Source of the DNA: Planctomycetota bacterium
GTDB taxonomy: Bacteria; Planctomycetota; B15-G4
NCBI GenBank assembly: GCA_965248575.1
Contig: CBDFJQ010000002.1
Location: forward strand, 3,929,375 to 3,993,374
Reading direction: 5' to 3'
Length of the DNA: 64,000 nucleotides
The position numbers and the translations under genes were made by a program. A model generated the notes under the pieces. It searched no databases. It had not been told where the DNA came from and saw only the letters and a list, made by a program, of their open reading frames with translations. Positions 1 through 64,000 of this stretch are shown here, one piece after another. Numbering within the stretch: the first letter of the stretch is position 1; each line of letters opens with the position of its first letter.

Positions 1-429
1 ATCAATGGCAAAGCCATGTCGGATGAGGCCTTGAGATGGTCGCCGCTGAGGATGCCGAGACCGCCGGAGTAGATCGGCAGGCACTCGTGCAGGCCGTACT
101 CCGCGGAGACGTAGCAGATGGGGTCGCCGTCTTCGCTCGGGCGCGCGAGGTCCGCGTCGAACTTCTCGAGCACGGCGTTCATCTGGGCCAGGAAGCTCTC
201 GTCCTGGGCCAGGGCCTCCAGGTGCGCCGTGCGGCTGAGATGGATCAAACGCACAGGGTTCAGGTAGCGCGACCACAGATGCGGGTCGATGCGGCTGAAG
301 AGATCGCGCGCCTCACGATGCCACGTCCACCACATGTTGTAGGCCAGGTCCGTCAACCGGGCGATCGGTGCCGGGAGGTCCAGATGCTCGGGCGGGCGCG
401 TGGGGACGTTCAAGCTGTGGGTGCTCATG
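1..429 (-). CDS. alpha-glucan (glycogen) phosphorylase family protein, N-terminal 143 codons; gene runs off the window start
   Basis: Reverse-strand ATG at 427-429; translation MSTHSLNVPTRPPEHLDLPAPIARLTDLAYNMWWTW...YVSAEYGLHECLPIYSGGLGILSGDHLKASSD matches the conserved N-terminus of GT35 alpha-glucan phosphorylases. Absent from ORF track because no stop lies in-window. Confidence 0.8.
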
Positions 430-649
430 AGCGGTGCTGGGCTCAATCCGGGGGGCGGCAGGGAGAGGGGCGGAGGGGGTCAGCGCCTGGGGCGCTTGCC
501 CTGGGGGTGATGCGGACGGCTAGAATGCCTGCCCTTGTCGGCGCAGGCCAGTGATCGGGCGGCAATCCCCTGGGAGTCAGCCCAGGCAGATCGCACGGGC
601 CCTCCATCGTCGCGCAGCGGCAAGATCCTGTAATCGGAGCGACTCCTTC

Positions 650-2488
650 ATGTCCATCTCTTGGTCTTTGGTCGCTCTTGCGGCCCTGCTCGTCTCGGCA
701 GCCCCTGCGCAGGACGCGCCCTCCCCAGAACAGGCAGGCGGGGCGGACAGCGGATCGGGCGTGGCCGCCCGGGACAAGTCACTGGGGCCGAGTCTCTCTG
801 GCTTGCCCGTGGGGGCCACGATCCTGGCCCCCGGTGACCGCCCCCTGAGCCAGCGGCGCGGCCTGCTGGTTGTGTCGGGCCTGGACGGCCGACGTGTGGG
901 CGACGCGCGCATGATGCAGCGGGTCATCGAGAGCCTGGAAGCCCAGGAGAACCTCGCGGCACGGCTCGGTGACCGCATGCTGGTCTTCGTGCCCCGTGCA
1001 AACCCGGGTGGTTTTGGCAACCAAACCATGGGCGATGCCATCCCCGAAGGAGCGGTGGCGGGCAACCGTCGCCCCTTGGACCGGGACCGGGACGGTCGCA
1101 GCAATGAAGATGGGCCGTCGGACCTGGACGGCGACGGCTTCATCACTTGGATGCGCATCCCCGATGGGGCGGGCGAATGGGTCATGGATGAGCATGACCC
1201 GCGGGCTATGCGCAAGGCGCGCACCGAACGCGGCGAGCGCGGGACCCATCGCCTGCTACGCGAAGGGGTGGACCAGGATGGCGACGGCACCTGGTACGAA
1301 GACGACGGCCAGGGCGTGTTGCTCAACGAGAACTACCCCCATGGTTGGGACGAGTACCCGGCCCAGACCGGTGCCTATCCCCTGAGCGAACCCGCCAATC
1401 GGTCGTTGGTGGACTTCGTGCTCCAGCACCCCGGCCTGTTGGGCGTGGTGGTGGTGGGCGATGAGGACACGCTGGTGTCCCTGCCCCCGGAAGCAAAGAA
1501 GGTGGAGCGGGGCGGCTTCGGCGGTGGCTTCCGCAATGCCCTGGACGGTTTGTTGAAGGAGGACGTGGCCAGCTTGAAAGAGATCAAGCGCCGCTTCGAC
1601 GAGCTGGGTGAGGACAAGCACGAGGTGAAGGCCGACGGCCCCTCGGACGGCGGGCTGCTCGCCTGGGCGTACCACCAGGCGGGTCGTTGGCCCCTGGGCC
1701 TACGCCCCTGGGCAGCGCCCGAGAAGCTGGAGAAGAAGGACGACGAGAAAGATGGGGCTGATGGCGCCGACGCGGATGCCGACGCCGGGGTCGACGCGGA
1801 TGCCGACGCGGATGCCGATGCGGATGCAGACACCAAGCTCCCGAAGAAGAAGGGCGGCAAGGCCAGGCGCGGCAAGGACGTTATGGACGCCAAGGACGCC
1901 GACGAGGCGGGTGATCAGCCCACCAGCGACACGGACAGCCCGGTGCCAGCGGCGGTCTTGCAGTGGCTGGACACCCATCGCGAAGGCGCCGGCTTCCGGG
2001 AGTGGACCAGCTTCGAGCACCCGGAGCTGGGTGAGGTGGAGATCGGCGGGCTCACCGACGCCACCCTGCGCAGTGTGGGGCGTGACCCGGACGCGCAGCG
2101 CGCCTTCGCAGCGCGTCTGGAGAGTCTGTTGCTCGAAGCTCTCGACTGGTTCCCCGAGGTGGCCTTCGAAGACGTGGAGATCACGGACCACGGCGGCGGC
2201 GTCTACGCCATCGAGGTGGCGGTTGTGAACACGGGCGTCCTGCCCACGGCCAGCAAGCTGGGGGCAGACGCGCGCATCACGCGACCCATGCGCGTGCGGC
2301 TGCACTTGCCTGACGACATGCAACGCCTGACAGGCTCGAAGCAAGAGTTGATCCGCCGCCTTGAAGGAGGCGGTGGCCGCAGCGAGTTGCGTTGGATGGT
2401 GGCGGGAGGCGGCACGGGCAGCAAGCTCGTGCTCGAACTCGATGCCGACAGCGTGGAAGACATCGAGCTGGAGGTGGTGCTCCCATGA
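650..2488 (+). CDS. secreted M14-family zinc carboxypeptidase-like protein with Asp-rich calcium-binding-like motifs and a (DA)n low-complexity tract
   Basis: ORF 551..2488; ATG at 650 gives signal-peptide-like MSISWSLVALAALLVSAAPAQ. Motifs DRDRDGRSNEDGPSDLDGDG. Paralogous to the next gene. Start choice is inference. Confidence 0.7.
   Translation: MSISWSLVALAALLVSAAPAQDAPSPEQAGGADSGSGVAARDKSLGPSLSGLPVGATILAPGDRPLSQRRGLLVVSGLDGRRVGDARMMQRVIESLEAQENLAARLGDRMLVFVPRANPGGFGNQTMGDAIPEGAVAGNRRPLDRDRDGRSNEDGPSDLDGDGFITWMRIPDGAGEWVMDEHDPRAMRKARTERGERGTHRLLREGVDQDGDGTWYEDDGQGVLLNENYPHGWDEYPAQTGAYPLSEPANRSLVDFVLQHPGLLGVVVVGDEDTLVSLPPEAKKVERGGFGGGFRNALDGLLKEDVASLKEIKRRFDELGEDKHEVKADGPSDGGLLAWAYHQAGRWPLGLRPWAAPEKLEKKDDEKDGADGADADADAGVDADADADADADADTKLPKKKGGKARRGKDVMDAKDADEAGDQPTSDTDSPVPAAVLQWLDTHREGAGFREWTSFEHPELGEVEIGGLTDATLRSVGRDPDAQRAFAARLESLLLEALDWFPEVAFEDVEITDHGGGVYAIEVAVVNTGVLPTASKLGADARITRPMRVRLHLPDDMQRLTGSKQELIRRLEGGGGRSELRWMVAGGGTGSKLVLELDADSVEDIELEVVLP
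1766..1831 (+). repeat. in-frame (GAY-GCN)n coding microsatellite encoding ADADADAGVDADADADADADAD
   Basis: Direct reading of codons gcc gac gcg gat gcc gac ... gca gac inside the M14-like CDS. Confidence 0.8.
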
Positions 2489-2583
2489 CTTACTCGACGA
2501 CATCGATCACTGCAGGCCCGAAGCACGACACGAACGCAGCCAAGACGTTTCTTTTTCAGCCTCTGTCTTCCCGAGCACTTTCC

Positions 2584-4356
2584 ATGAGCCGTTCACCCTT
2601 CGTGTTCGTGTTGGCCCTGGCGCTGACCTTCAGTGCCTTGGTTCCTGTCTCGGCGTCGGCGCAGGCCGTGCGCACGCCAAAGGTGTCCATCGCCTGGAAC
2701 CGCTTCTACGACTACCAAGGCATCACGGACCTCTGCCGGCAGTTGGCGGAGAGTGCGCCGGAGCTGTGCACCCTCGAGTTCATCGGCGAGAGCGTCGAGG
2801 GGCGCCCCATGCCTCTGCTCACCATCCAGAACCCCAAGACGGGCGCGCAGGCGGACAAGGCCGCCATGTGGGTGGACGGCAATGTGCACGGCAACGAGGT
2901 GCAGGGCGCAGAAGCGGCGGTCTACCTGGCGTGGACCCTGCTGGAGCGCTACGAGGAGCTGGACAACATCACCGAGCTGGTGGACGAGCGGGTCTTCTAC
3001 ATCCTGCCCATGGTGAACCCCGACGGGCGCCAGTATTGGTTTGACGCGCCCAACACGATGAACAGTTCGCGCAGTGGCAAGAAGCCCTTGGACAACGACG
3101 GCGACGGCCTCTTCGACGAGGACGGGCCGGACGACCTGGACGGCGATGGCGAACTGCTCTCCATGCGCAAGAGGGTCGCGCCGGGCACCGGCACGCACCG
3201 CCTGGACCCCAACGACAAGCGGGTCATGATCTCGGTGCCGTCGGAGCTGCGGGTGGAAGCGGGGGCGGACTACATCCGCCTCGGACAGGAAGGCATCGAC
3301 AACGACAACGATGGCCGCACCAATGAGGACGGCCCCGGCGGCTACGACATGAACCGCAATTGGGGCAGCGGCTGGATGCCGCCCTACATCCAATACGGCG
3401 CGGGCGACTACCCCTTCAGCTTCCCTGAGACCGAGGCCATCGGGCGCTTCATCCTGGCGCGGCCGAACATCGCGGCGGTGCAGTCCTTCCACAACTCGGG
3501 CGGCATGATCCTACGCGGCCCGGGCGCCGCGGTGCGCGAGAGCTACTACCCGCGCAGCGACCTGCGGGTCTACGACGCCATCGCAGAGGAGGGCGAGAAG
3601 CTCCTGCCCCACTACCGCTCGCTCGTGATCTTCAAGGACCTCTACGACGTGCACGGTGGTTTCGTGGACTGGACCGCTGAGGGCTTGGGCATCATCTCAT
3701 TCACCAACGAGCTGTGGGCTGGCACCCAGGCATTCGGCGACCCGAACGACTCCAACGGGGGCTTCGACTTCGAGAACAGGACGGAACGTCAACTGGCCTT
3801 CGATGACCACGTGCTGTTTGGCGAGACCCACGTGGACTGGCACGAGGTGGAGCACCCCGACTACGGCACCGTCGAAGTGGGCGGCTTCCGGAAGATGACC
3901 GGCCGTGTGCCGCCGCCCTTCATGATCGAGGAGATGCTGCACCGCAACGCTGCCTTCTGCATCTTCCACGCGGAGCAGATGCCCAAGCTGCGGGCCGGGC
4001 CGCTGGAGATCAGCGAGCTGGCAGGCGGCGCCAAGGTGGTCACCCTGGAAGTGCATAACGAGCGTTGGATCCCCACCCGGGCCGGGGTGGCGGCTGACAA
4101 GAAGATCGGCCTGCCGGACTTCGTGACCCTTTCGGGTGATGACATCACGGTGATGGCCGGGGGCCCTGGCGCAGACCGCTTTGACCTCACGCGCTTCCAG
4201 GCCGTGGAGCATGAGCCGGAGCGCCTGCGCCTGGAGAGGGGGATTCCCGGCCACGGTTCCGAAAGGCTACGCTGGATCGTTCGCGGTTCCGGTGAATTGA
4301 CCATCACCGTGGACAGCCAGCACGCCCCGCTCCTGCAAGTGACCGGTTCGCTCTAG
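2584..4356 (+). CDS. secreted M14-family zinc carboxypeptidase
   Basis: ORF 2392..4356; ATG at 2584 gives signal peptide MSRSPFVFVLALALTFSALVPVSASAQA. Zinc-binding motif WVDGNVHGNEVQGAEA (HxxE); Asp-rich DNDGDGLFDEDGPDDLDGDG and DNDNDGRTNEDGP. Alternative start ATG 2485 overlaps the upstream stop (ATGA). Confidence 0.8.
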   Translation: MSRSPFVFVLALALTFSALVPVSASAQAVRTPKVSIAWNRFYDYQGITDLCRQLAESAPELCTLEFIGESVEGRPMPLLTIQNPKTGAQADKAAMWVDGNVHGNEVQGAEAAVYLAWTLLERYEELDNITELVDERVFYILPMVNPDGRQYWFDAPNTMNSSRSGKKPLDNDGDGLFDEDGPDDLDGDGELLSMRKRVAPGTGTHRLDPNDKRVMISVPSELRVEAGADYIRLGQEGIDNDNDGRTNEDGPGGYDMNRNWGSGWMPPYIQYGAGDYPFSFPETEAIGRFILARPNIAAVQSFHNSGGMILRGPGAAVRESYYPRSDLRVYDAIAEEGEKLLPHYRSLVIFKDLYDVHGGFVDWTAEGLGIISFTNELWAGTQAFGDPNDSNGGFDFENRTERQLAFDDHVLFGETHVDWHEVEHPDYGTVEVGGFRKMTGRVPPPFMIEEMLHRNAAFCIFHAEQMPKLRAGPLEISELAGGAKVVTLEVHNERWIPTRAGVAADKKIGLPDFVTLSGDDITVMAGGPGADRFDLTRFQAVEHEPERLRLERGIPGHGSERLRWIVRGSGELTITVDSQHAPLLQVTGSL

Positions 4357-4421
4357 CGGGCTCAGGAAGGGGCGCGTGGCCTGTTCGTGGTGAGAGGGTC
4401 GGTGGCCCCGGCGGCGCGACG

Positions 4422-5420
4422 ATGCGGCGGCAGCCCCAAGCCACCGTTCCAGCCAGTGACCGCCCTAAAGACAGCGAGCAAGCCGTGACCAACGACGCGT
4501 CCCCCGACTCCACCGAGCCACCCGTCGGCGACGGTGACAAACGGTCTCCCGAGGACATCCCGAGCCGCGGTCTGATCGTGGTGCACAAGCCTCGGGGTCT
4601 CACCTCGCGTCGGGCGCTGGACGTGGTGGAGCGCAAGCTCGACATCGGCGCCTTGGGCCACTGCGGCAGCCTCGACCCCCTGGCCACGGGCGTGCTCGTG
4701 CTGGTGGTGGGCAAGGCGCGCAAGATCCAGGACCTGGTGGTGCACGGCGAGAAGGTCTACGAGATCACGGCGACGCTGGGTGCGCGCACCGTGACGGACG
4801 ACGCCGAGGGCGAGTTGCAGATGACCGAACCCGCGCCGGAGCCACCCACGCGCGAGGCGATCGAGGAGGCCTTGGAACAGTTCCGGGGTGAGATCGAGCA
4901 GCTGCCCCCGACCTACAGCGCCGTGAAGGTGGACGGCAAGCGCATGCATCGCGAGGCCCGCAAGGGCAACCCCGTGGTGGCCAAGCCGCGCAACGTCAGC
5001 GTGCACGAGCTGACCCTCAGCAAGTACGAATGGCCCGAAGTACACCTGCACATGCGCTGCGGCGCGGGCACCTACGCCCGGGCTATCGCCCGCGACCTGG
5101 GCAATGTCCTGGGCACCGGCGGCTACATGTCCAACCTGGTGCGCACACGCGTGGGTTCTCTAGAGCTGAAGGACGCCATCCTGCCCGACGAGGTCGAGCT
5201 GGAGCATGTGCTGGGCATCGAGTCAGCGCTCAAGGAGTTCCCGCGCCTCAACGTGCCGCTGGAGCAACGGCACCTGCTGAGTCGCGGCCAATCCCTGCGC
5301 ACACCTCCGGGCTTCCCGACCGCAGAACCCTGTTTCGCCTGGGTCGGCGGCGAGGTGGTGGCCTCCATCACCTTCACCAACAACGGCACCAAGTACCGGA
5401 CCAAGCGCCTGCTGGTGTGA
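4422..5420 (+). CDS. truB: tRNA pseudouridine(55) synthase TruB
   Basis: Motifs LIVVHKPRGLTSRRALD and GHCGSLDPLATGVLVLVVG are TruB signatures; start may lie downstream of 4422 (N-terminal extension). Confidence 0.85.
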   Translation: MRRQPQATVPASDRPKDSEQAVTNDASPDSTEPPVGDGDKRSPEDIPSRGLIVVHKPRGLTSRRALDVVERKLDIGALGHCGSLDPLATGVLVLVVGKARKIQDLVVHGEKVYEITATLGARTVTDDAEGELQMTEPAPEPPTREAIEEALEQFRGEIEQLPPTYSAVKVDGKRMHREARKGNPVVAKPRNVSVHELTLSKYEWPEVHLHMRCGAGTYARAIARDLGNVLGTGGYMSNLVRTRVGSLELKDAILPDEVELEHVLGIESALKEFPRLNVPLEQRHLLSRGQSLRTPPGFPTAEPCFAWVGGEVVASITFTNNGTKYRTKRLLV

Positions 5421-5436
5421 GTGGCTGCGGGCTTCG

Positions 5437-6786
5437 CTAGAACTGCAGGCTGTCCATCAGCCCGTTGAGCCAGGCGAAAACATCCTGCTGTGCCTGGGTG
5501 CTGCCGGGGAAGAGGTTGTCGTCCTCGAAGGGGTCCTGGGGGATGTTGAAGAAGCCCACCGGCGGGACGGGGCCCGCTGGTTGGTTCTTGACGAGCTTCC
5601 AGCGTTCGCTGCGCACGGCGCGCCGGTGTTGCTGGTAGGGCGGCTGACCGTTGGGCCGGAAGGTCTCGGAATAGACGGCGTTGCGGGCAGAAGGTTGGCG
5701 CGGCGCGATGAGGTTCGCGAAGAAGGACACGCTGTCCTCGGCTTCGGTTGGGATGGGCGCACCCACCATCTCGCAGATGCTGGCGTAGATGTCCGTGACG
5801 CCCACGAGCGCCGGCTCTTCGCGACCCGGGTGTGTGACGCCGGGCCCGGTGACGATCAAGGGCACGTGGATGCCGTACTCCGTGACGTGTCCTTTGGCGC
5901 TGAAGACGCCGGGCAGGGCTGCCGACGGGGAACCATTGTCGCCCACGAACACGATCCAGGTGCGGTCGAGCACCTCGGCCGGAATGCTGCCGAGCAGGCG
6001 CCCCAGCTCCGTGTCCATGGCTTCGATGGCGGCCTGGTGCAGCTCGCTCGGGGAGCTGTTGGTGTCCACGTCCACCGTGATCAGGTCGGCGGGCGGAACG
6101 TGGTACGGCGTGTGCGGAGCGTTGAAGGCCAGCCACACGAACCAGGGTTCCTGGCCCGCGTCCTGGATGGCGGCCAACGCGTCATCGACCTGGTCCGTGG
6201 TGAGATAGGTGTTGGTGACGACCGACTGGGTGTTGCCGGAGCCGTCGGCGACGTTCTTGGTCCAGTTGAAGTACTTGAGCGGGTCGTTGCCGGGGTTGAG
6301 CCCGATTCCGGTGTGGCGATCGAAGCCGAAGAGGATGGGGTGCTGGAAGCCGGTGCCGCCCGAGGACTCCTTGATGTTGAGGTGCCACTTGCCCACGGCC
6401 GTGCTGTGGTGCGTTGCGGAGAGCACGTCGGCGAGGCTGAGCTCGGCAGGGTCTGCCTCGATGCCGCCCGAACCTCCGCTCCAGGAGACGCCCCGGCCGA
6501 TGCCCGTGCGGAACGGATGGCGCCCGGTGAGCATGGCCGAGCGGGTGGGGCTGCAGAGCGGCTCGGAGTAGGCGTTGCGGAAGAGCACGCCGGCCCGGGC
6601 CAGCAGGTCGAGGGTGGGCGTGGGTGGGTTCGGCACGGTGCCCAGGCCGTAGGCGGGGGTGCGCTCCACGCCCATGTCGTCCGCGATGACCACCAGTACA
6701 TTGGGCGGCGGGGGCGAACCCTCGGGCTCCCCCAGCTGCGACAGCTGCGCCAGGCATGCAAGCAGTAGAGCCAGGGTGAGAGACAC
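5437..6786 (-). CDS. sulfatase (arylsulfatase family), secreted
   Basis: GTG start; signal peptide MSLTLALLLACLAQL; sulfatase signature CSPTRSAMLTGR (C-x-P-x-R) near the N-terminus. Confidence 0.85.
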   Translation of the reverse strand: MSLTLALLLACLAQLSQLGEPEGSPPPPNVLVVIADDMGVERTPAYGLGTVPNPPTPTLDLLARAGVLFRNAYSEPLCSPTRSAMLTGRHPFRTGIGRGVSWSGGSGGIEADPAELSLADVLSATHHSTAVGKWHLNIKESSGGTGFQHPILFGFDRHTGIGLNPGNDPLKYFNWTKNVADGSGNTQSVVTNTYLTTDQVDDALAAIQDAGQEPWFVWLAFNAPHTPYHVPPADLITVDVDTNSSPSELHQAAIEAMDTELGRLLGSIPAEVLDRTWIVFVGDNGSPSAALPGVFSAKGHVTEYGIHVPLIVTGPGVTHPGREEPALVGVTDIYASICEMVGAPIPTEAEDSVSFFANLIAPRQPSARNAVYSETFRPNGQPPYQQHRRAVRSERWKLVKNQPAGPVPPVGFFNIPQDPFEDDNLFPGSTQAQQDVFAWLNGLMDSLQF

Positions 6787-6858
6787 GAAGCACGCCAGTT
6801 GGGAGAGGACGACATGCTGAGTTTATCACCCCTCAGAAAGGCTGGGAGCGAAGCCCGT

Positions 6859-7416
6859 CTAGCGAAAGCGCCCCTTCACGATGCCGGCGATGGCCAGGCC
6901 TGCAAGGAACCAACCGACGACGTGCTCCACGAAGCTGGCTGCGATGCGGTCGCTGGGGAAGAGGTACCAGTTCCAATAGGGCAGCTCGATGGCGAGCCAG
7001 GCGAAGACTCCCAACAGCGTGACGACGATCAGGCGCGCCGCGTAGAAAGTGGCCGACTGGGCCACGATCAAGCACGCCACCCAGGCGGCAACTACGGCCA
7101 TGAGCAGCCCCATACCGAGCTGCTTGGGGGAGGTGGGGTCGTCGCCCTCCGGGCTGTACACGATGAGCGCACGCGGGCCGGCGCGGTATTGCTCCTTCCA
7201 GGCCTCCCGTTGCTCGTCGCTGTCGCCCGCCTCGGCGTTGGGCACCATGTACATGCCCGCTTCGACCCCGGAGTCCTTGAGGACCGAGGCCACGGCCTCG
7301 ACGTTGGGCAGCGCGCCGATGCCCATATGCCCCAAGGGCAGCATCATGTGCGCCACCATGCCCCACACGAAAACGATCAGCCCGCCGACGAGGCCTCCTA
7401 GCACGATGCGTTTCAT
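6859..7416 (-). CDS. hypothetical integral membrane protein
   Basis: ORF with several hydrophobic helices (MKRIVLGGLVGGLIVFVWGMVAH...); start overlaps the stop of the upstream small ORF by 1 nt (TGATG). Confidence 0.6.
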   Translation of the reverse strand: MKRIVLGGLVGGLIVFVWGMVAHMMLPLGHMGIGALPNVEAVASVLKDSGVEAGMYMVPNAEAGDSDEQREAWKEQYRAGPRALIVYSPEGDDPTSPKQLGMGLLMAVVAAWVACLIVAQSATFYAARLIVVTLLGVFAWLAIELPYWNWYLFPSDRIAASFVEHVVGWFLAGLAIAGIVKGRFR

Positions 7417-7640
7417 CAGCGACCCAACTTCGTGCTGATCCAGAAGTACAGGCAGCCGATCACAACGACCAGCACGATCATGGAGAGGCGCTGGTTGCGC
7501 ACGGCGATGGACTGCCGCGCCAGGGCCGTCTCGGTGTACTTGGCGCTGCGCTCCGCGCTCTCGCGCTCTTGCTTCATCTGAGTCTTCACCAGCTCACGGA
7601 TCTCGATCAACGTGGCCTGGATGTCGTCCAGGTCTGCCAT
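7416..7640 (-). CDS. small membrane-anchored protein, likely co-transcribed with 6859..7416
   Basis: 74-aa ORF with C-terminal hydrophobic segment IVLVVVIGCLYFWI; translational coupling to the downstream gene. Confidence 0.5.
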   Translation of the reverse strand: MADLDDIQATLIEIRELVKTQMKQERESAERSAKYTETALARQSIAVRNQRLSMIVLVVVIGCLYFWISTKLGR

Positions 7641-7810
7641 GGCCTTGCCCCGGGAGGTGATGCGCCGGAGTGTCAGCCGGCGCGAAGGCCGTACGATATC
7701 AGGACCGGAATTCTTCTTGGAGTGCTGTCGAAAGGCCGGGCCCTCTTTCGACGGGTGATTGAAGGTGGCAACAGAGCTGCCTGGAAACCACGCAGATGGA
7801 GCTGAGAACC

Positions 7811-8194
7811 ATGCGGTACCTGTTGTTGATCAACTCGAGCGAGACGCTGGAAACGGACATGAGCCCGGAGCAGATGGGCGAGATCATGGAGGGCTATGGC
7901 CGCTTCGGCGAAGAGCTGGAGGCTGCTGGGGCGAGCCTCGAATCGGCCCGGCTACAGCCAGCAGCCAGCGCCACCACCGTGCGCATCCGGGACGGAAAGC
8001 TGAGCACGACGGACGGCCCCTTTGCGGAGACCAAGGAGACCCTGGGCGGTTTCTACCTGATCGAGGCACCCGACTTGGATGCCGCCATCGCCTGGGCCGC
8101 GAAGATCCCCTCGGCCTCCTTCGGCGGCGTGGAAGTGCGCCCGCTCTGGGAGCCCGAGGACTACGAGCTGCCGTCCGGGGACCTCGCTCGGTGA
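7811..8194 (+). CDS. YciI-like (DGPF) domain protein
   Basis: MRYLLLINSSE...DGPFAETKETLGGFYLIEAPDLDAAIAWAAKIP matches the YciI/DGPF family pattern; ATG 7811 preferred over ORF-track start 7796. Confidence 0.75.
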   Translation: MRYLLLINSSETLETDMSPEQMGEIMEGYGRFGEELEAAGASLESARLQPAASATTVRIRDGKLSTTDGPFAETKETLGGFYLIEAPDLDAAIAWAAKIPSASFGGVEVRPLWEPEDYELPSGDLAR

Positions 8195-9468
8195 GAGAGG
8201 CAGCGCAGACCGTGGAGGCCGTGTTTCGGGAGGAGCACGGCTTCCTGCTCGCCTCGCTGATCCGTCGTTGCGGCGACTTCGAGCGGGCCGAGGAGGCTCT
8301 GCAAGATGCTCTGGCTGTGGCCCTGGAGCGTTGGCCGAAGGACGGCATGCCGCACACGCCCGCGGCGTGGATCCTGCGCACCGCCCAGAACCGATTGATC
8401 GATGTGCTGCGTCGGGATGCGCGCCGGCCGGACAAGGAAGCGTTGGTCGCTCGTCCCGAAGCCAGCACGACCCAGGCCCCGGCCGAACGGGAAGAAGCCG
8501 ACGCCTTCCCCGCGAACGACGACCGGCTGCGCTTGCTGTTCACCTGCTGCCACCCCGCCTTGTCGGCGGATGCGCAATCGGCCTTGCTGCTCAACGCCCT
8601 GGGTGGCTTGAGCACGCGCGAGATCGCCCGGGCCTACCTCACCAGCGAGGCCACCATGGCCCAGCGCCTGGTGCGCGCGAAGCGCAAGATCCGTCAGGCA
8701 GGCATCCCCTTCCGGGTGCCCGAGGCAGAGCAATTGCCTGAGCGCTTGGGCGTCGTGCTGCGGGTGGTCTACCTCGTGTTCAACGAAGGCTATGCCGCCA
8801 GCGAGGGCGTGGCACTGCTGCGCGGCCCGCTTTGCACGGAGGCGATCCGGCTGGGGCGCTTGTTGCTGCAGTTGATGCCGGAGCAGACCGAGGCTGCGGG
8901 GCTGCTGGCCCTGATGCTCTTGCAGGATGCCCGGCGCGAGGCTCGGGTCGGCCCCGAGGGAGAGCTGATCCGCTTGCGCGACCAGGACCGCAGCTTGTGG
9001 GATGCGCAAGCCGTAGCCGAAGGGCTCGCGCTGCTGGAGACGAGCTTGCAGGCTCGGCGGCCGGGGCCGTACCAGGTGCAGGCGGCGCTCGCGGCCCTGC
9101 ACGCCGAAGCCCCGGACGGGCCCTCCACGGACTGGCCCCAGGCGGTGCGGCTCTACGATGTGCTGCTGGAGATGGAGCCGTCGCCGGTGGTGGCGCTCAA
9201 CCGGGCGGTGGCCGTGTCCATGGCTTCAGGGGCGGAGGCAGGGCTCGCGGCCCTGGCTGTGATCGAGCAGGACGGCAGCTTGCAGGACTACCTTTATCTG
9301 CACGCCACCCGAGCGGAGTTCTTGAGCGAGGCTGGGCATTGGGAGCCCGCACGCGCGGCTTACGAGAGGGCCATCGAGCTGGCGAGCAACCTGACGGAGC
9401 GTCGTTTCCTTCAGCAGCGCTTGGAGCGGGTGCTGCAACGCATCACCAGTACGCGTCCAGACCAATGA
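8191..9468 (+). CDS. RNA polymerase sigma factor with long C-terminal extension (YciI-associated ECF-like type)
   Basis: GTG at 8191 overlaps the YciI stop (GTGA). Sigma region-2-like ALQDALAVALERWP and region-4-like LSTREIARAYLTSEATMAQRLVRAKRKIR, followed by a long helical C-terminal domain. The 569-aa track ORF 7759..9468 is trimmed to this start. Confidence 0.75.
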   Translation: MREAAQTVEAVFREEHGFLLASLIRRCGDFERAEEALQDALAVALERWPKDGMPHTPAAWILRTAQNRLIDVLRRDARRPDKEALVARPEASTTQAPAEREEADAFPANDDRLRLLFTCCHPALSADAQSALLLNALGGLSTREIARAYLTSEATMAQRLVRAKRKIRQAGIPFRVPEAEQLPERLGVVLRVVYLVFNEGYAASEGVALLRGPLCTEAIRLGRLLLQLMPEQTEAAGLLALMLLQDARREARVGPEGELIRLRDQDRSLWDAQAVAEGLALLETSLQARRPGPYQVQAALAALHAEAPDGPSTDWPQAVRLYDVLLEMEPSPVVALNRAVAVSMASGAEAGLAALAVIEQDGSLQDYLYLHATRAEFLSEAGHWEPARAAYERAIELASNLTERRFLQQRLERVLQRITSTRPDQ

Positions 9469-10189
9469 GCAACTGGCCGTTCTCCTGACGCCGCCAGACC
9501 AGCATGAACTCCACATTGGAGTGCTGGAGGACGCCGTCGCGTAGGACGCTCAAGCGGCTGTGCCCGCGTTGGATCCAGAGCTTGTCGGCCCCCTCGAGGC
9601 TGGCGATGCTCAGCTCCCAATCCTGTGCGCCCTCGAGGCGGCCCCAGTACTCGTCGATGGCCTGGCGCCCGGCGACGGTGCGGCCGCTCTTGTCCATGAG
9701 CAGGGCGTCGTCGGCATAGAAGGCGGCGACGGCGGCGAGGTCACCATGGCGCATGGCCTGCTCCATGGCGGCGTTGAGCGCACGGATCTCGGCCTGGGCC
9801 TTGGACCTGAGCCCAGCGGCTTCACGTTGCTGCTCCGCGTCCTTGCCCGGTGCGGCGGTTGCGGCGGCGGACGCATCCCTGCGCTGCTTCAGGTCCTGCA
9901 AGGCTTGGGAGGCGGTGCGCTGCCGCAAGGGGTCCGGGTCGTGCAGGATGTGCAACAACACGGACTCCGCTTCGGGGCGTTCGCTCTGGCCCAAGGCGAG
10001 GATGGCGGGGATGGCCACCTCGGGGTCGCGCACGAAGGCATTGGTGATGTTCGAGCGGGGTGGCCACATGGCGCAGGCCGGGCCGAGCAGCGCGAGGACG
10101 AGGGGCAGCAACGCAAACTGCAGGGCGACGCGTGCACGGGCTGCGGGCGACCTGGGACGAGCGGTGGGACTGCCGGTGGGAATCTGCAT
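9443..10189 (-). CDS. secreted hypothetical protein, HEAT-like N-terminal region plus C-terminal SnoaL/NTF2-like domain
   Basis: Signal-like N-terminus (ALQFALLPLVLALLGPACA); C-terminal FYADDALLMDKSGRTVAGRQAIDEYW pattern typical of NTF2-like/DUF4440 folds. Confidence 0.55.
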   Translation of the reverse strand: MQIPTGSPTARPRSPAARARVALQFALLPLVLALLGPACAMWPPRSNITNAFVRDPEVAIPAILALGQSERPEAESVLLHILHDPDPLRQRTASQALQDLKQRRDASAAATAAPGKDAEQQREAAGLRSKAQAEIRALNAAMEQAMRHGDLAAVAAFYADDALLMDKSGRTVAGRQAIDEYWGRLEGAQDWELSIASLEGADKLWIQRGHSRLSVLRDGVLQHSNVEFMLVWRRQENGQLLIGLDAYW

Positions 10190-10198
10190 GCAGGCAGG

Positions 10199-10480
10199 CT
10201 AACCGATGTGTCGGAACGGGTCGTGCGCATCGGGCTTGGGTTCGACGGCCCGCACATCCACCTCGTCGACCCGGGCCTGGGGCGGCCCTTCGGCCATCCA
10301 GCCCACGAGGTTCTCCACGGCTTCCGGCTCGCCTTGGACCCAGGCCTCCACCCGCCCATCGCTGAGATTGCGGACCCAGCCGCGGAGGCCGAGGGCCTGG
10401 GCCTCCTGCTCGGCGGACCAGCGGAAGCCCACCCCTTGCACACGTCCGGAGACATGGATGTGTCGTGCCATGGTTGTCAT
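10199..10480 (-). CDS. acyP: acylphosphatase
   Basis: [62 protein letters not shown]: classic acylphosphatase signatures (V-x-G-x-VQGV-x-FR; G-x-V-x-N). The long track ORF 10199..10708 is trimmed to the internal ATG. Confidence 0.8.
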
Positions 10481-10673
10481 CGCTGCAACGCTAACGCCTC
10501 GTGCGCCAGGGGATCCAGCACCGCCGGCCACTCCCAGCCTCCGAAGAGCTGCGGATGAGCTGCGGAGCGACGTGGAATCCGGTCCAGGGCTCCCGATACG
10601 CTGCTCAGGCTCGCTGGCCCCGCCGCCGATAGATCGAGCAACGCCCGGTCTCCTCATCGACCCCTCTGCAACC

Positions 10674-11837
10674 ATGAGCAACACTCCCGCAGCGCCCCGC
10701 ACCCGCAAGAAGCGCAGCCGCCTGGGTTTCGCAGCTGCGCTGAGCGTGGTCGTGGTGCTGCTGCCGGCCTTGTGCCTTGAGGTCTATCTCCGCATGGACA
10801 AGGAGAAGCACGACCTGTGGTCCATGACGGGGCGGGAGTTGGGCGAGAACCCGATCAAGCAGTGGGGGCAGGTGGACGCCTTCAGCGCCTACCGAGGACG
10901 TGCGGGCGCCGGTGGCATCGGCAAGACCATCAACAGCCTCGGGTTCATCTCGACCCCGGAGCTCACGGTGCAGAAGCCGGCGGACACGGTGCGCGTCGTG
11001 TTCCTGGGCGGTTCGTCCACTGCTGGAACGGGCCAGGACCTGGCGGACGTGGACACCTGGCCCTGGCACGTCGCCGAGGAGCTGCGGGCGGCCATGCCTG
11101 CGGGGCGCAAGCTGGAGTTCATCAACGCGGCGCTCGGGGGTTACAGCACCTTCGAGACCTACGGCCGGCTGTGGAGTCGACTGCGCGCGTACGAGCCGGA
11201 CGTGTTCGTCATGTATCACGGCTGGAACGAGATGTACTACTTCGACAAGACGGCGCCCGAGGACTTCGTCAAGTGGCGCACCTTGCCCGACGGCAGCTGG
11301 ACGCTGGACCGCAAGCGCGGCAAGACCAGGGAGCTGGAACCCTGGTGGGCAGACCACCTGATCCAGTACAGCCAACTGCTCATCCGCGGTCGGATCCGCC
11401 TGGCCAAATGGGCGGGCAGCCTGGAAGGCGAAGTGGGCGGCAGCAAGACACTCAGCGATGACTATGGTCGCGACGGGCCCGAGGTCTTCCGCTTCAACCT
11501 GAAGTTGATCCAGCAGGCCTGCGAGATGATGGACGCCGAGCTCTTCGTGGCGAAGCAAGCCACGCTGATCGTGCCGGGCCTGGACGACAAGCAACGGGAT
11601 CGTTGCCGTTACGACTACCACGGCTTCGGTCACGACGCGCACCTGGCGGCCTACCAGGCGCTCTACGATGTCATCGATGCGGAGGTTCCTGCCGAGCGTG
11701 TCATCGACGTGACGACCCTGAGCGGGCGGCCCGAGGTCTTCGCCGACCACGTGCATCCAACGGAGGCTGGCGCGCGACGTATCGCAGCGCTCGTGGCAGA
11801 CGCCGTGGCGACCACGGTCACGAGCGCCGGGCAGTAG
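10674..11837 (+). CDS. SGNH/GDSL-type hydrolase family protein with N-terminal membrane anchor
   Basis: ATG at 10674 ([35 protein letters not shown]); [11 protein letters not shown] block resembles the SGNH block I; track ORF 10206..11837 has a GC-rich spurious 5' extension. Confidence 0.6.
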
Positions 11838-11920
11838 CCGACCGACTCGTCCCAGTCCCGCCGCTGGCACGGCATCGCGAAAGCCGTCAGGCTGGGGCCC
11901 TTCCTCTGAAGGGGTCTGCC

Positions 11921-14890
11921 ATGTTCGTGACTCGACTGCTGCCTGTCGCCCTGCTGGGTGCCGCATTCTCAAGCTCCGTCTCTGCAGCGCTGCCCACTGG
12001 TGATCGTTACGCCGTTCTGCACCTGGATGAGCTGGTCGACGCTCTGGTTGTGCGTAACCCGAGAAGCCCTAAGTGGTCGTTCGCAGCAAACGTCGGGCGG
12101 GTGCACGTGGTGCTCGACGTGGAGGGGGACGCCTACGTGAGTCCGCTGCACAAGCAGGCTGCCGAGGGCGTGCCGGAACTCTTGCCTCCCGATGGCGACG
12201 GTCGGCCAGACACCACGTGGGGCCGCGGCTGGGGCCACACCATGTTGGGCGTAGCCGTGGACGAGTCGGCGGTGGGTTCCGTGACGGGTACGCTGCACGT
12301 TCCTGGCAGCGAGGGGGGGCCGGGCATTGAGGTGCCCTTCGAGATTCCGGCAGAGGCCTTCAGCGAGGACGCAGGGCCGTACTCGATCCTGGAGCGCGGG
12401 CACTACGGTGCCATGCTCGACCGTGATCTTCCGGGGGCGGCGTGGTTTCGGCACCAGCATGACGCTGCCCAGGCGCGCTGGTTGGCGGCGGCCGTGGAGC
12501 AGGGGCGTGAGCTGGGGGCGAGCCCGCAGCTGCGGAATGCTGACCGCATACTGAACCGGTCGCGCTCGACCGTCGAGGACAGTTTCGAGCTGTTCAGCGG
12601 GGGCCGCGCGGTGAGCGAGAATCTGCAGTTGGATCGCACGCTGCCTGCGTCGCCCGAGGGTGAAGACACGGTTCCGGTGGACAGCGTGCAGGGCATCACG
12701 ACACCGGCCTACGACTGGGCGGCGCTCATCGAAGGTCTCTCGCCAGAGCTGGATCCCTTGGCGCAGCTGATCCCCGCGGACCAACACGCGGTCTTCTTCC
12801 CGAGTTTCGAAGCGCTGGTGGCGGTGGCAGATCACGCCGAAGAACACGGCACGCCGGTCTTGGCTGCGCTCGAACCGCGCTCGGAATCGGCGAACACGCG
12901 TCAGCGCTATGAACAGCAGTTGGGAGTGCCCATGAGCGCCTTGAGCCGACTGCTCGGGCCGGCGATCCTGGACAGTGTGGCCATGACGGGTTCCGACCCC
13001 TATCTGCGCACCGGCTCCGATGTCGCCCTGATCTTCGAGGGCTCGACGTCTGCGGTGGAGCCCTTGCTGGTGGCTCGGGTGCGACTCGCTGCCCAGGGAG
13101 TACCGGGTGTCACCGCGGTGGAAGGAAAGATAGGCGACGACAGCTACACGGGCTTCACCAGCGAAGACCGTTCCTTCTGCAGCTATGTGGCGGCCTTGGG
13201 TGATCGGGCAGTGGTGGTCTGCAACTCCCTGGCCCAACTGGAGCGGCTGTTCGCCACGGCGCGCGGCGACGGCCCGGCCCTCGCGTCCTTGGATGAGTAC
13301 GTCTGGTTCCGGGATCGCTATCAGCGCGGCGAGGAGGGTGAGTCGGCCTTCGCCATGATCTCCGACGCCACGATTCGCCGCTGGTGCGGCCCGCGTTGGC
13401 GCATCGGCAGCTCCCGCCGTAGTCGGGCGGCCGCGGTCGTTGCCGAGTGGCAAGCGCGTTCCGTTGACGCCCTCATGGCAGAGGATGCTGCGGACCTCGG
13501 GCCCAGCGGCCATGCACTACCTGAGTACGGCCTCCTGCCCGGCGCCGGCCCCATGAGTTTGACGGCGGGCGGCGTGCGCTCGGAGGACTACGGCAGCCTG
13601 GGATTCGCGACGCCCATCGTCGAGCTGGACCTCGACCTCGTGACGGAGGACGAATCCGATCTCTATGAGCGTTGGCGTCGGGGGTATGAATCAAACTGGT
13701 CTAACTTCTTCGATCCCATCGGCATTCGCTTCAGCGTCGACGAGCAGCAGCTCGCCATGGACATGACGGTGCGTCCGCTCATCGCTGGCAGCGACTACCG
13801 GGACTACATTGGGTTGTCGGCGGGCGCCGAGTTGGATGCGCTGAGCGGTGATCCCCACGAGGAGGCCCTCGTCCACTGGGTCTCTGCATTCAACAGGAAC
13901 TCGCCCAGCCTGAGTCGCGCGGAGGTGCTCGGCTTGGCGCGCATGCTGGCCCCCAAGCTGGACCCCTTGGGTTGGGTCGGCAGTTCGTACTCGCTCTACA
14001 TCGACAAGGACGACTTCTGGGCGGAGATGGCAGCCGCCGAAGACGGAGAGTCCTTCCTGTTCGAGGAGCTGTATCGCTTGCCCATGGCCGTGCACGTCGA
14101 CATCGACAACGTCATGAAGCTGGCGGTGGCGCTGACGGGGCTGCGCGCCGTGGCTGAGCAGACCATCCCCGACATGTTGTTGTGGGAGAACCGCAAGCAC
14201 GCGGGGCGCAGCTATGTGCGCGTGGGTCCCTCCGATCTGGCCTTGGAAGACATGCGCTCCGAGGTGGATGAGTTTGAGAACTGGGATCAGCTGGCTCTCT
14301 ACTATGTGCCCGGGCCCGGCGGTCTCACGTTGTCGCTCAACGAAGAGTTGGTGAAGCGTGCCATCGACCGATCCCAGGCGCGGCGGGGCGTGGGCGCTGA
14401 GAACACGGGCGCAGAGGATGGCGGCACAGAGCGTGCGGAGGTAGGCGCAGCCGAAGACGACGCGTCAGGCATCGAGAACGCCGCTGACGCGTCGAACCCC
14501 TGGCTCGGCAAGCAGCTGGGCCTACGCGTCTCGCGAGACGTGGTGGAGCTCTTGGAGGCGGGCATGATCCGTCAGGGCATCCAGCCGCTCCAGGAACTCT
14601 CGTGGAACAACCTGCCCATCCTGAACGAGTGGAAGCGCCGTTGGCCGCAGCACGACCCGGTCGACGTGCACGAGACCCTGTGGGGGCGGCGTCTCTTGTG
14701 CCCCGGCGGTGGTGAGTACCGCTGGAATGCGGACGACCAACGCATGGAGTCAAGTCTCTACGGACACCCCGGCCGACCGCTCGTCGGGCCGGTGCTCCCT
14801 AGCGCGGTGAAGGGGATCGGCAGTGCCGACCTCGGCATCGACTTCGAGGAGGATGGCTTGCGCGGGCGCGTGACGTTGACGCGTCAGTAG
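11921..14890 (+). CDS. large secreted hypothetical protein (989 aa)
   Basis: ATG 11921 gives signal peptide MFVTRLLPVALLGAAFSSSVSA; long uninterrupted frame; no recognised motif. Confidence 0.6.
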   Translation: MFVTRLLPVALLGAAFSSSVSAALPTGDRYAVLHLDELVDALVVRNPRSPKWSFAANVGRVHVVLDVEGDAYVSPLHKQAAEGVPELLPPDGDGRPDTTWGRGWGHTMLGVAVDESAVGSVTGTLHVPGSEGGPGIEVPFEIPAEAFSEDAGPYSILERGHYGAMLDRDLPGAAWFRHQHDAAQARWLAAAVEQGRELGASPQLRNADRILNRSRSTVEDSFELFSGGRAVSENLQLDRTLPASPEGEDTVPVDSVQGITTPAYDWAALIEGLSPELDPLAQLIPADQHAVFFPSFEALVAVADHAEEHGTPVLAALEPRSESANTRQRYEQQLGVPMSALSRLLGPAILDSVAMTGSDPYLRTGSDVALIFEGSTSAVEPLLVARVRLAAQGVPGVTAVEGKIGDDSYTGFTSEDRSFCSYVAALGDRAVVVCNSLAQLERLFATARGDGPALASLDEYVWFRDRYQRGEEGESAFAMISDATIRRWCGPRWRIGSSRRSRAAAVVAEWQARSVDALMAEDAADLGPSGHALPEYGLLPGAGPMSLTAGGVRSEDYGSLGFATPIVELDLDLVTEDESDLYERWRRGYESNWSNFFDPIGIRFSVDEQQLAMDMTVRPLIAGSDYRDYIGLSAGAELDALSGDPHEEALVHWVSAFNRNSPSLSRAEVLGLARMLAPKLDPLGWVGSSYSLYIDKDDFWAEMAAAEDGESFLFEELYRLPMAVHVDIDNVMKLAVALTGLRAVAEQTIPDMLLWENRKHAGRSYVRVGPSDLALEDMRSEVDEFENWDQLALYYVPGPGGLTLSLNEELVKRAIDRSQARRGVGAENTGAEDGGTERAEVGAAEDDASGIENAADASNPWLGKQLGLRVSRDVVELLEAGMIRQGIQPLQELSWNNLPILNEWKRRWPQHDPVDVHETLWGRRLLCPGGGEYRWNADDQRMESSLYGHPGRPLVGPVLPSAVKGIGSADLGIDFEEDGLRGRVTLTRQ

Positions 14891-14901
14891 GGCGGCCGGT
14901 C

Positions 14902-15468
14902 CTAGGGCTCGGAGCCTTCGAGGCCGAGCAGCGAACTCACGTACGGCTCGAGCCGCGTGAGTCCCGCCTGCTTGCCCTCCTCGAGCGCGCAGAGGGCGGG
15001 CAAGCCGTCTACGAAGTGCGCCTTGAGCGCGAAGAGGGCGCCCACCCGGTTGCCGCTCGCGCAGTACACCACCACGCCGGGTTGCTCCTGTCGGGCGGAG
15101 CCCTTGAGGACCCGTGCGAGGCGCCGGGCATTCCCCTCTGTGGTTCCCTCGCTGCCAGCGACGGGGAGGCGTCGGAACTGGCTCGTGCGTCCCGCGAAGA
15201 AGTCCTCCTCCCAGCCGGCGCCGTCCTCGGAGCTGGGGCGCAGGCTCACGAAGGTGCCGAAGCCGAGTGCTTCCAGTTCTTCGACCTGGCTTGGGGTGAG
15301 CTGCCCGCCGGTGACGACGCCCGGGTAGGGCGTGCGCACATTCTGGATCGCCAGGGCAGAGACGTCGGGGGTTTCGAAGGCCGTGGCGCTGTTCCCGTCA
15401 GCGTTGCTTGAGGTGACGCAGGCGAAGGTCAGGGAAAGCAGGACAGCGAGGATCAGGGTCTTGAACAT
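14902..15468 (-). CDS. lipoprotein with phosphatase-like (DUF442-type) fold
   Basis: Signal/lipobox MFKTLILAVLLSLTFAC; VVVYCASGNRVGALFALKA resembles the Cys-x-x-G-x-R P-loop of DUF442 phosphatase-like proteins. Family assignment is tentative. Confidence 0.5.
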   Translation of the reverse strand: MFKTLILAVLLSLTFACVTSSNADGNSATAFETPDVSALAIQNVRTPYPGVVTGGQLTPSQVEELEALGFGTFVSLRPSSEDGAGWEEDFFAGRTSQFRRLPVAGSEGTTEGNARRLARVLKGSARQEQPGVVVYCASGNRVGALFALKAHFVDGLPALCALEEGKQAGLTRLEPYVSSLLGLEGSEP

Positions 15469-15544
15469 GGCGTGACTTCGCAAAGAGATCGTCGGGGATG
15501 GAAACAGGGCGCAAGCCGTCAGTTTGTTGCAGTGTCCTTCCAGC

Positions 15545-16348
15545 CTAGCGGTTGTCGCCGCCCAGGAGGCGGCCGACACCTCCCAGGAGGGATCCCTCGC
15601 CCTTGCTGCTCCCCCCATGGCGAGGAGCGCTGGCCAGGATGCGGTCTGCCAAGCGGCTGAAGGGCAGGCTCTGCAGGTAGACCGTGCCGGGGCCGCTGAG
15701 TTCGGCCAGGAAGAGACCCTCACCGCCGAAGAGCATGGAGCCGATGCCCTTGACCATGGTGATGTTGTAGTCGACCCCGGCGTCGAAGCCGACGATGCAG
15801 CCGGTGTCCACCTTGAGGCGGTCGTTGGGGCCCAGCTCCTTCTTGACCACCGTGCCGCCGGCGTGGATGAAGGTGAGGCCGTCGCCGCGCAACTTCTGGA
15901 GGATGAAGCCCTCGCCGCCGAACAGGCCGACACCGAAGCGCTTGTTGAAGGCGATGGACAGCTCGGTGCCCATGGCTGCGCACAGGAAGGCCTGCTTCTG
16001 GCACAGGAAGGTGCCGCCCACGGCGGAGAGATCGATGGGCACGATCTTGCCCGGGTAAGGCGCGCCGAAGGCGACCTGGGTGCGGCCCGTGCCCTCTGCC
16101 GTGAAGTGCGTCATGAACAGGCTCTCGCCGGTGAAGACGCGCTTGCCGACGCTGAAGATCTTGTCCATGAAGCCAGCTTGCGGGTTGCTGCCGTCACCCA
16201 TCTTGGTGTCCATGTGGATGTCCGGGTTCATGAACATCATGGCGCCCGCCTCGGCGATGACCGTCTCGCGCGGATCGAGGGTGATCTCCACGAACTGCAT
16301 GTCGTCGCCGTGGATGACGTAGTCGATCTCGTGGGAGTTGGTGGGCAT
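15545..16348 (-). CDS. TIGR00266/AIM24-family protein
   Basis: [26 protein letters not shown]...[44 protein letters not shown] follows the conserved AIM24/DUF124 pattern; start trimmed to ATG 16348. Confidence 0.75.
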
Positions 16349-16469
16349 GGGGGTGGGCTCCGGTTCGGGGGGGCTGGGCTGGCAGCGTGGCTGCTGGCGG
16401 GGGACACTTTGGGATGCGGGGGGTTTGGGTTTCAAGGATGGGGGGGACGGGTGGATGGTTGGCGCTGGT

Positions 16470-16635
16470 GGTGGGCGAGGCCCGTCAACCCGGCCAAGTG
16501 GTCGCTCGGGAGGGAGGGTGGGCTGCCTCCGCCGGTTTCGGGCCTGAGGCTTGTTGGATCTGCTGAGGCTTCAGGCCCGAAACCGGCTGCTTTGGGGCTC
16601 GCTCTACATGGCCGGGTTGAAGGGCCTCGCCCACC
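16470..16635. repeat. nested inverted repeat (outer arms 16470-16495 / 16610-16635, inner arms 16531-16550 / 16568-16587) in a G/T-rich divergent intergenic region
   Basis: Outer arm GGTGGGCGAGGCCCGTCAACCCGGCC vs reverse complement of GGCCGGGTTGAAGGGCCTCGCCCACC (25/26); inner arm GCCGGTTTCGGGCCTGAGGC vs GCTTCAGGCCCGAAACCGGC (19/20). Confidence 0.6.
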
Positions 16636-16807
16636 ACCAGCTCCAATCGTCACGTGGGTGGGTTGGGGGTGCTCGCCACGCAGTCGCTCCAGTCGTTCCG
16701 TGGGTTCTGGCCATCGTGGGGTGGGGTGTGCTCCCGCGTAGCGGTCGCTCTTGGCGCTGTGGGGTTGGGGTGATCGCGGCGGGGTTTGGGGGAGCTATGG
16801 TTGGGTC

Positions 16808-17404
16808 ATGGATGAGACGACTCGTGAGGATCTGGGGCGGGGCTTGCTGCCTGCTTTGGTGGGTGCGGATGAGGTGGTGCGGCGGGTTCGTGCGGTCGGG
16901 GCGGGGAGCGTGATTGATGTGCGCTCTCCTGTGGAAGTGCTTGGGGAGTCGGTCCCGGGGGCGGTGGCGGTGCCGCTGGATCAACTGGAGGCGCGTCTGG
17001 ACGAGGTGCGGGCGGTGCCGGCGCCGCGGCTGTTGTTGTGTCGCTCGGGTGCTCGGGCTGGCAAGGCGATGGAGACCTTGACCGCGCTGGGAGTGGACGG
17101 GTTGAGCGTCATGAGTGGTGGGCTGGAGGCCTACCGGGCCGCGGGAGGCAGCACCGTGTCCGCCGGCTCGCACATGTCGCTCGAACGACAGGTGCGGGTG
17201 GCGGCCGGTTCCCTGAGTTTGCTCGGGGTGATCCTGGGTTTCTTGCTGCACCCGGGATTCTTCGGCTTGTCGGGCTTCGTGGGAGCGGGTCTGGTGTTCG
17301 CCGGGGTCACGGACTGGTGCGGGATGGGATTGCTCCTGGCGCGTGCGCCTTGGAATCAGCGCCCTGGGACGCGCGCTCAGCCGTCGGACACGCTGTCCCA
17401 GTAG
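16808..17404 (+). CDS. rhodanese-like domain protein with C-terminal YgaP-like (DUF2892) membrane segment
   Basis: Rhodanese-like core with active-site-like LLLCRSGARAGKA; C-terminal hydrophobic GVILGFLLHPGFFGLSGFVGAGLVFAGVTDWCGMGLLLA; ATG 16808 preferred. Confidence 0.7.
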   Translation: MDETTREDLGRGLLPALVGADEVVRRVRAVGAGSVIDVRSPVEVLGESVPGAVAVPLDQLEARLDEVRAVPAPRLLLCRSGARAGKAMETLTALGVDGLSVMSGGLEAYRAAGGSTVSAGSHMSLERQVRVAAGSLSLLGVILGFLLHPGFFGLSGFVGAGLVFAGVTDWCGMGLLLARAPWNQRPGTRAQPSDTLSQ

Positions 17405-18432
17405 GGGGCGAGGGCCTGACGTGCCTTGCCGACGGTGACGGTTGCGTCGATGGAGGGCGCGGCGTCCAAGCCGAAGTCGCGGCCTGGGACACCGGGTTCG
17501 GCGCCGCTGCTGGCGTGCAGGGCGGCGCGCACACCCTGCACCACACCTTGCGGGTCGTAGCCCCCTTCGAGGGTGCACACGAGGCGACCGGGGCAGTGCT
17601 CGTCCGACCAGCTGCGGAACAGTTGGAACAGGGCGTCGAAGCCAGAGCGGCTGACGGCCAAACCCCCGAGGGGGTCGGCGTGCCAGGTGTCGAAACCGGC
17701 CGAAACGAGGATCAGGTCGGGGCGGTAGTCGGAGACCACGGGGCCCACCACCTCTTGATAGAGGTGCAGGAGGTCGGCGTCGCCCATGCCCGCGCCCAGC
17801 GGTAGGTTTACGGTGTGGCCGGCGCCCTCGCCCGTGCCCACCTCGGTCAGCGGGCCGGTGAAGGGATAGAAGGGGTAGCGATGGCTGGAGACGTAGAGCA
17901 CGTCGCTGCGGCTGTCGAAGGCGTGTTGGGTGCCGTTGCCGTGGTGCACGTCGGGGTCGAGGATCAGCACCCGTTCGCAGCCCAGCTCGGCTCGGGCGTG
18001 TTCGGCGGCTACGGCCACGTTGTTGAAGAGGCAGAAGCCCATGGCGTGGGAGGCTTCGGCGTGGTGGCCGGGGGGGCGCACCAAGGCGAAGGCGCCGGCG
18101 GCCTCGCCTGCGACCACGGCTTCGGTGGCGGCGAGGGTCGCCCCCGCACCCTTCAGGGCAGCCTCCCAGGAGCCGGCGCTGGTGATGGTATCGCCGTCGA
18201 GGGCGACAGGGGCCTGACCCGCCGTGGCCTCGACCACATCCACATGCTGGGCGGTGTGCACCCGTTGCAGCTCGGCGCGAGTGGCTCGGCGCGGGCTGTC
18301 CTGGCGGGTGCCGGGCACGGGGCGCGCGTCCAGGTCGTCCAGCACCGCGGCCAGTCGGGCAGCGTTTTCCGGATGGCCGGGACCCGGGTCGTGCTCCAGG
18401 CAGCTCGGGTCTCGTAGGATCAGAGTGTCCAT
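17377..18432 (-). CDS. histone deacetylase-family (acetoin utilization/HDAC-like) protein
   Basis: MDTLILRDPSCLEHDPGPGHPENAARL..., FALVRPPGHHAE, ILDPDVHHGNGTQ, VSAGFDTWHADPLGG: canonical HDAC/arginase-fold motifs; start trimmed from track ORF 17377..19248. Confidence 0.85.
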   Translation of the reverse strand: MDTLILRDPSCLEHDPGPGHPENAARLAAVLDDLDARPVPGTRQDSPRRATRAELQRVHTAQHVDVVEATAGQAPVALDGDTITSAGSWEAALKGAGATLAATEAVVAGEAAGAFALVRPPGHHAEASHAMGFCLFNNVAVAAEHARAELGCERVLILDPDVHHGNGTQHAFDSRSDVLYVSSHRYPFYPFTGPLTEVGTGEGAGHTVNLPLGAGMGDADLLHLYQEVVGPVVSDYRPDLILVSAGFDTWHADPLGGLAVSRSGFDALFQLFRSWSDEHCPGRLVCTLEGGYDPQGVVQGVRAALHASSGAEPGVPGRDFGLDAAPSIDATVTVGKARQALAPYWDSVSDG

Positions 18433-18504
18433 GCAGCGAACGGTAGCGCTCGCCAGGGGCGGGCTCCAGTGGCGAGGCGGCGGTGACCCAGCGGTGATCG
18501 ATCG

Positions 18505-19725
18505 ATGAGCAGGGGACAGCGAAACGCGCTCATGGCCTTCGGCCTCGTGCTGGTCGCCTATGTGCTGGCCCGCGCCCTGTCTGGCGACAACGACTTCGAC
18601 GGCTTCCATCGCGCGGCGCAACACGTGCTCGACACCGGGACGCTCAGCCGGGTGAAGGACGTGCAGCGCTACCCGCCCAGCTTCCAATTGCTGATGCTGC
18701 CCTTCGGTCTGCTGCCATTGAAGGTGGCCGCGGGACTGTGGTTGGTGTTGAGCGTCGTGGCTCTGTGGAAGTTGCCGCGCCTGCTCGAACGCCTGATGGG
18801 TGTCCCGGTCTCCGCGCAGTTGGTGGCGGGCTGCGTGATGCTGCCGCTGGTGGTGGACAACCTGAACCTCGGGCAGAGCGCGCCGGTGTTGGTGTGCCTG
18901 TGCGCGTTGGCGCTGGTCTGGGCGCGGGAGGGGCGTGGACTCGCCAGCGGCTTCTTGTTGGGTGTACTCGCCCTGTTCAAGGTGTTGCCCGTCGTGATGT
19001 TGGCGATCCCGATCCTGTTGTGCGTGCGTGGCGGCAGTGGCGAGGCCGGCGACGAAGCTGCTCGGGGAACACAGGCAGCCCTGCGGCTCGTGGCGGGTGC
19101 GCTGCTCGCCCTGCTCCTGGCAACGGCTGGGCTCGTGGCCGTGGTGGGCTGGGAGGACACGCGCGACACGACGCAGCAATGGGTCACGAAGACCCGCGCT
19201 GAGCAGACGCCCTGGGCGCTGGTGGCCAACAACCGCAGCCTGCGTCACAACAACGAAGGGCTGGGCGTTGTACTCGCCCGGACCTACTGCGACATCAGCC
19301 CGGCGCAGGCGAAGGGCTCCGTGTCTCTGGCCAAGTGGCCACTGTCGGTGGCGTGGGGGATGTACGGCGCCCTCTTGGCGGGGCTCGTGGTGGCGGTGTG
19401 GCGAGGGCTGTTCGCGGTGCGGCGGCTCATGGCTTCAAGCGAGGCCGCAGCCCGTCACAGTGCGTGGGGCGGGCTGTTCGCGCTGGCGTGCTTGGGCACC
19501 CTGCTCATCTCACCCATCGTGTGGACGCATTACTTTCTCTGGGTGTTGCCGGCCGCCGTCTTCCTGCATGAGCGGCAACGCCTGGTGTTGTGGGGCGGTG
19601 TCGCCTTCGCCGTGTGTTTCGCCGTGACGCCCCTGCGCGGGCTGGGCGTGCACATCTATGCGACCTATGCGCTGTTCTGGGTGTTGGCGTTGGAGATCGT
19701 GCGCCGGGCGCGCGCGTCAGGCTAA
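18505..19725 (+). CDS. polytopic membrane protein, GT87/DUF2029-like glycosyltransferase candidate
   Basis: About 10 predicted TM helices with conserved-looking loop motifs; family call is from overall architecture and tentative. Confidence 0.5.
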   Translation: MSRGQRNALMAFGLVLVAYVLARALSGDNDFDGFHRAAQHVLDTGTLSRVKDVQRYPPSFQLLMLPFGLLPLKVAAGLWLVLSVVALWKLPRLLERLMGVPVSAQLVAGCVMLPLVVDNLNLGQSAPVLVCLCALALVWAREGRGLASGFLLGVLALFKVLPVVMLAIPILLCVRGGSGEAGDEAARGTQAALRLVAGALLALLLATAGLVAVVGWEDTRDTTQQWVTKTRAEQTPWALVANNRSLRHNNEGLGVVLARTYCDISPAQAKGSVSLAKWPLSVAWGMYGALLAGLVVAVWRGLFAVRRLMASSEAAARHSAWGGLFALACLGTLLISPIVWTHYFLWVLPAAVFLHERQRLVLWGGVAFAVCFAVTPLRGLGVHIYATYALFWVLALEIVRRARASG

Positions 19726-19736
19726 GCCCGCGCCCT

Positions 19737-20222
19737 TCAGGCCTTGCCCTCGTTGATCCACTCCACCTCGCCGCCGGGCAGGAAGTAGACGATCAGCATG
19801 CGGCCGTCGGTGACGGTCGGCACGTGTGCCGAGTCGGGCGCGAAGGCCACCCAACCCTCCGGTTGGCCGTCGAACTTGGCGTCCCCTTCCACGGCGAAGC
19901 AGATGTTCACTTCGCCCTTGGGGTGGCGGTGGTTGATGCCGCCGCCCGTCATCCAGACGAAGTCCACGGACATGTCGTGGGGCGTGTCGCCGGGCTTGGC
20001 CAGGCGCGAGAAGCGCACCGGGTCCTTGCCTTTGTTGCAGATGACGCCATCCGCGAAGGCAGCCATGAGCGCCTTGCGCAAGTCGACGGCTTCGGGGCCG
20101 GCCATGGGATAGCGTCGCTCGAGTTCGGCGCGGGCGGCCGACGCGTCGCTCAGGTCGACAGCGGCGGCGTGGCCCATGGGGGCGTCGAGCAGGGTCAGCA
20201 GATCTTCAGCGGTGGCGGGCAT
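19737..20222 (-). CDS. hypothetical protein (cupin-like, possibly DUF4863), last gene of the HAD-Prx operon
   Basis: ATG at 20222, 21 nt after the peroxiredoxin stop on the same strand; no secure family assignment. Confidence 0.55.
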   Translation of the reverse strand: MPATAEDLLTLLDAPMGHAAAVDLSDASAARAELERRYPMAGPEAVDLRKALMAAFADGVICNKGKDPVRFSRLAKPGDTPHDMSVDFVWMTGGGINHRHPKGEVNICFAVEGDAKFDGQPEGWVAFAPDSAHVPTVTDGRMLIVYFLPGGEVEWINEGKA

Positions 20223-20243
20223 GGTGGCTCCTTAAACCGGCGA

Positions 20244-20717
20244 TCAACCGGCGCCGTTGAGGCGTGCCATGGCGGCGGGCACGTGTTCCTTGATGTCGGA
20301 CACCTTCTCGGCGTGTTCGATCTTGCCGTGGGCATCAATGATGTAGGTGATGCGGTCCGGGTACTTGGCGCCGTCGTCGGCGCAGGCGCCGTAGGCCACG
20401 CTCATGGCCTTGCTCGTGTCGCACAACAACGGGTAGTTGAAGTCGAACTTGTCGGCGAAGGCCTTGTTGTCGGCCACGCTGTCAAAAGAGACGCCGAAGA
20501 CGGCGGTCTTGTCGTTCAGTTCTGGGGTTCGATCACGGAACCCCTGGCCCTGGACGCGTCAGCCAGGGGTGTCGGCTTTGGGATAGAACCAGAGCAGCAC
20601 GCGCTGGCCGGAGAAGTCCTCCAGGTTGCGGGTGGCGCCGGTGTGGTCCTGGAGCTCGAAGGCGGGAGCGTCGTCGCCCACATTGAGCAGCTTGGGTTTC
20701 TTGCTGAAGAGGCCCAT
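20244..20717 (-). CDS. bcp: Bcp/PrxQ-type peroxiredoxin with in-frame TGA (candidate selenocysteine) at the peroxidatic-Cys position (codon at 20559..20561)
   Basis: Minus-strand ATG at 20717 preceded by GAGGAG RBS. Translation MGLFSKKPKLLNVGDDAPAFELQDHTGATRNLEDFSGQRVLLWFYPKADTPG-[TGA]-RVQGQGFRDRTPELNDKTAVFGVSFDSVADNKAFADKFDFNYPLLCD...DRITYIIDAHGKIEHAEKV aligns residue-for-residue with E. coli Bcp (FYPKAMTPGCTVQACGLRD ... GKIEHV), with TGA where the peroxidatic Cys codon sits. Frame continues through track ORF 20244..20477. Confidence 0.65.
20518..20558 (-). promoter_or_regulatory. candidate bacterial SECIS hairpin immediately 3' of the in-frame UGA
   Basis: mRNA reads UGA-CGCGUCCAGGGCCA-GGGGUUC-CGUGAUC-GAACCCC: 7-bp GC-rich stem, 7-nt loop containing GU, starting 14 nt after UGA. 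Seen by eye, not folded computationally. Confidence 0.4.
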
Positions 20718-20727
20718 GGGGCTCCTC

Positions 20728-21378
20728 TCACGAAGGGGACAGGTCGAGCTGTTGCGGGAGATCCGCGAAGCCGCCGGTCAGGATGCGGTCGGCGCCCGCC
20801 TCGCGCAACGCCTGCTCCTCGCCCACCCCACCCAGCACGACCCAGCAGGGGATGTGCGCGGCATGCGCCGCGAGCACGTCCGCATCGGAGTCGCCGATCA
20901 TGAGGGCGGCCGATGCCGGGGCGCCCAGGGCCTCGAGGGCGTGCAGCAGCACATCCGGGGCGGGCTTGCTGTGGGACACGAGGTCGCGGCCCGAGACGTG
21001 GGCGATGTGCGGCGCGAGGCCGGTGGCCTGCAGGCCGTCCTGGGCGCTCTGGGTCAGGCGCGTGGTGGCGACCGCCAGCCGGAAGCCGGCGGCCGTGAGC
21101 AGGGGCAGGGTCTCGGCCACCCCGGGCAGCACCCGGCTGCGGGCGGCGAGGCGCGGCAGGACCCGCTTGGCGAAAGCGCTGACCATGCCGTGGGGGTCGT
21201 CCGCCCCGAGCTGCTCCCAGACGGTGTGGGGCGGCTGGCCGATCTTGCTGCGGGCCCAGGCGGCCTCGGGGACGGGCAATCCAGCCTCCTCGGCCAGCTC
21301 CAAAACCCCTTCGACGATGGCGTCGGAGGCATCCAGCAGGGTGCCATCCAGGTCGAGCAGCAGGACGTCGGGGCGCAT
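20728..21378 (-). CDS. HAD-superfamily hydrolase (phosphoglycolate phosphatase-like)
   Basis: MRPDVLLLDLDGTLLD (HAD motif I DxDGT), SKPAPDV, MIGDSDADVLAAHAA (motif IV); stop 10 nt upstream of the peroxiredoxin start, RBS embedded. Confidence 0.75.
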   Translation of the reverse strand: MRPDVLLLDLDGTLLDASDAIVEGVLELAEEAGLPVPEAAWARSKIGQPPHTVWEQLGADDPHGMVSAFAKRVLPRLAARSRVLPGVAETLPLLTAAGFRLAVATTRLTQSAQDGLQATGLAPHIAHVSGRDLVSHSKPAPDVLLHALEALGAPASAALMIGDSDADVLAAHAAHIPCWVVLGGVGEEQALREAGADRILTGGFADLPQQLDLSPS

Positions 21379-21480
21379 GGCGGGGGATGTTAGCAGGCCG
21401 CGCCGGTTGCAGAGCGGGGCCGGGTTGCCCCTGGCGGCGGGCCCCAGCCCGGGGGCCTGTCGCGGGGTAGGATACCCCCC

Positions 21481-23331
21481 ATGGCTCGCATGCTCCCCAG
21501 GACCTCGCTCCGCTCCTTGCGCCGACTCCTGGTGGGTCCGGAGTGGCTGGTGGTGGCCACCTTCGTGCTGATGATCGAGCTCATGGCGCCCACGGTCGAA
21601 AGCGATGTGGACGACATCACATGGGTGATCGTGATGCCCATGCTGCTGAGCTTGGGTTGCATCATGGCGACGCACCAACACCTGCCCCTGATGAGCGGCC
21701 TGGTGACCTGGGCCTCCAAGCTCTTCAAGCGCATGCGGCGCAACCTGGTGGTGAGCCTGGGCCTCGACTTCCACCCGGAGCGGGCGCCGCGGCTCGCGCC
21801 CTTCGTCACCCTGCGCAAGGGCGTCTTCATCTTGTTCCTCGTAGCAGCCGTGCTGTTGGCGGGGCGTGGTCTAGGTCGCGACGTCCTGCAAGCCACGCGC
21901 GTGCAAGGGCTCTACACGCTGCACAACCTGATGATCGGGACGGCCTGGTTTGGTTTGATCCTGGGCACCGTGATCGCGGTGCCTGCCAGCTTGCTGGCCA
22001 TCCTCGAGGTGGTGCGCAGGCGGTTTGGGGTCGAGGGCTTCGGGCGCGTGATGTTGGTCTCGGGTGGCTCGGTGCTGGTGGCCATTTTCCTGGTCGTGCT
22101 CAACGCCAAGACGGGGCTGACGGGCTGCCTCGGTGTGCTGGCCTTTGCCACCTTGCTGCCGTCCGTGGTGCGGCCCATCGACCCGCCCCGGGGGCAATGG
22201 CTGAACATCGCCATGGGTCGCAACGGGCCCCCGCGTACGATCCGTCTCGGGCAGCTGCTGACCGACACCTACCGCGTGTTGTCATTGGTGGCCTTCTCCA
22301 TCGTGGCGTTGCTGATGCCGGGCGAGTCGGCCTTGTCCGCGACCACCTTCCCGGTGACGGACCTGCTGTTGTCCGTCTTCGGCTGGTCGGCGGCCTGGTT
22401 GCTCACGGGCGGTGCCTGCCTGGGCATCGGTGAGTTCAACCGTCGGCGACGTCTGTTCGACCCGGCCTTCCCCCGCAGCCGGGTGTTGTGGGCGGTGCCC
22501 GGCCCGGAGGCCCGTGCCTTGGAGCAGGAGCGGCACGCGGTCGAGGAGGCTGGCTGGCGGCTCGTGGTCTCGGACAGCCTGCCCGGCCCCGAAGACGCCG
22601 ACTTGCTGGTGGGTGTTCCCACGAGTCCTTTGCCTCCGCGCGGTGTGCCTCTGACCCAAGTGCCGCCCGCCATCTTCCTGGTGGACGAGGACCCTGCGGC
22701 CCTGCTGGCCGAAGCCGAGGAGCGGGACAAGGCCGAGCGCGCCAGCGAGGCCATCGAAGGCTTGCTCAACGCCACCCGACCGCGCATGGGCGACCACGGC
22801 GAGGGGACGTTCCTCGTGCCCCATTGTTGGTTGGTGGTGGGGCTCACCCGGGACGACGAGCGCGGGAGTCTCGAACGCAGCCCCGTGCTGACCTTCGGCC
22901 AGCCTTTCCGCATCGCCTTCGGCACCCGCCTGCGTCGCTTTCTCTACGACGTCATGGCCCGGGCCGACATCGACGTGCTCTACATCGAGGACTCCGTGAC
23001 ACCGGAGCAGGTGAGCGAGGTGCTGGAATTGCTCTTCGAACGTCACATCTCGCGCATGCAACCCGAGGCCGTGGCCGAGCACGACTTCGTGGGCGTGACC
23101 GGTGTGCGGGTGGTGCTGCACAACGTGGACCCGGAGGGCGAAGGCATCAAGGGTGTCGACGCCCACGTCTCCCGCAACGCCATCTCTCGCGCGCGGATCA
23201 TGATCATCGGCCACGACCGACGAGACGATGACGACGACGAGGGCCCGCCCGCCGATGGCGAGTCCAGTGATCTGTGGTTGGAGGAGAGCCTGAGCGGGCT
23301 CTTCCCCAAGACGCCTCTGCAGAACATCTGA
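21481..23331 (+). CDS. large hypothetical integral membrane protein with acidic C-terminal tail
   Basis: 616-aa ORF with multiple hydrophobic segments in the N-terminal 330 residues and a soluble C-terminal region ending in DRRDDDDDEGPPADGE; lies immediately upstream of intI. Confidence 0.5.
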   Translation: MARMLPRTSLRSLRRLLVGPEWLVVATFVLMIELMAPTVESDVDDITWVIVMPMLLSLGCIMATHQHLPLMSGLVTWASKLFKRMRRNLVVSLGLDFHPERAPRLAPFVTLRKGVFILFLVAAVLLAGRGLGRDVLQATRVQGLYTLHNLMIGTAWFGLILGTVIAVPASLLAILEVVRRRFGVEGFGRVMLVSGGSVLVAIFLVVLNAKTGLTGCLGVLAFATLLPSVVRPIDPPRGQWLNIAMGRNGPPRTIRLGQLLTDTYRVLSLVAFSIVALLMPGESALSATTFPVTDLLLSVFGWSAAWLLTGGACLGIGEFNRRRRLFDPAFPRSRVLWAVPGPEARALEQERHAVEEAGWRLVVSDSLPGPEDADLLVGVPTSPLPPRGVPLTQVPPAIFLVDEDPAALLAEAEERDKAERASEAIEGLLNATRPRMGDHGEGTFLVPHCWLVVGLTRDDERGSLERSPVLTFGQPFRIAFGTRLRRFLYDVMARADIDVLYIEDSVTPEQVSEVLELLFERHISRMQPEAVAEHDFVGVTGVRVVLHNVDPEGEGIKGVDAHVSRNAISRARIMIIGHDRRDDDDDEGPPADGESSDLWLEESLSGLFPKTPLQNI

Positions 23332-23636
23332 GCGGCGCCGGGCGAGAGGCCGGTCATTCGGGCCTGTGCACGCACGGGGGTCGCCAGCTCGGCGTTGGCT
23401 CGTCCTCGACGATGCTCTGCATCGCCTGCGGCTCGCCGCCTTGATCTGACGGCCCCAGCACGCACCCAGGGCCGAAGCACCGGCCTCTTACCCGGCTCGG
23501 GTTGGGGTGAAACAGATCGAGGCTTGGGCCGTCGGTGGGGTTGGTTATGCGGGTCTGTCTAATTCGTCGGGGGATTCGGTTCATGGCGCGGCGTCGGGCG
23601 GCGGGGCGGGGGCAGCGGGCTCGGTCCCCTTGGTTG

Positions 23637-24692
23637 ATGGTGCGTTTGCGGGAGGAGCTGCTTGTGCGGAGCTACAGTCCGCGGACGGCACAGACCTATG
23701 AGCACTGGGTGCGGCGCTTCCTGCGGTTTCATGGGATGCGGTCGCCGAGGGGGATGGGGGGTGAGGAGGTGACGGGCTTCCTCTCACACCTGGCGACCGA
23801 GATGAAGGTGAGCGCGTCGACCCAGAACCAGGCGCTGGCGGCGCTGCTGTTCCTTTACGGGAAGGTGTTGCAGGAGGACCTGCCGTGGATGGCGGACGTG
23901 GTGCGGGCGCGGCGGCCCCGCTACCTGCCGGTGGTCATGACTCAGGGGGAGGTACGCGAGGTGCTGGGTGCCTTGGAGGGGGTGCCTGCCACGGTGGGTG
24001 CCTTGCTCTATGGGTCAGGCCTGCGCTTGCTGGAGGCCCTCACCCTGCGGGTGAAGGATGTCGACTTCGGCGCGCGTCAGCTGTTGGTGCGGCAGGGGAA
24101 GGGCAAGAAGGACCGCCGGGCCCTGCTGCCCACCTCGGTGGAAGGGGCCCTGAGGCACCAGCTCCGCCAGGCGCGCTACCAACATGAGCAGGACCTGAAG
24201 AACGACGCAGGATGGGTCGAGCTCCCCGCCGCCTTCGGGCGCAAGTCAACCCACGCCGGCCAGGACTGGCCCTGGCAATGGGTCTTCCCCGCCACACGGA
24301 TCTACACCTGCCAGGAGACGGGAGAACGAAGGCGCCATCACCTGCACGAGACAGTGGTGCAGAAGGCGGTGCGCGCTGCCGCGCGACGAGCGGGACTCTC
24401 GAAACGCATCACAAGCCACGCCTTCCGTCATTCCTTTGCAACCCACTTGCTGCAATCCGGAACCGACATCAGGACCATCCAGAAGCTGCTGGGCCACAAG
24501 AGCGTGCAGACCACGATGATCTACACCCACGTCCTGAACCGCGGACCCATGGGAGTGGTGAGCCCACTGGATCAGCTGGGCGAGGAGGTGCAGCTGGAGG
24601 GGGAGGGACGGAAGGGCGGTGCCGCCGATCCAACGGGTCCACGGGATCCACCAGCCGATGAGGCCGAGGAAGGACCTCCCGGTGCTGGATAA
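23637..24692 (+). CDS. intI: integron integrase IntI (tyrosine recombinase), co-directional with the cassette array
   Basis: N-terminal [30 protein letters not shown]...[21 protein letters not shown]; IntI-specific insertion region ...[29 protein letters not shown]...; catalytic box [39 protein letters not shown] and ...GVVSPLD tail. Start ATG 23637 chosen inside track ORF 23535..24692. Confidence 0.9.
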
Positions 24693-24897
24693 TGCTGAAC
24701 ACCGTCGCGTGATAGACGGACCTGCCTATCGGGGTTAGGGTCGATTCTCGATCTGGCGCCTCAGGCCAGAAAACCGGAACGGAAGAGGAGGAAGTCGCCA
24801 TTGACGGGGAGAGAGAACACGGGCTGTGGGTCGATGGCCGCGTGGGGGCTTCGTTCCGTCTTTGCGTGACAGCCACGCTGTCCAATTGGAGTTAGGC
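24693..24897 (+). other. attI-like region between intI stop and first cassette; crossover core GTTAGGC at 24891-24897, GTTAGGG repeat at 24734-24740
   Basis: Position between intI and first cassette; terminal GTTAGGC identical to the attC R' cores; upstream GTTAGGG may be an integrase-binding direct repeat (inference). Confidence 0.5.
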
Positions 24898-24903
24898 AGC
24901 CGA

Positions 24904-25230
24904 ATGGCGAAGAAGATCAGTCGACTATGGGCTGCGGTGGCCGTCACACTCGCAACTGCCTTGCTGTGCTGGTACGTGGTCATTCCAGCCATCTACGATC
25001 ATTACTTCGAATACGAGACGGCTCTGCATAGAGTTGATCACTTGGTAGGTTCAGGGCGTCAGTTCGCGGAGAACTCCGACTTGGTCAACTACCTGTGGCG
25101 CGAGATTCGCGACGACACCAAGAATGTACCCAACATGGGGTTCTTAACGCCCGAGACGCTCTTCGCACGCGGGCGTCACTACACTCTCATCATGCTTGAG
25201 GAAGCACTGGAGCGCCTCGGTGAGCCCTGA
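24904..25230 (+). CDS. integron cassette ORF 1: small membrane-anchored hypothetical protein
   Basis: ATG 6 nt after attI core; MAKKISRLWAAVAVTLATALLCWYVVIPAI hydrophobic N-terminus; followed by attC. Confidence 0.55.
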   Translation: MAKKISRLWAAVAVTLATALLCWYVVIPAIYDHYFEYETALHRVDHLVGSGRQFAENSDLVNYLWREIRDDTKNVPNMGFLTPETLFARGRHYTLIMLEEALERLGEP

Positions 25231-25235
25231 CGCTT

Positions 25236-25302
25236 GCCTAACTGGCGCTAGCAACGGACGGGGCGCTTCGCGCCCCGCCGCTGAACCGCAGGTACGTTAG
25301 CC
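25236..25302 (+). repeat. attC site 1 (GCCTAAC ... GTTAGCC)
   Basis: Imperfect palindrome bounded by inverse core and core. Confidence 0.7.
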
Positions 25303-25319
25303 AGATGGAGCGTTGAGTG

Positions 25320-25712
25320 ATGCGAACGGTCTTTGCTGTTCTGGCAGGTGTGCTGGTGCATTTTCTGGTGCTGTCTGTCGTCGTTTCGCAGACGGTGACA
25401 CTTCAAGTCGTCCAAGAAGGAGCTGCGCCACTACCCGACGAGAATCCTCTGGTGTCGTGGGTGATCCTTGCGTGCATGTTCGTCGTAGCGGCGCTAGTCG
25501 GCGGAACGGCCGCCGGAGCCGTTTCAAAAGGGCGTTTCGCTCTGGCCTCGTGCCTCGTCGGGGCATGGGGTGCCATGCTGCTGTTCGCCAACGGTCAGAG
25601 TGCTGCAGACCTAGCATTCACCGTAGTCCTTGCCGGTGCAGTACTCTGTGTTCCCGCCGCACTCCTTGGGGGCTACACGTGGAAGAGGTTCTGTGCCAAG
25701 CCAACTGGCTAA
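25320..25712 (+). CDS. integron cassette ORF 2: hypothetical membrane protein
   Basis: Hydrophobic 130-aa ORF; stop TAA lies inside attC inverse core. Confidence 0.55.
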   Translation: MRTVFAVLAGVLVHFLVLSVVVSQTVTLQVVQEGAAPLPDENPLVSWVILACMFVVAALVGGTAAGAVSKGRFALASCLVGAWGAMLLFANGQSAADLAFTVVLAGAVLCVPAALLGGYTWKRFCAKPTG

Positions 25713-25773
25713 CAAGCGCTTGCAGCGGACGGTCCGCTGCGCGGCCCGCCGCTGAACCGCCAGTCCGTTAGGC
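25707..25773 (+). repeat. attC site 2 (GGCTAAC ... GTTAGGC), type A with internal palindrome GCAGCGGAC-G-GTCCGCTGC
   Basis: ctaacaagcgcttgcagcggacggtccgctgcgcggcccgccgctgaaccgccagtccgttaggc. Confidence 0.8.
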
Positions 25774-25799
25774 AGCACCACACTCTTGGAGTTGGGCCG

Positions 25800-26129
25800 A
25801 TGGTCGAATTGCGCCGAATAGAGCCCCTACCTCTCGGGAAGCTGCAGGCCTTTATTTGGGCAGCTCTTGCGCTAGTGCGCGCCGTGCCGATGCTTTTCGC
25901 TACCGTGTTCGAGGGGCCAGGTTCCGAGTTGTGGGGCGAGTTCAGCATCACCTCCATTGTGGACATGACGGGATTCTATGGGCTATTGCTCAGTCCCGTG
26001 GTTGCAGGGTTCTGGGGGCTCATTAATGGCTGCATTATTGCGTTAGCATACAACTGGGCTGCTGGGCAGCTCGGTGGCGTTAAGATCACGATAGTGACGG
26101 CAAGCGAACGTGATGGGGCCAGCGCATGA
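25800..26129 (+). CDS. integron cassette ORF 3: hypothetical membrane protein
   Basis: 109-aa hydrophobic ORF between attC 2 and attC 3. Confidence 0.55.
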   Translation: MVELRRIEPLPLGKLQAFIWAALALVRAVPMLFATVFEGPGSELWGEFSITSIVDMTGFYGLLLSPVVAGFWGLINGCIIALAYNWAAGQLGGVKITIVTASERDGASA

Positions 26130-26135
26130 CGGTCT

Positions 26136-26202
26136 GCCTAACAAGCGCTTGCAGCGGACGGTCCGCTGCGCGGCCCGCCGCTGAACCGCCAGTCCGTTAG
26201 GT
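26136..26202 (+). repeat. attC site 3 (GCCTAAC ... GTTAGGT), type A
   Basis: Near-identical to attC 2. Confidence 0.8.
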
Positions 26203-26209
26203 GGACGTA

Positions 26210-26572
26210 ATGCCGGATGTGAGTGCTCAACCATCGATGATCGAGAAAGTGCGATGCGAAGTCGTGACCTACGATCTGACGTATGCGGAGAAACAGCTGA
26301 TTGCCAAGGGAGCACTCGCGCCAGTTCTGGAGCGTTTGCACAGTACTGCGAGTGACAGCGTAGGCGACTGCGCAAGGTGGAGTGGTATTGCGGCAGTCAT
26401 CGGTTTCGTGGTGCTCCTCGTTGGGCCAAGGAGCAACTCTGTGTGGATTTGGGCGGTTAGCAGTTTTGGGCATCTAGCCTTAGCCGTAGTTCTTGGCTAC
26501 ATGAGCACCCGCCAGCGTAGGGAGGAAAGGCACCTTGCGAATCTCCTCGATACATTGAGGGAGGCAGAGTGA
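26210..26572 (+). CDS. integron cassette ORF 4: hypothetical protein with C-terminal TM segment
   Basis: ATG 26210 (MPDVSAQPSMIEK...); cassette position. Confidence 0.5.
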   Translation: MPDVSAQPSMIEKVRCEVVTYDLTYAEKQLIAKGALAPVLERLHSTASDSVGDCARWSGIAAVIGFVVLLVGPRSNSVWIWAVSSFGHLALAVVLGYMSTRQRREERHLANLLDTLREAE

Positions 26573-26590
26573 AGGCGTCTCTGAGACACC

Positions 26591-26657
26591 ACCTAACAAG
26601 CGCTTGCAGCGGACGTTCCGCTGCGCGGACCGCCGCTGAACCACAGGTCCGTTAGAT
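26591..26657 (+). repeat. attC site 4 (ACCTAAC ... GTTAGAT), type A
   Basis: Same repeat family with point differences. Confidence 0.75.
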
Positions 26658-26747
26658 GGGCGGATCTACGCAGGAAGGTGCAACACACAGGGTCTCCAAG
26701 TGTTAGATGAACCAAACGGAGAGCAACCGAAGAAGCGGCGCACCGCA

Positions 26748-26885
26748 ATGGCTACGAGTGTTTCGATTGGGGCAGCTGTTGGGGCCGTGTTCGGCGTGGC
26801 GGTGAGCAACATTGGCCTCGGCATTGCTATTGGCGTTGCGGTGGGCGTGGCCATCGGCGCAAGTCGAGAGGCAGGTAGGAAGTGA
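26748..26885 (+). CDS. integron cassette ORF 5: small glycine-zipper membrane peptide
   Basis: MATSVSIGAAVGAVFGVAVSNIGLGIAIGVAVGVAIGASREAGRK; alternative GTG start at 26700. Confidence 0.45.
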   Translation: MATSVSIGAAVGAVFGVAVSNIGLGIAIGVAVGVAIGASREAGRK

Positions 26886-26890
26886 ATGCC

Positions 26891-26952
26891 ATCTAACAAG
26901 CCGCACCAGACGGACCGGGCTCCGCCCGGCTGCTGAACGCCAGTCGGCAAGG
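26891..26952 (+). repeat. attC site 5, type B with degenerate R' core (GGCAAGG in place of GTTAGGC)
   Basis: atctaacaagccgcaccagacggaccgggctccgcccggctgctgaacgccagtcggcaagg; R' core altered. Confidence 0.5.
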
Positions 26953-27003
26953 CGGCAACATTGGACCGACGCACCACACAGGAGAGAACTATTGGCCGAC
27001 AAT

Positions 27004-27423
27004 GTGAAGACCACAGCGGCGACGGTGATTCCGACCATGCGATACAACGATGCAGCGGCAGCCATCGCGTGGCTCTGCGAAGCGTTCGGATTCGAGAAAC
27101 ACCTGGTCGTTCCCGGTGAAGACGGCACAATCGCCCACGCACAGCTCGTCTTCGGGAATGGAATGGTAATGCTCGCCTCAGCGCGCGCGAGCGAGTTCGA
27201 CAACCTTCACAAGCTGCCGAGCGCCCTGGGCGACGCCGTATCTCAGAGCCCGTACATCATCGTCGACGACGCCGACAAACACTACGCACGAGCTGTTGCG
27301 GCGGGCGCAGAGATCGTGATTGAAATTAGGGACGAGGATTACGGGGGCCGAGGCTACTCTTGTCGCGATCCCGAAGGGCACGTTTGGAACTTCGGCTCCT
27401 ACGATCCCTGGGCCTCCGCCTAA
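27004..27423 (+). CDS. integron cassette ORF 6: VOC-family (glyoxalase/bleomycin-resistance fold) protein
   Basis: GTG start; (M)KTTAATVIPTMRYNDAAAAIAWLCEAFGFEKHLVVPGEDGTIAHAQLVFGNGMVM...DEDYGGRGYSCRDPEGHVWNFGSYDPW resembles PhnB/VOC proteins. Confidence 0.7.
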   Translation: MKTTAATVIPTMRYNDAAAAIAWLCEAFGFEKHLVVPGEDGTIAHAQLVFGNGMVMLASARASEFDNLHKLPSALGDAVSQSPYIIVDDADKHYARAVAAGAEIVIEIRDEDYGGRGYSCRDPEGHVWNFGSYDPWASA

Positions 27424-27484
27424 CAAGCGCTTGCAGCGGACGGTCCGCTGCGCGGCCCGTCGCTGAACCGCCAGTCCGTTGGGC
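27418..27484 (+). repeat. attC site 6 (GCCTAAC ... GTTGGGC), type A
   Basis: Stop TAA inside inverse core. Confidence 0.8.
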
Positions 27485-27514
27485 GGACGGAGTCACTGAC
27501 CGCGGGAGAGTGGA

Positions 27515-27757
27515 ATGGCCATGACCTGGACGATAGTGCTAGTTGTAGTGCATGTGGTTCTTGCTCTCGCGGCTATTCGCTACGCACGAAAGAAGTCTAC
27601 CTGGACGCGTGGCCCACAGTTCGCAGTCGTCTGTGCATTGGCAATTCCGATAGTTGGACCAATAATGACCCTTCTTTCAGCAGCCGCTTCGGGAAGCGGT
27701 GAATACGTAGACGAGAGTGTGCAATACGGCGTCGATCCACCGGACCTAGGTAGCTAG
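27515..27757 (+). CDS. integron cassette ORF 7: small membrane protein
   Basis: 80-aa ORF, two hydrophobic helices. Confidence 0.5.
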   Translation: MAMTWTIVLVVVHVVLALAAIRYARKKSTWTRGPQFAVVCALAIPIVGPIMTLLSAAASGSGEYVDESVQYGVDPPDLGS

Positions 27758-27798
27758 AATGGCGACTAGTTCAAGAGAGCCAAGGCGTTACGCCGCAC

Positions 27799-27862
27799 GC
27801 CCAACAAGCCTTTTCAGACGGACCGGGCTTCGCCCGGCCGCCGAACCGCAGGTCCGCTAGCT
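27799..27862 (+). repeat. attC site 7, type B (GCCCAAC ... GCTAGCT)
   Basis: cccaacaagccttttcagacggaccgggcttcgcccggccgccgaaccgcaggtccgctagct. Confidence 0.6.
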
Positions 27863-27875
27863 AGACGGAACAGTC

Positions 27876-28097
27876 ATGAGGGAGCAGGGCAAAGGACGAC
27901 GGATCAGGCATGTCCAGAACTGGGATCTCCATGTCTTCATGCTGCTCTTTGTCGTACCAGCTTTTGCTGGAGGCCTTTGGCTGGTCCATCCTCTTCTGGG
28001 CTTGGTTGTGGTCGCCATCTTCGTAGTCTGGGTTGTAGACAACGTGCACGAGTCCAATCGTCTCCAGGAGCGCGGCCGCCGTGAGCGCACTAGCTAA
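27876..28097 (+). CDS. integron cassette ORF 8: small membrane protein
   Basis: 73-aa ORF with hydrophobic helices; stop inside attC inverse core. Confidence 0.5.
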   Translation: MREQGKGRRIRHVQNWDLHVFMLLFVVPAFAGGLWLVHPLLGLVVVAIFVVWVVDNVHESNRLQERGRRERTS

Positions 28098-28158
28098 CAA
28101 GCGCTTGCAGCGGACGGTCCGCTGCGCGTCCCGCCGCTGACCCGCAGATACGTTAGCC
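28092..28158 (+). repeat. attC site 8 (AGCTAAC ... GTTAGCC), type A
   Basis: Same repeat family. Confidence 0.8.
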
Positions 28159-28160
28159 GG

Positions 28161-28514
28161 ATGGAGGCGATGCCGGTCACCAAGTTCCAAGAGGAATGGA
28201 ATGAGATCGCAGTGCGGTGGGGCCTCTACGTGAAGGCGCCGTTCGTGGTCAAACTCATTCACGGAGAAGTCACCGTCCCTGTGCTTCTTCGAGACTTCGG
28301 CGCCTCTCACGGGATGCTACTTGTTACGGACTATGGCCTGATCTCTCCCCACTGGGAGGAACTCGTGAGCCTTGGTTTTGGGTTCTCGTGCCTCAGTGAG
28401 CCTGACGGAGTGAGCCACCCCGACGACGACGAAGCCCTCATGGAGATGCTCTCAGACTGGGGATGGTCGGGAAGCGAGAACCCTCCCGAGTGGTATCGTG
28501 AACCCAGTAGCTAA
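28161..28514 (+). CDS. integron cassette ORF 9: hypothetical soluble protein
   Basis: 117-aa ORF starting 3 nt after attC 8; no recognised motif. Confidence 0.5.
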   Translation: MEAMPVTKFQEEWNEIAVRWGLYVKAPFVVKLIHGEVTVPVLLRDFGASHGMLLVTDYGLISPHWEELVSLGFGFSCLSEPDGVSHPDDDEALMEMLSDWGWSGSENPPEWYREPSS

Positions 28515-28572
28515 CCAGCCGTAGCAGACGGGCCGGGCTGGGCCCGGCCGCTGAACGGCAGGTCCGTTAGGC
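28509..28572 (+). repeat. attC site 9, type B (AGCTAAC ... GTTAGGC)
   Basis: agctaaccagccgtagcagacgggccgggctgggcccggccgctgaacggcaggtccgttaggc. Confidence 0.75.
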
Positions 28573-28591
28573 GCACGAAGGGGGAGTACTG

Positions 28592-29107
28592 ATGCCCGTT
28601 CGATTCGAATGCTCGAAATGCGGACAGGACATCTCGTCGTTCATGCGCGTTGGAGAGACTGCGGAATGTCCATCATGCGGCGCGCGAGTGCAGGTACCTG
28701 CTTCGGCGGAGCGCAGAGGACTTACCTATGAGCCGTCGCAAAGAGGGGGCTACCCAGCGCCGACGATCGCTGACGGGCCCCCGGCGGAGTCGATACCACA
28801 TGCTGAGGCTTTCACCGTGAGGCGGATCCAGGCACGGACGATTCTCCAACTATCTCTGATCGGCCACCTCTGCTTCTGCATTCCGGCTTTTCTGCTCGTG
28901 GGGCTTGGGGCAGCCCTCGGATTCGAGGGCTGGTCGGTAACGTGGAATGACGAACCCGTGACTGGAGTCATGGCCGTGCTTGTAGCTCTGCCTCTTGGCG
29001 TAGGCGCAGGGCTCGGATCCGGCCTCGCCAATGGAACCGTCGCCTGCATTGGCCTCTGGATCTACTCCAGGTTTCGGTGGGTGACGGTCCACTATGCGCG
29101 AGCGTAG
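28592..29107 (+). CDS. integron cassette ORF 10: zinc-ribbon plus transmembrane protein
   Basis: N-terminal CSKCGQ...CPSCGARV (Cx2C...Cx2C) followed by hydrophobic helices. Confidence 0.55.
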   Translation: MPVRFECSKCGQDISSFMRVGETAECPSCGARVQVPASAERRGLTYEPSQRGGYPAPTIADGPPAESIPHAEAFTVRRIQARTILQLSLIGHLCFCIPAFLLVGLGAALGFEGWSVTWNDEPVTGVMAVLVALPLGVGAGLGSGLANGTVACIGLWIYSRFRWVTVHYARA

Positions 29108-29113
29108 CATTGC

Positions 29114-29180
29114 GTCTAGCAAGCGCTTGCGGCGGACTGTCCGCTGCGCGTCCCGCCGCTGAATCGCAACGACGTTAGGC
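29114..29180 (+). repeat. attC site 10 (GTCTAGC ... GTTAGGC), type A variant
   Basis: Same repeat family. Confidence 0.7.
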
Positions 29181-29193
29181 AGAGCAACTGACG

Positions 29194-29613
29194 ATGATCG
29201 AATTCCAGCTGTTGCCCAGAACCTCGGACGGGACAGAAGAGCCACAGCTCTGGTTTCGGGTGCGGCTACGCGGTGAGTTCACAGGAGAGCTCGACCTGCA
29301 ATTGGAGACAGCTGAAGTTCTCTCGTTTGTTGAGCAGCTCGCAGGCTTTCCGAGGTCAACAGAGCAGGTTGAATCGGCAAGGCTCGTCGACCGGCACGCA
29401 GCCAGGTTTGCCGATTTCGAAGTTTCCTGCATCGATCGATCGGGGCATGTCCGCGTTGCAGCCAGCCTTGGGTCGGGTTCAGGGCAGTTTGGCGCTCCTG
29501 TCTGGGACACGGTCACAGCCAACGTCGCAGCCGTTGCGGCTGAGATCGACGTGTTTCAGAAGCAGCTTGTAGCGATCATCAAAGGGATTGAGTCCCATGC
29601 GCGCCTTGCCTAA
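29194..29613 (+). CDS. integron cassette ORF 11: hypothetical protein
   Basis: 139-aa ORF; no recognised motif. Confidence 0.5.
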   Translation: MIEFQLLPRTSDGTEEPQLWFRVRLRGEFTGELDLQLETAEVLSFVEQLAGFPRSTEQVESARLVDRHAARFADFEVSCIDRSGHVRVAASLGSGSGQFGAPVWDTVTANVAAVAAEIDVFQKQLVAIIKGIESHARLA

Positions 29614-29670
29614 CAAGTGCGTGCAGCGGACACCGCTCTGCGGCGCAGCTGACCCACTGAGTCGGTAGAT
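29608..29670 (+). repeat. attC site 11 (GCCTAAC ... GGTAGAT), divergent 3' half
   Basis: 5' half matches type A; 3' half diverged, adjoining a lower-GC cassette. Confidence 0.5.
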
Positions 29671-29686
29671 ATATGAACGGTGTTTA

Positions 29687-30199
29687 ATGAACGAAAAGCA
29701 ACCACGAATAATGCCATCCACTGAGTCCCAATCTCTACCAGGTAAGGGCAAGTCAGGCCGGTTCTGGCAAGGGTTCTGGCTTATATTCCTAGTGGTTTCA
29801 CTTGCCTACGCTTGGTACTCCTTCTATGCGCCTTCCAACCGCATCGCCTGGGCCGATAACTTCACGGCTGCGCAACAACAGGCAGTCAAGTCTGACAAAC
29901 CGATGATTCTCTTTTTCACTGGCAAGTGGTGTTCACCCTGCCAGATCATGAAACGTCAAGTCTGGGCGGATGAACAGGTGATGGCTGCGGTCAATGAGGC
30001 GTTCATCCCTGTGACGATTGACGTGGATGACCCTAATGCGGCCTCGGCATTGAGTCGGTACGGTGTTGGCCTAACGCCAACCACTATCATCACGGATTCA
30101 AAAGGGAATGTCTTGCAACGGAACCACGGGAGGATGAGCAAAACCGAATTCCTCGAATTGTTAGGTGAGATTGATCCATCGACCGTCGAAGATCTGTAA
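29687..30199 (+). CDS. integron cassette ORF 12: thioredoxin-fold protein (WCSPC active site), lower-GC cassette
   Basis: MILFFTGKWCSPCQIMKRQVWADEQV...: CxxC thioredoxin-like motif; N-terminal TM anchor; composition visibly AT-richer than flanks. Confidence 0.65.
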   Translation: MNEKQPRIMPSTESQSLPGKGKSGRFWQGFWLIFLVVSLAYAWYSFYAPSNRIAWADNFTAAQQQAVKSDKPMILFFTGKWCSPCQIMKRQVWADEQVMAAVNEAFIPVTIDVDDPNAASALSRYGVGLTPTTIITDSKGNVLQRNHGRMSKTEFLELLGEIDPSTVEDL

Positions 30200-30251
30200 T
30201 GCTAAGCGACTGCACCGTCTCTCTTCGGGCAATCATTGGTTTCGTTGGACT

Positions 30252-30312
30252 ATCTAACCATTCGTTGCACCAGACCGGCTTCGCCGACAGGTGAACGGCA
30301 AACCCGTTAGCC
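30252..30312 (+). repeat. attC site 12 (ATCTAAC ... GTTAGCC), distinct sequence type
   Basis: Bounded by canonical cores; internal sequence unlike types A/B. Confidence 0.6.
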
Positions 30313-30330
30313 AGATCAACTGAGGTTATC

Positions 30331-31116
30331 GTGGGCACTGCTCCCAGCAATCTCCGATGTCGAATAACGGATGCCGTGTGCAAAGCGTTACGGCCGTTGC
30401 CCCATGTGTTCGCCGGATGGGAGGGCGGGAGCGCTGCCTTCGATCTCGTGGATGAGTACTCCGACATAGACTTGAACTTCTTGTTGGATGACGCGGCCCT
30501 GGTCGATTCCCTTTATGCCGTTGTCGAGTCTGCACTCGAGACTGTGTCGCCGATTTCTACCACCCACTTTGAGCCCCCCGGCCGCTACTACAAATTGAGG
30601 GATGGTGGAGATTTCCTCCTGGTCGATGTGTGCATCTACCAGCCTGGGTCGCTCAGCGAGTGCCTCGACGTTGATCGTCACGGGAAAATTCGGCAGCTCT
30701 TCGACAAGGGGCAGTGGCTACGCAGCGAGACCTCAAGCGTGGTGTCCCAGCGAGCTACCCGAGCCAAGCGTCGGGACGATCTCGAAGAGTGGTTTTCCGT
30801 GAGTCAGAGTTTTGTCCGCAAGGCAATCATGCGCGGCCACGAGGTGGAGGCCTTGGCGGCGTTCTGGGGTTACACGCTCAAGCCACTCGTGGAAATTCTT
30901 CGCATGCGGTATTGCCCCGCACGATGGGACTTCGGCATGCGCTATCTGCAGAGAGATCTTCCAGGTCCTGTGTACGATGAGCTGCGGGGCATCATGTTTG
31001 TCGGAGAGTCTGTCGACCTAGCGGAAAAACTAGCGAAGGCGGTCGCATGGGGAGAGAGGCTACTGAGAGAATCTAAGCCGGGCAGTGAGATTGGACCTTC
31101 GCCAAGGGCTGGCTAA
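30331..31116 (+). CDS. integron cassette ORF 13: nucleotidyltransferase-fold protein
   Basis: GWEGGSAAFDLVDEYSDIDLNF fits the GS-x(n)-D-x-D minimal nucleotidyltransferase motif; substrate unknown. GTG start. Confidence 0.55.
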   Translation: MGTAPSNLRCRITDAVCKALRPLPHVFAGWEGGSAAFDLVDEYSDIDLNFLLDDAALVDSLYAVVESALETVSPISTTHFEPPGRYYKLRDGGDFLLVDVCIYQPGSLSECLDVDRHGKIRQLFDKGQWLRSETSSVVSQRATRAKRRDDLEEWFSVSQSFVRKAIMRGHEVEALAAFWGYTLKPLVEILRMRYCPARWDFGMRYLQRDLPGPVYDELRGIMFVGESVDLAEKLAKAVAWGERLLRESKPGSEIGPSPRAG

Positions 31117-31239
31117 CAAGGCGCTGCAGCTGACCGGCTCATGCGTCGGCGTTCCCAGGTTCTGGTAGTCTCTCGAACACGAAGGCGTTTCGAGGCCGGG
31201 GGCAAATCCCGCTGGCATCTGAGCGCCGGTCCGTTAGCT
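31111..31239 (+). repeat. attC site 13, long form (GGCTAAC ... GTTAGCT)
   Basis: About 129 bp between inverse core and core. Confidence 0.55.
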
Positions 31240-31255
31240 GGGCCAAGGAGCGACC

Positions 31256-31540
31256 GTGTCCAAACCAGCCAAGCTGTCGCTCGTGATGGCGGTGATCGCG
31301 ATGCTCCTGGCAGCTCCATTGTTGGGGGGGCACCAGTTGAGCGTGCATGGTGATCCATACACGTACATCTTCTTCCTCCCGAACATCGTTCCGCTGTTGG
31401 TACTTGAGTCGGCAGGCTATTTGCCAACAGATCACGAGTTGCTTGCGGCTGCCTCCAGTGTCGGGTTCTGGGTCATCACTGGAGCTGCGATTGGGTGGGT
31501 TTCAGTCTGGCGAACCCGAGGAGATCAAGATGCCACATAG
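31256..31540 (+). CDS. integron cassette ORF 14: small membrane protein
   Basis: GTG start; 94-aa hydrophobic ORF. Confidence 0.5.
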   Translation: MSKPAKLSLVMAVIAMLLAAPLLGGHQLSVHGDPYTYIFFLPNIVPLLVLESAGYLPTDHELLAAASSVGFWVITGAAIGWVSVWRTRGDQDAT

Positions 31541-31543
31541 CCA

Positions 31544-31605
31544 GCTACCAGCCGTAGCGGACGGACCGGGCTACGCCCGTCCGCTGAACGGCAGATACGT
31601 TAGCC
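31544..31605 (+). repeat. attC site 14, type B (AGCTACC ... GTTAGCC)
   Basis: agctaccagccgtagcggacggaccgggctacgcccgtccgctgaacggcagatacgttagcc. Confidence 0.7.
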
Positions 31606-31618
31606 GGATCAGGGAGGG

Positions 31619-32095
31619 GTGTTCGATATGTCTAGCCAAGATGTTGCCTCGTTCGTACTGAGGCTCTTGGGCGTCTTATTGCTCGTGACCTCGATTCCGA
31701 TTGCGATGGCCGTCATTGCTGACCAAGGGGGCCCCGGCTTGGGACCACTGACGGCGTCTGTCCTTGTTGGAGTGGCCCTCATTGTTTGGAGTCGGCCGCT
31801 CGGCAGTCGAATCGCTCCGAGCCCTGGCAAGCCCTCCGATGCGAAAGCATTGTCTGTCACGGACTGGCAGGCCATCGCCTTCTCGGCAATCGGCATCATG
31901 GTCATCGTGCGCAGCCTTGAGGCCTTCGCCGACAGTTACTTTCGATCCGAGGCGTTCGGAGCAGAGTTGTGGCCATGGCCCTTCACGGCGGTCCCCCTCT
32001 TGCAGTTGGTGGTTGGAGTCCTCCTGTTCTTCCAAGGGAGGGGTTTGGCCGCCTTCTGGCGCCGTTCGCAAGGAGACGGCGGTTCCAGCGGCTGA
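31619..32095 (+). CDS. integron cassette ORF 15: hypothetical membrane protein
   Basis: 158-aa ORF with 4 hydrophobic segments. Confidence 0.5.
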   Translation: MFDMSSQDVASFVLRLLGVLLLVTSIPIAMAVIADQGGPGLGPLTASVLVGVALIVWSRPLGSRIAPSPGKPSDAKALSVTDWQAIAFSAIGIMVIVRSLEAFADSYFRSEAFGAELWPWPFTAVPLLQLVVGVLLFFQGRGLAAFWRRSQGDGGSSG

Positions 32096-32156
32096 CACGC
32101 GCAAGCAACGGACGGTCCGCTGCGCGCCCCGCCGCTGAACCGCAGATGTGTTAGAC
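32091..32156 (+). repeat. attC site 15, type A variant (... GTTAGAC)
   Basis: gcaagcaacggacggtccgctgcgcgccccgccgctgaaccgcagatgtgttagac. Confidence 0.65.
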
Positions 32157-32178
32157 AGAGTTAGAGAGGAGGAACACG

Positions 32179-32673
32179 ATGGCTGACAGCAACGGCTCGT
32201 CCGTCCAGCGCGCTGCCCAAGCGAGGCGAGATCTCCTGCCTTCGTGGTTGAGGTCCATCTGCGTTCTCGTGGTTCCACTCTCGCTAGCAACCGTAGCGCT
32301 TCTCGCGACCGGCGTTCTCAAGCCCGACTCCTTCGACTTGAAGCTCCTCGGCATCGCCTACGGCGCGCTTTCACAGCCCGCCGCATTGGCCAGCCAGGTT
32401 TTCGTCATTGCGCTGGGTGTCTCCGCTGTTGGTTTGCTCCGCGGCGATGTGTGGGCTCTTGGTCTAGCGAGCTTCCTCAGCATTGTCGGCGTCGCCATGG
32501 CGCCGAGCGTCATCGAGTTCACTGAACCAGGATTCCATCTGAGGTTCGATGCACTGATCTTCGTTTCTCTCATCATTGCCCTGGAAAGGCGTCGAGCAGG
32601 ATGGAAGGCCGTCACAAGATCCAACCCTGTCAAACAAGAGCTTGCAGCGGATGCCGCTCCACCTAACCGCTGA
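32179..32673 (+). CDS. integron cassette ORF 16: hypothetical membrane protein; coding sequence reads through the 5' half of its attC
   Basis: 164-aa ORF; C-terminal ...VKQELAADAAPPNR is encoded by the attC-like sequence caaacaagagcttgcagcgg... Confidence 0.5.
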   Translation: MADSNGSSVQRAAQARRDLLPSWLRSICVLVVPLSLATVALLATGVLKPDSFDLKLLGIAYGALSQPAALASQVFVIALGVSAVGLLRGDVWALGLASFLSIVGVAMAPSVIEFTEPGFHLRFDALIFVSLIIALERRRAGWKAVTRSNPVKQELAADAAPPNR

Positions 32674-32691
32674 ACCACTGAGACGTTGGAC
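32629..32691 (+). repeat. attC site 16, short type A variant (GTCAAAC ... GTTGGAC)
   Basis: Same family, diverged. Confidence 0.55.
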
Positions 32692-32713
32692 GGAGCATTC
32701 AACCTTGGGTCCA

Positions 32714-32959
32714 ATGTCGCCAAGAGTCCTGATGTCAGGTTCCGCGATCGTCGTTGCGGACGTTGGATTTGGGATGGTCATCTGGGGGACCACGGCCTGT
32801 GCCATGAGGGACGAGAGGCTCGGCTGGTGGGGTAGGGTCATGGCCCCAGTCCTTCTTCTCCACGCATTCGGTTTCTGGGTGGTGATGCGAGCGGCCCCGT
32901 GGCTCAAGAGAGCTTCGGACGACAGAGATCAGTTTGCGGGAGGCTCCGGTGCGAGTTGA
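32714..32959 (+). CDS. integron cassette ORF 17: small membrane protein (shares a cassette with ORF 18)
   Basis: 81-aa hydrophobic ORF; no attC between it and the next ORF. Confidence 0.4.
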   Translation: MSPRVLMSGSAIVVADVGFGMVIWGTTACAMRDERLGWWGRVMAPVLLLHAFGFWVVMRAAPWLKRASDDRDQFAGGSGAS

Positions 32960-33536
32960 ATGTCTACTCTGGGACTTCGGGGACACGCTCTGCGACGAGC
33001 TCTCGCTCTGGCGCGCGACCCCCGAATGGATGGATGTCTACCGCTCGTTCGACGATGGGCTTGGCGCCGCTTGGAGCCTGGGCGAGCTCGACACTCCCGG
33101 CTTCGTGGCTGAGTTGGCCAAGCGCATGCCGCTTGCCGAAGCGGAGATCCTCGCGCACTTGAACCGCACCGATCTCTTCGAGTTCTTTCCGTTCACCTAT
33201 GCGTTCTTTCGCGACCGCCACCTTCCCCAGGCCATCGTGACCGTGAATCCCACCTTCTTCTCCGAGGTCGTTGTGCCCGGCTGCGCCTTGGACAACGTCA
33301 CGGACGCTATCGTCGTTTCGGGAGAAGAAGGGACGATTGACAAGGGTGAGCTCTGTCACCGAGCCCTTCAACGCATGGACTTCGACTCTGACCCTTCTCA
33401 CGCGTTGCTGATCGACAACAAGAAATCCAACCTCGACGCCTGGGCGAAGCGAGGCGGTGTCGGGTATTTGTATACGACCGATTCTGCGTTTCGACAGGAC
33501 GTTGCCCGCGGCATTGATCACCTCAGAGAGCGTTAG
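32949..33536 (+). CDS. integron cassette ORF 18: HAD-like hydrolase-fold protein
   Basis: GTG start; (M)RVECLLWDFGDTLCDE resembles HAD motif I; C-terminal LLIDNKKSNLDAWAKRGGVGYLY resembles motifs III/IV. Tentative. Confidence 0.5.
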   Translation: MRVECLLWDFGDTLCDELSLWRATPEWMDVYRSFDDGLGAAWSLGELDTPGFVAELAKRMPLAEAEILAHLNRTDLFEFFPFTYAFFRDRHLPQAIVTVNPTFFSEVVVPGCALDNVTDAIVVSGEEGTIDKGELCHRALQRMDFDSDPSHALLIDNKKSNLDAWAKRGGVGYLYTTDSAFRQDVARGIDHLRER

Positions 33537-33557
33537 GAATCCACGCGCTGGGTCGCC

Positions 33558-33692
33558 CTCTAACAAGCGGTTGCAGGTGACGACCAACAGTTCGCCTCAA
33601 TCGATCCGTGGTACGGTTCTGGCGGCGGGTGCTGCGCCCAAGCGTTCGCGGTCAACGCTGTTGGGCGCAGCTGAATCGCATGTCCGTTGGTC
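33558..33692 (+). repeat. attC site 18, long form (CTCTAAC ... GTTGGTC)
   Basis: About 135 bp, distinct internal sequence. Confidence 0.5.
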
Positions 33693-33719
33693 CGACCTCA
33701 ATCTGTTCTTTTCCGGTAG

Positions 33720-34274
33720 GTGCACGAGTTGAAACGGGTGGTAGTTCTTGACTACGACGCGGCCTGGGCCACGGTCTTCCAGGGGTTGCGTTTACCTGTG
33801 TGGAGTGCTCTTTCTGACATCGCGATCTCCGTGGAGCACGTTGGGAGCACAGCCGTCCCGGGCCTGGCAGCCAAGCCCGTGATTGACTTTGACGTGGTCG
33901 TCCCACAAAGCGAGCAAGCAGAGGCTATCGCGCGACTCTCTTCGCTTGGTTACGTGCACCGGGGTGACTTGGGAGTGCCGCAGCGGGAGGCGTTCCGTCC
34001 TCCGAAGGGTTCTCCGCATCACCATCTCTACCTCTGCCTGCCGACGAGTCCTGCACACGCCAACCACATCGCAATCCGTGACCATCTTCGCGCTCACCCT
34101 ACGGATGCAATGGCCTACGGGGACCTCAAGAGGCGTCTTGCTCAAGAGTTCCCCCACGACATGGACGGGTACATAGAGGGTAAGACCGGTTTCCTGGTCG
34201 CGATTCTTCGCAGGCTTGGCTTTGCGGAGGAAGCTTTGGGCAGCATCGAGCGAATGAACCACCGACCAGGCTAA
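33720..34274 (+). CDS. integron cassette ORF 19: GrpB-family (UPF0157) protein
   Basis: GTG start; ...ISVEHVGSTAVPGLAAKPVIDFDVVV... and overall length match the GrpB family. Confidence 0.7.
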   Translation: MHELKRVVVLDYDAAWATVFQGLRLPVWSALSDIAISVEHVGSTAVPGLAAKPVIDFDVVVPQSEQAEAIARLSSLGYVHRGDLGVPQREAFRPPKGSPHHHLYLCLPTSPAHANHIAIRDHLRAHPTDAMAYGDLKRRLAQEFPHDMDGYIEGKTGFLVAILRRLGFAEEALGSIERMNHRPG

Positions 34275-34411
34275 GCCGGTGAGCCAACACCCCCCTGGGG
34301 CAGACGGAGTCCTTGTCAAACCCGCTGCCCCAGCGCGATACTGTGCGTGAAGTGCGTGGAAGCAACCGGACGCGACAAGGCCTCCGTTGCTGAACCGCAT
34401 GTCCGTTAGGC
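34269..34411 (+). repeat. attC site 19, long form (GGCTAAG ... GTTAGGC)
   Basis: About 143 bp; canonical R' core. Confidence 0.5.
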
Positions 34412-34437
34412 GGTGATTCTGAGCGGCAAGGAGAAGC

Positions 34438-34824
34438 ATGTCCAAACTCGTGATGGGCCTCGGCGTGTTCATTATTCTCGCGAGTCTGTGGGTCCTGGTG
34501 TTTCCGGAGCAACTCGTGTCGCTCACGGACTGGGAATCGCGAGAAATGCTCTACGTCGCAGCCGGGATGAGGGTCGTGATCGGGCTTGTCCTGGTCCTGT
34601 CCGCTTCGTCTACGAGGTCTCCCACGGGCATTCGGGTCGTCGGCGGCCTGACCGTTCTCGCTGGCATCGGCCTTCTGTTCATTCCAATCGATTTGTGGAG
34701 GGACCTGATTCAGTATTGGCTCGTTGACAACCTCGCCATGTATCGCTTCGGTGGTGGGGCATTCGGAATACTGATTGGCGCCTTCTTCGTGCATGCATCC
34801 TCGCCCAAGACGCCTTCCGCCTGA
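34438..34824 (+). CDS. integron cassette ORF 20: hypothetical membrane protein
   Basis: 128-aa ORF with 4 hydrophobic segments. Confidence 0.5.
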   Translation: MSKLVMGLGVFIILASLWVLVFPEQLVSLTDWESREMLYVAAGMRVVIGLVLVLSASSTRSPTGIRVVGGLTVLAGIGLLFIPIDLWRDLIQYWLVDNLAMYRFGGGAFGILIGAFFVHASSPKTPSA

Positions 34825-34885
34825 GATGCGCTTGCAGCGAATCGTCCGCTGTGCGCCCCACCGCTGAATCGCAGATACGTAAGCC
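34818..34885 (+). repeat. attC site 20, type A variant (GCCTGAG ... GTAAGCC)
   Basis: gcgcttgcagcgaatcgtccgctgtgcgccccaccgctgaatcgcagatacgtaagcc. Confidence 0.6.
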
Positions 34886-34899
34886 ACGGAGTAGGGCAA

Positions 34900-35262
34900 T
34901 TGATCAAGTTCATCATGTGTTTGAGGCGCCGCCGAGGGATGACCCGCGAGGACTTCAAGGAGTACTGGAAGAACAAGCACGGCCCGTTCTTCATGAAGAA
35001 TGCAGAGAAGATGGGTGCCAAGAAATACGTGCAGTCTTACACCTTGAATACGCCACTGAATGAAGGCCTCAGGACTTCCAGGGGTATGCTTCCTGAATAT
35101 GATGGTCTTGCGGAAGTCTGGTTCGATTCAGAAGAAGCACTCCTGGAGGGAATGAGTTCTCCGGAAGGGCAACGACTGGGCGCGGCCTTGCTGGAGGATG
35201 AGGGCAACTTCATCGATCACTCGAAGTCCTCGGCGTTCATTGTTGAAGAGCACGAGTTCTAG
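34900..35262 (+). CDS. integron cassette ORF 21: EthD-like (dimeric alpha/beta-barrel) protein, lower-GC
   Basis: ...DGLAEVWFDSEEALLEGMSSPEGQRLGAALLEDEGNFIDHSKSSAFIVEEHEF matches the EthD-family C-terminal pattern; TTG start in track, ATG 34915 alternative. Confidence 0.6.
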   Translation: MIKFIMCLRRRRGMTREDFKEYWKNKHGPFFMKNAEKMGAKKYVQSYTLNTPLNEGLRTSRGMLPEYDGLAEVWFDSEEALLEGMSSPEGQRLGAALLEDEGNFIDHSKSSAFIVEEHEF

Positions 35263-35291
35263 AGTCGCTGGCCCAACCGGACGAGGTATCT

Positions 35292-35819
35292 GTGGGACAA
35301 CTCCCAGAACTGCCTTCGGACAGCGACCTTGAGATCCTCACGCCGCGTCTGAAACTGGTGCCGATGCGCAGCGTGCACGCTGCGATCATGTTCCCCGTTC
35401 TGTCGGACGCCAAGCTCTACGAGTTCATCGGCGGTTCCCCTCCGTCTTCAGAAGAGTCGCTTGCGGATGTCTACGCCTCACGGGAATCGCGTCGATCGCC
35501 CGGTGGCGACCAACTTTGGCTCAACTGGCTCATGTGGGAGTCAGAGCAAGGGGAGGCCGTGGGATACACGCAGGCAACGGTCCATCCGACGCACGCCTAC
35601 GTGGCTTGGCTCGTTGACACGCGGTGGCAAGGTCTTGGCCATGCGTCTGAAGCGGCAACGGCTCTCGTGAGGTGGCTGGTTGCACTAGGTGTGCAAGAGA
35701 TTCGGGCGTGTGTGAACCTGGGCCACACGGCCAGTCGACGAGTGGCGCACAACGCTGGTCTGCGCATGACCAAGGACTTCATCGATGGTGAGGAAGCGTG
35801 GGCGTATCGTGCTCCGTGA
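35292..35819 (+). CDS. integron cassette ORF 22: GNAT-family N-acetyltransferase (RimJ/RimL-like)
   Basis: GTG start; LETPRLKLVP-like N-terminus (ILTPRLKLVPM) and acetyl-CoA-binding-like WQGLGHASEAATALVRW; no attC between ORF 21 and 22. Confidence 0.65.
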   Translation: MGQLPELPSDSDLEILTPRLKLVPMRSVHAAIMFPVLSDAKLYEFIGGSPPSSEESLADVYASRESRRSPGGDQLWLNWLMWESEQGEAVGYTQATVHPTHAYVAWLVDTRWQGLGHASEAATALVRWLVALGVQEIRACVNLGHTASRRVAHNAGLRMTKDFIDGEEAWAYRAP

Positions 35820-35829
35820 CGACCGGTTT

Positions 35830-35900
35830 CGGCTCCTGCATAGGGCATCAAGGAGACGCCGAGCATGGGCGTCGCTCCCTGCCATCTGAGCGGGTTAGAA
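35830..35900 (+). repeat. degenerate attC-like site 22 (ends GTTAGAA)
   Basis: 3' end ...catctgagcgggttagaa resembles the 3' end of attC 13; 5' inverse core not recognisable. Confidence 0.3.
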
Positions 35901-35938
35901 TTCTGCCCAGCCCGGCGGAGCCCACCATCCCACCCCTC

Positions 35939-36160
35939 TTGAAATTCGGCGTCCCCTTGGGCCTGCTGGTCGTCGGCGTCCTCGTCCACTTCCTGGCAAA
36001 GGCCTACGACCGGGCGCGCGTCCGGTGGGCGCAGCGACGTGACCGCGCCTCGGCCGCATGGGTCGGGGGCCTGGCGATCTGCCTCATCGCCGCAGGGCTT
36101 GGCGTAGCCTTCCTGGTGGCAGGGCTGCTCATGGTCGTGTCGATGCCGATGGGGTTCTAA
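35939..36160 (+). CDS. integron cassette ORF 23 (last): small membrane protein
   Basis: TTG start after attC-like core; hydrophobic 73-aa product; stop TAA inside a TTCTAAC inverse-core-like heptamer with no downstream R' core, marking the array end. Confidence 0.4.
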   Translation: MKFGVPLGLLVVGVLVHFLAKAYDRARVRWAQRRDRASAAWVGGLAICLIAAGLGVAFLVAGLLMVVSMPMGF

Positions 36161-36458
36161 CGGTCGCCACACCGGGCATCTGGGTGCTCAGCTTGGAGTC
36201 CTTCTGATCGGTCGTATGGCCAGCCAGCCATGCAAGCAGTCCTGCCCCCTGATCCCTGGTGCCCTGTACAAGACCGGCCCCCTGTGGGAGAACAGGCTGA
36301 TTCGATCAGCCGCTCCGGAGTCACCTGCGGCAGGTCGCTTCAGTCGGGCGGGACCGACGAATGCACCCCAGTCAGGGCAAGACATGCGCGAGGCCGTTGC
36401 CCGTGCGCGTTGCGCTCCCTTTGCGTTCGTCGGAACATGAACCAGAAGAGGAAGCACG

Positions 36459-38234
36459 ATGACCAACAGGCTGCACGCGTTCCTTTCCATCGCTCTGGCG
36501 ATCCTGATTCCGGCGACTGAGGCGGGCGCTCAAGAGCCTTCTCAGCAGCCCTCTCGAATGGCTGCGCCGCTCGTCCAGATGCATGCCGAGGCTTCGGCCG
36601 GCCTGCTCTGGCACACCGCGCGTTCGTCCGGTGCGCTGACGCTGTCGGTCTCTGGGCCTGCCGACTTCTCGCACCAAGCGCAGTTCGAGCGGGGCGCCAC
36701 GCCCTTCTTGCCGCTCGTGAACAGCTTGGGGCAACGGCTGCCGGACGGCCTCTACAGCTATGAGTTCGTGGAGCGCCTGGAGTTCGCCCCGCACCTCGCC
36801 GCGGGTCTGCGTTCGGCGCGGCAAGCGGGCGATGAGGCGCTGGTCCAATCGCTCCTGGCGAGCGAGGGCACACCGCCCACTGCGACGAAGCAGACAGGAT
36901 TCTTCCGCGTGCACGAGGGCTTGATCGTGACGCCCGACTCGCTCAGCGAGTCCACGGCGTCTGTCTCGAGCGGCCCCCAGGTGGACGTCGGCGATCCGGC
37001 CGTGTCCAAGCCTCCGTTCGGGGACGACGACGACGACGGCGATGGCGACGGTGACGGCGACGACTTCTGGCCCGGGGACGGTGGGATCCCGGAGGACCAG
37101 GTCATCCTCGACGACCTGATCGTGGACGGTAACCTGTGCGCGGGGATTGACTGTGTGGACGGCGAGTCCTTCAGTACAGACACCCTCCGGCTCAAGGCCA
37201 ACAACCTTCGCATCCACTTCGACGACACGAGTAGCTCGGCCTCCTTTCCCCGGAACGACTGGAGGATCGAGGTCAACGACGACGCAAACGGCGGAGCGGA
37301 CTACTTCGGGATCGAGGACACCACTGCGGGAAGGATGCCTTTCCGGGTGCTGGCAGGCGCGCAGGACGACGCGCTCTTCCTCACGTCCAACAAGGTGGGC
37401 TTCGGGACGGCGGCGCCCGTCGTGGAACTGCACGTCGTCGACGGGGACACACCGACGCTGCGTCTGGATCAGGACGGCAGCAACGGCTTCACGCCCCAGA
37501 CATGGGACGTCGCCGGTAACGAGGCTGGCTTCTTCATCCGCGATGTGACCAACGGTTCCACCCTGCCGTTCCGGCTCATCGACGGCGCTCCATCCAGCAG
37601 CATCCACATCGGATCGAATGGTGATGTGGGCTTCGGCAGTTCCTCTCCCCAACATCCCATCCACGTGCGGCGTTTGGACGGCACGGCCAAGATCCTGGTA
37701 GAGGAGCTTACGAGCACGCCTGACGACCGGTCGCTGCTGGAGCTGAGCAACGAAGGCGGCGTGGCCATCGACCTGACGAACACCCGCCTGGGCAACATGT
37801 GGTCGCTGGGTACCAGCAACGCCGACGAGTTCCGTATCACCACCGACGGGTTGACCCAGCTCCGGCTGGATGACGACGGGAACCTGTCCGTGCCAGGAGC
37901 TATGAACCAGCTCTCGGATGTGGGCGCCAAGCACGGTTTCGAGCCCGTGGACGGCGCCGAGATCCTGGAGAAAGTGGTCAGCCTGCCCTTGAGCAGCTGG
38001 AGCTACCGGCACGACGACACCGAGGCCCGCCACCTCGGGCCCATGGCGCAGGACTTCAGGGCGGCCTTTGCGCTGGGCGCCGATGAACGACACATCGCAC
38101 CCATGGACGTGAGCGGCGTCACTCTCGTGGCGGTGCAGCAGTTGAACAGCAGGATCCTTGAGTTGGAGAGCCTGGTGGGTGCACTCAGCGCCCGCCTGGA
38201 AGCACTCGAAGCCGCGCAGTCGGAGGCAAAGTGA
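36459..38234 (+). CDS. secreted tail-fibre-like protein with C-terminal intramolecular chaperone (peptidase S74-like) domain
   Basis: Signal peptide MTNRLHAFLSIALAILIPATEAGAQ; acidic tract DDDDDGDGDGDGDD; C-terminal ...SLPLSSWSYRHDDTEARHLGPMAQDFRAAFALGADERHIAPMDVSGVTLVAVQQLNSRILELESLVGALSARLEALEAAQ matches the self-cleaving chaperone domain of phage tail spikes. Confidence 0.7.
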   Translation: MTNRLHAFLSIALAILIPATEAGAQEPSQQPSRMAAPLVQMHAEASAGLLWHTARSSGALTLSVSGPADFSHQAQFERGATPFLPLVNSLGQRLPDGLYSYEFVERLEFAPHLAAGLRSARQAGDEALVQSLLASEGTPPTATKQTGFFRVHEGLIVTPDSLSESTASVSSGPQVDVGDPAVSKPPFGDDDDDGDGDGDGDDFWPGDGGIPEDQVILDDLIVDGNLCAGIDCVDGESFSTDTLRLKANNLRIHFDDTSSSASFPRNDWRIEVNDDANGGADYFGIEDTTAGRMPFRVLAGAQDDALFLTSNKVGFGTAAPVVELHVVDGDTPTLRLDQDGSNGFTPQTWDVAGNEAGFFIRDVTNGSTLPFRLIDGAPSSSIHIGSNGDVGFGSSSPQHPIHVRRLDGTAKILVEELTSTPDDRSLLELSNEGGVAIDLTNTRLGNMWSLGTSNADEFRITTDGLTQLRLDDDGNLSVPGAMNQLSDVGAKHGFEPVDGAEILEKVVSLPLSSWSYRHDDTEARHLGPMAQDFRAAFALGADERHIAPMDVSGVTLVAVQQLNSRILELESLVGALSARLEALEAAQSEAK

Positions 38235-39700
38235 TGAGCAAGCACCACGACACCGAGTGCCGCAACGACCTGTACCAAACAACCGGGGCCGCGCAGATGC
38301 GAGGTCTCAGGATTCCCCAGGAAGCTTCTGCCGTGACGACCGCGTTCCGCTGGACGACGTCCCTCTGCCTCACCCTTTGCCTCGGTCTAGGCATGACGCA
38401 GGCCGCCGCAGCCCAAGTGCTCGACGGCAGCTTCGAAGGCCAGACCGCCTCAGTGCCCTTGGCCGCGCCCTGGATCGTGGGCAACATCTTCCAGGTCGCG
38501 GCCCCGGACGGGGCGGACGACGACGGGGGCATGCCCAAGCAGGGCGACCAGTGGGCGTCGCTGACCACCATGGGTTCGACGAACACGACACCGCCCGACA
38601 ACCCCGGGGGCGTCACGACACCGTCCGCGGGCGGCAGAGGCATCCAGCAAAACTTCAGCTACGGCACGGAGGGCACAGGGCTCTCGTTCTCGGCGAGCTT
38701 CCTGGATGGGGAAGGCAACGACATCATCAACGATTGGATGAGCGTCGACGTCAGCGATGGGATCACCACCGTGAACCTCTTCTACATGGACAGCTTCCTG
38801 GCGGCAGAGCTGCCCGTGGCCTTCTCCAGCGCTTACCCAGAGTTGCCGATCACGCAGCGCTTCGACGTCTCCGCCGATCTGCTGGAGCTGTTCCCGGCTT
38901 CGACAGGGGCGACGGTGTTCACCCTCAGCGCGTTGATGGGCAACGACCAGGACAGCGGCTTTCAATCCCGTGGATACGTCGACGACTTCGAGCTCGGCCT
39001 GGCGGCCCCGACCATCGTGCTGGGTGACCGCGTCAAGGGCATGGTGAGCGAGGGCGACGGCTCCCGATTCCGCTTCGAAGCAACCGCCGGGACCCTGCTG
39101 TCGCTCAAGGCAGTGCGTTCCGGAGGCGACCTCCAGCCGGGGATCATGCTCACCGCTCCCAGCGGGGGCGTGCTGCTGACGCCTGCCGTCAGCGTGCTGT
39201 CCAGCAAGGCTGCGGGCACCAAGAAGTTTCCCCTGACGGAGACCGGTGTCTATGTGGTCGATGTCATGAGCCAGGCGGGCAGCGGGCCCTACTCCCTGAA
39301 GAGCAAGGCCAAGGCGGTGACCAAGGTGAAGGAGATCCTCTCGATCGGGGCCGTGGAGGGGACGTCGACCGTCTTCGCCCTCGACGCCGTGGCTGGGACC
39401 GTCCTCAAGCGCTTGACCGTGGCGAGCCTCAAGCCCAAGGGTGACTTCGCCATGATCGACGGGCTACCGGCCGACCTGTTCCCGGTCTTCCTGCCGGGGA
39501 TGGATCCGGACGGCGACCCGCTCGTCTTCGAAGCGACCGCCAACAAGTCGGGCCGCAAGGTCACCGTGAAGAACCTCAACCTCCCGCTCGTGGGAACCTA
39601 CGAGTTCGAAGTGGGCGGTGACGACGGGAGCATCGGCTACGCAAAGGCGTTGGCCAAACTCTCCGTCCCCAAGGGAAAGAGCACGGTCGAGATCCCGTAG
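38234..39700 (+). CDS. secreted hypothetical protein
   Basis: ATG overlaps the upstream stop (TGATG); signal-like segment AFRWTTSLCLTLCLGLGMTQAAAAQ some 30 residues in, so the true start may be downstream (e.g. GTG near 38333). Confidence 0.55.
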   Translation: MSKHHDTECRNDLYQTTGAAQMRGLRIPQEASAVTTAFRWTTSLCLTLCLGLGMTQAAAAQVLDGSFEGQTASVPLAAPWIVGNIFQVAAPDGADDDGGMPKQGDQWASLTTMGSTNTTPPDNPGGVTTPSAGGRGIQQNFSYGTEGTGLSFSASFLDGEGNDIINDWMSVDVSDGITTVNLFYMDSFLAAELPVAFSSAYPELPITQRFDVSADLLELFPASTGATVFTLSALMGNDQDSGFQSRGYVDDFELGLAAPTIVLGDRVKGMVSEGDGSRFRFEATAGTLLSLKAVRSGGDLQPGIMLTAPSGGVLLTPAVSVLSSKAAGTKKFPLTETGVYVVDVMSQAGSGPYSLKSKAKAVTKVKEILSIGAVEGTSTVFALDAVAGTVLKRLTVASLKPKGDFAMIDGLPADLFPVFLPGMDPDGDPLVFEATANKSGRKVTVKNLNLPLVGTYEFEVGGDDGSIGYAKALAKLSVPKGKSTVEIP

Positions 39701-39724
39701 GTGAGGGCGAAGCGAGGCGCGGTG

Positions 39725-41542
39725 ATGTTGCGTGGCAGCATCCGTGCGCTGTGCTTCGGCTTCGCACTGAGCTGCCTCGTCGCTTGTGACGGTGTCTCCG
39801 ACGCTAGGCCCGTCACCGCCGAGCTGGATACTGCGCTCTCGGTCGTGGAGTCGGAAGCCTCACGCGAGGCAACGATTGCAGGGGAGGCAGAGGGGGAGAT
39901 CGAGGCCGATCTGTTCACGGACGTCGCCGACGCCGTCGGCCTCGACTTCGTGCACTTCAATGGCATGTCCGGACGCTTTGCCCTGCCTGAGATCAGCGGG
40001 TCGGGGGCGGCCCTGCTGGACTACGACCGCGACGGGGATCTCGACGCGTACCTCGTCCAGGGAGCGGCGCTGCATCCGGAGGACGAGCCATGGTTCCCAC
40101 CCGTCGGTCCGCTGCCGACCGCTGACCGGCTGTTTCGCAACGAGCTCCAATCCGCAGGGCAGCGAGGCCCGCTGCGCTTCACCGATGTGACTGAAGCCAG
40201 CGGCATTCACGCCACGGGCTACGGCATGGGCGTCGCCGTGGGGGACGTTGACGATGACGGCACCCCGGACATCTACGTCACGAACCACGGGCCCAACCAG
40301 CTCTGGCGCAACAGCAGCGCGGGGCGCTTCGAGGAGGTCAGCGTCGAGGCCGGCTGTGCGGACCCCGGCTGGAGTAGTAGCGCGACCTTCGTCGACATCG
40401 ATCGGGACGGCGACCTGGACCTCTACGTGGCCAACTACGTGCGCTTCTCCGACGACGTGGACTGCTACGCCACGAGCAGCCGCCTGGACTACTGCGGCCC
40501 CCTGTCCTTCCCCGCAGTCTCGGACACGCTGTACCGGAACACGGGCGACGGCCGCTTCGAGGACGTCACCAGCCGCTCGCTCGTGGGCAACCGGCCGCGG
40601 CCCGGCTTGGGCGTGGTAGCCGCCGACCTCGACGCGGACGGCTGGCCGGACCTGTGCGTGGCGAACGACGGCGCCCCGAACCAGCTGTGGTTGAACCAGC
40701 GCGACGGGACCTTCCGAGACGACGCCTTGCTGGCGGGTGTGGCCCTGAACGCCGAGGGCAAGCCCGAGGCCAGCATGGGCATCGACGCCGGAGACTTCGA
40801 CGGCGATGGCGACGACGACCTCTTCATGACGCACCTGATGGGGGAGAGCAACACCCTCTACGTCAACGACGGCGCAGGCCTGTTCACCGACCGCTCCATC
40901 CCGCTGGGGCTCGCGAGCGCGAGCCTTGGGTCCACGGCATTTGGGACGCACTGGGTGGACCACGACAACGACGGCTGGCTGGATCTGATGGCCATGAACG
41001 GCGCCGTGCGGGTGCTCGACGACCTCGTGCGGGAGGGCGACAGGCACCCCCTCGACCAGCGCAACCAGCTGTTCCGAAACCTGGGGGGCGAGCGTTTCGA
41101 GCAGCTGACTGACCGCGCCGGCCCAGCGTTCTTGTTGCGGGAGGTGAGTCGTGGAGCCGCTTTCGGCGATCTGGACGACGACGGGCGGATCGACGTGCTG
41201 ATCATGAACAACAACGGCCGGAGCCGACTGCTCAGGAACACGGGCGCGGCGCGCCATCACTGGTTGGGGCTGAGGTTCGTTCAGAGCGAAGGGGGCCTGG
41301 ACGTCGTTGGTGTGCGCGTCGCCGTGTCGCTCCCCGATGGGCGCACTCTCTGGAGACGGACCCGACGGGATGGGAGCTATTGCTCCTCGAACGACCCGCG
41401 ACTCGTGGTCGGGCTCGGCGCGACGCCACAGGCCGAAAGTGTGCGCGCGATCTGGCCCGACGGACTCAGCGAGCAGTGGCCGTCTCCCGCTGTCGACGCC
41501 TACACCACGCTCGTGAGGGGCAGCGGAGAACCCTCCCGATGA
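39725..41542 (+). CDS. CRTAC1-family lipoprotein (FG-GAP/VCBS repeats plus ASPIC/UnbV-like C-terminus)
   Basis: Lipobox ALSCLVAC; repeated D-x-D-x-DG-x-x-D-x-Y/L calcium-binding FG-GAP-like motifs (DYDRDGDLDAYL, VGDVDDDGTPDIYV, DIDRDGDLDLYV, DLDADGWPDL, DFDGDGDDDLF, DHDNDGWLDL, DLDDDGRIDV). Confidence 0.75.
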   Translation: MLRGSIRALCFGFALSCLVACDGVSDARPVTAELDTALSVVESEASREATIAGEAEGEIEADLFTDVADAVGLDFVHFNGMSGRFALPEISGSGAALLDYDRDGDLDAYLVQGAALHPEDEPWFPPVGPLPTADRLFRNELQSAGQRGPLRFTDVTEASGIHATGYGMGVAVGDVDDDGTPDIYVTNHGPNQLWRNSSAGRFEEVSVEAGCADPGWSSSATFVDIDRDGDLDLYVANYVRFSDDVDCYATSSRLDYCGPLSFPAVSDTLYRNTGDGRFEDVTSRSLVGNRPRPGLGVVAADLDADGWPDLCVANDGAPNQLWLNQRDGTFRDDALLAGVALNAEGKPEASMGIDAGDFDGDGDDDLFMTHLMGESNTLYVNDGAGLFTDRSIPLGLASASLGSTAFGTHWVDHDNDGWLDLMAMNGAVRVLDDLVREGDRHPLDQRNQLFRNLGGERFEQLTDRAGPAFLLREVSRGAAFGDLDDDGRIDVLIMNNNGRSRLLRNTGAARHHWLGLRFVQSEGGLDVVGVRVAVSLPDGRTLWRRTRRDGSYCSSNDPRLVVGLGATPQAESVRAIWPDGLSEQWPSPAVDAYTTLVRGSGEPSR

Positions 41543-43224
41543 GCGCACCGAGGTGTGCACAGAAACATGTATCGAGGCTGCGCCTGACAGCGGGGCTCGT
41601 GGCGCTGGTGATCGGCGTGAGCAGCCCTGTGGCTCGCTCCGCATGGCATGCAACGCAAGACGGCACGCCGCCGCCAGCCGCAGCCTCACTCAGGTTGGGC
41701 GAGATCGGCCCGGGCGTCCCCGGCCTGCTGTCAGTGCCGCTGCCCGTGATTGGCGATCTCGAAGACGCGGTGCGAGAGCAGTTGAGCGAAGCCCAGGATG
41801 AGCTGCGCTTGGTTATCAAGCAGAGCCAGGGCGACGAGCAAGCCGAGCGTGGCCCGCTGCTCGCAACGGCCTACGCACACCTGGGTCGGCTGTATCACGC
41901 CTACGACCTGTGGGCTGCGGCGGCGACCTGCTACGAGAACGCCTTGCGGCTGACGCCCGGGGATCCGCGCTTGCACTATGCCCTCGCCGAGCTTGCGCGC
42001 TCGGAAGGCCGGCTCGACGCTGCGCGGACGCACTACCAGCAGGTCCTCGTGCTGCGCCCGGACGACTTGGCAGCGCTGGTGCACCTGGGCGACCTGGAGT
42101 ACACGCTCAACCGCCTTGAGGACGCGGAGCTCACGCTTCAGCAAGCGCTGCAGATCGACGAGGGCTGCGCGGCGGCGCGCGCTCTCTTGGGCCGGATCGC
42201 GCTCGCGCGCGGTGACGCGCAAGCGGCCGTTGACCAGCTCACTGTTGCACTCGAACACGCGCCCGAGGCCAACCGCCTGCACTATCCGCTGGGGATGGCC
42301 TATCGCGCGTTGGGCGACCTCGGTCGTGCGCGGGAGCACTTGGCGGCCAGCGGCGAGGTGGGCGTCACGGTGGCCTCGCCCATGGTGGCCGAGTTGCAAG
42401 CACTTGAGACCGGCGAACGATTGCACCTGTTGCGTGGACGACAGGCTTATGCGGCGGGGCGCTACAGGTCGGCGGCCGCCTCCTTTCGCCGAGCGGTTGA
42501 CGCTTCCCCCGAGAGTCGGCGGGCGCGTGTCAATCTCGGGGTTGCGCTGGCCGGCCTCGGCGACCTGGAGGGAGGGGTCGCTCAACTGCGCGAGGCGGTC
42601 CGCTTGGACCCTGAGAGCGTGGACGCGCGTTACAACCTCGGGTTGCTGCTGGCACGCGCCGGAGACGATGAGGAGGCCACCACGAGTTTGCGACAGGCTG
42701 TCCAATTGGATCCGGACGACACGGCGGCGCGGCTCGGGCTGGCCGACTTGCTGCGAAGTCGAGGGCGCAGCGCGGAAGCGCTCCAGGAGTACACCACTCT
42801 GTCGATGGCGCAGCCGACCCTTGAGCGGGCGCGCCTGGCCGAGGCTCAGCTTCTGGTGCAGTCTCGCCGTTACGCCGAAGCGCTTGAACGACTGGAAGAC
42901 GCGCACGCCCTGATGCCCTGGCAGGGGCCGATCGCCCGCGCCCTCGCGCGACTGCTGGCGGCCTGCCCCGAGGCAAAGCTGCGCGACGGTGCCCGAGCGC
43001 TGGAGCTGGCGCTCCAGGTCCACGCGAGCTCACCGACGCCGGGCCATGCGGAAACGGTGGCGCTGGCGCTGGCCGAACTCGAGCGCTGCACGGAGGCGGC
43101 GCGTTGGCAACGGGAAGCGATCCAGGCCGCCGTGGCCGCAGGCGACGACGGCCTGGCGCAGGGCTTGCAGCGAGCCTTGGCCCGCTACGAAGCGGGTGCG
43201 CCGTGCCGTCCTCCCGTCGACTGA
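41539..43224 (+). CDS. tetratricopeptide-repeat (TPR) protein, secreted
   Basis: ATG overlaps upstream stop (ATGA); repeated 34-residue TPR-like units (AYAHLGRLYHAYDLWAAAATCYENALRLTPGDP, etc.). Confidence 0.7.
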   Translation: MSAPRCAQKHVSRLRLTAGLVALVIGVSSPVARSAWHATQDGTPPPAAASLRLGEIGPGVPGLLSVPLPVIGDLEDAVREQLSEAQDELRLVIKQSQGDEQAERGPLLATAYAHLGRLYHAYDLWAAAATCYENALRLTPGDPRLHYALAELARSEGRLDAARTHYQQVLVLRPDDLAALVHLGDLEYTLNRLEDAELTLQQALQIDEGCAAARALLGRIALARGDAQAAVDQLTVALEHAPEANRLHYPLGMAYRALGDLGRAREHLAASGEVGVTVASPMVAELQALETGERLHLLRGRQAYAAGRYRSAAASFRRAVDASPESRRARVNLGVALAGLGDLEGGVAQLREAVRLDPESVDARYNLGLLLARAGDDEEATTSLRQAVQLDPDDTAARLGLADLLRSRGRSAEALQEYTTLSMAQPTLERARLAEAQLLVQSRRYAEALERLEDAHALMPWQGPIARALARLLAACPEAKLRDGARALELALQVHASSPTPGHAETVALALAELERCTEAARWQREAIQAAVAAGDDGLAQGLQRALARYEAGAPCRPPVD

Positions 43225-43319
43225 GGGCGTGGAGGGCGTCTTGGAGATGCGCGCGGGGTCTTAGGCAAAGATCACGAGACGACCGTGGTTAGCCGTCCTG
43301 CTCGTGCTCAGAGGTGGGG

Positions 43320-44996
43320 TCACCGGCGGTCGAGTTGCAGCCGCTTGATGCCTGCGGTCTCTGCACTCATGCCAGCGACAACCCCATCGGCCGATCGACG
43401 GAAGCTGATCTTCAGAGCCGGGTTGGCGCACACGAAGACGTCCGCGCCGACGGACTCCAACGGACTTGCAGGATCTCCGGCCTTGGGAGGCACGATGTTC
43501 AGGTTGCCGCCCTTCGCTTCCACCGTCCATTCGGCGTCGAACAACTCAGGGGCGGTGTAGACGCCTCTGTAGTCCTCCGCGACGTAATCCACCGGAGCGG
43601 TGCGTTCGAAGCTGGTGAGGTACTCGCCCTCGTAGAACCAATCGAGGGCAGTTGGTTGGTCTTCCATGGGCGCGCGGAACTCCACCGTGCTGACTGAAAG
43701 CACGACGGTCTCTCCCTGCCGATGGGTGTCCAAGGGGAGCTTTGGCATCACGTTGGGCAACTCAGCGTTCCACGTCCCGAACTTGCTGCTCAACGTGAGC
43801 TCGTAATAGGTGTCATCCATGAAGGCGTAGTAGACACCGCTCAGGTCGGGCACTTGCTCCGGGTCCATGCGCACGCGCGCGAGATCGTCCGGGCTCGACT
43901 TGCCTGACGTGCCGCCTGCCTGCGAGTCGGCGACTCCCCGGATCGATCGAGCCAAGGCTTGCGCGTTCAGCATGTCGGTGTTGGACAGCACGACGATGGC
44001 GTCGCGAGAGTCGGGCGAGACAGCGAAGTAGGTTGAACAGCCGGGCGTGCCGCCGCCGTGCTCGTAGCTCACGGCACCTGCGAACTGGGTCACCCAGATC
44101 CCACAGGCGTATTGACCATTGCGGCCGTCCCCGACCTCTGGAGAGCGGTAGCGATCTTGTTGCAACCCAGGGCTTCCGATGCTCTGGGCGTAGGTGTTGC
44201 GTGCCCAGCGGAGCATGTCTTCGACCGTCGAGTAGAGGCCGGTGCCTCCGTGTGCTCGTACCGGTACCGGCTTGCCGTTCTGATCGCTCCCGTAATGGTG
44301 CGCACCCTGGCTGAGCAGTCGACGATCCTCGACGAGATAGGTGGAGCTGCTCATCCCCAAGGGCTCGAAGATCCGCTCTTGGACCGTGGCTTGATAGGGC
44401 GCGCCGGTGATGTTCTGGATGAGCCGGCGCAGCAGGACATAGTTTGAGTTCGAGTAGTGAAAGGCAGTGCCGGGCTCGAAGTTCGTCGCGGTTTGCTCGA
44501 CGAGTATTTCGTAGGGTTCCCAACCCCACGGATGGCCCGCCATGCGCATCAGCTCATAGTGCTCACGGATGCCGCTCGTGTGCGTGAGCAGATGGCGAAC
44601 GCTCACACCCCGCAGTTGCATCTCCGGCAGATGTTCGGAGATGTCATCCTCAAGGGTCAGCTCGCCGTCATCCACCAGCATGAGAACGGCTTGCGCGACG
44701 AATTGCTTGTCGTTGGACGCCATGTAGGTGGGTGTCTGCGTGCTGAAGGCGACGCCCTCTTCGATACCCGCCATGCCTACGGCATGGACGTAGAGCTGCT
44801 CGTCATCGCGAAGGATGCCCACCGCCACACCGGGGGCAGCGGAGGAGTCGAACTCCGCCATGAGGGCATCGACTTCGGGCCAACTCTGGCGGAGCACCCT
44901 TGTTGCACCACTCTGTTCGAGCTCTCGCGTGATGGAGGGCGTCTGGGCAAGCAGCGAGCTTGTCAGGGCAGCACAGGTGATCAGGGCAGCGAGCAT
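43320..44996 (-). CDS. serine hydrolase (beta-lactamase/PBP-like fold)
   Basis: Signal peptide MLAALITCAALTSSLLAQ; SxxK-like MASNDKQF and YSNSNY (Y-x-N) elements of the beta-lactamase-fold serine hydrolase family; start trimmed to ATG 44996. Confidence 0.7.
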   Translation of the reverse strand: MLAALITCAALTSSLLAQTPSITRELEQSGATRVLRQSWPEVDALMAEFDSSAAPGVAVGILRDDEQLYVHAVGMAGIEEGVAFSTQTPTYMASNDKQFVAQAVLMLVDDGELTLEDDISEHLPEMQLRGVSVRHLLTHTSGIREHYELMRMAGHPWGWEPYEILVEQTATNFEPGTAFHYSNSNYVLLRRLIQNITGAPYQATVQERIFEPLGMSSSTYLVEDRRLLSQGAHHYGSDQNGKPVPVRAHGGTGLYSTVEDMLRWARNTYAQSIGSPGLQQDRYRSPEVGDGRNGQYACGIWVTQFAGAVSYEHGGGTPGCSTYFAVSPDSRDAIVVLSNTDMLNAQALARSIRGVADSQAGGTSGKSSPDDLARVRMDPEQVPDLSGVYYAFMDDTYYELTLSSKFGTWNAELPNVMPKLPLDTHRQGETVVLSVSTVEFRAPMEDQPTALDWFYEGEYLTSFERTAPVDYVAEDYRGVYTAPELFDAEWTVEAKGGNLNIVPPKAGDPASPLESVGADVFVCANPALKISFRRSADGVVAGMSAETAGIKRLQLDRR

Positions 44997-45270
44997 GGCA
45001 GCTTCCGGTGGCGTGGGAGACTGTGCGATACGGACGGCAGCGGGGTGCTGTTTTGAGAAACTGGAAGCGTCATCTGTTCGCCATGTGCTGCCCGTGGTCG
45101 ACACCCGCCATGCCGGCCCCCCGTCGACTGGGCTTCGGAAGAGTCAGACCTTCGGACCGTGAGCCGAAAGTCGGGTTCGGTGAGCGATCCACTGCTGGCA
45201 GGAACAGCCTCACTCCCGCAGGATGCGTGCGACGCTGGCTTCACCGATGTCATTCCGTGAGCACACTTTT

Positions 45271-45990
45271 ATGAGCATGAAGACGACCAAGCAGGTCATG
45301 GCTGCCCTCAAGAACGCGGGCGATCCGCTCCGCATCCAGACATACGCCAAACACGGCGCACCGCCCGAGCAGATGTTCGGCGTGAGCGTGGCCGACATGA
45401 AGGTCATCGCGAAGAAGATCAAGGGGCAACAGGAGCTTGCCTATGAGCTGTACGCGACCTGCAACGGCGACGCGCAGTATCTCGCAGGCATGGTGGCGGA
45501 CGGATCGCTCATGACGAAGAGTCTGCTCGATGCGTGGGCCAGGAAGGCGAGCTGGTCGATGGTGGCGGAGTACACCGTGCCCTGGGTCGCGACCGAGAGT
45601 GAGCACGCGCAGTCATTGGCGCTGAAGTGGATGAAGGCCAAAAAGGAGTCGGTCGCCACGAGCGGCTGGAACACCTACTCCGGCTACGTGGCCGTCACGC
45701 CGGACGACGAACTCGACTTGGACCAGATCGAAGGCACCCTGGGGCAGATCGAGGGCGGCATCGACGCGGCAATGAACCGGGTCAAGTACACGATGAACGG
45801 CTTCGTGATCGCTGTCGGCACCTACGTCAAACCGCTGTCGAAGCGCGCAGCGGCGACGGCGCGCAAAATCGGCAAGGTGGACGTCCAGATGGGTGGAACA
45901 TCCTGCAAGGTGCCGTTCGCCAGCGAGGTCATCACCAAGGCCGCGAAGTCGGGAAGGACCGGGAAGAAACGCAAGACGATCAAATGCTGA
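45271..45990 (+). CDS. DNA alkylation repair protein (AlkD-like)
   Basis: MSMKTTKQVMAALKNAGDPLRIQTYAKHGAPPEQMFGVSVADMK... resembles AlkC/AlkD-type HEAT-like glycosylases. Confidence 0.65.
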   Translation: MSMKTTKQVMAALKNAGDPLRIQTYAKHGAPPEQMFGVSVADMKVIAKKIKGQQELAYELYATCNGDAQYLAGMVADGSLMTKSLLDAWARKASWSMVAEYTVPWVATESEHAQSLALKWMKAKKESVATSGWNTYSGYVAVTPDDELDLDQIEGTLGQIEGGIDAAMNRVKYTMNGFVIAVGTYVKPLSKRAAATARKIGKVDVQMGGTSCKVPFASEVITKAAKSGRTGKKRKTIKC

Positions 45991-46075
45991 GGTCGGAGGG
46001 CCCGTGATGCTCCGAGGTTGGCTTGCATAGCAAGTCGGTGCTGTGGGCTGATCTTGTTGGCCGCTGGCCCTTCCC

Positions 46076-47371
46076 TCAGCCCTCGCCAATCGTCAGTGCG
46101 ATCGCCTCCGAGTACGCCTCCGCGACCAGCGGTCCGCTCAAGGGGAAGGCGATGAACTGCACGTACACCTGATAGCCCACCGGGAGGCCGGGGGGCAGCG
46201 CCGCCGGGAGCACGTTGCAACCTGGGCCCATGGAGCCGAAGAACATGATCACCCCGGGGCTGATGAACGGGTCCACGAGCCACTCAGCCCCGAGTCCGAG
46301 CAGCGGCGGGCAGATGTAGCCCGACGGCACGGCGGTGTTGCTGTTGGCCACGCCCACCACCCAGGTGTCTGGCGGCACGTTGTGCACCTCGAGACCGAAG
46401 CCCGGGCTGGGGGAGACGCTCGATCCGAAGGCGTCCACGTGCATGTCGCCAAGTTCCGGAACCCAGTTGGACATGTTCACCCCGTGCAGATTCATCGCCA
46501 GGCCCTGGGACTCGTTGCCCGGGAAGGCGGCGGTGGTGCAGTCGATGGGGTGATGGAAGGGCGTGTCGAATCCCGAAGGCACATTCATGTAGGCGAGGCC
46601 GTTTCCGTCCGTCACGACGATGGAGTCCGGCGTGCCGTCCACGGCATTGGGAGTGGTGACGTCGTAGGCGATGCCGGTCAGTGGCGGCACAACGCAGGCG
46701 GGAGCCGTCAACCAACTCACCGTGCAGCCCGGCATGTCGATGAAGTAGACGGCCCCGAAGTCGTCGCATGCGAAGAGACCCTGGCCGAAGACTGTCCCGG
46801 TGTTCCACGCCACGTCCGTGATGGTCGCGCCGGGCACCGTGTCAGCCACGACGCAGGGCGGCACGAGCACGCTTACCGAGCACGGGCCGTAGCCGAGGCC
46901 CGCGATGGACGTGCCGTCCGTGACCCACAGGGTTGGCGTGCCGCTCGTGAGCGAGCCCGAGGCGTCCAGACCCATGCCCGTGAGGGGGCCCATGCCGAGC
47001 GAGGCTGGTACCTCGAAGGCGCTCAGGGCCGTGCACGGCGCCGGGCTTCCGCAGGGCGTGTCCCCGACGAACTCGTAGACCACCAGACCGTCCGTCACGA
47101 GCACCGTGTCGTTCACGCGGTCGGCCGCGACATCGCCGAGCAGGCTGCCCGGGGGCACCCCACCCAGCGACGGCACGCCGCAGGCGGAGGCAGCGAGGGA
47201 GCACGTCTCGTAGAACGGCCAGGGCCCCGGGCAGCCGGGGTAGGGTGTCAGCTCCAGCAGCTCCCGCTGTACGAGGTCGACGCCGTAGTAGCGCTGGGCA
47301 TGGGCATTCGGGGCGGCCAGGCCGAGGAGCAGGGCTCCGAGAGAGGCCATGAGGGTGGGGCGGGACAGCAT
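46076..47371 (-). CDS. secreted hypothetical protein, Pro/Gly/Thr-rich
   Basis: Signal peptide MLSRPTLMASLGALLLGLAAPNAHAQ; long frame; no recognised motif. Confidence 0.55.
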   Translation of the reverse strand: MLSRPTLMASLGALLLGLAAPNAHAQRYYGVDLVQRELLELTPYPGCPGPWPFYETCSLAASACGVPSLGGVPPGSLLGDVAADRVNDTVLVTDGLVVYEFVGDTPCGSPAPCTALSAFEVPASLGMGPLTGMGLDASGSLTSGTPTLWVTDGTSIAGLGYGPCSVSVLVPPCVVADTVPGATITDVAWNTGTVFGQGLFACDDFGAVYFIDMPGCTVSWLTAPACVVPPLTGIAYDVTTPNAVDGTPDSIVVTDGNGLAYMNVPSGFDTPFHHPIDCTTAAFPGNESQGLAMNLHGVNMSNWVPELGDMHVDAFGSSVSPSPGFGLEVHNVPPDTWVVGVANSNTAVPSGYICPPLLGLGAEWLVDPFISPGVIMFFGSMGPGCNVLPAALPPGLPVGYQVYVQFIAFPLSGPLVAEAYSEAIALTIGEG

Positions 47372-47597
47372 GGGAGGTCTCCAGTCGGGCGCGCGACCAG
47401 CGCGTCTGTCTTCCTGGTGACCGGGAGCGGCGACAGCTGGACAGGAAAATCCGAGTGGCGTAGCGGCACCGACCGGCGATTGCACGCCTCCTGCTCCAGT
47501 ACGGTGCAAGTTACCGTGCAGCATGCGACTCTTCCGGCAAGGACAGCACTCGATGAGATTCAGAATGAGAAATCTGGCCACGGCTTGGAAGAAGGCC

Positions 47598-48095
47598 ATG
47601 AGGCGAGCGCCCGAGCGCGTGGCGCCATGCAGCCCAGCCCTCGCGGCCCTTGCTCTGCTCTTGGTCGCCTGCGGGAGTTCCGCTGGAACGAGGTCCCCCA
47701 GCGTCGAGTTCCTGACGTCCGAAGAGACACTTTCGCTTTCTCTGCCATTCTCGGACGCCGTTCGAGTCGGCCACCTGCTGTTTGTCTCTGGTCAGGTCGG
47801 CAATCTGCCCGGGTCCCTGGATCTGGCTTCGGGCGGAATGCAGGCAGAGGCGCGGCAAGCACTCGAGAACATCCGCTCGATCCTGGTGCGAAGTGGCTCA
47901 AGCATGGATCGCGTGGTCAAGTGCACCGTCTTCCTCGCGGACATGGCGGACTGGCCGGACTTCAACACGGTCTACCTCGAGTTCTTTCCGGACCACCCGC
48001 CAGCGCGCAGTGCGCTCGGTGCCAACGGGCTGGCGCTCGGAGCGCGTGTCGAGATCGAGTGCATCGCGGTTTGCGACGAGCAAGACCTCCAGTGA
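47598..48095 (+). CDS. RidA/YjgF-family protein with lipoprotein signal
   Basis: Lipobox LLLVACGSS; ...VGHLLFVSGQVG...VKCTVFLADMADWPDFNTVYLEFFPDHPPARSALGANGLALGARVEIECIAV is the RidA signature region. Confidence 0.75.
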   Translation: MRRAPERVAPCSPALAALALLLVACGSSAGTRSPSVEFLTSEETLSLSLPFSDAVRVGHLLFVSGQVGNLPGSLDLASGGMQAEARQALENIRSILVRSGSSMDRVVKCTVFLADMADWPDFNTVYLEFFPDHPPARSALGANGLALGARVEIECIAVCDEQDLQ

Positions 48096-48153
48096 AGACA
48101 CCGAGTGAGAGATCGGTCCGGCAGCTGATCGACACGCCCCCAGCAGGGAGGAT

Positions 48154-48531
48154 GTGATGCGGGATGCAGCCCAACGATCGACCACCGACCCGGTGCTCTG
48201 GGCCTGCGCGTTGATTCCGGCCGCAGGTCTGTTCGCTTTCTACAGCTTTGTCGCGCGGGCGCGCCTCGCGCTGGGGGTTTGGCCGCAGCCGTACCGGCCC
48301 GACCCGAAGGACCTGGGGTTCGTGCTCCACCACGAGCTCGTCTGGTTGCTCTTGGGGGCGGCACTCCTCTCGCCCGTGGCGTTGGGCCTGAGTCTTCTTC
48401 TACGTCGCACGGCGCTGCTACGGGGGAGGCCAGTGCGCCGCGCGCTCTCCGTGTTTGCCGTCGGCTATCTGCTCGTGTGTTTCGCCCTGGTCAAAGATCC
48501 GGGGGCGTTTCTGGAGTGGCTCGCTGACTGA
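48154..48531 (+). CDS. hypothetical membrane protein
   Basis: 125-aa ORF with 3-4 hydrophobic segments. Confidence 0.45.
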   Translation: MMRDAAQRSTTDPVLWACALIPAAGLFAFYSFVARARLALGVWPQPYRPDPKDLGFVLHHELVWLLLGAALLSPVALGLSLLLRRTALLRGRPVRRALSVFAVGYLLVCFALVKDPGAFLEWLAD

Positions 48532-48770
48532 CGCCATGAGAAGGTCGGCAACGCGTCCTCGACGCTGGCGGGCCGTCGAGCAACCCTCGGCCTCGAAGAG
48601 TGAACCGTGCAGTCCATCAATCTCATCCGAGAGCCAGGCAAGAGCGAACATCGGTACACGACTCCGCTTGTTTGCGAGTGGCGATCGCAGCAGAATCGAG
48701 GTCAGGAGTCGCTATCGCCAGGCCTTGGGGCGTCTCTGGGCATTGCGGATCGACGTGGAGCGTGGGTGGC

Positions 48771-49361
48771 ATGAAGACGTTGTTGACCCTCATCGCGCTG
48801 GCGTTGCTCGGCGCCTTTCTCGTGCTCGGATCCATCTCGGACAAGCGGGTCCCTCCGGGCAGCCTGGTCCGACCGGGCGGGCTGGACCCTTCGGGAGGTC
48901 CAGCCTTCGAGGTGTACGTCGTGAAGCCCCGCGTGAACCGACCCTTTGCAGGGCTGCTCCCAGACGGCATCTTCGGACTTCCTTCCAGCGAGCTGCGTTT
49001 CGATCACACGGGCCTTGGCGCCGAGATCCGCCGCGTTGAAGAGGATCGCCTCGAGCTCAGCGGGAATGGTTGGGAACTGCTGATCGAGACGGACGGCGAA
49101 GGGAGGGTCGCTCCAGGAACGCGCATCGTGTTCCCGTTGGAGCTCGGGGGTCAGCAGCGCATCCTGCGCTGTCGACCTGAAGCGCTGGCCTCCGCCGAAC
49201 TCATCATTACGACGCGGGAGGACTCGGACGAACTCGACGGGAGCTTCCTGGTCGAATTCGCCAGCTGCGAGATTGCGGAGTCGCAGAAGGCCATCGAGTG
49301 GCCGTCGGCGCCGCTCACCGTCCACGGGAGCTTCGTGGGGGCGTCGAGCGTGTCACGATGA
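48771..49361 (+). CDS. hypothetical protein with N-terminal membrane anchor
   Basis: ATG 48771 (MKTLLTLIALALLGAFLVLGS); stop overlaps next start (ATGA). Confidence 0.5.
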   Translation: MKTLLTLIALALLGAFLVLGSISDKRVPPGSLVRPGGLDPSGGPAFEVYVVKPRVNRPFAGLLPDGIFGLPSSELRFDHTGLGAEIRRVEEDRLELSGNGWELLIETDGEGRVAPGTRIVFPLELGGQQRILRCRPEALASAELIITTREDSDELDGSFLVEFASCEIAESQKAIEWPSAPLTVHGSFVGASSVSR

Positions 49362-49909
49362 CAAACAACGGATTCCTGAAGAGGCACGGCGTCGTGCGGA
49401 GCTCCATCAAGAAAGACCTGCTGCAGTTCGCGTTGCCTGGAATGACCCTCTTCATCATCGAGCTGCAGTTCTGCGGACGAGAGAGTCTGAGGGGGTTCTG
49501 GGGGACTCTCTGGGGGCTGATCACACATCCGGCAACCCTGCTCGAGTTTCCGGTGCACGGCCTCATCGGGCTGGGTCTCTTCGTTGCGGGGCTGTCCACC
49601 ATGCTGGTGGGCCAGATCACGCTCTGGAGGAACTATTCAGGCACCGTGCTGATTCGAAAGGACCACCGGCTCATCGCGCACGGCATCTACCGCTTCACCC
49701 GGAACCCCATCTATCTCGGCCTCATCATGGGCCTCCTGGGTCTGCCTGTTTACGCAGCAAGCCTGTATGGGTTCTTGACTGCCTTGGTCCTCATCCCGGT
49801 CATCCTCAACAGGGTCAGGTTGGAAGAGGAGTTGCTGGGCGAGGAGTTTCAACAGGCGTATCAGGAGTACATGAAGAGAACCAAGAGGCTGATTCCCTTC
49901 ATCTATTAG
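49358..49909 (+). CDS. isoprenylcysteine carboxyl methyltransferase-family membrane methyltransferase
   Basis: ...LIAHGIYRFTRNPIYLGLIMGLLGLP... and C-terminal ...EEELLGEEFQQAYQEYMKRTKRLIPFIY match the ICMT/PEMT family. Confidence 0.7.
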   Translation: MTNNGFLKRHGVVRSSIKKDLLQFALPGMTLFIIELQFCGRESLRGFWGTLWGLITHPATLLEFPVHGLIGLGLFVAGLSTMLVGQITLWRNYSGTVLIRKDHRLIAHGIYRFTRNPIYLGLIMGLLGLPVYAASLYGFLTALVLIPVILNRVRLEEELLGEEFQQAYQEYMKRTKRLIPFIY

Positions 49910-49935
49910 AGGTGTGGCGCGGGTGGTCCTGGAGA

Positions 49936-50493
49936 ATGGCAATGACTGATCGACGGGTAGCACTGCTCCGCGGAATCAATGTCGGCAAGGCGAAGCGCAT
50001 TGCGATGGCGGATCTCAGGGAGCTTTTCGCCGAGCTGGGCTACCTCGACGTCCGGACGCTGCTGAACAGCGGCAACGTCGTCTTCACCGTGGCCAAGAAG
50101 CGTGCTGGCGACGAGAGCGCCCGGATCGAGAAGGCGATCGCCGATCAGTTGGGCGTCGAGACGAAGGTGACGGTGCTCACGGGGAAGGAAGTCGCAGAGG
50201 CGGTGCGCAAGAACCCGCTGAACGATGTCGCGGACAACCCGTCGCGCCTCTTGATCATGGCACTGCGAGACTCGAAGACCGGTGCGAAGATCAAGCCACT
50301 GCTCAAGCAGAGCTGGGCGCCGGAGGCCTTGGAGGTTGGGAAGCGTTTCGCGTACTTGTGGTGCCCGAACGGCATCCTCGACAGTCGGCTCGGTCCTGCC
50401 GTGAACCGACTCGCTGGCAACGCCGGCACGTCACGGAACCTCAAGACGATGGAGAAGCTCCTGGCCCTGGTCGAAGGCGCAGAGGGCCGGTAG
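49936..50493 (+). CDS. DUF1697-family protein
   Basis: MAMTDRRVALLRGINVGKAKRIAMADLRELFAELGYLDVRTLLNSGNVVF is the characteristic DUF1697 N-terminus. Confidence 0.7.
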   Translation: MAMTDRRVALLRGINVGKAKRIAMADLRELFAELGYLDVRTLLNSGNVVFTVAKKRAGDESARIEKAIADQLGVETKVTVLTGKEVAEAVRKNPLNDVADNPSRLLIMALRDSKTGAKIKPLLKQSWAPEALEVGKRFAYLWCPNGILDSRLGPAVNRLAGNAGTSRNLKTMEKLLALVEGAEGR

Positions 50494-50632
50494 ACCGACA
50501 CCCGTTAGACTGGGGCACTCAGTGGTCGGCGCGGGCGGCTGAGTCGTGAGCACACTGAGCGCATGAAGCTGGCTGGGTTTGTGAGCAACGATCCCATCAC
50601 GAGGGGGCTCAACCATCGAGAAGACCCGACTT

Positions 50633-51043
50633 GTGCACTTCATCCTCTACGTCCAGGACCAACAGCGAAGCGCCCAGTTCTACGCGCTCGCCCTGGCTGC
50701 AAAACCGGCCCTGGATGTCCCTGGCATGACCCAGTTCGAATTGCCGGGGGACGCGTTGCTCGGCTTGATGCCAGAGGCTGGGGTCAGGCGCTTGCTGGGC
50801 GATGTTCTCCCTGACCCTGCAAATGCCAACGCTGCTCCGCGTGCTGAGCTCTACCTGGTCGTGCCCGACCCCATGACCGCGCTCCAACGGGCTGTTGATG
50901 GAGGGGCCAGGCTCTTGAGCGAGGTCCAGCCACGAGACTGGGGACACGCAGCGGGTTATTGCCTGGACCCTGATGGGCACGTCTTGGCGTTTGCAGCTGA
51001 GCTTGCTTCTACACAAGACGTGCTTGCTGAAGATGCTTGCTGA
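50633..51043 (+). CDS. VOC-family (glyoxalase-like) protein
   Basis: GTG start; ...ELYLVVPDPMTALQRAVDGGARLLSEVQPRDWGHAAGYCLDPDGHVLAF resembles the VOC fold C-terminal module. Confidence 0.55.
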   Translation: MHFILYVQDQQRSAQFYALALAAKPALDVPGMTQFELPGDALLGLMPEAGVRRLLGDVLPDPANANAAPRAELYLVVPDPMTALQRAVDGGARLLSEVQPRDWGHAAGYCLDPDGHVLAFAAELASTQDVLAEDAC

Positions 51044-51172
51044 AGCGCTCGACAGCGCTCGTTGGCGCGGATGTGATGGCTGCCGGCCTTCCGGGAACGA
51101 CCTTCGCGGAGTGCCGTAGACTGGGGCCAGTGTGCGCTGGCACCGTGCTGTGATTGACGAGCGGAGAACCCC

Positions 51173-51586
51173 ATGACCCTGGCGTACGAAGAACGCATCC
51201 GACTCGCCAACGACGAGCTCATCAGCAAGGGCAGGCTCGCGATGGTGGGGGAGATCTTTGCACCCGACTACATCCTGCACTCCGGTGGCAAGCGGGCCAC
51301 GGGCACCGACTTCGTGAAGCGCTTCATTCGCCAGCTTCGTGTGGCGCTGCCGGATGTGCGCGTCGAGAAGGTGGAGTTCTTCCTGCGGCACGGGAAGACG
51401 GTGGCCTGGGAGCGAACCTTGAGCGGCACGCATGCGAAACCCCTGAAGGGGATCCCGGCCAGCGGGAATCGGGTGGAATGGCGGGACATGATGGTCTCGC
51501 GCTTCGAGGGCGAGAAGATCGCCGAGGAATGGTCTGTCTCCGAGCTGGCGGGGCAGTTGCTCCTCGCGCTTCCACGGGTCAAATGA
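51173..51586 (+). CDS. SnoaL-like ester cyclase / NTF2-fold protein
   Basis: ...GEIFAPDYILHSG...GIPASGNRVEWRDMMVSRFEGEKIAEEWSVSE matches the SnoaL-like pattern. Confidence 0.7.
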   Translation: MTLAYEERIRLANDELISKGRLAMVGEIFAPDYILHSGGKRATGTDFVKRFIRQLRVALPDVRVEKVEFFLRHGKTVAWERTLSGTHAKPLKGIPASGNRVEWRDMMVSRFEGEKIAEEWSVSELAGQLLLALPRVK

Positions 51587-51832
51587 CTCAGCGACAATTT
51601 GCCAGTGATCTCTCGGGGCGCCTCTCAAGGCGGGGGCTAGGCCCCCGATCCGGCTCTCTGGGGACATTCTGGGCATTCTCCGAACAGTTGGACGCTCGGG
51701 TGGCTTGTTGCTGAGGTTGGCTGATCGGGCATCTCGGAGTAATATCCTCTGCCGCACATGTGCTGCTGCACTGCGAGCATCAGGGGTGTTCGCGCCATCC
51801 GGTCGCCGGGCAGGTCGACTGGAACCCTCTCC

Positions 51833-52270
51833 ATGGACATTTTTGTGCTGACCTGCCGCACCCTTGCCTGGTTGCTCATCGGGGCACTTCTCGTGCCCGC
51901 TCCGATGGTCATGCATGGCCTCCCGACTTGGGGACAGGTCGGCTTGGGTTCGTCGAGCAGCGCGACTGCGGACGCCTGCAACTGCGAGATTCCGCCGGAC
52001 GCCGTCTGCTGCTCGAGTGATGAGCAGTTGATCACTCCAGCGCAATCCGTCCCCTCCAGCGTGCAAATGCTGGTGGGTTGCGGTTGCGGCTGCGGTTCTG
52101 CTGGAGAAGGAAGCGCCGTCCTGCCGGATCCACTCGGCCGTCTGCAATTCGTTGTGGGCATCACTCACGATTCGCTTCTGGTGCCGCTTCCGCGCGCACA
52201 CGGAATCGGGGAAGACCCGAAGGAACATCGCGATGGACCGGAACCGCCTCCTCCCCGATGCGCGATTTGA
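51833..52270 (+). CDS. hypothetical Cys-rich protein
   Basis: ATG 51833 (MDIFVLTCRTLAWLLIGALLVPAP...) followed by CNCEIPPDAVCCSSDEQ and VGCGCGCGSAGEG; weak coding evidence. Confidence 0.3.
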   Translation: MDIFVLTCRTLAWLLIGALLVPAPMVMHGLPTWGQVGLGSSSSATADACNCEIPPDAVCCSSDEQLITPAQSVPSSVQMLVGCGCGCGSAGEGSAVLPDPLGRLQFVVGITHDSLLVPLPRAHGIGEDPKEHRDGPEPPPPRCAI

Positions 52271-52516
52271 TCTGGAGCGGCAATCGGTCCCAGCTTGAGT
52301 GAAGGCTGAGGCACCGCTCGCTCGACGTGCACTGTTTCGTGCACGCCGTGTGTCGCTGCCCCCGCGATTCCGCGAAGCGCCAGCAGTCCTCAGTGTTGAG
52401 AACGCCCGCGCTCGCAACCGGTGCGATGTGAACTTTTTCCGGTCGCGCCCCAAATCTGCACATCACCGTTTCATAGCGGTCATCTCAGTACTTTCATCTT
52501 TCCTAGGAACAACACC

Positions 52517-52936
52517 ATGAAGATCATTCTCAGTGCCGCAGTTCTTCTCTTCGCCATGTCCACGGCCAGCGTCGCTTCCGTGGGAGCCATTTCTGGCACC
52601 GCCGCTGGCGTGTTGGAGTCGGTCGCCATTCTTCAGCACGAGTGGCTTCACGATGAGTACGGATCATCCTTCGGGTCACACGGCTTGGAAGAGGCGGCCA
52701 CGGATCTCTACGCGGGCCTTCTCGATTGGGAAGCGGGCGGGCTCACGACCGAGGCCGATCTGTTCGGCTTCAAGGTCGTGCTCGACAACGCCTACTTGAG
52801 CTACACCCAGAGCATCGCTCTTGCGGGTGTGCTCGGCCAGGGCGATGCCACGGCCGACCTGTACGACAAGGTGATCGGCAACATGTTCTTGCGCTTGAGC
52901 TTCAGCCTGAACAACCTGGATCCCTTCGGTACCTGA
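52517..52936 (+). CDS. small secreted hypothetical protein
   Basis: ATG 52517; signal peptide MKIILSAAVLLFAMSTASVASVGA; composition less GC-skewed than neighbours. Confidence 0.5.
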   Translation: MKIILSAAVLLFAMSTASVASVGAISGTAAGVLESVAILQHEWLHDEYGSSFGSHGLEEAATDLYAGLLDWEAGGLTTEADLFGFKVVLDNAYLSYTQSIALAGVLGQGDATADLYDKVIGNMFLRLSFSLNNLDPFGT

Positions 52937-53095
52937 GAAACCCGAAGCATCCGATGTCTTGAGTAACCCCGGAGCCCGGGTCGGAAAGTCTGCTTTCCGG
53001 CCCGGGCTTCGACTGTCTTGTCGGCGCTCCCGCTGGCAAGCTGTCGCCGTCGTGCACGACCACTTCGAACGCCTGGCCTGGGTGAGGGAACGCCT

Positions 53096-53524
53096 GTGTT
53101 ACGTGAGTACCAAGCCCCGGATCTAGAGCCTCTCCTCAACACCTGGGCGGCCGCTTCGACGCAGGCGCATCCGTTCCTCACGGCCGAGTTTCAGGCCCAG
53201 GAGCGCCTCAACATCCCGAACCTCTATCTTCCGAACGCGGAAACCTGGGTCTGGGAGGAGCAGGGTCGCGTCGTGGCCTTCATCGCACTTCTGGGAGATG
53301 AGGTCGGAGCGCTCTTCGTGGATCCCGCGCAGCAGCGAAAGGGCATTGGTCGTGCCTTGATGGACCACGCGCAGTCCTTGCGAGGCCAGCTCGAAGTGGA
53401 GGTGTTCAAGGAGAACGCACTCGGTCGGAGCTTCTATGCGAGCTACGGGTTCGAGCTGATGCATGAGAATCTCCACGAACCGACGGGGCAGCAGGTCCTG
53501 CGGCTGCGGTTCTCGGAGACCTGA
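53096..53524 (+). CDS. GNAT-family N-acetyltransferase
   Basis: GTG start; ...VAFIALLGDEVGALFVDPAQQRKGIGRALMDHA...FYASYGFEL is the GNAT acetyl-CoA-binding core (Q/R-x-x-G-x-G/A). Confidence 0.7.
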   Translation: MLREYQAPDLEPLLNTWAAASTQAHPFLTAEFQAQERLNIPNLYLPNAETWVWEEQGRVVAFIALLGDEVGALFVDPAQQRKGIGRALMDHAQSLRGQLEVEVFKENALGRSFYASYGFELMHENLHEPTGQQVLRLRFSET

Positions 53525-53749
53525 TGGGTGCCGAACAGCAGGCGTCCGGCACCGCGTCCTGGAGGTCTCGCTGGTGAAGGGTGGGCACGGCTCAAGCACC
53601 GAGCGGAACGGGAACAGCGGCCGTTCGAGAGGTGTTATCTTCGAGGCCAAGGGCACGGTGATGGAAAAGGAGCGGGCTGCCCTCAGCGATGGGTCAACGT
53701 GGTTGCACCTGTCGGTCATCGAAGTCGCTCCCCGAGCGAGAAGAGGGCC

Positions 53750-54274
53750 ATGCACACGGCTGGACGTTTCATCCGTCTCCTGGTTTCGGCGACTTGTCTG
53801 GTCGCGCTAGGGGCCAATGCACTCGTGGCCATCCCAGCGCTGAAGGCCGAGCGCATCACGCTTGAGAGCCGGGGGGACAACGGCCCTTACGGCAAGAGCG
53901 CCTACAGCTTCCGGTATCGCAGCCAGAAGCTTGAGGGCCATCGAAATTAGGTCGACCTCGTCTTCAACGGCTGTGGCAACGTGCACATCTTGAGCGGTGG
54001 TGCGACCAATCGGGTCGCCGAGGTGGAAGGCAAGAAGCTGGAGAAGGTGAGCGAGCTTCCATCCAGCGGATGGTTGACCAGGTGTTTCACGCCGCGAAAG
54101 TCAGCGCTGTACGTGATGCAGATCGAAGACGAGCAGCAGAAGTTCGCCGTCAAGTTCCGCGTCGTGGAGGCCAAGCCCAGCAAGGTGGTTTTGGAATGGT
54201 TGCCGTTCACGGAAGAGCCCAAGGACGAGCGCGGAACGCAGGGGCAATGTGGTGGTGCCCATGAGTGTTCCTGA
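53750..54274 (+). pseudogene. secreted protein gene interrupted by a single in-frame TAG (53948-53950), or two adjacent small ORFs
   Basis: ATG 53750 (signal-like MHTAGRFIRLLVSATCLVALGANALVA) reads to TAG at 53948; the same frame continues as VDLVFNGCGNVHILSGG... to the stop at 54272-54274 (track ORF 53981..54274). Confidence 0.3.
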
Positions 54275-54321
54275 GCGCCATGACCACGGCCTGCTCTGGC
54301 GCTGGCGCAGGGTGCAGAACA

Positions 54322-54702
54322 ATGACTGAGCCGCTGAGCCTTGCCGGACGAATCGCTAGCGTGAGATGCGCACTCCACGGCGTCTGGCATGTGCTCAAGT
54401 CGCAGCACAATGCCTGGATTCATGCCGCGGCGACGCTCGCTGTGCTCGGGCTGGGTCTGGGGCTCGGCCTCGGGGCTCTTGAATGGGCGTTGATGCTCAT
54501 GGCCATCGCGTCGGTCTGGGCTGCGGAGGCCTTCAACACGGCCGTGGAGCTTCTCGCGGATGTCGTCTCGCCAGACGTTCACCCCGTCATCGGGAAAGCC
54601 AAGGATGTCGCAGCCGGCGCGGTTCTCATCACGGTCCTGGGCGCGGTTGCCGTAGGTGTGTTCGTGTTGGGCCCTCACGTCCAGCTTGCGCTGGGCGCTT
54701 GA
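54322..54702 (+). CDS. dgkA: diacylglycerol kinase (DgkA family)
   Basis: ...NAWIHAAATLAVLGLGL...LEWALMLMAIASVWAAEAFNTAVELLADVVSPDVHPVIGKAKDVAAGAVLI is the conserved DgkA core. Confidence 0.75.
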   Translation: MTEPLSLAGRIASVRCALHGVWHVLKSQHNAWIHAAATLAVLGLGLGLGLGALEWALMLMAIASVWAAEAFNTAVELLADVVSPDVHPVIGKAKDVAAGAVLITVLGAVAVGVFVLGPHVQLALGA

Positions 54703-54706
54703 AGTC

Positions 54707-55036
54707 ATGACGGCGCACCCGACAACTCAACTGTTGCAGCACTTCCTTGCTGCCCTTGCCTACCGCACGCAGAAAGCGGTTCGCGATGCGCCTGTGTCCT
54801 ACCCCGAGTTCCGTATCGCGGCCAACGTCCGGACACCTCATGAGCTCATCTGGCACATGACGGGCGTCATCGGCTACGCCGCCAGCTTGTTCCGTGGCGA
54901 GCCCATGCGTCCGGATCAGCTCGGGTCGTTCCAAGCGGAGCTCCAGCGTTTCCACGCAACCCTCGAGGCGCTCGCGCAGCTGTTGGAAACCCAGGAGCTT
55001 CCCGAGCGGACGACAGCCAAGCAGGTGCAGGGATGA
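54707..55036 (+). CDS. hypothetical protein
   Basis: ATG 54707, 4 nt after the dgkA stop; followed by an ATGA-overlapping 31-codon hydrophobic mini-ORF (55033..55128) that I do not call. Confidence 0.45.
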   Translation: MTAHPTTQLLQHFLAALAYRTQKAVRDAPVSYPEFRIAANVRTPHELIWHMTGVIGYAASLFRGEPMRPDQLGSFQAELQRFHATLEALAQLLETQELPERTTAKQVQG

Positions 55037-55577
55037 AGTCCTGGATCTGGATGATCGGCCTGGCGGTCGTGAGCCTGGGCTTTGGTGCCCTGTGCGTCTG
55101 GATGGGCAGCGCCATGCAACAGGTCTAGGCCCTGCCCTCGTGGCTGAAGCACGACGAGGTCAACGGAACCCAAGAGCTGTTCATGTTCGCCTGGGCGTTT
55201 GCTGTCGGCGTCGGTGCGCATCGCGCGACCTCGACCAAGAAGAGCTGAGGTGCGCGCTCACCCCGCTGGGGGCTGATCGCAGACCACCGCGGTCAACCTG
55301 GGAGGGTCTGGTGTGTTGTCACCAGGGAAGGGCGCGAAGGGGTTTCCCGCGTCAAAAGCGAAAAAGTCGGCGCACGGGGTATCGAGGGGCGAACGGGCCT
55401 TCCCCGCGGCCCATGTCGCAGTCCGGTTCAGAACCCCATTCCCCCGCTGCAGCGAACCGCACGCCATGCAGGCGCGGGGGGCGGACGGCGTCAAGCTGCC
55501 GGAGCACACCTCCGATGAGGGGAGGCGCGGACGCGGGGGCTCAAGGGCCTCTTCGTCCGACCTGACCGGAGACTCAC

Positions 55578-56621
55578 ATGAGCACCAGCCCTTCCCGCAC
55601 TCACCACCTGTTGTGGGTGGCGACCCTGGTCGTCCTGGTGGGGTTCATGCTTCAGGAGCCTGGCTCCGTGGCAAAAGCCGTGAACGCGGAGGGCGCAGGC
55701 GCCAGTGAGGCGGCTACCGCGAGCAGCTCGCCCTCGATCCTCGGCCTGCTCCAGCCTGTTCCCAAGGCGGTGCTCTTGAACCCCAGGCGACGCGAGCTGG
55801 GTCGCAAGCTGTTCCACGACGGCAAGCTGTCCGTCGATGGCAGCATCTCGTGTGCGAGTTGCCATGACCTGGAACGCGGCGGCGCCGATGGTCGCCCCGT
55901 GTCGCTGGGCGTCAACGGTCTCCTGGGGCAGATCAATGCGCCGACCGTCTTCAACTCCGGTTTCAATTTCCGGCAGTTTTGGGACGGGCGTGCGGCCTCG
56001 CTCGAAGACCAGGTCGACGGGCCCATCACTCATCCTTCGGAGATGGGGTCCGATTGGCAGACGATCCTGGCGAACCTCCAGAGTGACGCGGACTACAGCG
56101 ATCTGTTCGAAGCGGCCTACGGCGGAGAGATCAGCCAAGACACGGTCTCCGACGCCATCGCGACCTACGAACGTTCGCTGATCACACCCAACTCCCCCTT
56201 TGATCGATTCCTGCGAGGTGAGACCGACGCACTGGATGCGCAGGGGCTGCACGGTTATGAGCTGTTCCTCGAACTTGGCTGCGTCACGTGCCACCAGGGC
56301 GTGAACATCGGCGGCAACATGTTCCAGGTGTTCGGTCGCATGCAGTCGTTCTTTGCAGACGACGAGCAGATCAGCTACGCCGACAAGGGGCGCTTCAACA
56401 TCACCGGCCGCGAAGAGGATCTGCACAAGTTCAAGGTGCCCACCTTGCGAAACGTGGCACTGACCGCTCCCTATCTGCACGACGGTTCGGTGGAGACACT
56501 GGAGGAGGTCGTGCAGATCATGGCGCGGCACGAGCTGGGGATGGAACTCACCTCGGATGAGGTGGCCGGCCTGGTGAGCTTCCTGCATGCCCTGACTGGT
56601 GAGCAGCCGGAGACGCCATGA
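55578..56621 (+). CDS. di-haem cytochrome c peroxidase (CCP/MauG family)
   Basis: Two haem-binding CxxCH motifs (CASCH, CVTCH) and conserved ...FKVPTLRNVALTAPYLHDGSVETLEEVV; N-terminal signal/TM segment. Confidence 0.85.
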   Translation: MSTSPSRTHHLLWVATLVVLVGFMLQEPGSVAKAVNAEGAGASEAATASSSPSILGLLQPVPKAVLLNPRRRELGRKLFHDGKLSVDGSISCASCHDLERGGADGRPVSLGVNGLLGQINAPTVFNSGFNFRQFWDGRAASLEDQVDGPITHPSEMGSDWQTILANLQSDADYSDLFEAAYGGEISQDTVSDAIATYERSLITPNSPFDRFLRGETDALDAQGLHGYELFLELGCVTCHQGVNIGGNMFQVFGRMQSFFADDEQISYADKGRFNITGREEDLHKFKVPTLRNVALTAPYLHDGSVETLEEVVQIMARHELGMELTSDEVAGLVSFLHALTGEQPETP

Positions 56622-59557
56622 GGGGCAAAGGAGCCCGTCTCGGTTCAGGCCTGGCGATCCTCGCTTTCGCGTGTTCGCTCGCCGTTCTGGTGTGGCCAGA
56701 GCGCTCGACGCTCGGCGGCGTGGATGGCCTGATCCTCGAATTGCGTCAACGGGAAGTCGACCTGAACGAAGAGCTGCTCAAACTGCAGAGCGGCTTGGGG
56801 CGTTCCTACGATTCGATGGCCTACCAGGTCGTTGAGTTGCGCGATGTCCAGATGCGGCTGGGGGACGAGCTCGGGAGCTTGCCGTCCGACATGCGCACTT
56901 CGTTGGAACCCATGGTCAAGCGCTACTCCTCCCTGGTGGAACAGCGCGAGCTCATCGCCGAGGACTACCCGTCGGCTGACTCCTTGCTCCGCAACTCCAC
57001 GCGCTTCCTGCCCCGGGCTCTTTCAGATTGCTTGAGCAAGCTTCCTCCTGGTGAGGGGACACGGGACCTTGCGGAGCTCTGTGATGAGCTGGAGCAGCAG
57101 GTGCTTCGGCATCTCGTCACGGGTGACGAGGACACCTTGAAAGCGGCGCACATCGGGTTCTCTGAGTTGGCGTCGGCCGCGGAGCTGGCTGGGCGAACCC
57201 GCGAAGTGGGCGTGTTGCTGGCCCACTCCAAGACCATCCTGGAAACAAAACCCCATACCGACGAGCTGCTGGTGGCGCTCTTGGATGTTCCAACCCCGGC
57301 CCTGCTCCAGGACATGATGGAGCTTTCACTGGCCCACGGTCGGCAGGAGCTTCACGAGGCATCGAGGCTGCGCCGCCTGCTGGTGGCCCTGGCTGCCGTG
57401 CTGGGCCTGTACATCTTCTGGACCGTCAATCGCTTGCGCCGTACAGCCCATGACCTGGACGAGAGCAACGCGGAGATCAGGGCTCAAAGCGAGTACGTGG
57501 AGAGCCTCGTGGGCTCCATGGCCGACCCGCTGCTGGTGGTGGACTCCGAGGGAAACCTGAAGCGAGCCAATGGCGAAGCCTGCAACCTCCTGGGGTGGCA
57601 GGCGTCCGATCTGGTCGGCCGCTCCTTCCTGAGCTTCGTCTCCGTGAGCGGTGTGCGCTCGGGCGACGACGCCGAGAGGATGTTGGCGCGCGCCCGGAGT
57701 GGCGAGGAAGTGCGCAACGTGAACGCCGTGTTGTTGGCTCGAGACGACGAGCATGTGCCGGTGACCCTGTCCTGCGCGCATGTGTCGTCAGAGGTCCGCA
57801 AGGGCACAGACCTCGTGGTGCTGGCCCGTGATCAGCGGGAGCTGCTGGCCTTGCACGAAAGCGAGATGGAGTTGGCGGCAGCAGAAGCCTCGCAGCGCGC
57901 GTTGGAGCGGCGGCAAGAGGATCTGCGCAACGCCATGGAGGCAGCCGAGAGCGCCAACTTCGCGAAGGGGCGCTTCCTGGCCAACATGAGCCACGAGCTG
58001 CGGACTCCGATGAACGGCATCATCGGCATGTCAGAGATCATGCTGATGGATGAGGCCTCGGAGGAAGTCCGCGACGGCCTCGAGACGATTCATGCTTCCG
58101 CGCTGAGCCTGCTGGGCATCCTCAACGACATTCTCGATTTCTCGAAGATCGAAGCGGGCTCCCTGGAGTTGGAGCGCGCCGAGATCGACGCAGTGGAAAC
58201 CATCAGCCAGGTTGCCGAGTTGCTTGCACCCCAGGCACGCGAGAAGAAGCTGGCCCTGGGTGTGCTCGTGGCGCCCGGCACCCCGCGTCTCGTCAGCGGC
58301 GATCCGTTGCGCTTCCGCCAGGTCGTGATGAACCTGACAGGCAATGCCGTGAAGTTCACTCAGTCGGGCAGCGTCAGCTTGCGCCTCTGCCTCGGTGAGC
58401 AAGGCCGCCTACGGGTGGAGGTGCAGGACACCGGAATCGGTGTGGACGACGCCGTGAGGGAGAGCATCTTCAGTCCGTTCAGCCAGGCGGATGCTTCCAC
58501 CACCCGACGCTTCGGCGGCACGGGCCTCGGCCTGTCCATCTCCGTGCAGCTGGCAGAGATGATGGGCGGGCGCCTTGGGCTCGACAGCGAAGTCGGCAAG
58601 GGCAGCACGTTCTGGTTTGAGGTGCCCGTGCAGGGGCCGGAAGGCGCGCTCGATGATCAGGGTGCGACCGAGTCGAGCGCCGCGCTGGCCCCGAGCGTTC
58701 AGAGGCCGGGCCTGGATGGCATGGGGGTCCTCGTGCTAGGAAGCCGACCGGCTGCCCTGGAGATGTTGCAGGAAGCCCTGGAGTTCGAAGGGGCCGTGGT
58801 GGACATCGCCCAGGATGGTGAGGAGATACCGACCAGTGAGCTGAGCCGCGCCGATCTCGTGCTCGCAGACGGTGAAGAGCATGAGGCGCGGGCGACACGC
58901 TGCGCCGACACCCTGGGCGTGCCCATGGTCGTGCTGGAGAATCAACGCCGCAGCGCTTCGGGGCAGCGCAACGGCGCGCGCCTGCATTGGCCCCTGGTGC
59001 AACCGATCCTGACGGATCTGGTCCACCGGCTCGTCCGCGGCCAAGGCGATGAGGGTCCGACATCCGATCAGAACGAAACGAATTCGAGTCTCTTCCCGAA
59101 GGGCACGTCCGTGGAGACGGGGGTTCAGGGCGGTCGAAAGGACGACTCCCCTGTCCTGCTCAGCCAGTCCACGGGCGGACAGTTCGAAGTGCTGATTGTC
59201 GAGGACAACGTCACGAACCAGCGCGTGGCGCGCCTGCTGCTCGAGAAATGTGGAGTCCAGGCGGTGACGGCGGACAACGGGCAGAGCGCCCTCGACATGT
59301 TGGCAGAACGCGACTTCGATCTCGTGTTCATGGATTGCCAAATGCCGATCCTGGATGGCTACGAGGCCACGCGTCAGTTGCGGGAACGCGAGGGGGAGGC
59401 GCGCCATACGATCGTGGTGGCCATGACCGCCAACGCCATGAAGGGCGACCGTGAGCGTTGCCTTGTCGAAGGCATGGACGATTACGTCACGAAGCCCTTG
59501 AGCCTCGTGGAGCTGCGCAAGGTGATGGGGCGCTGGGCCGGGCCCACTCTGGCCTGA
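56618..59557 (+). CDS. hybrid sensor histidine kinase / response regulator (periplasmic sensor - TM - PAS - HisKA - HATPase - REC)
   Basis: ATG overlaps ccp stop (ATGA). H-box FLANMSHELRTPMNGIIGMSE; N/G-box ...NLTGNAVKFT...DTGIGV...GGTGLGLSIS; receiver domain VLIVEDNVTNQRVA...DLVFMDCQMPILDGYEAT...KP. Confidence 0.85.
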   Translation: MRGKGARLGSGLAILAFACSLAVLVWPERSTLGGVDGLILELRQREVDLNEELLKLQSGLGRSYDSMAYQVVELRDVQMRLGDELGSLPSDMRTSLEPMVKRYSSLVEQRELIAEDYPSADSLLRNSTRFLPRALSDCLSKLPPGEGTRDLAELCDELEQQVLRHLVTGDEDTLKAAHIGFSELASAAELAGRTREVGVLLAHSKTILETKPHTDELLVALLDVPTPALLQDMMELSLAHGRQELHEASRLRRLLVALAAVLGLYIFWTVNRLRRTAHDLDESNAEIRAQSEYVESLVGSMADPLLVVDSEGNLKRANGEACNLLGWQASDLVGRSFLSFVSVSGVRSGDDAERMLARARSGEEVRNVNAVLLARDDEHVPVTLSCAHVSSEVRKGTDLVVLARDQRELLALHESEMELAAAEASQRALERRQEDLRNAMEAAESANFAKGRFLANMSHELRTPMNGIIGMSEIMLMDEASEEVRDGLETIHASALSLLGILNDILDFSKIEAGSLELERAEIDAVETISQVAELLAPQAREKKLALGVLVAPGTPRLVSGDPLRFRQVVMNLTGNAVKFTQSGSVSLRLCLGEQGRLRVEVQDTGIGVDDAVRESIFSPFSQADASTTRRFGGTGLGLSISVQLAEMMGGRLGLDSEVGKGSTFWFEVPVQGPEGALDDQGATESSAALAPSVQRPGLDGMGVLVLGSRPAALEMLQEALEFEGAVVDIAQDGEEIPTSELSRADLVLADGEEHEARATRCADTLGVPMVVLENQRRSASGQRNGARLHWPLVQPILTDLVHRLVRGQGDEGPTSDQNETNSSLFPKGTSVETGVQGGRKDDSPVLLSQSTGGQFEVLIVEDNVTNQRVARLLLEKCGVQAVTADNGQSALDMLAERDFDLVFMDCQMPILDGYEATRQLREREGEARHTIVVAMTANAMKGDRERCLVEGMDDYVTKPLSLVELRKVMGRWAGPTLA

Positions 59558-59580
59558 GTACCGGCTAGGCCATGCGTCGG

Positions 59581-60297
59581 TTAGACCGAGCGCGTGATGC
59601 CGCCGTCCACGCGCAGGTTCTGCCCGGTGATGTAACCCGCGCCCTCGGACGCGAGGAAGCCGATGACGTCGGCGATCTCCTGGGATTTGCCATAGCGTTG
59701 CATTGGGATGCGCTCCCGGAACTCGTCACGCTCCGGCAGGCTGTCGATGAAGCCCGGCAACACGTTGTTCATACGGATGTTCTCGGCGGCGTAGGTGTCC
59801 GAGAACAACTTGGCGTAGCTCGCGAGGCCGGCGCGGAAGACACCCGAGGTGGGGAAGACGGGGTCGGGCTCGAAGGCCGCGAAGGTGGAGATGTTGATGA
59901 TCACTCCGGACTTCTGGCGTTGCATGATGGGCGTCACCAGTCGCGTGGGCCGGGCGACGTTCAGGAAGTAGACCTCCAGGCCTTGGTGCCAGTCCTCATC
60001 AGAGAGCTCCAAGAGCGGGCCTTTCGGGCCGTGCCCCGCGCTGTTCACGAGCACGTCCACGCGACCCCAAGTCGCCATCGCGTCGTCCACCAGGCGCTGC
60101 AGGTCGGCCTGGGATTGATTGGAGCCCGTGACTCCCAGGCCACCCAGCTGCTTGGCCAGGGCCTCACCCTTGCCGGACGAGGAGAGGATGGCGACGTGAA
60201 ACCCGTCCGCTGCGAGCTTGCGGGCCGCAGCCGCTCCCATGCCGCTGCCGCCGGCTGTGACGATGGCGACTCGTTGTTCGCTCACGGTTCCGCTCAT
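59581..60297 (-). CDS. SDR-family short-chain dehydrogenase/reductase
   Basis: Cofactor-binding VAIVTAGGSGMGAAAA (TGxxxGxG-like) and NSAG plus downstream catalytic region. Confidence 0.8.
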   Translation of the reverse strand: MSGTVSEQRVAIVTAGGSGMGAAAARKLAADGFHVAILSSSGKGEALAKQLGGLGVTGSNQSQADLQRLVDDAMATWGRVDVLVNSAGHGPKGPLLELSDEDWHQGLEVYFLNVARPTRLVTPIMQRQKSGVIINISTFAAFEPDPVFPTSGVFRAGLASYAKLFSDTYAAENIRMNNVLPGFIDSLPERDEFRERIPMQRYGKSQEIADVIGFLASEGAGYITGQNLRVDGGITRSV

Positions 60298-60354
60298 GGC
60301 GTCGTTCTCGCTGTGGAGGAGGGCGCGATGGAGCTGCCCTGGATCGCGAGCAGC

Positions 60355-63222
60355 CTACAGCTCGGCCAGGCCGATGCGCGCATCTTCCAGGCCTTGCCTG
60401 ATGAACAGGATGTTCGTGGGATCGGAGTCGAGCAGCAGGTCGGCTTCGCCCAGCTCGTCGAAACGTTGGAGTGCGAACTCGTAGTGCTCGCAGGCAAGTT
60501 CCCACTGAGCGAGCCCTCGGTGTGCGTCCGCGCGGAGCGCAGCGCCCACCATGGTCATGCGCTGTGCCCAACGGTCCGTGGGGTCCTGTTGGAGGACCAG
60601 GTCGAGTTGGTTGCGGAAGTCGAGGGCCCGCGCCATGGCTTCGGCGGGGTCGCCGGCTTGCATGGCCACCATGCCCAGCTTCAGGACCGCGAGCGCACGG
60701 TGAATGCGCGCGATGAGGTCGTCGGGAGCATGGGCCAGGACTGCGTCGGCTTCAACCAACGCACGTTCCAAGAGCTCCGTGGCGACCGCCGGCTCACCGC
60801 GCGTCACCCGGAACTCTCCGGCATCCACGAGAAAGGCCATCAGGTCGCGACGGGCATCGAGGTCTGCGGGATGGCGCAACAGTGCCGATTCCACCCGGTT
60901 GATGGCGTCGGCATTGTGGACGACGGCGGCGTCCCACTCGCCCAGCCGGGCCGACGTGCGCGCCATGTCCTGCTTGACCAGCCAAGCCTCCCGGGCTGCA
61001 CCCAGGTCGAGGGGGTCGGCCAGCATCAGTGATTCGAGGCGCTTCCAAACATCGGCGAACAGCTCAGAGGCTTCACGCTCTCCCCCGGTGGCGCTCAGGA
61101 TCCGCCCATGAAAGCGCTCGGCCATGGCCAGGTCGCGCTCGGCGAGAGGGGTGCCCGGCGCGCTCTTGTGCAAAGTGCGAGCGAGGGTCACGGCGTCCGC
61201 ACCACAACGCTTTGCTTCGTCGAGGTTGCCTGCTCGCTCGTGCAGTTCGCCGGAAGAGACCAGGACCGCGAGCAGGGGGCGGAAGGCGCGAGGGTTCTTG
61301 GGGTCGGCTTGGGCCACGTCGCGCGCGAGCTGCAGCGCCCGGTTCAGTTCGGTCAAGGACTCGCTGCTGCGGCCCAAGACCCCGAGCACCTCGGCCTTCT
61401 CGACGAGAGCTGTGACCAGCAGCGGAGAGTCGGGTTGCTGTGCAACGCCCAGCTCGTGCACCAACTGTTCTGCTTGCTGAAGGCGGTCGAGAGCGCGGTC
61501 TACTCGACCCTGCCGTTGCTCCACCTTGGCAAGACGCTGGAGTGCCTGGACCCGCGCCTCCGTGAGGTCAACGTCTCCGGGCGTCTGGGCCAGTTGCCGT
61601 TCCACGAGCTGGAGATGCTTGGCGTAGCTCGCGGCGGCTCCCTCTGCATCGCCCAGGCTTGCGCGTGAGGCGCGACCCTGGACATCTCCCATGCGCAGGT
61701 AGCCTGCGCTGAGCTCGGCGAGCAGCGCCTGATCGTCGCCGGCCTCCAGGCTCAAGGCGTCCAGGTAGTGCAGGGACGTCTCCACCAGGCGTGCGCGCGC
61801 GCGGGTCGCACCGGGCAGGGCGGCAATCTCGTCGTGCAGGCCGTGTAAGAGTTCGCCGGCCAGCGAACGAATCTGATCGAAGCGGCTGACGGCCCGGAAC
61901 TCGGCGCGTTCGGCGCGGCTGCGGGCCAGGCCTTCGTCGAGGTAGAGCTGCAGGATGACGACCAGGGATGTGCTGAGGACCACCAGCAGGAGTGCGACAC
62001 CACCGACCAAGAGCTTGTTGCGCTGAACGAAGCGCAGAGAGCGATAGCTGGTGGAGTGGGGGCGGGCGAGCACGGGCAGTTGCGCCCTGTATCGGCGGAG
62101 GTCTGCGGCCAAGGCGCCCACCGAGGCGTAGCGGCGTTCCACGTCCACGCGCAGGGCCGTGGCCAAGATGACGTCCAGGTCGCCCCGGAGTGCATGGCCG
62201 AGGCGGGTTGCGTCGGTGTGGCGATGGGCCGCGCGGTCCTTGGGAGGCAGCGTTCCGTCCAGCTCGCGCCGCACCACCTCGCTGGCAGGGGGCGGTTCCT
62301 CGTTCACGGAGGCGGCTCGCTGGACCAGGCTGGTGCCCCGGTCCGCGTGAGGGGCCACACCCGTCAGCAGCTCGTAGAGCACCACGCCCAGGGAGTAGAT
62401 GTCCGACGCGGTGCTGACAGGCTCGTCGCGCAACTGCTCCGGGCTGGCGTATCGAGGAGTGAGAGGACGTGGGCCCTCCAGGGTCCGTTCTCCGGCCTGG
62501 CCTGTCTCCGAGAGCAGGCCCGCGATGCCGAAGTCCAACAGCCGCGGCTCACCGTCTGGAGTGACGAGCACATTGGCCGGCTTGATGTCGCGGTGGACGA
62601 CGAGCTGCCCATGGGCATGTTCCACGGCATCGCAGACCTTCAGGAAGAGGTCGATGCGCTCGTGGATTGCGAGCTCGTGCTCGTCGGCGTGCCGATCGAT
62701 GGGCGTGCCGTGCACGAGCTCCATGGCCAGCCAGGGGTGACCGAGCCCGGCCAGCGTGGAGTCGCCCGCCGAGATCTCCTCGGTCCCGCCGTCCAACAGG
62801 CGGGCGATGTTCGGATGGTTGAGGCGCGCCAGGGCATCGCGCTCCACGCCGAAGCGCTTCCGGTAACCCTCACCGAGCAAGCTGGGGTGCAGCAGCTTGA
62901 CGGCTGCGCTCATGGCGAAGGAACCGTCGGCGCGTTCGGCGCGGTAGACCGTCCCCATGCCCCCGCTGCCGAGTTGTTCGTGCAAGCGCCAGGGCCCGCA
63001 TTGCTGCAGCATGCTCGGGGCGGGGAGTGGGTCCTCCTCAAGCGCGGGTGGGGCCAGGAAATCCGGATCGGAGTGCTCTTCATCGAGCACGGATCGGGCC
63101 AGGGACAAGAGCTCGGCATCCCCCTGACAGGCCTCAGCCAGCTCGTCGTCGCGGCGCGCTGCGGGCGCTGCCAGGACGCGATCCAGTACGGGGCGCACCC
63201 GTGCCCAGACGTCAGCCTTCAT
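60355..63222 (-). CDS. Ser/Thr protein kinase with TM segment and long C-terminal TPR-like domain
   Basis: Hanks kinase motifs: GSGGMGTVYRA, AVKLL, HRDIKPANVL, DFGIA, SPEQ, DIYSLGVVLYELLTG; TM LVGGVALLLVVLSTSLVVIL; start trimmed to ATG 63222. Confidence 0.8.
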   Translation of the reverse strand: MKADVWARVRPVLDRVLAAPAARRDDELAEACQGDAELLSLARSVLDEEHSDPDFLAPPALEEDPLPAPSMLQQCGPWRLHEQLGSGGMGTVYRAERADGSFAMSAAVKLLHPSLLGEGYRKRFGVERDALARLNHPNIARLLDGGTEEISAGDSTLAGLGHPWLAMELVHGTPIDRHADEHELAIHERIDLFLKVCDAVEHAHGQLVVHRDIKPANVLVTPDGEPRLLDFGIAGLLSETGQAGERTLEGPRPLTPRYASPEQLRDEPVSTASDIYSLGVVLYELLTGVAPHADRGTSLVQRAASVNEEPPPASEVVRRELDGTLPPKDRAAHRHTDATRLGHALRGDLDVILATALRVDVERRYASVGALAADLRRYRAQLPVLARPHSTSYRSLRFVQRNKLLVGGVALLLVVLSTSLVVILQLYLDEGLARSRAERAEFRAVSRFDQIRSLAGELLHGLHDEIAALPGATRARARLVETSLHYLDALSLEAGDDQALLAELSAGYLRMGDVQGRASRASLGDAEGAAASYAKHLQLVERQLAQTPGDVDLTEARVQALQRLAKVEQRQGRVDRALDRLQQAEQLVHELGVAQQPDSPLLVTALVEKAEVLGVLGRSSESLTELNRALQLARDVAQADPKNPRAFRPLLAVLVSSGELHERAGNLDEAKRCGADAVTLARTLHKSAPGTPLAERDLAMAERFHGRILSATGGEREASELFADVWKRLESLMLADPLDLGAAREAWLVKQDMARTSARLGEWDAAVVHNADAINRVESALLRHPADLDARRDLMAFLVDAGEFRVTRGEPAVATELLERALVEADAVLAHAPDDLIARIHRALAVLKLGMVAMQAGDPAEAMARALDFRNQLDLVLQQDPTDRWAQRMTMVGAALRADAHRGLAQWELACEHYEFALQRFDELGEADLLLDSDPTNILFIRQGLEDARIGLAEL

Positions 63223-63829
63223 GGCCTCGCTCCGGGTCGGTTGGCTCTCCGCGCGGGTCGTCCGGTTCTGACGCGAGGGCGGTGCGCAACCAGATGCGTG
63301 CGAGGCGCCAACGCCGCTCCGCGGTGGAGAGGGAGCAGCCCGCTGCTTCGCAGGTCTCTTCCATGGAGAGACCGCCGAAGAAGCGCAGCTCGATGATGCG
63401 CACGAGGTCGGGCTCCTCCTGAGCCAGGCGTTGCAGGGCCTCCTCGAGGGCAAGCAGGTCCAGGCCGTTGGCTTCGTAGCTTTCGACGGCCACGTCCAGG
63501 GGGACGCGCTCGCGATCGCCGCCGCGCTTGGTGGCGAGCCGCGAGCGGGCGTGATCCACAAGGACGGAGCGCATGGCCCGGGAGGCGAAGCACAGGAAGT
63601 GCTCGCGCCCGTTCCAGCTGACCCCCTTGCTGATCCGCAACCAGGCTTCGTGCACCAAGGCCGTGGGTTGCAGGGTGTGCGCGGCAGACTGGGCGTTCAT
63701 GTGTTGTCGGGCGATCCGGCGCAACTCGTCGTAGAGGGCCGCCAGCAGCGGAGCCTCGGCGTCCTGCTCCCCACCGGAGACCCGGCGTAGGAGTTCCGTG
63801 GCGTCGGGCGTGTTGGGGGCGGACGACAT
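63212..63829 (-). CDS. ECF-type sigma-70 family factor (kinase-associated type)
   Basis: ...LLAALYDELRRIARQHMNAQSAAHTLQPTALVHEAWLRI... (region 2-like) and ...RIIELRFFGGLSMEETCEAAGCSLSTAERRWRLARIWLR (region 4 HTH); 3' end overlaps the kinase start by 11 nt. Confidence 0.8.
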   Translation of the reverse strand: MSSAPNTPDATELLRRVSGGEQDAEAPLLAALYDELRRIARQHMNAQSAAHTLQPTALVHEAWLRISKGVSWNGREHFLCFASRAMRSVLVDHARSRLATKRGGDRERVPLDVAVESYEANGLDLLALEEALQRLAQEEPDLVRIIELRFFGGLSMEETCEAAGCSLSTAERRWRLARIWLRTALASEPDDPRGEPTDPERGHEG

Positions 63830-64000
63830 GCAGGAATCCTACACCGGCCAGGGGGCTGCCCTCCCGCTGAGCGTCGACAGAGCTTTGTCCGAGGATCCGC
63901 ATACAAGGGAACACGCACTTGGGGGGCTGCGGCCCTCAGTAGAAACGGGGCTGCTTGAAGGGCTGGGGCCGGTCCTTCCGTTTCCCAGGGTGAAGGCCCA

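Follow-up and report, generated by a model that had tools for sequence, protein, structure and literature searches.

The array of gene cassettes described here raises the question of whether a cassette that is much AT-richer than its surroundings has arrived recently from another host. A preliminary description of the window, by which we mean the whole stretch of 64,000 nucleotides that was analysed, had read the low GC content of cassette 12, which codes for a thioredoxin-like protein, as the mark of such an import, and had pointed to a cassette for an EthD-like protein as a similar case. We consider below the locus, the limits and product of the cassette, its composition, its occurrence in other genomes and, lastly, its age in this array.

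A chromosomal integron with a co-oriented integrase

The locus is a chromosomal integron, as its integrase and the 19 attC sites co-oriented with it show; its host is an uncultured, Planctomycetota-like bacterium of high GC. The product of intI (23535..24692, + strand; start codon uncertain) matches the integron integrase profile TIGR02249 in full length (positions 2-315 of 315) with 416 bits (cut-off 265), and is also recognised by the Pfam profiles Phage_integrase and Phage_int_SAM_4. The attC sites, all on the + strand, lie between 25236 and 34885 at a spacing of 300-1000 nucleotides, and intI is on the strand of the cassettes and of the attC sites (the 'inverted integrase' layout). The best named matches to the TruB protein of the window are all labelled 'Planctomycetota bacterium' except for one labelled Pseudohongiellaceae, a MAG whose TruB is 74% identical to that of the window; where integron arrays are concerned, the taxon assigned to a MAG or metagenome bin cannot be relied on. 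The heptamer GTTAGGC (24891..24897, + strand), read from the sequence, is a candidate for the attI recombination point, at which the first cassette would begin. From here about 21 cassettes (24892..35830, + strand), recognised by repeat families, nhmmer attC matches and composition, extend to a decayed distal end whose cassettes are devoid of attC. The dominant, 67-nucleotide attC type (type A) accounts for 9 of the 19 sites, with 64-78 bits against the attC profile of the array, and the GTT triplet has been lost at four sites. A profile search of the rest of the window recovered no comparable attC scores. At 59.3% GC the array stands 7-8 points below its flanks (65.5-67.8%).

These sites were detected by profile searches and direct alignment, in place of a generic detector. 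A detector of the latter kind, using R''/R' complementarity and hairpin or duplex energy, missed most true sites in its strict version, returned 27-54 matches per flank strand in this GC-rich DNA when relaxed, and was abandoned. RNAalifold, applied to the mixed attC types, gave an uninformative consensus of 7 pairs.

Extent, junctions and attC of cassette 12

Cassette 12 in the strict sense comprises 642 nucleotides (29665..30306, + strand; 51.2% GC), similarity to the cassettes of other genomes starting and stopping at its recombination points. It contains a single ORF, followed by an attC with an R'' box (..TAAC) and an R' box (GTTRRRY), and judged by this organisation it is a bona fide gene cassette, with one ORF and its own attC. 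The site at 29608..29670 (+ strand, 63 nucleotides), which had been listed among the flanking attC sites of cassette 12, in fact belongs to cassette 11 and is of the same type as the site at 32629-32691 (repeat family D9); bases 29665-29670 within it form the 5' end of cassette 12. Its R' box (29664-29670) reads GGTAGAT, with the invariant GTT mutated, and GTTAGAT occupies this position in five of seven relatives. The 3' untranslated part (30200..30251, + strand) ends in ...gttggact right before the attC and is kept in relatives, with 73-77% identity to loci L084, L085, L009 and L007. The attC of cassette 12 itself (30252..30312, + strand; 61 nucleotides, 57% GC; R'' ATCTAAC, R' GTTAGCC) is a short variant of the type-B family; it scores 51 bits against the type-B profile, and the corresponding sites of L084 and L009 are each 84% identical to it. 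Its R'' is the exact reverse complement of GTTAGAT, the ancestral 5' boundary of the cassette family. The two sites flanking the cassette do differ from the dominant type (45.9 and 38.2 bits), as had been stated, but this does not make them special in an array where that type is found at 9 of 19 sites.

An intact GTT is needed at both junctions for the excision of a cassette. In cassette 12 it is intact at the 3' junction (GTTAGCC) and mutated at the 5' junction. The bottom strand of its attC is predicted to fold with a minimum free energy of -11.1 kcal/mol (z = -1.8) into a structure other than the canonical hairpin, the homologous attC of L084 having z = -3.2 and a predicted canonical hairpin, although MFE folding is a poor proxy for the recombination competence of attC sites. 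The mutated GTT together with the weakened hairpin suggests that by now the cassette on its own moves poorly or not at all; it is probably a cassette by descent that can no longer be excised by itself.

A membrane-anchored thioredoxin-like protein

The ORF of cassette 12 (29687-30199, + strand) codes for a protein of 170 amino acids, which, as the preliminary description had recognised, combines an N-terminal anchor with a thioredoxin fold and a WCSPC motif. Three Pfam profiles match it above their cut-offs, namely PF13899 (Thioredoxin_7; 59.1 bits, cut-off 27), PF13098 (Thioredoxin_2; 47.6 bits) and PF03190 (Thioredox_DsbH; 42.2 bits); no NCBIfam equivalog reached its cut-off. A transmembrane helix is predicted at residues 23-46 (29753..29824, + strand) by the AlphaFold model (pLDDT 80), which shows this helix and a thioredoxin fold, and by hydropathy, which has its maximum at residues 30-48. 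Given the single helix and an N-terminal tail with 5 K/R as against 2 D/E, the positive-inside rule suggests an N-in, domain-out topology. The WCSPC motif (residues 81-85; 29927-29941, + strand) directly precedes a predicted helix (83-93), and 38 homologues share its C82, P84 and C85 without exception. The top Foldseek matches are to DsbD-gamma (probability 1.0, TM 0.74), and profile matches in the PDB are to 2kuc, 3f9u and DsbD. The predicted fold and the motif make the protein a probable thiol-disulfide oxidoreductase of the DsbD-gamma/DsbH type in the periplasm, which may pass reducing equivalents to periplasmic proteins or reshuffle their disulfides. The dN/dS of 0.27 to its closest relatives indicates that the gene has been kept under purifying selection.

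Base composition of cassettes and core genes

That cassette 12 is visibly AT-richer than the remainder of the window is borne out by measurement: it has the lowest GC of the 19 delimited cassettes (z = -6), the other 18 having a mean of 59.9% (sd 1.5, range 57-62%, minimum 57.1%), and falls below every 642-nucleotide window outside the array (mean 66.5%, minimum 58.1%). Its ORF has a GC of about 51.3-51.7% (GC1 0.515, GC2 0.433, GC3 ~0.59). The comparison of GC and codon usage with core genes that had been advised placed this ORF outside the core distribution, and did so equally for all 20 cassette ORFs; the result that had been named as refuting the proposal was thus not obtained, and on this count the proposal is not refuted. 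Core genes have GC3 values of 0.76-0.91 (mean 0.834, minimum 0.761) and an ORF GC of 0.668 (minimum 0.594), as against a GC3 of 0.49-0.75 in the array, and the codon-usage log-likelihood ratio is negative in 20 of 20 cassette ORFs (-0.255 in cassette 12) and positive in 23 of 23 core ORFs, a contrast that is somewhat circular since GC3 had been one of the criteria for choosing the core genes. Within the array cassette 12 is no outlier by GC3 (z = -1.1) or by log-likelihood ratio (z = -1.1), and attC type is no predictor of GC3 (Mann-Whitney p = 0.72). The whole array is compositionally foreign, and cassette 12 is not uniquely so.

Much of the dip in raw GC is accounted for by the protein. Under the codon usage of the array the ORF would be expected to have 54.2% GC, as against 51.7% observed and a mean of 59.0% in the other cassettes; amino-acid composition thus makes up ~4.9 of the 7.3 points of its deficit, or about two thirds. 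For the EthD cassette the whole of the deficit is explained in this way. Its 5' junction is the attC of cassette 19 (34819..34885, + strand), a site of the dominant type whose R'' has degenerated to GCCTGAG and whose R' reads GTAAGCC, and it consists of an ORF for a 120-residue EthD-family protein (34900..35262, + strand, TTG start as listed; Pfam EthD 74.8 bits, TIGR02118 48 bits), which is separated by 29 nucleotides from the next ORF, for a GNAT protein (35292-35819), and has no attC of its own. It had rightly been called less GC-rich, the region 34880-35291 having 53.2% GC and the ORF, at 52.3%, being second lowest. The 52.7% observed, however, equals the 52.6% expected under array codon usage, and its GC3 of 0.694 lies above the array mean (z = +0.5 for both GC3 and log-likelihood ratio). 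The low GC of the EthD cassette is therefore purely an effect of amino-acid composition, and the GC3 values of the two cassettes (z -1.1 and +0.5 within the array) lend no support to the idea that their low GC marks them as newer than the rest.

The same data could be taken further, to the reading that low GC carries no historical information: it would reflect nothing but the residues of which two conserved proteins are made, and cassette 12 would have been in the cassette pool of this lineage as long as the others. Beyond the two thirds of the deficit explained in one ORF and the whole of it in the other, this reading gains from the recurrence of thioredoxin cassettes in arrays with type-A attC (L009, L095, L036) and beside the shared cassette c6 (L011, L095), with a GC below the flanks in each array, and from an EthD gene that lies 8.5 points under its flank even in an array of 65% GC (L164). 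We nevertheless regard it as doubtful. The 129 non-coding nucleotides of cassette 12 are AT-richer too (51.2% GC, as against mostly 61-77% in other cassettes), and the attC that travels along with the gene belongs to another type than the dominant one. Moreover, amino-acid composition does not force a GC of 51%, because the gene reaches 62-68% (GC3 0.82-0.93) in the GC-rich genomes L021, L033 and L099, where it looks native. Position-specific constraint within the array was rejected as a cause of the dip, the same composition being found in unrelated arrays.

On our preferred reading the low GC of cassette 12 has three causes: a conserved protein rich in residues with AT-rich codons, which explains about two thirds of the ORF deficit relative to neighbouring cassettes; a GC3 of 0.59 and non-coding DNA of 51% GC that retain the ~50% GC of the cassette pool; and an attC of an AT-richer type. 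Its synonymous sites have not drifted towards the host GC3 of 0.83, as is the case for every cassette of the array. Since this unameliorated synonymous and non-coding composition is common to all of them, cassette 12 is foreign like its neighbours and not demonstrably newer.

The same cassette in other hosts

Cassette 12 recurs in arrays whose flanks have 36-65% GC and whose hosts are Planctomycetota, Neomarinimicrobiota and other bacteria. The copies have in common the 5' boundary G|TTAGAT, the ORF, the 3' untranslated part and an attC beginning ATCTAACCAGCCGTTGCAG. In an alignment of eight DNA sequences similarity sets in at G|TTAGAT and breaks off at the R' box of the attC that follows; for L084, as an example, identity is 0.39 upstream, 0.86 in the ORF, 0.75 in the 3' untranslated part and 0.84 in the attC. 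The drop from 0.75-0.86 within the cassette to 0.3-0.5 outside it occurs at the crossover points in 5-7 independent loci, and by these boundaries of homology cassette 12 is evidently a mobile unit. Its neighbours c11 and c13 do not travel with it: when all cassette proteins of the window were compared with the fetched loci, only c6 was matched, with 92% nucleotide identity.

In all these cassette hosts the GC of the gene stays at 46-54%. Across the loci with the cassette signature (flanks 37-65%, gene 46-53%) it has a slope of 0.20 on flank GC, whereas in 115 loci that have no cassette signature it tracks the host (slope 0.76, r = 0.92). The gene forms a GC-rich island in a host of 29-36% GC (L085) and a GC-poor trough in one of 62-69% (L007). 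In all comparisons with flank GC, the flank of a short locus may be DNA of a cassette array and not of the core genome. The dS of the window copy is 0.40 to a copy in a host of 36.5% GC and 0.45 to one in a host of 65% GC, both unsaturated, and a scan of 5.8 billion proteins and of metagenomes gave as its closest relative a copy with 82% amino-acid and 86% nucleotide identity (dS 0.38). Because the same cassette and attC occur in unrelated hosts while the GC of the gene varies little, an origin of cassette 12 by horizontal transfer, from outside the lineage of this genome, is supported by the comparison of sequences.

It might instead be supposed that the thioredoxin gene is native to the host lineage, was packaged here and spread from this genome to the other copies. 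The family is indeed overwhelmingly planctomycetal (284 genome matches among species representatives, mostly Planctomycetota, the genome of the window not being among them), and the host itself appears to be one of the Planctomycetota. Yet the gene has a GC3 of 0.59 as against 0.76-0.91 in the core, its attC is not of the dominant type of the array, the junction of the window copy has decayed, and this copy is neither basal nor central among its relatives (between L084 and L007 identity is 93%, whereas each is only 83-86% identical to it). A native origin is accordingly very improbable. No second, chromosomal thioredoxin paralogue was found in the window.

As to a donor, tracing of cassette sources by attC type is treated in Ghaly et al. 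2021 (PMC8352920) and Cury et al. 2016 (PMC4889954). The database search that had been recommended leads to arrays of the SI037_bin56 type, from a marine Planctomycetota MAG of ~50% GC, where type-B attC is dominant (5-8 copies) and the composition of the cassette matches its surroundings. No near-identical copy turned up in another lineage. In cultured Pirellulales the copies resemble their hosts in GC and are not bounded as cassettes. The probable source, as we infer it together with the direction of transfer, is a chromosomal gene of Planctomycetota with ~50-57% GC, which would have been packaged with a type-B attC in such a lineage; on this reading the cassette was captured by an integron integrase through recombination of attC with attI (or of attC with attC) and now stands twelfth. 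We hold it to be likely, with good confidence, that cassette 12 represents a family of cassettes that circulates with its own attC among marine and sediment bacteria of diverse GC, and that it is foreign here, with no sign of a recent arrival.

Recency of the arrival

The proposal that cassette 12 and the EthD cassette came recently from a lower-GC donor, and bear an unameliorated signature distinct from that of older cassettes, can draw on several observations. Cassette 12 ranks lowest in the array by whole-cassette GC and almost lowest by non-coding GC; its GC3 of 0.591 is no higher than that of its closest relative, L084 (0.602; flank 55%); and its attC is of a type seen in Planctomycetota arrays of ~50% GC. 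Furthermore, third positions on the window branch show 10 W->S and 8 S->W changes, lacking the W->S excess of ~3.4:1 that the host regime predicts (binomial P = 0.036). There has been no amelioration on this branch, though the counts are small, and the 18 third-position changes are as compatible with an equilibrium peculiar to the array (GC3 ~0.66) as with a recent arrival.

New cassettes normally enter an array at attI. Cassette 12, the twelfth from attI, is away from this entry point, its 5' junction has changed from GTT to GGT and its attC is weakened, and even its nearest relative is at 86% nucleotide identity and a dS of 0.38, c6 having a far closer foreign match. Within the array its GC3 and codon usage are no outliers, and the EthD cassette, with a GC3 of 0.69, a low GC confined to amino-acid composition, a mutated 5' junction (GTAAGCC) and no attC, speaks against recency as well. 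We therefore think a recent import unlikely: of the claim originally made for cassette 12, the foreign origin stands, with the same cassette present in unrelated hosts, while its recency is unproven and partly contradicted. The family of circulating cassettes described above remains our preferred reading.

Implications and comparison with known systems

Raw GC is a poor clock within an integron array. The dip here is mostly one of amino-acid composition and the whole array is compositionally foreign; the informative evidence lies in conserved cassette boundaries and attC type in other genomes. By these the present case records how a family of thioredoxin-like cassettes moves between bacteria that differ widely in GC, and adds a well-delimited planctomycetal chromosomal integron with a co-oriented integrase, leaving the current understanding of integrons unchanged. 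A more far-reaching version, to which we give somewhat less than even credence, is that the thioredoxin cassette and its attC have been exchanged between three or more groups of phylum rank (Planctomycetota, Neomarinimicrobiota and others) of 36-67% GC, and so fast that synonymous sites are still unsaturated (dS ~0.4) and the composition unameliorated. If so, there would be an inter-phylum network of cassette exchange in marine and sediment habitats that includes planctomycetal integrons with co-oriented intI, and the repeated retention of the family under purifying selection would suggest that selection there commonly favours a periplasmic disulfide reductase as an 'accessory' trait.

The cassette 12 protein shares the thioredoxin fold and the WCxxC motif with DsbD-gamma, DsbH and the Bacteroides 'exported cytochrome c biogenesis-related' thioredoxin-like proteins (PDB 2fwg, 1uc7, 2ju5, 3f9u, 2kuc), to whose structures it is matched by Foldseek with a probability of 1.0 and a target-normalised TM of 0.73-0.76. 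Its sequence identity to the solved structures is 20-27%, and it is a stand-alone protein of 170 residues with a single N-terminal anchor, unlike DsbD gamma, which is a domain of the multi-pass DsbD. The EthD protein resembles the small EthD/TIGR02118 proteins that are common as integron cassettes, sharing their domain and having homologues in cassette-like contexts (L164, L167), but in contrast to these the window copy no longer has an attC to itself and has become fused to the region of the following GNAT ORF.

The array as a whole is reminiscent of sedentary chromosomal arrays such as those of Vibrio and Xanthomonas, which likewise have an intI, a long co-oriented series of cassettes, each without a promoter and with a single ORF and a terminal attC, and one dominant attC type with others mixed in. 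It differs from them in that the dominant attC makes up 9 of 19 sites, four GTT triplets have been lost, the distal attC sites are missing and its GC is 7-8 points under that of the flanks. The placement of intI on the strand of the cassettes and attC sites is that of the 'inverted integrase' integrons of the Treponema denticola group, Planctomycetes, Chlorobi and Cyanobacteria, a layout known from the literature.

The lower-GC region is an integron cassette array

The window, of about 67% GC, has a trough of about 59% at roughly 24.9-35.8 kb, which is an integron cassette array. The ORF at 23535-24692 (+) encodes an integron integrase (IntI) that gives a full-length match to TIGR02249 (416 bits against a cut-off of 265). 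Downstream of it, on the same strand, the array (24892-35830) contains 19 attC-like repeats at intervals of 300-1000 nt, each of them following a small ORF. Nine of these sites belong to the dominant 67-nt type (type A) and four to the 62-66 nt type B (26890, 27800, 28509 and 31540); two are of a 63-nt type (29608 and 32629), three are long (110-135 nt), and the 61-nt site at 30252, which is cassette 12's own, scores as a short type-B member (51 bits). The array is partly decayed, though intI looks intact: the invariant GTT is gone from 4 of the 19 R' boxes (GCAAGGC, GCTAGCT, GGTAGAT and GTAAGCC, at 26943-26949, 27856-27862, 29664-29670 and 34879-34885), and no recognisable attC was found at 35263-36200 for the last two ORFs, encoding EthD and a GNAT acetyltransferase. 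Cassette 5 (26652-26949) is a cassette-like unit of about 300 nt that terminates in a degenerate type-B attC and lacks a convincing ORF on the + strand; a 203-aa TTG-initiated ORF (26812-27423) runs through it into the adjacent glyoxalase gene. Outside the integron, two further stretches of 59-63% GC (43000-46000 and 49000-54500; ORF GC3 0.66-0.86) may, judging from composition, be other acquired regions.

Compositional properties of cassette 12 and the EthD ORF

The preliminary description had read a low-GC thioredoxin-like cassette as a recent import from a different host, and had noted a comparable drop in GC in the EthD-like cassette. The ORF in question (29687-30199; 170 aa), with its WCSPC motif, is indeed present and lies between attC sites at 29608-29670 and 30252-30312. 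Both sites are of a non-dominant type, as had been noted, but the upstream one belongs to cassette 11 rather than to cassette 12, and non-dominant attCs are common to about half of the cassettes. Cut at its recombination points (29665-30306), cassette 12 has 51.2% GC against 57.1-62.2% in the other 18 cassettes (mean 59.9, sd 1.5; z = -6), and the minimum for 642-nt windows outside the array is 58.1%. The GC dip is thus real and far beyond chance. The EthD ORF (34900-35262, +) is second lowest, at 52.3%.

Codon usage was compared between 23 long core ORFs called outside the array and 20 cassette ORFs. GC3 ranges over 0.76-0.91 (mean 0.834) in the former and 0.49-0.75 in the latter, and the per-codon log-likelihood ratio of core versus array usage is above zero in 23/23 core ORFs and below zero in 20/20 cassette ORFs. 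The array as a whole thus departs from the core in composition, and the foreignness of cassette 12 is common to all of it. Within the array the thioredoxin-like ORF (GC3 0.592, z = -1.1) and EthD (0.689, z = +0.5) are unexceptional in GC3, which is also not predicted by attC type (mean 0.668 for type A versus 0.648 for the others; p = 0.72). Under array-average codon usage the two ORFs would have 54.2% and 52.6% GC; the observed values are 51.7% and 52.7%, against a mean of 59.0% for the ORFs of other cassettes. About two-thirds of the thioredoxin-like ORF's dip, and the whole of EthD's, is therefore due to amino-acid composition. The extra-low GC of cassette 12 is thus mostly a matter of protein composition, the residue being a modest shift of synonymous usage towards AT and a lower GC of the non-coding DNA (51.2% GC over 129 nt, against mostly 61-77% in other cassettes).

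Relatives of the EthD/TIGR02118 protein (120 aa) at 78-86% identity occur across many lineages, with gene GC (39% to 57%) and GC3 (0.36 to 0.74) following the host. In one locus (L164) the gene lies 8.5 points under its flanks despite a cassette context of 65% GC, confirming that the family's amino-acid content depresses its GC. In the window EthD has GTAAGCC at its 5' junction and no attC of its own. On an unrelated contig of about 40% GC (L167, 4001-4987) EthD is likewise directly followed by a GNAT gene, as at 34900-35819 in the window, where the GNAT ORF (35292-35819) is of a different Pfam family; this adjacency may be a coincidence or a recurrent pairing.

Cassette 12 as a mobile unit

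The thioredoxin-like family has 786 database relatives. Its 284 matches among species-representative genomes are overwhelmingly from Planctomycetota, with occasional members in Neomarinimicrobiota, Verrucomicrobiota, Acidobacteriota and others. The closest relatives of cassette 12 are themselves cassettes, which have in common a 5' boundary G|TTAGATAGAT... followed by ATG, the ORF, a 3' UTR terminating in ...gttggact and an attC reading ATCTAACCAGCCGTTGCAGACAGACC...GGCTGCTGAACGGCAAACCCGTTAGnn. When eight loci are aligned, similarity starts exactly at the upstream R' box and stops at that of the cassette's own attC; identity to one of them (L084) is 0.39 upstream of the cassette, 0.86 in the ORF, 0.75 in the 3' UTR and 0.84 in the attC. 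The family's 5' boundary GTTAGAT, when reverse-complemented, gives exactly the R'' box ATCTAAC, as expected if both ends were once joined in a circular cassette.

These relatives lie in very different settings: L085 has a cassette of about 49% GC between flanks of 29-36%, and L007 one of 53.6% in surroundings of 62-69%; L006, L088 and L093 are from Neomarinimicrobiota bins of about 40% GC, and L009 has 61%. In Planctomycetota SI037_bin56 (L005, L089-L092; about 50-52% GC), where type-B attCs are dominant (5-8 copies), cassette GC matches the surroundings. Across nine distinct loci bearing the cassette signature gene GC stays at 46-53% (slope 0.20 against flank GC), whereas in 115 loci without it the gene tracks host GC (slope 0.76, r = 0.92), reaching 62-68% in GC-rich genomes. 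Cultured Pirellulales (Blastopirellula marina, Bremerella) have the gene without cassette boundaries and with host-like GC. Most economically, the cassette would derive from a chromosomal gene of Planctomycetota, with about 50-57% GC, that was packaged together with a type-B attC and later spread horizontally. In SI037_bin56 (L034, 5196-5303; also L103 and L104, 4196-4303), a fragment of 36 aa that matches the IntI C-terminus at 61-64% identity is encoded about 700 nt upstream of a thioredoxin-like paralogue, among ordinary chromosomal genes; this may be the fossil of an integron whose thioredoxin-like cassette became fixed.

Age of the acquisition

Cassette 12 is thus foreign, but a recent arrival is not demonstrated, and several observations speak against it. 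The nearest copy of its gene is 82% identical in protein and 86% in nucleotide sequence (dS 0.375), and copies from a 36.5% GC and a 65% GC host are at dS 0.40 and 0.45, respectively. Cassettes normally integrate at attI, and this one is in the 12th position from it. Its 5' junction reads GGT where 5/7 relatives keep GTT, and its attC has stem substitutions and is predicted to fold weakly (z = -1.8 versus -3.2 in L084). Moreover, family members of 64-73% identity occur in arrays with the window's type-A attC (L009, L095, L036) or with a shared cassette 6 (L011, L095), which makes the family a regular constituent of this cassette pool. Limited residence would agree with the lack of GC enrichment among substitutions polarised to the window's branch (15 W->S versus 15 S->W overall; 10 versus 8 at third positions, against about 3.4:1 expected under the host's GC3 equilibrium, P = 0.036). 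An array-specific equilibrium near GC3 0.66 accommodates these counts as well, and they therefore do not single out cassette 12. Cassette 6 (26950-27478; VOC/glyoxalase ORF 27046-27423) shares 92% nucleotide identity over 490 nt with a cassette lying directly upstream of a thioredoxin-like one in a Candidatus Eisenbacteria MAG (L011, 5390-5879), and is 90% identical to a metagenome contig with type-A attC (L095, 6-341). This match between genomes is much closer than any of cassette 12, making cassette 6 the better candidate for recent exchange.

Predicted structure and function of the thioredoxin-like protein

In the structure that AlphaFold predicts from a 38-sequence alignment (mean pLDDT 80), the N-terminal tail is disordered and is followed by a single long helix (residues 23-46) and by a thioredoxin fold in which WCSPC lies where the helix of residues 83-93 begins. 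The top Foldseek matches (probability 1.0, target TM 0.73-0.76) are the DsbD C-terminal (gamma) domain, a Bacteroides 'exported cytochrome c biogenesis-related' protein, DsbH and thioredoxins, and profile-to-PDB matches agree. The tail has a net positive charge (5 K/R versus 2 D/E), suggesting that the anchor is N-in and that the redox domain lies on the outer side of the cytoplasmic membrane. All of 38 homologues keep C82, P84 and C85, and dN/dS is 0.15-0.30; purifying selection therefore acts on the gene. The protein is a putative periplasmic thiol-disulfide reductase or isomerase.

The host and the layout of its integron

The host seems to belong to a GC-rich, uncultured Planctomycetota lineage. 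With the window's own entry set aside, TruB (4422-5420) has matches at 60-85% identity, and the named ones are all labelled 'Planctomycetota bacterium' except one. The exception (74% identical) is from a MAG labelled Pseudohongiellaceae (L009 and P0143) whose array has type-A attCs; this is probably a mislabelled relative of the host, or a chimeric bin. Cassette 12 is an integron cassette that circulates horizontally; the observation that drew attention to it was correct, and the phenomenon is an ordinary one. The array itself, with intI co-oriented with its cassettes in an apparently GC-rich Planctomycetota genome, has the known 'inverted integrase' layout.

Follow-up and report, generated by a model that had tools for sequence, protein, structure and literature searches.

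A putatively secreted Planctomycetota protein with a C-terminal S74 chaperone domain belongs to a large non-viral family and is probably the precursor of a cellular surface fiber

The question raised by this locus is whether a gene that resembles a phage tail fiber gene belongs to a phage or to the cell that carries it. The gene lies in a 64-kb stretch of DNA from a Planctomycetota bacterium (here, "the window" means that whole stretch as analyzed). Its homologs are automatically named "tail fiber domain-containing protein" by NCBI, with the GO term "virion attachment," and thousands of entries in the family carry phage-type names and GO terms of this kind, which invites false prophage calls.

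The open reading frame occupies 36459..38234 on the + strand, exactly where the initial annotation had placed it, and encodes 591 amino acids; the features described below lie on the same strand unless stated otherwise. A ribosome-binding site can be read from the sequence (GAGGAAG, 36448..36454, +), with the ATG 4 nt further downstream, and the composition of the gene (GC of 0.66; GC3 of 0.84) is in line, as regards GC3, with that of host genes. A scan for sigma-70 promoters and terminators around the gene gave none above chance. The first 24 residues (MTNRLHAFLSIALAILIPATEAGA; 36459..36530) look like a signal peptide of the Sec/SPase I type, cut before QE, as judged from hydropathy and an A-x-A-like site. 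The Sec signal peptide of the initial annotation is thus borne out by a heuristic (not SignalP) reading in which all three regions are recognizable: n-region (containing R4), h-region (AFLSIALAILI), and c-region (A-G-A followed by Q, residues 22–24/25). A similar N-terminus, by the same kind of heuristic, occurs in 191 (~90%) of the 212 family members whose start is intact.

At the other end of the protein lies a Peptidase_S74/ICA domain (37914..38138), with a predicted scissile bond before Ser486. PF13884 matches aa 486–537 with 33.3 bits against a Pfam gathering cut-off of 22 (E 6.2e-8), in agreement with the C-terminal chaperone (peptidase S74-like) domain that had been claimed, and the Ser/Lys dyad of such domains is present as S486-D-V-G-A-K491 (Ser486 codon at 37914–37916, Lys491 codon at 37929–37931). 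Both dyad residues are invariant in 45 aligned homologs, as are H525, G527, P528, A530, F533, and F537. In a profile match to the ICA domain of MyRF (E 2.7e-5), the dyad aligns with the MyRF cleavage site A(S)DLRAK, and the AF2 monomer model contains the ICA fold, matching the solved MyRF ICA structure in a superposition that takes in the C-terminal helix. This helix, the coiled-coil part of the chaperone, is encoded together with the stop codon at 38139..38234 (aa 561–591); in the model it spans aa 548–590, with a pLDDT of about 90. As a whole, the model resembles phage fibers with ICA domains, a combination of fiber-like and ICA folds that accords with the initial annotation.

The part of the protein between the signal peptide and the chaperone begins with an N-domain (36561..36953; aa 35–165), an Ig/FN3-like beta-sandwich with a helical hairpin. 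The ~130-aa sandwich is predicted with confidence in the AF2 monomer model, and its sequence varies across the family (29% identity). It is followed by a low-complexity linker (36954..37082; aa 166–208) with an Asp/Gly run at aa 189–202 (DDDDDGDGDGDGDD); the linker is the least conserved region of all (17% identity), differs in length among homologs, and is modeled with pLDDT <50. A search with a 30-sequence profile of the N-domain returned two stand-alone N-domain ORFs only, since the word index has little sensitivity for so divergent a domain.

Three modules make up the shaft. R1 (37083..37448; aa 209–330) contains a C227/C232 pair and the capping-loop motif VGFGTAAPVVEL at aa 313–324; R2 (37449..37670; aa 331–404) contains the signature NEAGFFIRD and the capping-loop motif VGFGSSSPQHPI at aa 390–401; and R3 (37671..37913; aa 405–485) is the predicted distal tip after cleavage. 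The three are mutually homologous internal repeats of ~85 aa each (hhalign Prob 98%, E 1.2e-13). R1 and R2 together form a conserved core (aa 209–404) with 68% mean pairwise identity across phyla and abundant invariant Asp, Asn, Thr, Trp, and Glu residues, and the cysteine pair is invariant in 45 aligned homologs, a feature that an extracytoplasmic location would fit. R3 is variable (33% identity). Conservation is therefore highest in the middle of the fiber, and the two ends are variable, so that R1–R2, and not the tip, might be the functional surface. In the AF2 monomer model, pLDDT is 74–90 for R3 and 55–68 for the R1–R2 core, the latter as would be expected of an obligate oligomer. Because the model is monomeric and its R1–R2 core is of low confidence, a trimeric beta-helix geometry of the shaft is something that we infer.

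Searching the PDB with the single fiber sequence gave a chance match only, and NCBIfam covers neither the protein nor its neighbor genes with a model. The family profile, however, matches the solved Bdellovibrio fiber Bd2133 (8OND; E 1.1e-11) in three stretches, over profile positions 343–445 or roughly aa 377–475 (the R3 region), and also matches the solved mosaic adhesive trimer (MAT) fibers 8OJN (E 1e-3) and 8OML (E 6e-3). A protein search with a Bd2133 fragment rebuilt from the PDB alignment gave no match. The closest characterized relatives are the S74-type members of the prey-grabbing MAT surface fibers of Bdellovibrio, such as Bd3182 (Caulton et al. 2024, Nat Microbiol, PMC10769870). 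That family is defined by a signal peptide, a ~130-aa beta-rich N-domain, an intertwined trimer, and an S74 domain with SDxxxK, and both self-cleavage and surface location of its fibers have been shown experimentally (PMC10769870).

The MAT S74 fibers and the present protein have in common a signal peptide and, after it, a beta-rich N-domain of ~130 aa; a beta-structured fiber with the capping-loop motif V-G-x-G/N-x-x-x-P-x-x-x-L; and a C-terminal S74 domain with SDxxxK. Cellular origin is shared as well, and members of the present family in other genomes form repertoires of multiple paralogs with both S74 and non-S74 termini, as MAT fibers do. The differences concern size, conservation, host, and context. 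The present protein has 591 aa and three shaft modules only, whereas MAT S74 fibers have about 1,000 aa. Conservation is highest in R1–R2 here and the N-domain is variable, whereas the N-domain is the invariable part of Bdellovibrio MAT fibers. MAT fibers come from the predator Bdellovibrio, but the present family is common in taxa not known as predators. Finally, the present family has a partner gene and, in Roseobacters, a T2SS linkage (both described below), neither of which is mentioned in PMC10769870.

Other proteins with this type of C-terminus provide more distant comparisons. The K1F endosialidase (3GW6) and the T5 L-shaped tail fiber pb1 (4UW8) likewise combine a C-terminal S74/ICA domain and Ser-Lys dyad with an extended, trimeric-fiber-like build; compared with phage tail fibers, however, the present protein has a signal peptide, no phage context, and no phage relatives upstream of about aa 446. 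MyRF (7DC3) is a eukaryotic ER-membrane transcription factor and releases a DNA-binding trimer, not an extracellular fiber. The alveolate glycofibril TLP-12 candidates (CryoSeek preprint, 10.1101/2025.09.30.679562) are, like the product proposed here, extracellular trimeric cellular fibers, for which a C-terminal ICA domain has been proposed as the folding aid; but they are eukaryotic, with a glycosylated shaft of dodecapeptide repeats, and no sequence relationship is shown beyond the ICA domain.

No match to the conserved core (aa 209–404) was obtained in 50,697 phage genomes, nor was the core found among 2.9 million viral contigs (IMG/VR), where two scans gave S74-only matches or none. In these two collections, viral relatives exist for the S74 module only, and none upstream of about aa 446. 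PHROG tail fiber matches are weak and confined to the C-terminus of the protein. Among cellular sequences, the core is carried by at least 4,659 cluster representatives and was found in 596 or more genomic stretches from many phyla, with Acidobacteriota, Roseobacters, and Acidovorax among the taxa; in some cases the family gene is plasmid-borne, in strains that have been investigated for their biofilm plasmids (PMC10090131). Tandem arrays of two to 10 paralogs, with S74 and non-S74 termini, are frequent among family genes, and the window contains one copy. The fiber gene is an ordinary member of a large bacterial, non-viral family, and interest lies in the pattern at the level of the family, not in the single gene of the window. 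Showing the family to be cellular, secreted, and related to MAT fibers corrects a misleading annotation, and would bring abundant lineages of soil and sea, among them Acidobacteriota and Roseobacters, into a class of fibers whose study has been confined to bacterial predators.

The genes downstream of the fiber gene provide a further view of its function. An orphan secreted protein (38231..39700; at most 489 aa; weak PPC-like domain) starts within the stop codon of the fiber gene (TGATG). It is followed by an FG-GAP/UnbV_ASPIC (CRTAC1-like) beta-propeller (39701..41542), with Pfam matches to FG-GAP_3 (9.8e-47) and UnbV_ASPIC (2.4e-11) and a lipobox LVAC at aa 26–29, and then by a TPR protein (41539..43224; Pfam TPR families) whose N-terminus bears a hydrophobic anchor and whose ATG overlaps the FG-GAP stop codon (ATGA). 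Linked by stop/start overlaps, the four genes form an apparent operon. PADLOC gave no match to a defense system on this cluster, generic TPR noise aside. The 489-aa gene was tried as part of a conserved module and excluded, because no related locus (0 of 78) has a relative. The propeller is the partner that the family has conserved: in 30 of 79 loci (this window included), a family gene has an FG-GAP/ASPIC gene, alone or with a TPR gene, within 10 kb, and in 21 of the 79 the distance is at most 1 kb. An FG-GAP gene followed by a TPR gene is the partner in loci L013 and L161, and two independently retrieved loci (L161 and L162) have the same arrangement of fiber and partner. In Roseobacters, family genes stand beside a complete T2SS, sulfotransferases, and glycan-synthesis genes, and Mameliella alba, Ruegeria aquimaris, and Roseovarius faecimaris are examples with a locus of the order T2SS, SEL1, N-domain ORF, fiber, FG-GAP; near the fiber gene in the 64-kb window, there is no T2SS or other export machinery. 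The view of the initial annotation that the neighbors are ordinary secreted proteins and not phage genes therefore stands as regards phage, but they are not incidental, as FG-GAP/ASPIC and TPR genes recur beside family members in many phyla.

We consider it probable that the product is a Sec-exported, self-cleaving, homotrimeric precursor of a MAT-type surface fiber that resembles phage tail fibers. The proposal of a cellular adhesin or surface fiber instead of a phage part is likewise supported by the dyad, the lack of a prophage in the 64 kb, and the fiber-like plus ICA fold. The signal peptide (aa 1–24) would direct export and then be removed. Outside the cytoplasm, the C-terminal S74/ICA domain would align three chains in register, and this registration would nucleate the folding of the intertwined, beta-structured shaft R1–R3. 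Once the trimer has formed, Ser486 and Lys491 would cut the chain before Ser486, freeing a chaperone fragment of ~106 residues. The mature fiber would then comprise aa 25–485, with the new C-terminus in the variable R3 as its distal tip and the variable Ig-like N-domain as its cell-proximal end. The FG-GAP/ASPIC lipoprotein and the TPR protein would be co-expressed with the fiber and are candidates for anchoring or assembly. The likely role of the fiber is adhesion or recognition, either on the surface of the cell or within the matrix.

A broader and more tentative proposal, possible but in our judgment not probable, is that the fiber, the FG-GAP/ASPIC propeller, and the TPR protein constitute a hitherto unrecognized surface-fiber system conserved across phyla. 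The propeller would be the docking or assembly partner of the fiber, and the adjacent, dedicated T2SS of Roseobacters would export the folded, self-processed trimer. Tethering of the propeller to the membrane may be achieved by its lipid anchor here, by a fused permease-like membrane domain in Roseobacters, and by the TPR partner elsewhere, and the propeller may be what the MAT authors call the still unidentified "surface element." The FG-GAP/ASPIC neighbor (with or without TPR) and the Roseobacter T2SS are testable candidates for the outer-membrane crossing and cell-holding of MAT-type fibers. If the proposal is true, MAT-type fibers would be a general bacterial adhesion device and not a specialty of predators.

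A different function could be read into the same conserved core. The protein might be a secreted trimeric lectin or depolymerase, comparable to phage tailspikes with S74 domains, whose target is exopolysaccharide or matrix made by the cell itself; it would then not be an adhesin that faces outward, and R1–R2 would be the active or binding site. The 68% identity of R1–R2 across phyla and its many invariant Asp, Asn, Thr, Trp, and Glu residues would suit such a site. S74 domains classically end endosialidases and other tailspike depolymerases (Schulz et al. 2010, as cited in PMC10769870). Polysaccharide genes also often adjoin family loci: L162 has Wzy/Wzz/MurJ and a sulfotransferase as neighbors; a Roseovarius plasmid has glycosyltransferases and rfbABCD; and sugar-nucleotide enzymes occur near family genes in about seven loci each. 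However, neither Pfam nor NCBIfam shows a catalytic-domain signature, the modules form no large beta-helix enzyme but a set of short repeats with homology to MAT shaft units, and for the MAT member of known ligand, glycan binding is reported and catalysis is not (PMC10769870). We regard a glycan-directed function of this kind as rather unlikely compared with a MAT-type surface fiber.

Likeness to phage fibers with ICA domains at the level of the fold would also be found in the receptor-binding fiber of a phage-derived particle (tailocin, eCIS, or GTA) with its structural genes in another part of the genome. A DUF2793 protein that adjoins the module on the Roseovarius plasmid is a lead in this direction, and a lead only, through a link of DUF2793 to the Rhodobacter GTA tail fiber. 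PF13884 is also reported in fibers associated with eCIS (PMC8213781). Such particles assemble in the cytoplasm, yet the present protein and ~90% of its family have signal peptides; no sheath, tube, baseplate, or capsid genes are present in the window, in the annotated Roseovarius locus, or in L161 and L162; and arrays of up to 10 paralogs are unsuited to a single particle. A particle fiber is accordingly very improbable.

For a genuine prophage or a phage-remnant tail fiber gene, one could cite the NCBI name and GO terms of the homologs, the weak PHROG matches at the C-terminus, and an integrase gene 12 kb upstream. That gene (23535–24692), however, is an integron integrase (TIGR02249, 416 bits against a cut-off of 265) and the sole recombinase in the window, and it belongs with a cassette array of 18 attC sites (25229..34892, attC covariance model), not with a phage. 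Scanned with Pfam and PHROGs, the 64-kb window contains no phage structural genes or other phage families, in keeping with the non-phage context of the initial annotation; it also has no tRNA genes and no Rfam matches. Together with a core missing from every phage and viral collection searched, a host-like codon composition, and the signal peptide, these results leave the prophage reading close to refuted.

The distance to the integron requires one correction. The fiber gene had been said to start about 300 bp after the last cassette, and it does start 299 bp past the last small ORF (35798–36160), which lies in a low-GC tract, but the last detectable attC ends at 34892, 1,567 bp upstream. The least probable reading, that the gene is the last and unusually large cassette of the adjacent integron, could draw on the shared strand and on those 299 bp, but the covariance model that finds 18 sites upstream finds none on either side of the gene past 34892 (34893 to 42000, at E <0.28), GC and GC3 (0.66 and 0.84) exceed those of the integron tract (GC 0.58–0.62) and its cassettes (GC3 0.71–0.80), and other genomes have the same fiber–FG-GAP–TPR module but no integron. 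The position of the fiber gene beside the integron appears to be a coincidence. A 636-aa ORF on the minus strand (36372–38282) was also considered and rejected as a gene; it is the shadow ORF of this high-GC gene.

The fibre gene lies at positions 36459 to 38234 of the forward strand, exactly where the initial annotation had placed it, and encodes 591 amino acids; the sequence carries a ribosome-binding site, GAGGAAG, 4 bases 5' of the ATG on the same strand, and codon-position GC is host-like (GC3 = 0.84). The protein's layout was drawn from an alignment of 45 near-full-length homologues (A1), an AlphaFold2 monomer model, and a profile self-comparison. It comprises a Sec-type signal peptide (aa 1–24); an N-domain (aa 35–165); a disordered linker of variable length (aa 166–208), with an Asp/Gly run at 189–202; three fibre modules, R1 (aa 209–330), R2 (aa 331–404), and R3 (aa 405–485); a self-cleaving intramolecular chaperone domain (S74/ICA; aa 486 to ~560) with catalytic dyad S486/K491; and a long C-terminal helix extending to aa 591. 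The signal peptide proposed earlier is supported by n, h, and c regions in the N-terminus (MTNRLHAFLSIALAILIPATEAGA ahead of QE), on a heuristic reading. Peptidase_S74 (PF13884) matches aa 486–537 in Pfam (33.3 bits vs. a gathering score of 22), NCBIfam holds no model for the protein, and PHROGs gives weak tail-fibre matches only, all restricted to the C terminus. The expected dyad is present: Ser486 and Lys491 (S-D-V-G-A-K) are invariant in 45 of 45 aligned sequences, as are H525, G527, P528, A530, F533, and F537, and the family profile aligns S-D-V-G-A-K with A(S)DLRAK, the site at which the ICA domain of myelin regulatory factor (MyRF), known as a crystal structure, is cleaved.

R1, R2, and R3 are homologous to one another (hhalign Prob 98%, E 1.2e-13), and R1 and R2 end in the motifs VGFGTAAPVVEL and VGFGSSSPQHPI, respectively. 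An invariant cysteine pair, C227 and C232, fits an extracytoplasmic protein. Confidence in the monomer model is low across R1-R2 (pLDDT 55–68), as would be expected if the protein reached its fold only within an intertwined oligomer; the trimeric geometry is therefore inferred. Fold matches in BFVD align with the protein's model over 300–800 columns at 10–18% identity, with the low TM-scores expected because fibres are flexible. The description "tail-fibre-like" is thus right for structure, an extended fibre with an ICA resembling those of phages, while the sequence family is cellular.

When the family profile was searched against PDB sequences, the best match was Bdellovibrio Bd2133 (8OND, three stretches, E 1.1e-11), followed by the MyRF ICA domain (7DC3, E 2.7e-5), a "Cell wall surface anchor family protein" (8OJN, E 1e-3), and Bd1334 (8OML, E 6e-3). 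The Bdellovibrio structures and the definition of the superfamily of mosaic adhesive trimers (MAT) come from Caulton et al. 2024 (PMC10769870), who describe a signal peptide and conserved ~130-aa beta-rich N-domain, intertwined trimeric fibres, beta-helix or prism, with capping loops V-G-G/N-pi-x-x-P-x-x-x-L, and an S74 end with SDxxxK in 13 of 21 members, other tips ending the rest. Self-cleavage was shown for Bd3182, at S782; MAT proteins are found at the predator surface, where one member binds prey glycans, and according to the authors it is still to be identified which surface element the N-domain binds (PMC10769870). MATs from further "predator-associated" taxa, among them short S74-like proteins (481–837 aa), appear in their Table S3; export machinery, FG-GAP proteins, and tandem arrays are not discussed in that paper, and later literature using the MAT term concerns predators only. 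The window protein agrees with MATs in every feature compared: a signal peptide, fibre modules homologous to the solved fibres and bearing capping-loop motifs, and an S74 terminus with SDxxxK.

The fibre gene is an ordinary member of a very large family already in databases under a misleading automatic name. Searching with the whole protein gave more than 2,800 relatives, many of them 40–47% identical across 90–100% of the query; most have either no name or the name "tail fiber domain-containing protein," and come from Acidobacteriota and Chloroflexota MAGs and a Roseovarius plasmid. With the core (aa 209–480, S74 left out), an exhaustive phmmer search of 50%-identity cluster representatives recovered 4,659 at E ≤ 1e-3, of which 1,490 reach E ≤ 1e-30. 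At least 596 stretches from GTDB species representatives encode the family, the matches listed including Acidobacteriota, Alpha-, Gamma-, and Deltaproteobacteria, Verrucomicrobiota, Bacteroidota, Planctomycetota, Chloroflexota, and Actinomycetota. In six giant proteins (P0121–P0125 and P0127; 1,700–4,900 aa) the R1-R3 core occurs two or three times; these could be genuine polyproteins with several fibres, tandem arrays fused by gene calling, or products of eukaryotic or other unusual sources.

Local HMMs identified 130 family genes in the window and 78 related genomic loci; 77 have a fused N-domain and 83 an S74 terminus, some genes being cut at contig ends. The window holds a single copy, and 23 of the 78 loci hold 2–9 core copies on one strand. 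A stand-alone small N-domain ORF lies directly 5' of short (~400 aa) members in 17 loci, and in Thalassococcus such ORFs precede arrays of 9–10 tandem short genes, most without S74: one ORF in T. profundi (array at 1650–14904 of locus L011) and two in Thalassococcus sp. (2292–14825 of L016). In both arrays only the first gene carries S74, and the others have C-terminal regions of other kinds, ~100–150 aa long, analogous to the non-S74 tips of MATs.

Clustering of all ORFs in these 79 loci, part of them related, yielded one recurrent non-family cluster: FG-GAP/UnbV_ASPIC proteins with or without TPR proteins, in 30 loci, including window genes 39701–41542 and 41380–43224. In 21 of the 30 the distance to a family gene is at most 1 kb, where ~3 would be expected under uniform placement in the ±10-kb flank (binomial P ~1e-13, close relatives collapsed). 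Pfam confirms FG-GAP_3 plus UnbV_ASPIC in members of Verrucomicrobiota, Vicinamibacteria (where TPR has a gene of its own), Saprospiraceae, Actinomycetota, Planctomycetota, and Roseobacters, the propeller of Roseobacters being fused to an ArsP_1 permease-like membrane domain. Two loci found independently, by exact-protein look-up, carry this module as well: three fibres, FG-GAP, and TPR in L161, as in the window, and two FG-GAP genes, a 586-aa gene, three fibres, a sulfotransferase, MurJ, Wzy, and Wzz in L162. The four window genes from fibre to TPR are packed stop-to-start (TGATG at 38232–38236, TAG-GTG at 39698–39703, ATGA at 41539–41542), and a lipobox (LVAC, aa 26–29) marks the window's FG-GAP protein. 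Between the fibre gene, whose stop its start overlaps, and the FG-GAP gene, 38231–39700 encodes an orphan secreted protein of at most 489 aa with only a sub-threshold match to PPC (pre-peptidase C-terminal) and no relative in the 78 related loci.

Seven genomic loci of Roseobacters, and the Roseovarius faecimaris plasmid pMME07001, share a fixed arrangement: a complete T2SS (gspD-N and an A24 prepilin peptidase), two SEL1 genes, an N-domain ORF, a short fibre, a sulfotransferase, a methyltransferase, the FG-GAP/permease fusion, and DUF2793, embedded in glycosyltransferase and rfbABCD genes. Outside this group, T2SS genes within 10 kb amount to a single GspD (L077) and a single GspE (L029). The plasmid (L159/L160, NZ_CP034347.1; 76 kb, non-mobilizable) seems given over to the cell surface, encoding eight family proteins, the complete T2SS, the FG-GAP/permease fusion with the DUF2793 gene directly after it, two sulfotransferases, an autotransporter of 2,051 aa, a LuxR regulator, rfbABCD, and numerous glycosyltransferases. 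Other plasmid matches include Leisingera sp. M527 and Rhodobacteraceae bacterium M382, strains from a study of polysaccharide-rich "biofilm plasmids" (PMC10090131), which is circumstantial support for a role at the surface or in attachment. Sulfotransferase genes adjoin the fibre/FG-GAP module on L162 (16448–21725), a metagenomic contig unrelated to the plasmid, and on L159 (7216–8061 and 17067–18359), hinting that sulfated glycans belong to one surface structure with it. The wide occurrence of this MAT-like family among non-predators, the unusual conservation of its middle, its recurrent FG-GAP/ASPIC(+TPR) partner, and its Roseobacter T2SS linkage all appear undescribed in the searchable literature.

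The best supported account, which we consider likely, is that the fibre precursor would be exported by Sec and trimerise its three-module shaft on the ICA template, whereupon Ser486/Lys491 autocleavage would free ~106 residues and leave a mature fibre (aa 25–485) on display. Of its variable ends, the N-domain may act as anchor and R3 in recognition. Candidate partners are the FG-GAP/ASPIC lipoprotein and the TPR protein; we are far less confident of any specific partner or ligand. Mean pairwise identity in the family is 29% for the N-domain, 17% for the linker, 68% for R1 and for R2, 33% for R3, and 50% for S74. The extreme conservation of R1-R2, together with the polysaccharide genes around family loci, favours a protein that binds or processes glycans of the cell's own matrix, a reading we nevertheless regard as rather improbable.

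All 107 IMG/VR matches were limited to aa ~446–591, core and N-domain were absent from all 80 viral loci fetched, a second IMG/VR scan seeded with R1-R2 alone found no relative, and a tblastn search of 50,697 phage genomes with the core gave no match. Of the 212 members with an intact start, 191 have an N-terminus resembling a signal peptide. Besides naming family members "tail fiber domain-containing protein," RefSeq tags them with "virion attachment to host cell" and "symbiont entry into host cell," GO terms that are probably wrong for a signal-peptide-bearing, non-viral family and could inflate prophage predictions. That the protein is the fibre of a phage-derived particle encoded elsewhere is very unlikely, given its signal peptide.

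As the initial annotation had proposed, the setting is not that of a phage: Pfam or PHROGs, applied to nearly all sizeable ORFs of the 64-kb window, revealed none of the capsid, terminase, portal, tail, or baseplate families, and the window has no tRNA genes. Its proteins include a histone-deacetylase-family enzyme, a HAD hydrolase, AIM24, TruB, a sulfatase (5437–6786, distant from the fibre module), an M14 peptidase, a beta-lactamase-fold protein, an ECF sigma factor, a hybrid histidine kinase, and a Ser/Thr kinase. This context and the family's distribution leave a prophage remnant with an even slighter chance.

The sole recombinase (23535–24692) is an integron integrase (TIGR02249, 416 bits vs. 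a cut-off of 265). A covariance model built from clear attC copies detects 18 sites on the forward strand, from 25229 to 34892, and none from 34893 to 42000 at E below 0.28. Small low-GC ORFs follow, encoding EthD (34900–35262), GNAT (35292–35819), and a hydrophobic 120-aa peptide (35798–36160); this stretch (34893–36160) may represent old cassettes with decayed attC, a fossil end of the array. The earlier distance of 300 bp from the last cassette holds from the last small ORF (299 bp) but not from the last attC, 1,567 bp away. The fibre gene is host-like in composition and has no flanking attC. Its nearness to the integron looks coincidental, and the attC and composition data make integron cargo the least probable origin of all. 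The integron (23535–34892) is chromosomal, with intI on the cassette-ORF strand in an "inverted" rather than the usual divergent arrangement; its attC sites are ~80 nt with a strongly conserved imperfect palindrome, and cassette products include GrpB, EthD, and GNAT proteins.

Four large ORFs with host-like GC3, at 551–2488 (645 aa), 11603–14890 (1,095 aa), 21481–23331 (616 aa), and 46076–47599 (507 aa), have no Pfam or PHROG match. The antisense 636-aa ORF spanning the whole fibre gene (36372–38282, reverse strand) was rejected as a high-GC artefact; the same shadow ORF recurs antisense to homologues at 22 further loci, where these ORFs had grouped into a spurious "family."

Follow-up and report, generated by a model that had tools for sequence, protein, structure and literature searches.

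A di-haem cytochrome c peroxidase encoded with DAHL-domain receptors in nine phyla: a probable periplasmic oxidant- or redox-sensing module

In a 64,000-nucleotide stretch of DNA from a Planctomycetota bacterium (the window), the gene of a di-haem cytochrome c peroxidase overlaps that of a hybrid histidine kinase with a periplasmic DAHL domain. This peroxidase clade is linked to DAHL in a near-obligate manner, across phyla and independently of the output domain. Our best reading of the sequences is that the peroxidase would serve the DAHL receptor as its periplasmic input subunit, in the way that TorT serves TorS. We lean, with some reserve, to the view that the two form one periplasmic sensory module, the haem protein docking on DAHL and H2O2 or the redox state being the input. 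The pair, which recurs in at least nine phyla, is probably an uncharacterised and widespread oxidant- or redox-sensing module; our search of the open-access literature found no description of it.

Organization of the locus

The features of the locus are the following.

55568-55571, + strand: Shine-Dalgarno-like GGAG, 6 nt 5' of the peroxidase ATG (sequence reading)
55578-56621, + strand: peroxidase ORF, 347 aa, ATG start (ORF and translation confirmed)
55578-55676, + strand: predicted Sec signal peptide, residues 1-33, core LLWVATLVVLVGFML, cleavage-type site between AKA and V (translation read by eye)
55851-55865, + strand: first haem c motif CASCH, residues 92-96, peroxidatic haem (lines up with the N-terminal CXXCH of the solved bCCPs)
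55911-55913, + strand: Val112, where activatable bCCPs have the distal His ligand in G-H-x-W (aligned against 3o5c and 1iqc)
56280-56318, + strand: second haem c motif and clade signature CVTCH-Q-G-V-N-I-G-G-N, residues 235-247, electron-transfer haem
56520-56522, + strand: Met315, in the alignment column of the axial Met of the electron-transfer haem (alignment to solved bCCPs)
56609-56612, + strand: Shine-Dalgarno-like GGAG within the 3' end of the peroxidase gene, 5 nt 5' of the kinase ATG (sequence reading)
56618-56621, + strand: ATGA stop/start overlap, putative translational coupling (sequence reading)
56618-59557, + strand: hybrid sensor histidine kinase ORF, 979 aa, ATG start (ORF and translation confirmed)
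56630-56695, + strand: transmembrane (TM) helix 1, about residues 5-26 (AF2 helix 5-24; hydrophobic GLAILAFACSLAVLVW)
56729-57373, + strand: periplasmic DAHL domain, residues 38-252, stacked double four-helix bundle
57374-57433, + strand: TM helix 2, about residues 253-272, running on from the last DAHL helix (AF2 helix 226-289; LLVALAAVLGLYIFWTV)
57497-57832, + strand: cytoplasmic PAS, residues 294-405 (Pfam PAS E 6e-10, PAS_4 E 2e-8)
57962-58159, + strand: HisKA/DHp, residues 449-514, phospho-acceptor His459 in SHELRTP (Pfam HisKA E 1.6e-21)
58298-58633, + strand: HATPase_c, residues 561-672, N, G1 and G2 boxes intact (Pfam E 3.4e-28)
58634-59188, + strand: unassigned stretch of about 185 residues that joins the kinase core to the receiver (no Pfam family)
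59189-59521, + strand: C-terminal receiver, residues 858-968, phospho-acceptor Asp906 in FMDCQMP (Pfam Response_reg E 3.8e-28)

The earlier note on this DNA had described an overlap of the peroxidase stop with the kinase ATG, and it is read directly in the sequence (...GCC ATG A GG...): the kinase ATG and the peroxidase TGA share 4 nt at ATGA. GC content by codon position is 0.65/0.44/0.81 in the peroxidase ORF and 0.70/0.43/0.81 in the kinase ORF, so that both have the coding signature of a 65% GC genome, and a public protein collection holds identical-ended products for the peroxidase (P0001) and the kinase (P0121). The downstream neighbours are convergent, an SDR gene (59581-60297) and then a Ser/Thr kinase-TPR gene (60355-63561). 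Pfam and the neighbouring genes revealed no HPt domain and no response-regulator gene adjoining the kinase; the nearby genes of the window encode no electron donor, no HPt protein and no response regulator.

Conservation of the gene pair

Conservation across genomes had been proposed as a check on the pairing, and the pair passes it from both sides. A DAHL gene lies directly downstream, on the same strand and with overlapping stop and start, in 5/5 close peroxidase homologues (52-66% identity), and a DAHL protein is encoded immediately 3' of the peroxidase in 50 of the 80 loci from GTDB species representatives. These loci belong to nine phyla: Pseudomonadota (alpha, beta, gamma and zeta), Campylobacterota, Myxococcota, Planctomycetota, Verrucomicrobiota, Omnitrophota, Chloroflexota, Acidobacteriota and Cyanobacteriota. 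Starting from DAHL, the CCP gene is found immediately upstream in 10/10 informative loci (five informative DAHL representatives and five plasmid lineages). Stop and start overlap in 47 of the 55 non-redundant homologous pairs, by 4 nt in 38, by 1 nt in seven and otherwise in two; the ATGA of the window is thus not a chance overlap.

In a neighbour-joining tree the DAHL-linked peroxidases group together, and the unlinked ones fall in other clades: YhjA/QPO-like, a Myxococcota clade, a Methylobacter clade and canonical CcpA. The genes downstream of these unlinked clades, which serve as an internal negative control, are unrelated. Within the linked clade one exception appears, a cyanobacterial locus (L029) with an OpuAC gene in place of DAHL. 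Around the pair the flanking genes vary from locus to locus, and none of them is conserved as a third member. Peroxidases and DAHL partners co-diverge (Mantel r 0.55, none of 2000 permutations as high), a correlation that shared phylogeny alone would also predict.

The peroxidase

The upstream product had been called a di-haem cytochrome c peroxidase, and this identity holds: it carries two CXXCH motifs and matches Pfam CCP_MauG (PF03150) at E 2.9e-62 (210.2 bits for a cut-off of 25.6). In the PDB, solved bCCPs match it at E 1e-63 to 1e-85, YhjA (9qdt) at 4.9e-85 and CcpA of S. oneidensis at 5.7e-79 by phmmer. We predict from its signal-like N-terminus, a lone helix (7-25) followed by a disordered linker in the AF2 model, that this di-haem cytochrome c peroxidase is secreted.

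The motif at the CASCH position is kept in 55/56 DAHL-linked and 31/31 unlinked homologues, and Met315 is invariant in the 87 compared (56 linked, 31 unlinked). M315, W135, Q145, E155 and N120 fall in aligned bCCP columns; we take them to be, respectively, the Met ligand, the bridging Trp, the two catalytic residues and the Asn of the Ca site. Haem ligands and catalytic residues are all kept in the DAHL-linked peroxidases. The second CXXCH (CVTCH, 235-239) aligns to that of the solved enzymes and is followed by residues that are more particular: Q240, N243 and N247 occur in 50, 46 and 53 of the 56 linked peroxidases, and among the 31 unlinked ones N243 occurs in nine, Q240 and N247 not being among the common residues listed. 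As far as these alignments go, the motif CH-Q-G-x-N-x-G-G-N beside the electron-transfer haem is specific to the linked clade.

The closest solved relative is the E. coli quinol peroxidase YhjA, a trihaem bCCP (48% identity over residues 58-341). Both proteins have the two CXXCH motifs, the bridging Trp, the catalytic Gln/Glu and the Met ligand, and both lack the distal His, YhjA having G-V-G-G and the window peroxidase G-V-N-G where classical enzymes have G-H-x-W. However, the window peroxidase is not a trihaem YhjA: it has only two haem motifs in its 347 aa, neither a third, N-terminal haem domain nor a membrane anchor, and its alignment to 9qdt begins at 9qdt residue 128. It also has the clade motif as its own, and the YhjA-like genes sampled have no DAHL gene downstream. 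Classical CcpA (Shewanella, Pseudomonas, Paracoccus, Nitrosomonas, Geobacter) shares fold family, cofactor and catalytic residues at 37-44% identity; these enzymes act alone as scavengers, draw electrons from small cytochromes or cupredoxins and use the distal His loop for reductive activation, and two loci of the canonical type (L077 and L089) have unrelated neighbours. Among the 120 closest database homologues the distal-His position is V, I, L, M or A and never His. Since YhjA-like and other unlinked clades lack this His as well, its loss says nothing particular about sensing.

The label "MauG-like" does not stand in its strict sense. MauG, MbnH and BthA belong to the same superfamily (PF03150), but the window peroxidase is far closer to bCCPs and has Met, not Tyr, on its electron-transfer haem. 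The MauG family (TIGR03791) was rejected at 156.8 bits for a cut-off of 443.85, with the Met ligand retained, and the MbnH family (TIGR04039) at 194.4 bits for 362.85, with no MbnP-like gene, the neighbour being the DAHL kinase. By its Met ligand and these scores, the window peroxidase is a bCCP closest to the di-haem module of YhjA.

A related role is nevertheless conceivable, in which the peroxidase with H2O2 would oxidise a residue of DAHL, either as a one-time maturation, which would create a ligand site, or as a signal-dependent covalent switch; near-invariant Tyr64 and invariant His203 of DAHL would be the candidates. MauG, MbnH and BthA are each encoded beside a specific partner protein and act on it, the linkage of peroxidase and DAHL is strict and one-to-one, and DAHL offers an invariant His with near-invariant Tyr, Asn and Ser. 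Moreover, MbnH is the top NCBIfam match by score, and MauG-preMADH structures and the MbnH-type 6e1c are among the PDB matches. Yet the scores lie far under the family cut-offs (MbnH 194 against 363, MauG 157 against 444), the PDB bits favour bCCPs (218-289) over MbnH (150) and MauG (about 84), and Met is the invariant ligand of the electron-transfer haem, a place taken by Tyr in the known bis-Fe(IV) enzymes that modify proteins (PMC6405878, the BthA paper). We regard this role as unlikely.

The haem protein might also be an input subunit for a signal other than H2O2: NO, O2, CO or sulfide bound to an open five-coordinate haem, or the redox poise of the cytochrome c pool in the periplasm, with the electron-transfer haem as its reporter. 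The linkage evidence applies here in full, the clade-specific motif adjoins the electron-transfer haem, and the peroxidatic haem, devoid of distal His, is likely open to ligands. Microaerophiles, denitrifiers, iron and sulfur oxidisers and cyanobacteria, organisms for which O2, NO and redox gradients matter, are over-represented among the hosts of the linked pair. On the other hand, the linked peroxidases show almost no variation at Gln145, Glu155 and the bridging Trp135, which argues for selection on peroxide turnover chemistry, and no bCCP is known to act as a gas sensor. This too appears improbable, to about the same degree as oxidation of DAHL.

The DAHL kinase and the outputs of its relatives

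The kinase had been described as having a periplasmic N-terminal region, PAS, HisKA/HATPase and a C-terminal receiver, and the Pfam domains agree, giving the layout TM-DAHL-TM-PAS-HisKA-HATPase-REC. The protein shows the motifs of a hybrid histidine kinase of the HisKA class: H459, the N box NLTGNAVKFT at 572, G1 DTGIGV at 604, G2 GGTGLGLS at 633 and D906, in domains above the Pfam cut-offs. By BLASTP, the segment of about 185 residues before the receiver has no similarity to the receiver.

The periplasmic region, between the two TM helices, can now be assigned to a defined family, DAHL (PF19443, E 7e-29, 101.5 bits for a cut-off of 38). AlphaFold models it (pLDDT 94) as a stacked double four-helix bundle, a predicted fold that resembles those of McpS-HBM, PilJ and TorS. 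Identity to the HBM of McpS and the periplasmic domain of PilJ is only 8-13%, no PDB sequence was matched by a profile of 53 DAHL domains, and no sequence relation of DAHL to TorS was detectable. DAHL does not belong to the HBM (McpS type) profile, since Pfam gives DAHL and the likeness, at 8% identity, is structural only. HBM binds organic acids directly, and to our knowledge it has no obligate protein partner. Across 80 representatives of DAHL, D65 and H203 are invariant and Y64, N126, S127, P132 and R252 are conserved in at least 90%; the domain of the window keeps all seven and departs from the consensus at F117Y, K118P, N121D and Y130F.

DAHL is present in 48/48 partner proteins scanned, while their outputs differ: 26 have HATPase_c, 18 have GGDEF (16 of them with EAL), and MCPsignal, Guanylate_cyc and SpoIIE occur in one partner each. 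Among partner features, only the periplasmic DAHL is constant while the output varies. On this evidence the haem protein belongs on the input side, in line with the earlier suggestion that it could be the sensing partner, and the idea of a regulator lying beside its target gene does not account for the c-di-GMP, cAMP and chemotaxis outputs.

The conserved catalytic site, taken by itself, would suit a plain detoxifying enzyme and a sensor equally well. bCCPs are established H2O2 scavengers (PMC6405878), the catalytic residues are all intact, and the plasmid examples have a response regulator after the kinase, as in autoregulated operons. However, that a detoxifying peroxidase simply lies in one operon with the sensor of a different signal, for instance for an autoregulated supply of peroxidase, is quite improbable, as it leaves unexplained that DAHL, and no other sensor domain, is the partner every time, that the pairing survives GGDEF/EAL, adenylate cyclase, MCP and SpoIIE outputs, which are not transcriptional pathways, that CCP lies upstream at all ten DAHL loci, that 47/55 pairs overlap, and that other peroxidase clades have no DAHL neighbour.

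Precedents and proposed mechanism

For the peroxidase as input subunit, TorT-TorS, LuxP-LuxQ, ChvE-VirA and XylFII-LytS are the nearest precedents: a periplasmic accessory protein brings the signal to a sensor kinase, and, as for TorT-TorS, the partner here is co-encoded, periplasmic and conserved across genomes. Accessory proteins of the TorT type are cofactor-free solute-binding proteins, whereas the window partner is a redox enzyme that carries two haems of the c type, and the peroxidase/DAHL pair drives outputs other than kinases as well. H-NOX/HahK-HnoK, NosP/NahK and HbpS-SenS likewise have a separate haem protein, a ligand or redox receptor, co-cistronic with a kinase or diguanylate cyclase. 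For H-NOX and NosP the same argument has been made, from one haem partner with interchangeable outputs. Nevertheless H-NOX, NosP and HbpS have one haem b in an unrelated fold, none being a complete peroxidase with covalent haems, and H-NOX and NosP are cytoplasmic, unlike the peroxidase of the window. HbpS-SenS is reported to be extracytoplasmic and responsive to redox stress (PMC4991794).

On these grounds the module might work as follows. Translational coupling would yield the secreted peroxidase in a fixed ratio to the kinase, and the peroxidase would dock on the periplasmic DAHL, an HBM/TorS-like double four-helix bundle. Its haems would react with H2O2, and more generally their oxidation and ligation state would depend on how far oxidant is balanced by the supply of electrons in the periplasm; DAHL would read this state, or else an altered binding of the peroxidase caused by it. 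The signal would pass from DAHL through TM2 and PAS to the DHp/catalytic core, with altered autophosphorylation of His459 and transfer to Asp906 as the outcome, and from Asp906 it might reach an unlinked HPt protein and then a response regulator. In this scheme we infer the contact of the peroxidase with DAHL, the direction of the regulation and the H2O2/redox stimulus.

As a side observation, a few of the 48 partners carry extra domains, CZB in 5/48 and hemerythrin in 1/48, which we note as a thematic hint.

The peroxidase and kinase genes of the window

Features of the gene pair
55578-56621, + strand: peroxidase (di-haem cytochrome c peroxidase, bCCP), ORF call, 347 aa
6 bases before the peroxidase ATG, + strand: GGAG matching that of the kinase, read from the sequence
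56618-59557, + strand: hybrid histidine kinase, ORF call, 979 aa
5 bases 5' of the kinase ATG, + strand: GGAG, read from the sequence

The overlap claimed in the earlier note is seen in the sequence: in the ATGA at 56618-56621 the start of the kinase and the stop of the peroxidase share four bases. Both ORFs display the codon-position GC pattern of real genes for a sequence of 65% GC, and both products are present in a public protein collection, on one 5.29-Mb contig, with ends identical to those of the window ORFs. This pattern is absent from the antisense ORFs and from the neighbour upstream, ORF 54894-55565 (+, 223 aa), which has no Pfam match either and was taken as spurious; ORF 59572-61032 and the antisense ORF 55491-56588, in which a family match or a coding signature is absent, were taken as spurious too. 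No convincing gene was found in the ~870 bases 5' of the peroxidase (54709-55577), no Rfam family in the 5' region of the operon, and neither a sigma-70-like promoter nor a convincing terminator in the operon surroundings. No response regulator stands next to the kinase in the window, since the genes that come next, both convergent, encode a short-chain dehydrogenase and a Ser/Thr protein kinase with TPR repeats (60355-63561, - strand). In one of the homologous loci used for comparison (L004, 2464-5133) a similar Pkinase-TPR gene and one for an ECF sigma factor closely precede the pair, which may be a coincidence in kinase-rich genomes. Other neighbours in the window are ordinary: an ORF containing DUF1697 (49273-50493, +) and a GNAT acetyltransferase (53018-53524, +); a GNAT gene is also found just downstream of the pair in loci L001 and L008, probably by coincidence.

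Pfam recovered every domain that the earlier note had named in the two proteins, and gave an identity to what was called there the periplasmic N-terminal region of the kinase: residues 38-252 are a DAHL domain (PF19443; 101.5 bits for a cut-off of 38). The kinase motifs are intact, from the H-box with His459 through the N, G1 and G2 boxes to Asp906 of the receiver, and no HPt domain was found in the protein. Between the ATPase domain and the receiver, ~185 residues (673-857, window 58634-59188) match no family; inspected by eye, they display an alternating hydrophobic pattern (GVLVLGS...DLVLADG...PMVVLEN) like that of a degenerate receiver, an assignment for which neither Pfam nor BLASTP against the real receiver of the protein gave support.

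Conservation of the pair

In five out of five homologues of the peroxidase (52-66% identity), carried by unrelated contigs with different flanking genes, a DAHL-domain protein is encoded directly downstream. We then scanned one genome per GTDB species with the peroxidase alignment as query, and took the 80 best relatives returned. A local DAHL profile detected a DAHL protein immediately downstream and on the same strand in 47 of these loci, and Pfam added three more divergent cases in Campylobacterota; two of the remaining 30 loci end too near the peroxidase to be judged. The conservation of the pair across genomes, which the earlier note had proposed to check, is thus very strong (50/80 species loci). 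Linked peroxidases, i.e. those with a DAHL-protein gene directly downstream, occur in alpha-, beta-, gamma- and zetaproteobacteria, Campylobacterota, Myxococcota, Planctomycetota and Verrucomicrobiota, and also in Omnitrophota, Chloroflexota, Acidobacteriota and Cyanobacteriota. They cluster in a neighbour-joining tree, apart from the unlinked clades (YhjA/quinol-peroxidase-like, a Myxococcota clade, a Methylobacter clade and canonical CcpA), which are followed by genes of unrelated kinds (tRNA synthetase, CLC channel, GlgB and others) and make an internal negative control. The only clear exception inside the linked clade is L029 (5891-6811, Oscillatoriales cyanobacterium USR001), followed by a gene for an OpuAC-type substrate-binding protein instead of DAHL, which may reflect a secondary loss or rearrangement. 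Among 55 non-redundant pairs the genes overlap by 4 nt in 38, as in the window, by 1 nt in seven and otherwise in two. No third gene is conserved in the neighbourhoods of the pair.

The linkage also holds when seen from DAHL. An exhaustive phmmer search with the DAHL region of the window returned 602 representative proteins, and a CCP_MauG gene lies directly upstream in all five representatives with enough upstream DNA (a sixth, on a contig too short to judge, was not counted). Annotated plasmids of Agrobacterium vitis, Rhizobium etli, Vitreoscilla filiformis and Gloeocapsa PCC 7428 carry the pair, as a 'cytochrome c peroxidase' followed by a 'DAHL domain-containing protein' or an 'ATP-binding protein', with a response regulator after it in the first three; tblastn found it as well on an unannotated replicon of Rhizobium sullae. 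The operon peroxidase-DAHL kinase-response regulator is found on the A. vitis F2/5 plasmid (L095, record 51303-55276) and on the A. fabrum plasmids H8/H9, and virC1/virC2-family genes lie a few kb from the Agrobacterium plasmid operon. This presence on Agrobacterium, rhizobial, Vitreoscilla and Gloeocapsa plasmids indicates that the module is mobile.

A constant input for changing outputs

All 48 partner proteins that we scanned for domains contain DAHL, and their cytoplasmic part varies: a histidine-kinase ATPase domain is present in 26, GGDEF in 18 (in 16 of these together with EAL), receivers in 11 and a C-terminal CZB domain in five; one partner each has an MCP signalling domain, an adenylate/guanylate cyclase, a SpoIIE phosphatase or a hemerythrin domain. 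The conserved unit is therefore the peroxidase plus DAHL, an input module set on interchangeable transmitters. The two proteins co-diverge (Mantel r 0.55, none of 2000 permutations as high), a correlation that shared ancestry alone could produce, and the evolution of DAHL is much the faster of the two (mean p-distance 0.80, versus 0.53 for the peroxidase).

The five proteins ending in CZB (chemoreceptor zinc-binding) are of the DAHL-PAS-GGDEF-EAL type (L036, 5804-8842, and four other loci), and the hemerythrin domain ends a DAHL-GGDEF protein (L045, 5939-7906); such partners would join the periplasmic haem partner to a cytoplasmic sensor of metal or oxidant type. Besides, REC-HD-GYP (HD_5) regulators adjoin DAHL hybrid kinases in L008/L009 (4840-5916), L091 (6507-7610) and L094 (6879-7913), the last with a REC-GGDEF gene too, so that the kinase versions may also feed c-di-GMP turnover.

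The DAHL domain

No solved structure was matched by sequence with a profile built from 53 DAHL domains. AlphaFold2, run on an alignment of 80 representatives, predicts the fold with confidence (pLDDT 94, pTM 0.82). Across these representatives D65 and H203 are invariant, Y64, N126, S127, P132 and R252 are conserved in at least 90%, and the long helix bears the family signature E-x-F-K-S-x-N-A-x-L-x-N-S-L-x-Y-x-P. Judging from the helix register, the conserved residues should cluster at the waist between the two bundles of the model. The DAHL of the window (56618-57487) is unusually divergent: it departs from the signature by F117Y, K118P, N121D and Y130F, and among 1.84 billion representatives it has no relative above ~30% identity outside its own genome, unlike the peroxidase, which keeps 50-66% identity to its relatives.

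The peroxidase, and whether it oxidises DAHL

By its sequence the peroxidase is a true member of the bacterial di-haem peroxidase branch. Solved bCCPs match it at E-values of 1e-63 to 1e-85, versus 1e-43 for the MbnH-type 6e1c and only 1e-22 for MauG; the closest is 9qdt, E. coli YhjA (48% identity), which differs by a third haem domain that the window peroxidase does not have. Two CXXCH motifs, the bridging Trp135 and the catalytic Gln145 and Glu155 are kept, and Met315 aligns with the Met ligand of the electron-transfer haem. At the N terminus a hydrophobic stretch that ends in AKA|V resembles a Sec signal when the translation is inspected by eye. AF2 modelled the peroxidase poorly (pLDDT 66.6, below 50 in the haem regions), and this model served for PDB titles only. 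A MauG/MbnH-like activity, in which the peroxidase would oxidise DAHL itself, appears unlikely: the Met ligand is invariant, and the scores fall well under the NCBIfam cut-offs for MbnH and MauG.

The distal His of activatable enzymes is replaced by Val112, and is also missing in the 120 closest database homologues; we rejected this loss as a mark of sensor-linked peroxidases because the unlinked clades lack the residue too. When 56 linked peroxidases are compared with 31 unlinked ones, the only positions conserved in the former and different in the latter are Q240, N243 and N247, right after the second CXXCH, and position 289, mostly Ser in the linked enzymes and mostly Thr in the unlinked ones (Thr in the window). 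In bCCPs the segment after the second CXXCH lies next to the electron-transfer haem, at the docking site of the electron donor; the Q240/N243/N247 segment is for this reason a candidate site of contact with DAHL.

A proposed periplasmic input subunit

The best-supported reading, to which we incline with some reserve, assigns the peroxidase to the DAHL receptor as its periplasmic input subunit. Either H2O2, by reacting with the haems of the peroxidase, or the balance of oxidant against electron supply would alter the state or the binding of the peroxidase, and DAHL would relay this change to the kinase core by way of TM2 and PAS; we infer the peroxidase-DAHL contact, the sign of the regulation and the stimulus. 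The peroxidase would then be to DAHL what TorT is to TorS, LuxP to LuxQ, ChvE to VirA and XylFII to LytS, and, as a haem protein, would parallel H-NOX, NosP and HbpS with their kinases and cyclases. It is improbable, to the same degree as the oxidation of DAHL, that what this architecture senses is not peroxide but NO, O2 or the redox poise of the cytochrome pool. Still less credible is a scavenger merely co-expressed with an unrelated sensor, which leaves unexplained the exclusive pairing with DAHL and the non-transcriptional outputs.

To the wider form of the input-subunit reading we give even chances: a complete di-haem peroxidase recruited as the dedicated receptor subunit of DAHL would define a phylum-spanning, undescribed class of extracytoplasmic haem-based oxidant/redox sensors, the periplasmic counterpart of H-NOX/NosP, serving histidine kinases, c-di-GMP enzymes, adenylate cyclases and chemoreceptors. 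In open-access papers and bioRxiv, and in the paper on the CCP_MauG sequence network, we found no account of a sensory module made of a peroxidase with DAHL or with a kinase; the RefSeq labels of the two genes are generic, and the DAHL family is already in Pfam. The most strongly induced genes of NaCl-adapted Leptospirillum ferriphilum include one for a cytochrome c peroxidase (10.9-fold) and one for a diguanylate cyclase/phosphodiesterase (11.2-fold) (PMC9053815); this co-induction of CCP and GGDEF/EAL could not be tied to the module.

The sensing of periplasmic H2O2 and redox stress, ahead of cytoplasmic sensors of the OxyR/PerR type, is poorly understood. If the peroxidase is the input subunit, DAHL, which has no assigned ligand, gains a function, and a large bCCP clade now annotated just 'cytochrome c peroxidase' would have a role in signalling, not scavenging. 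In many environmental lineages, among them iron and sulfur oxidisers, denitrifiers, cyanobacteria, Campylobacterota and pseudomonads, as well as rhizobial/agrobacterial plasmids, exposure to oxidants would also have a direct link to outputs of several kinds (c-di-GMP, cAMP, chemotaxis, phosphorelay). We regard the module as a widespread, probable haem-based sensor dependent on an accessory protein and testable in cultivable hosts; those found are Pseudomonas mandelii, Dechloromonas agitata, Pseudothauera lacus, Vitreoscilla filiformis, Agrobacterium vitis F2/5 and Gloeocapsa PCC 7428.
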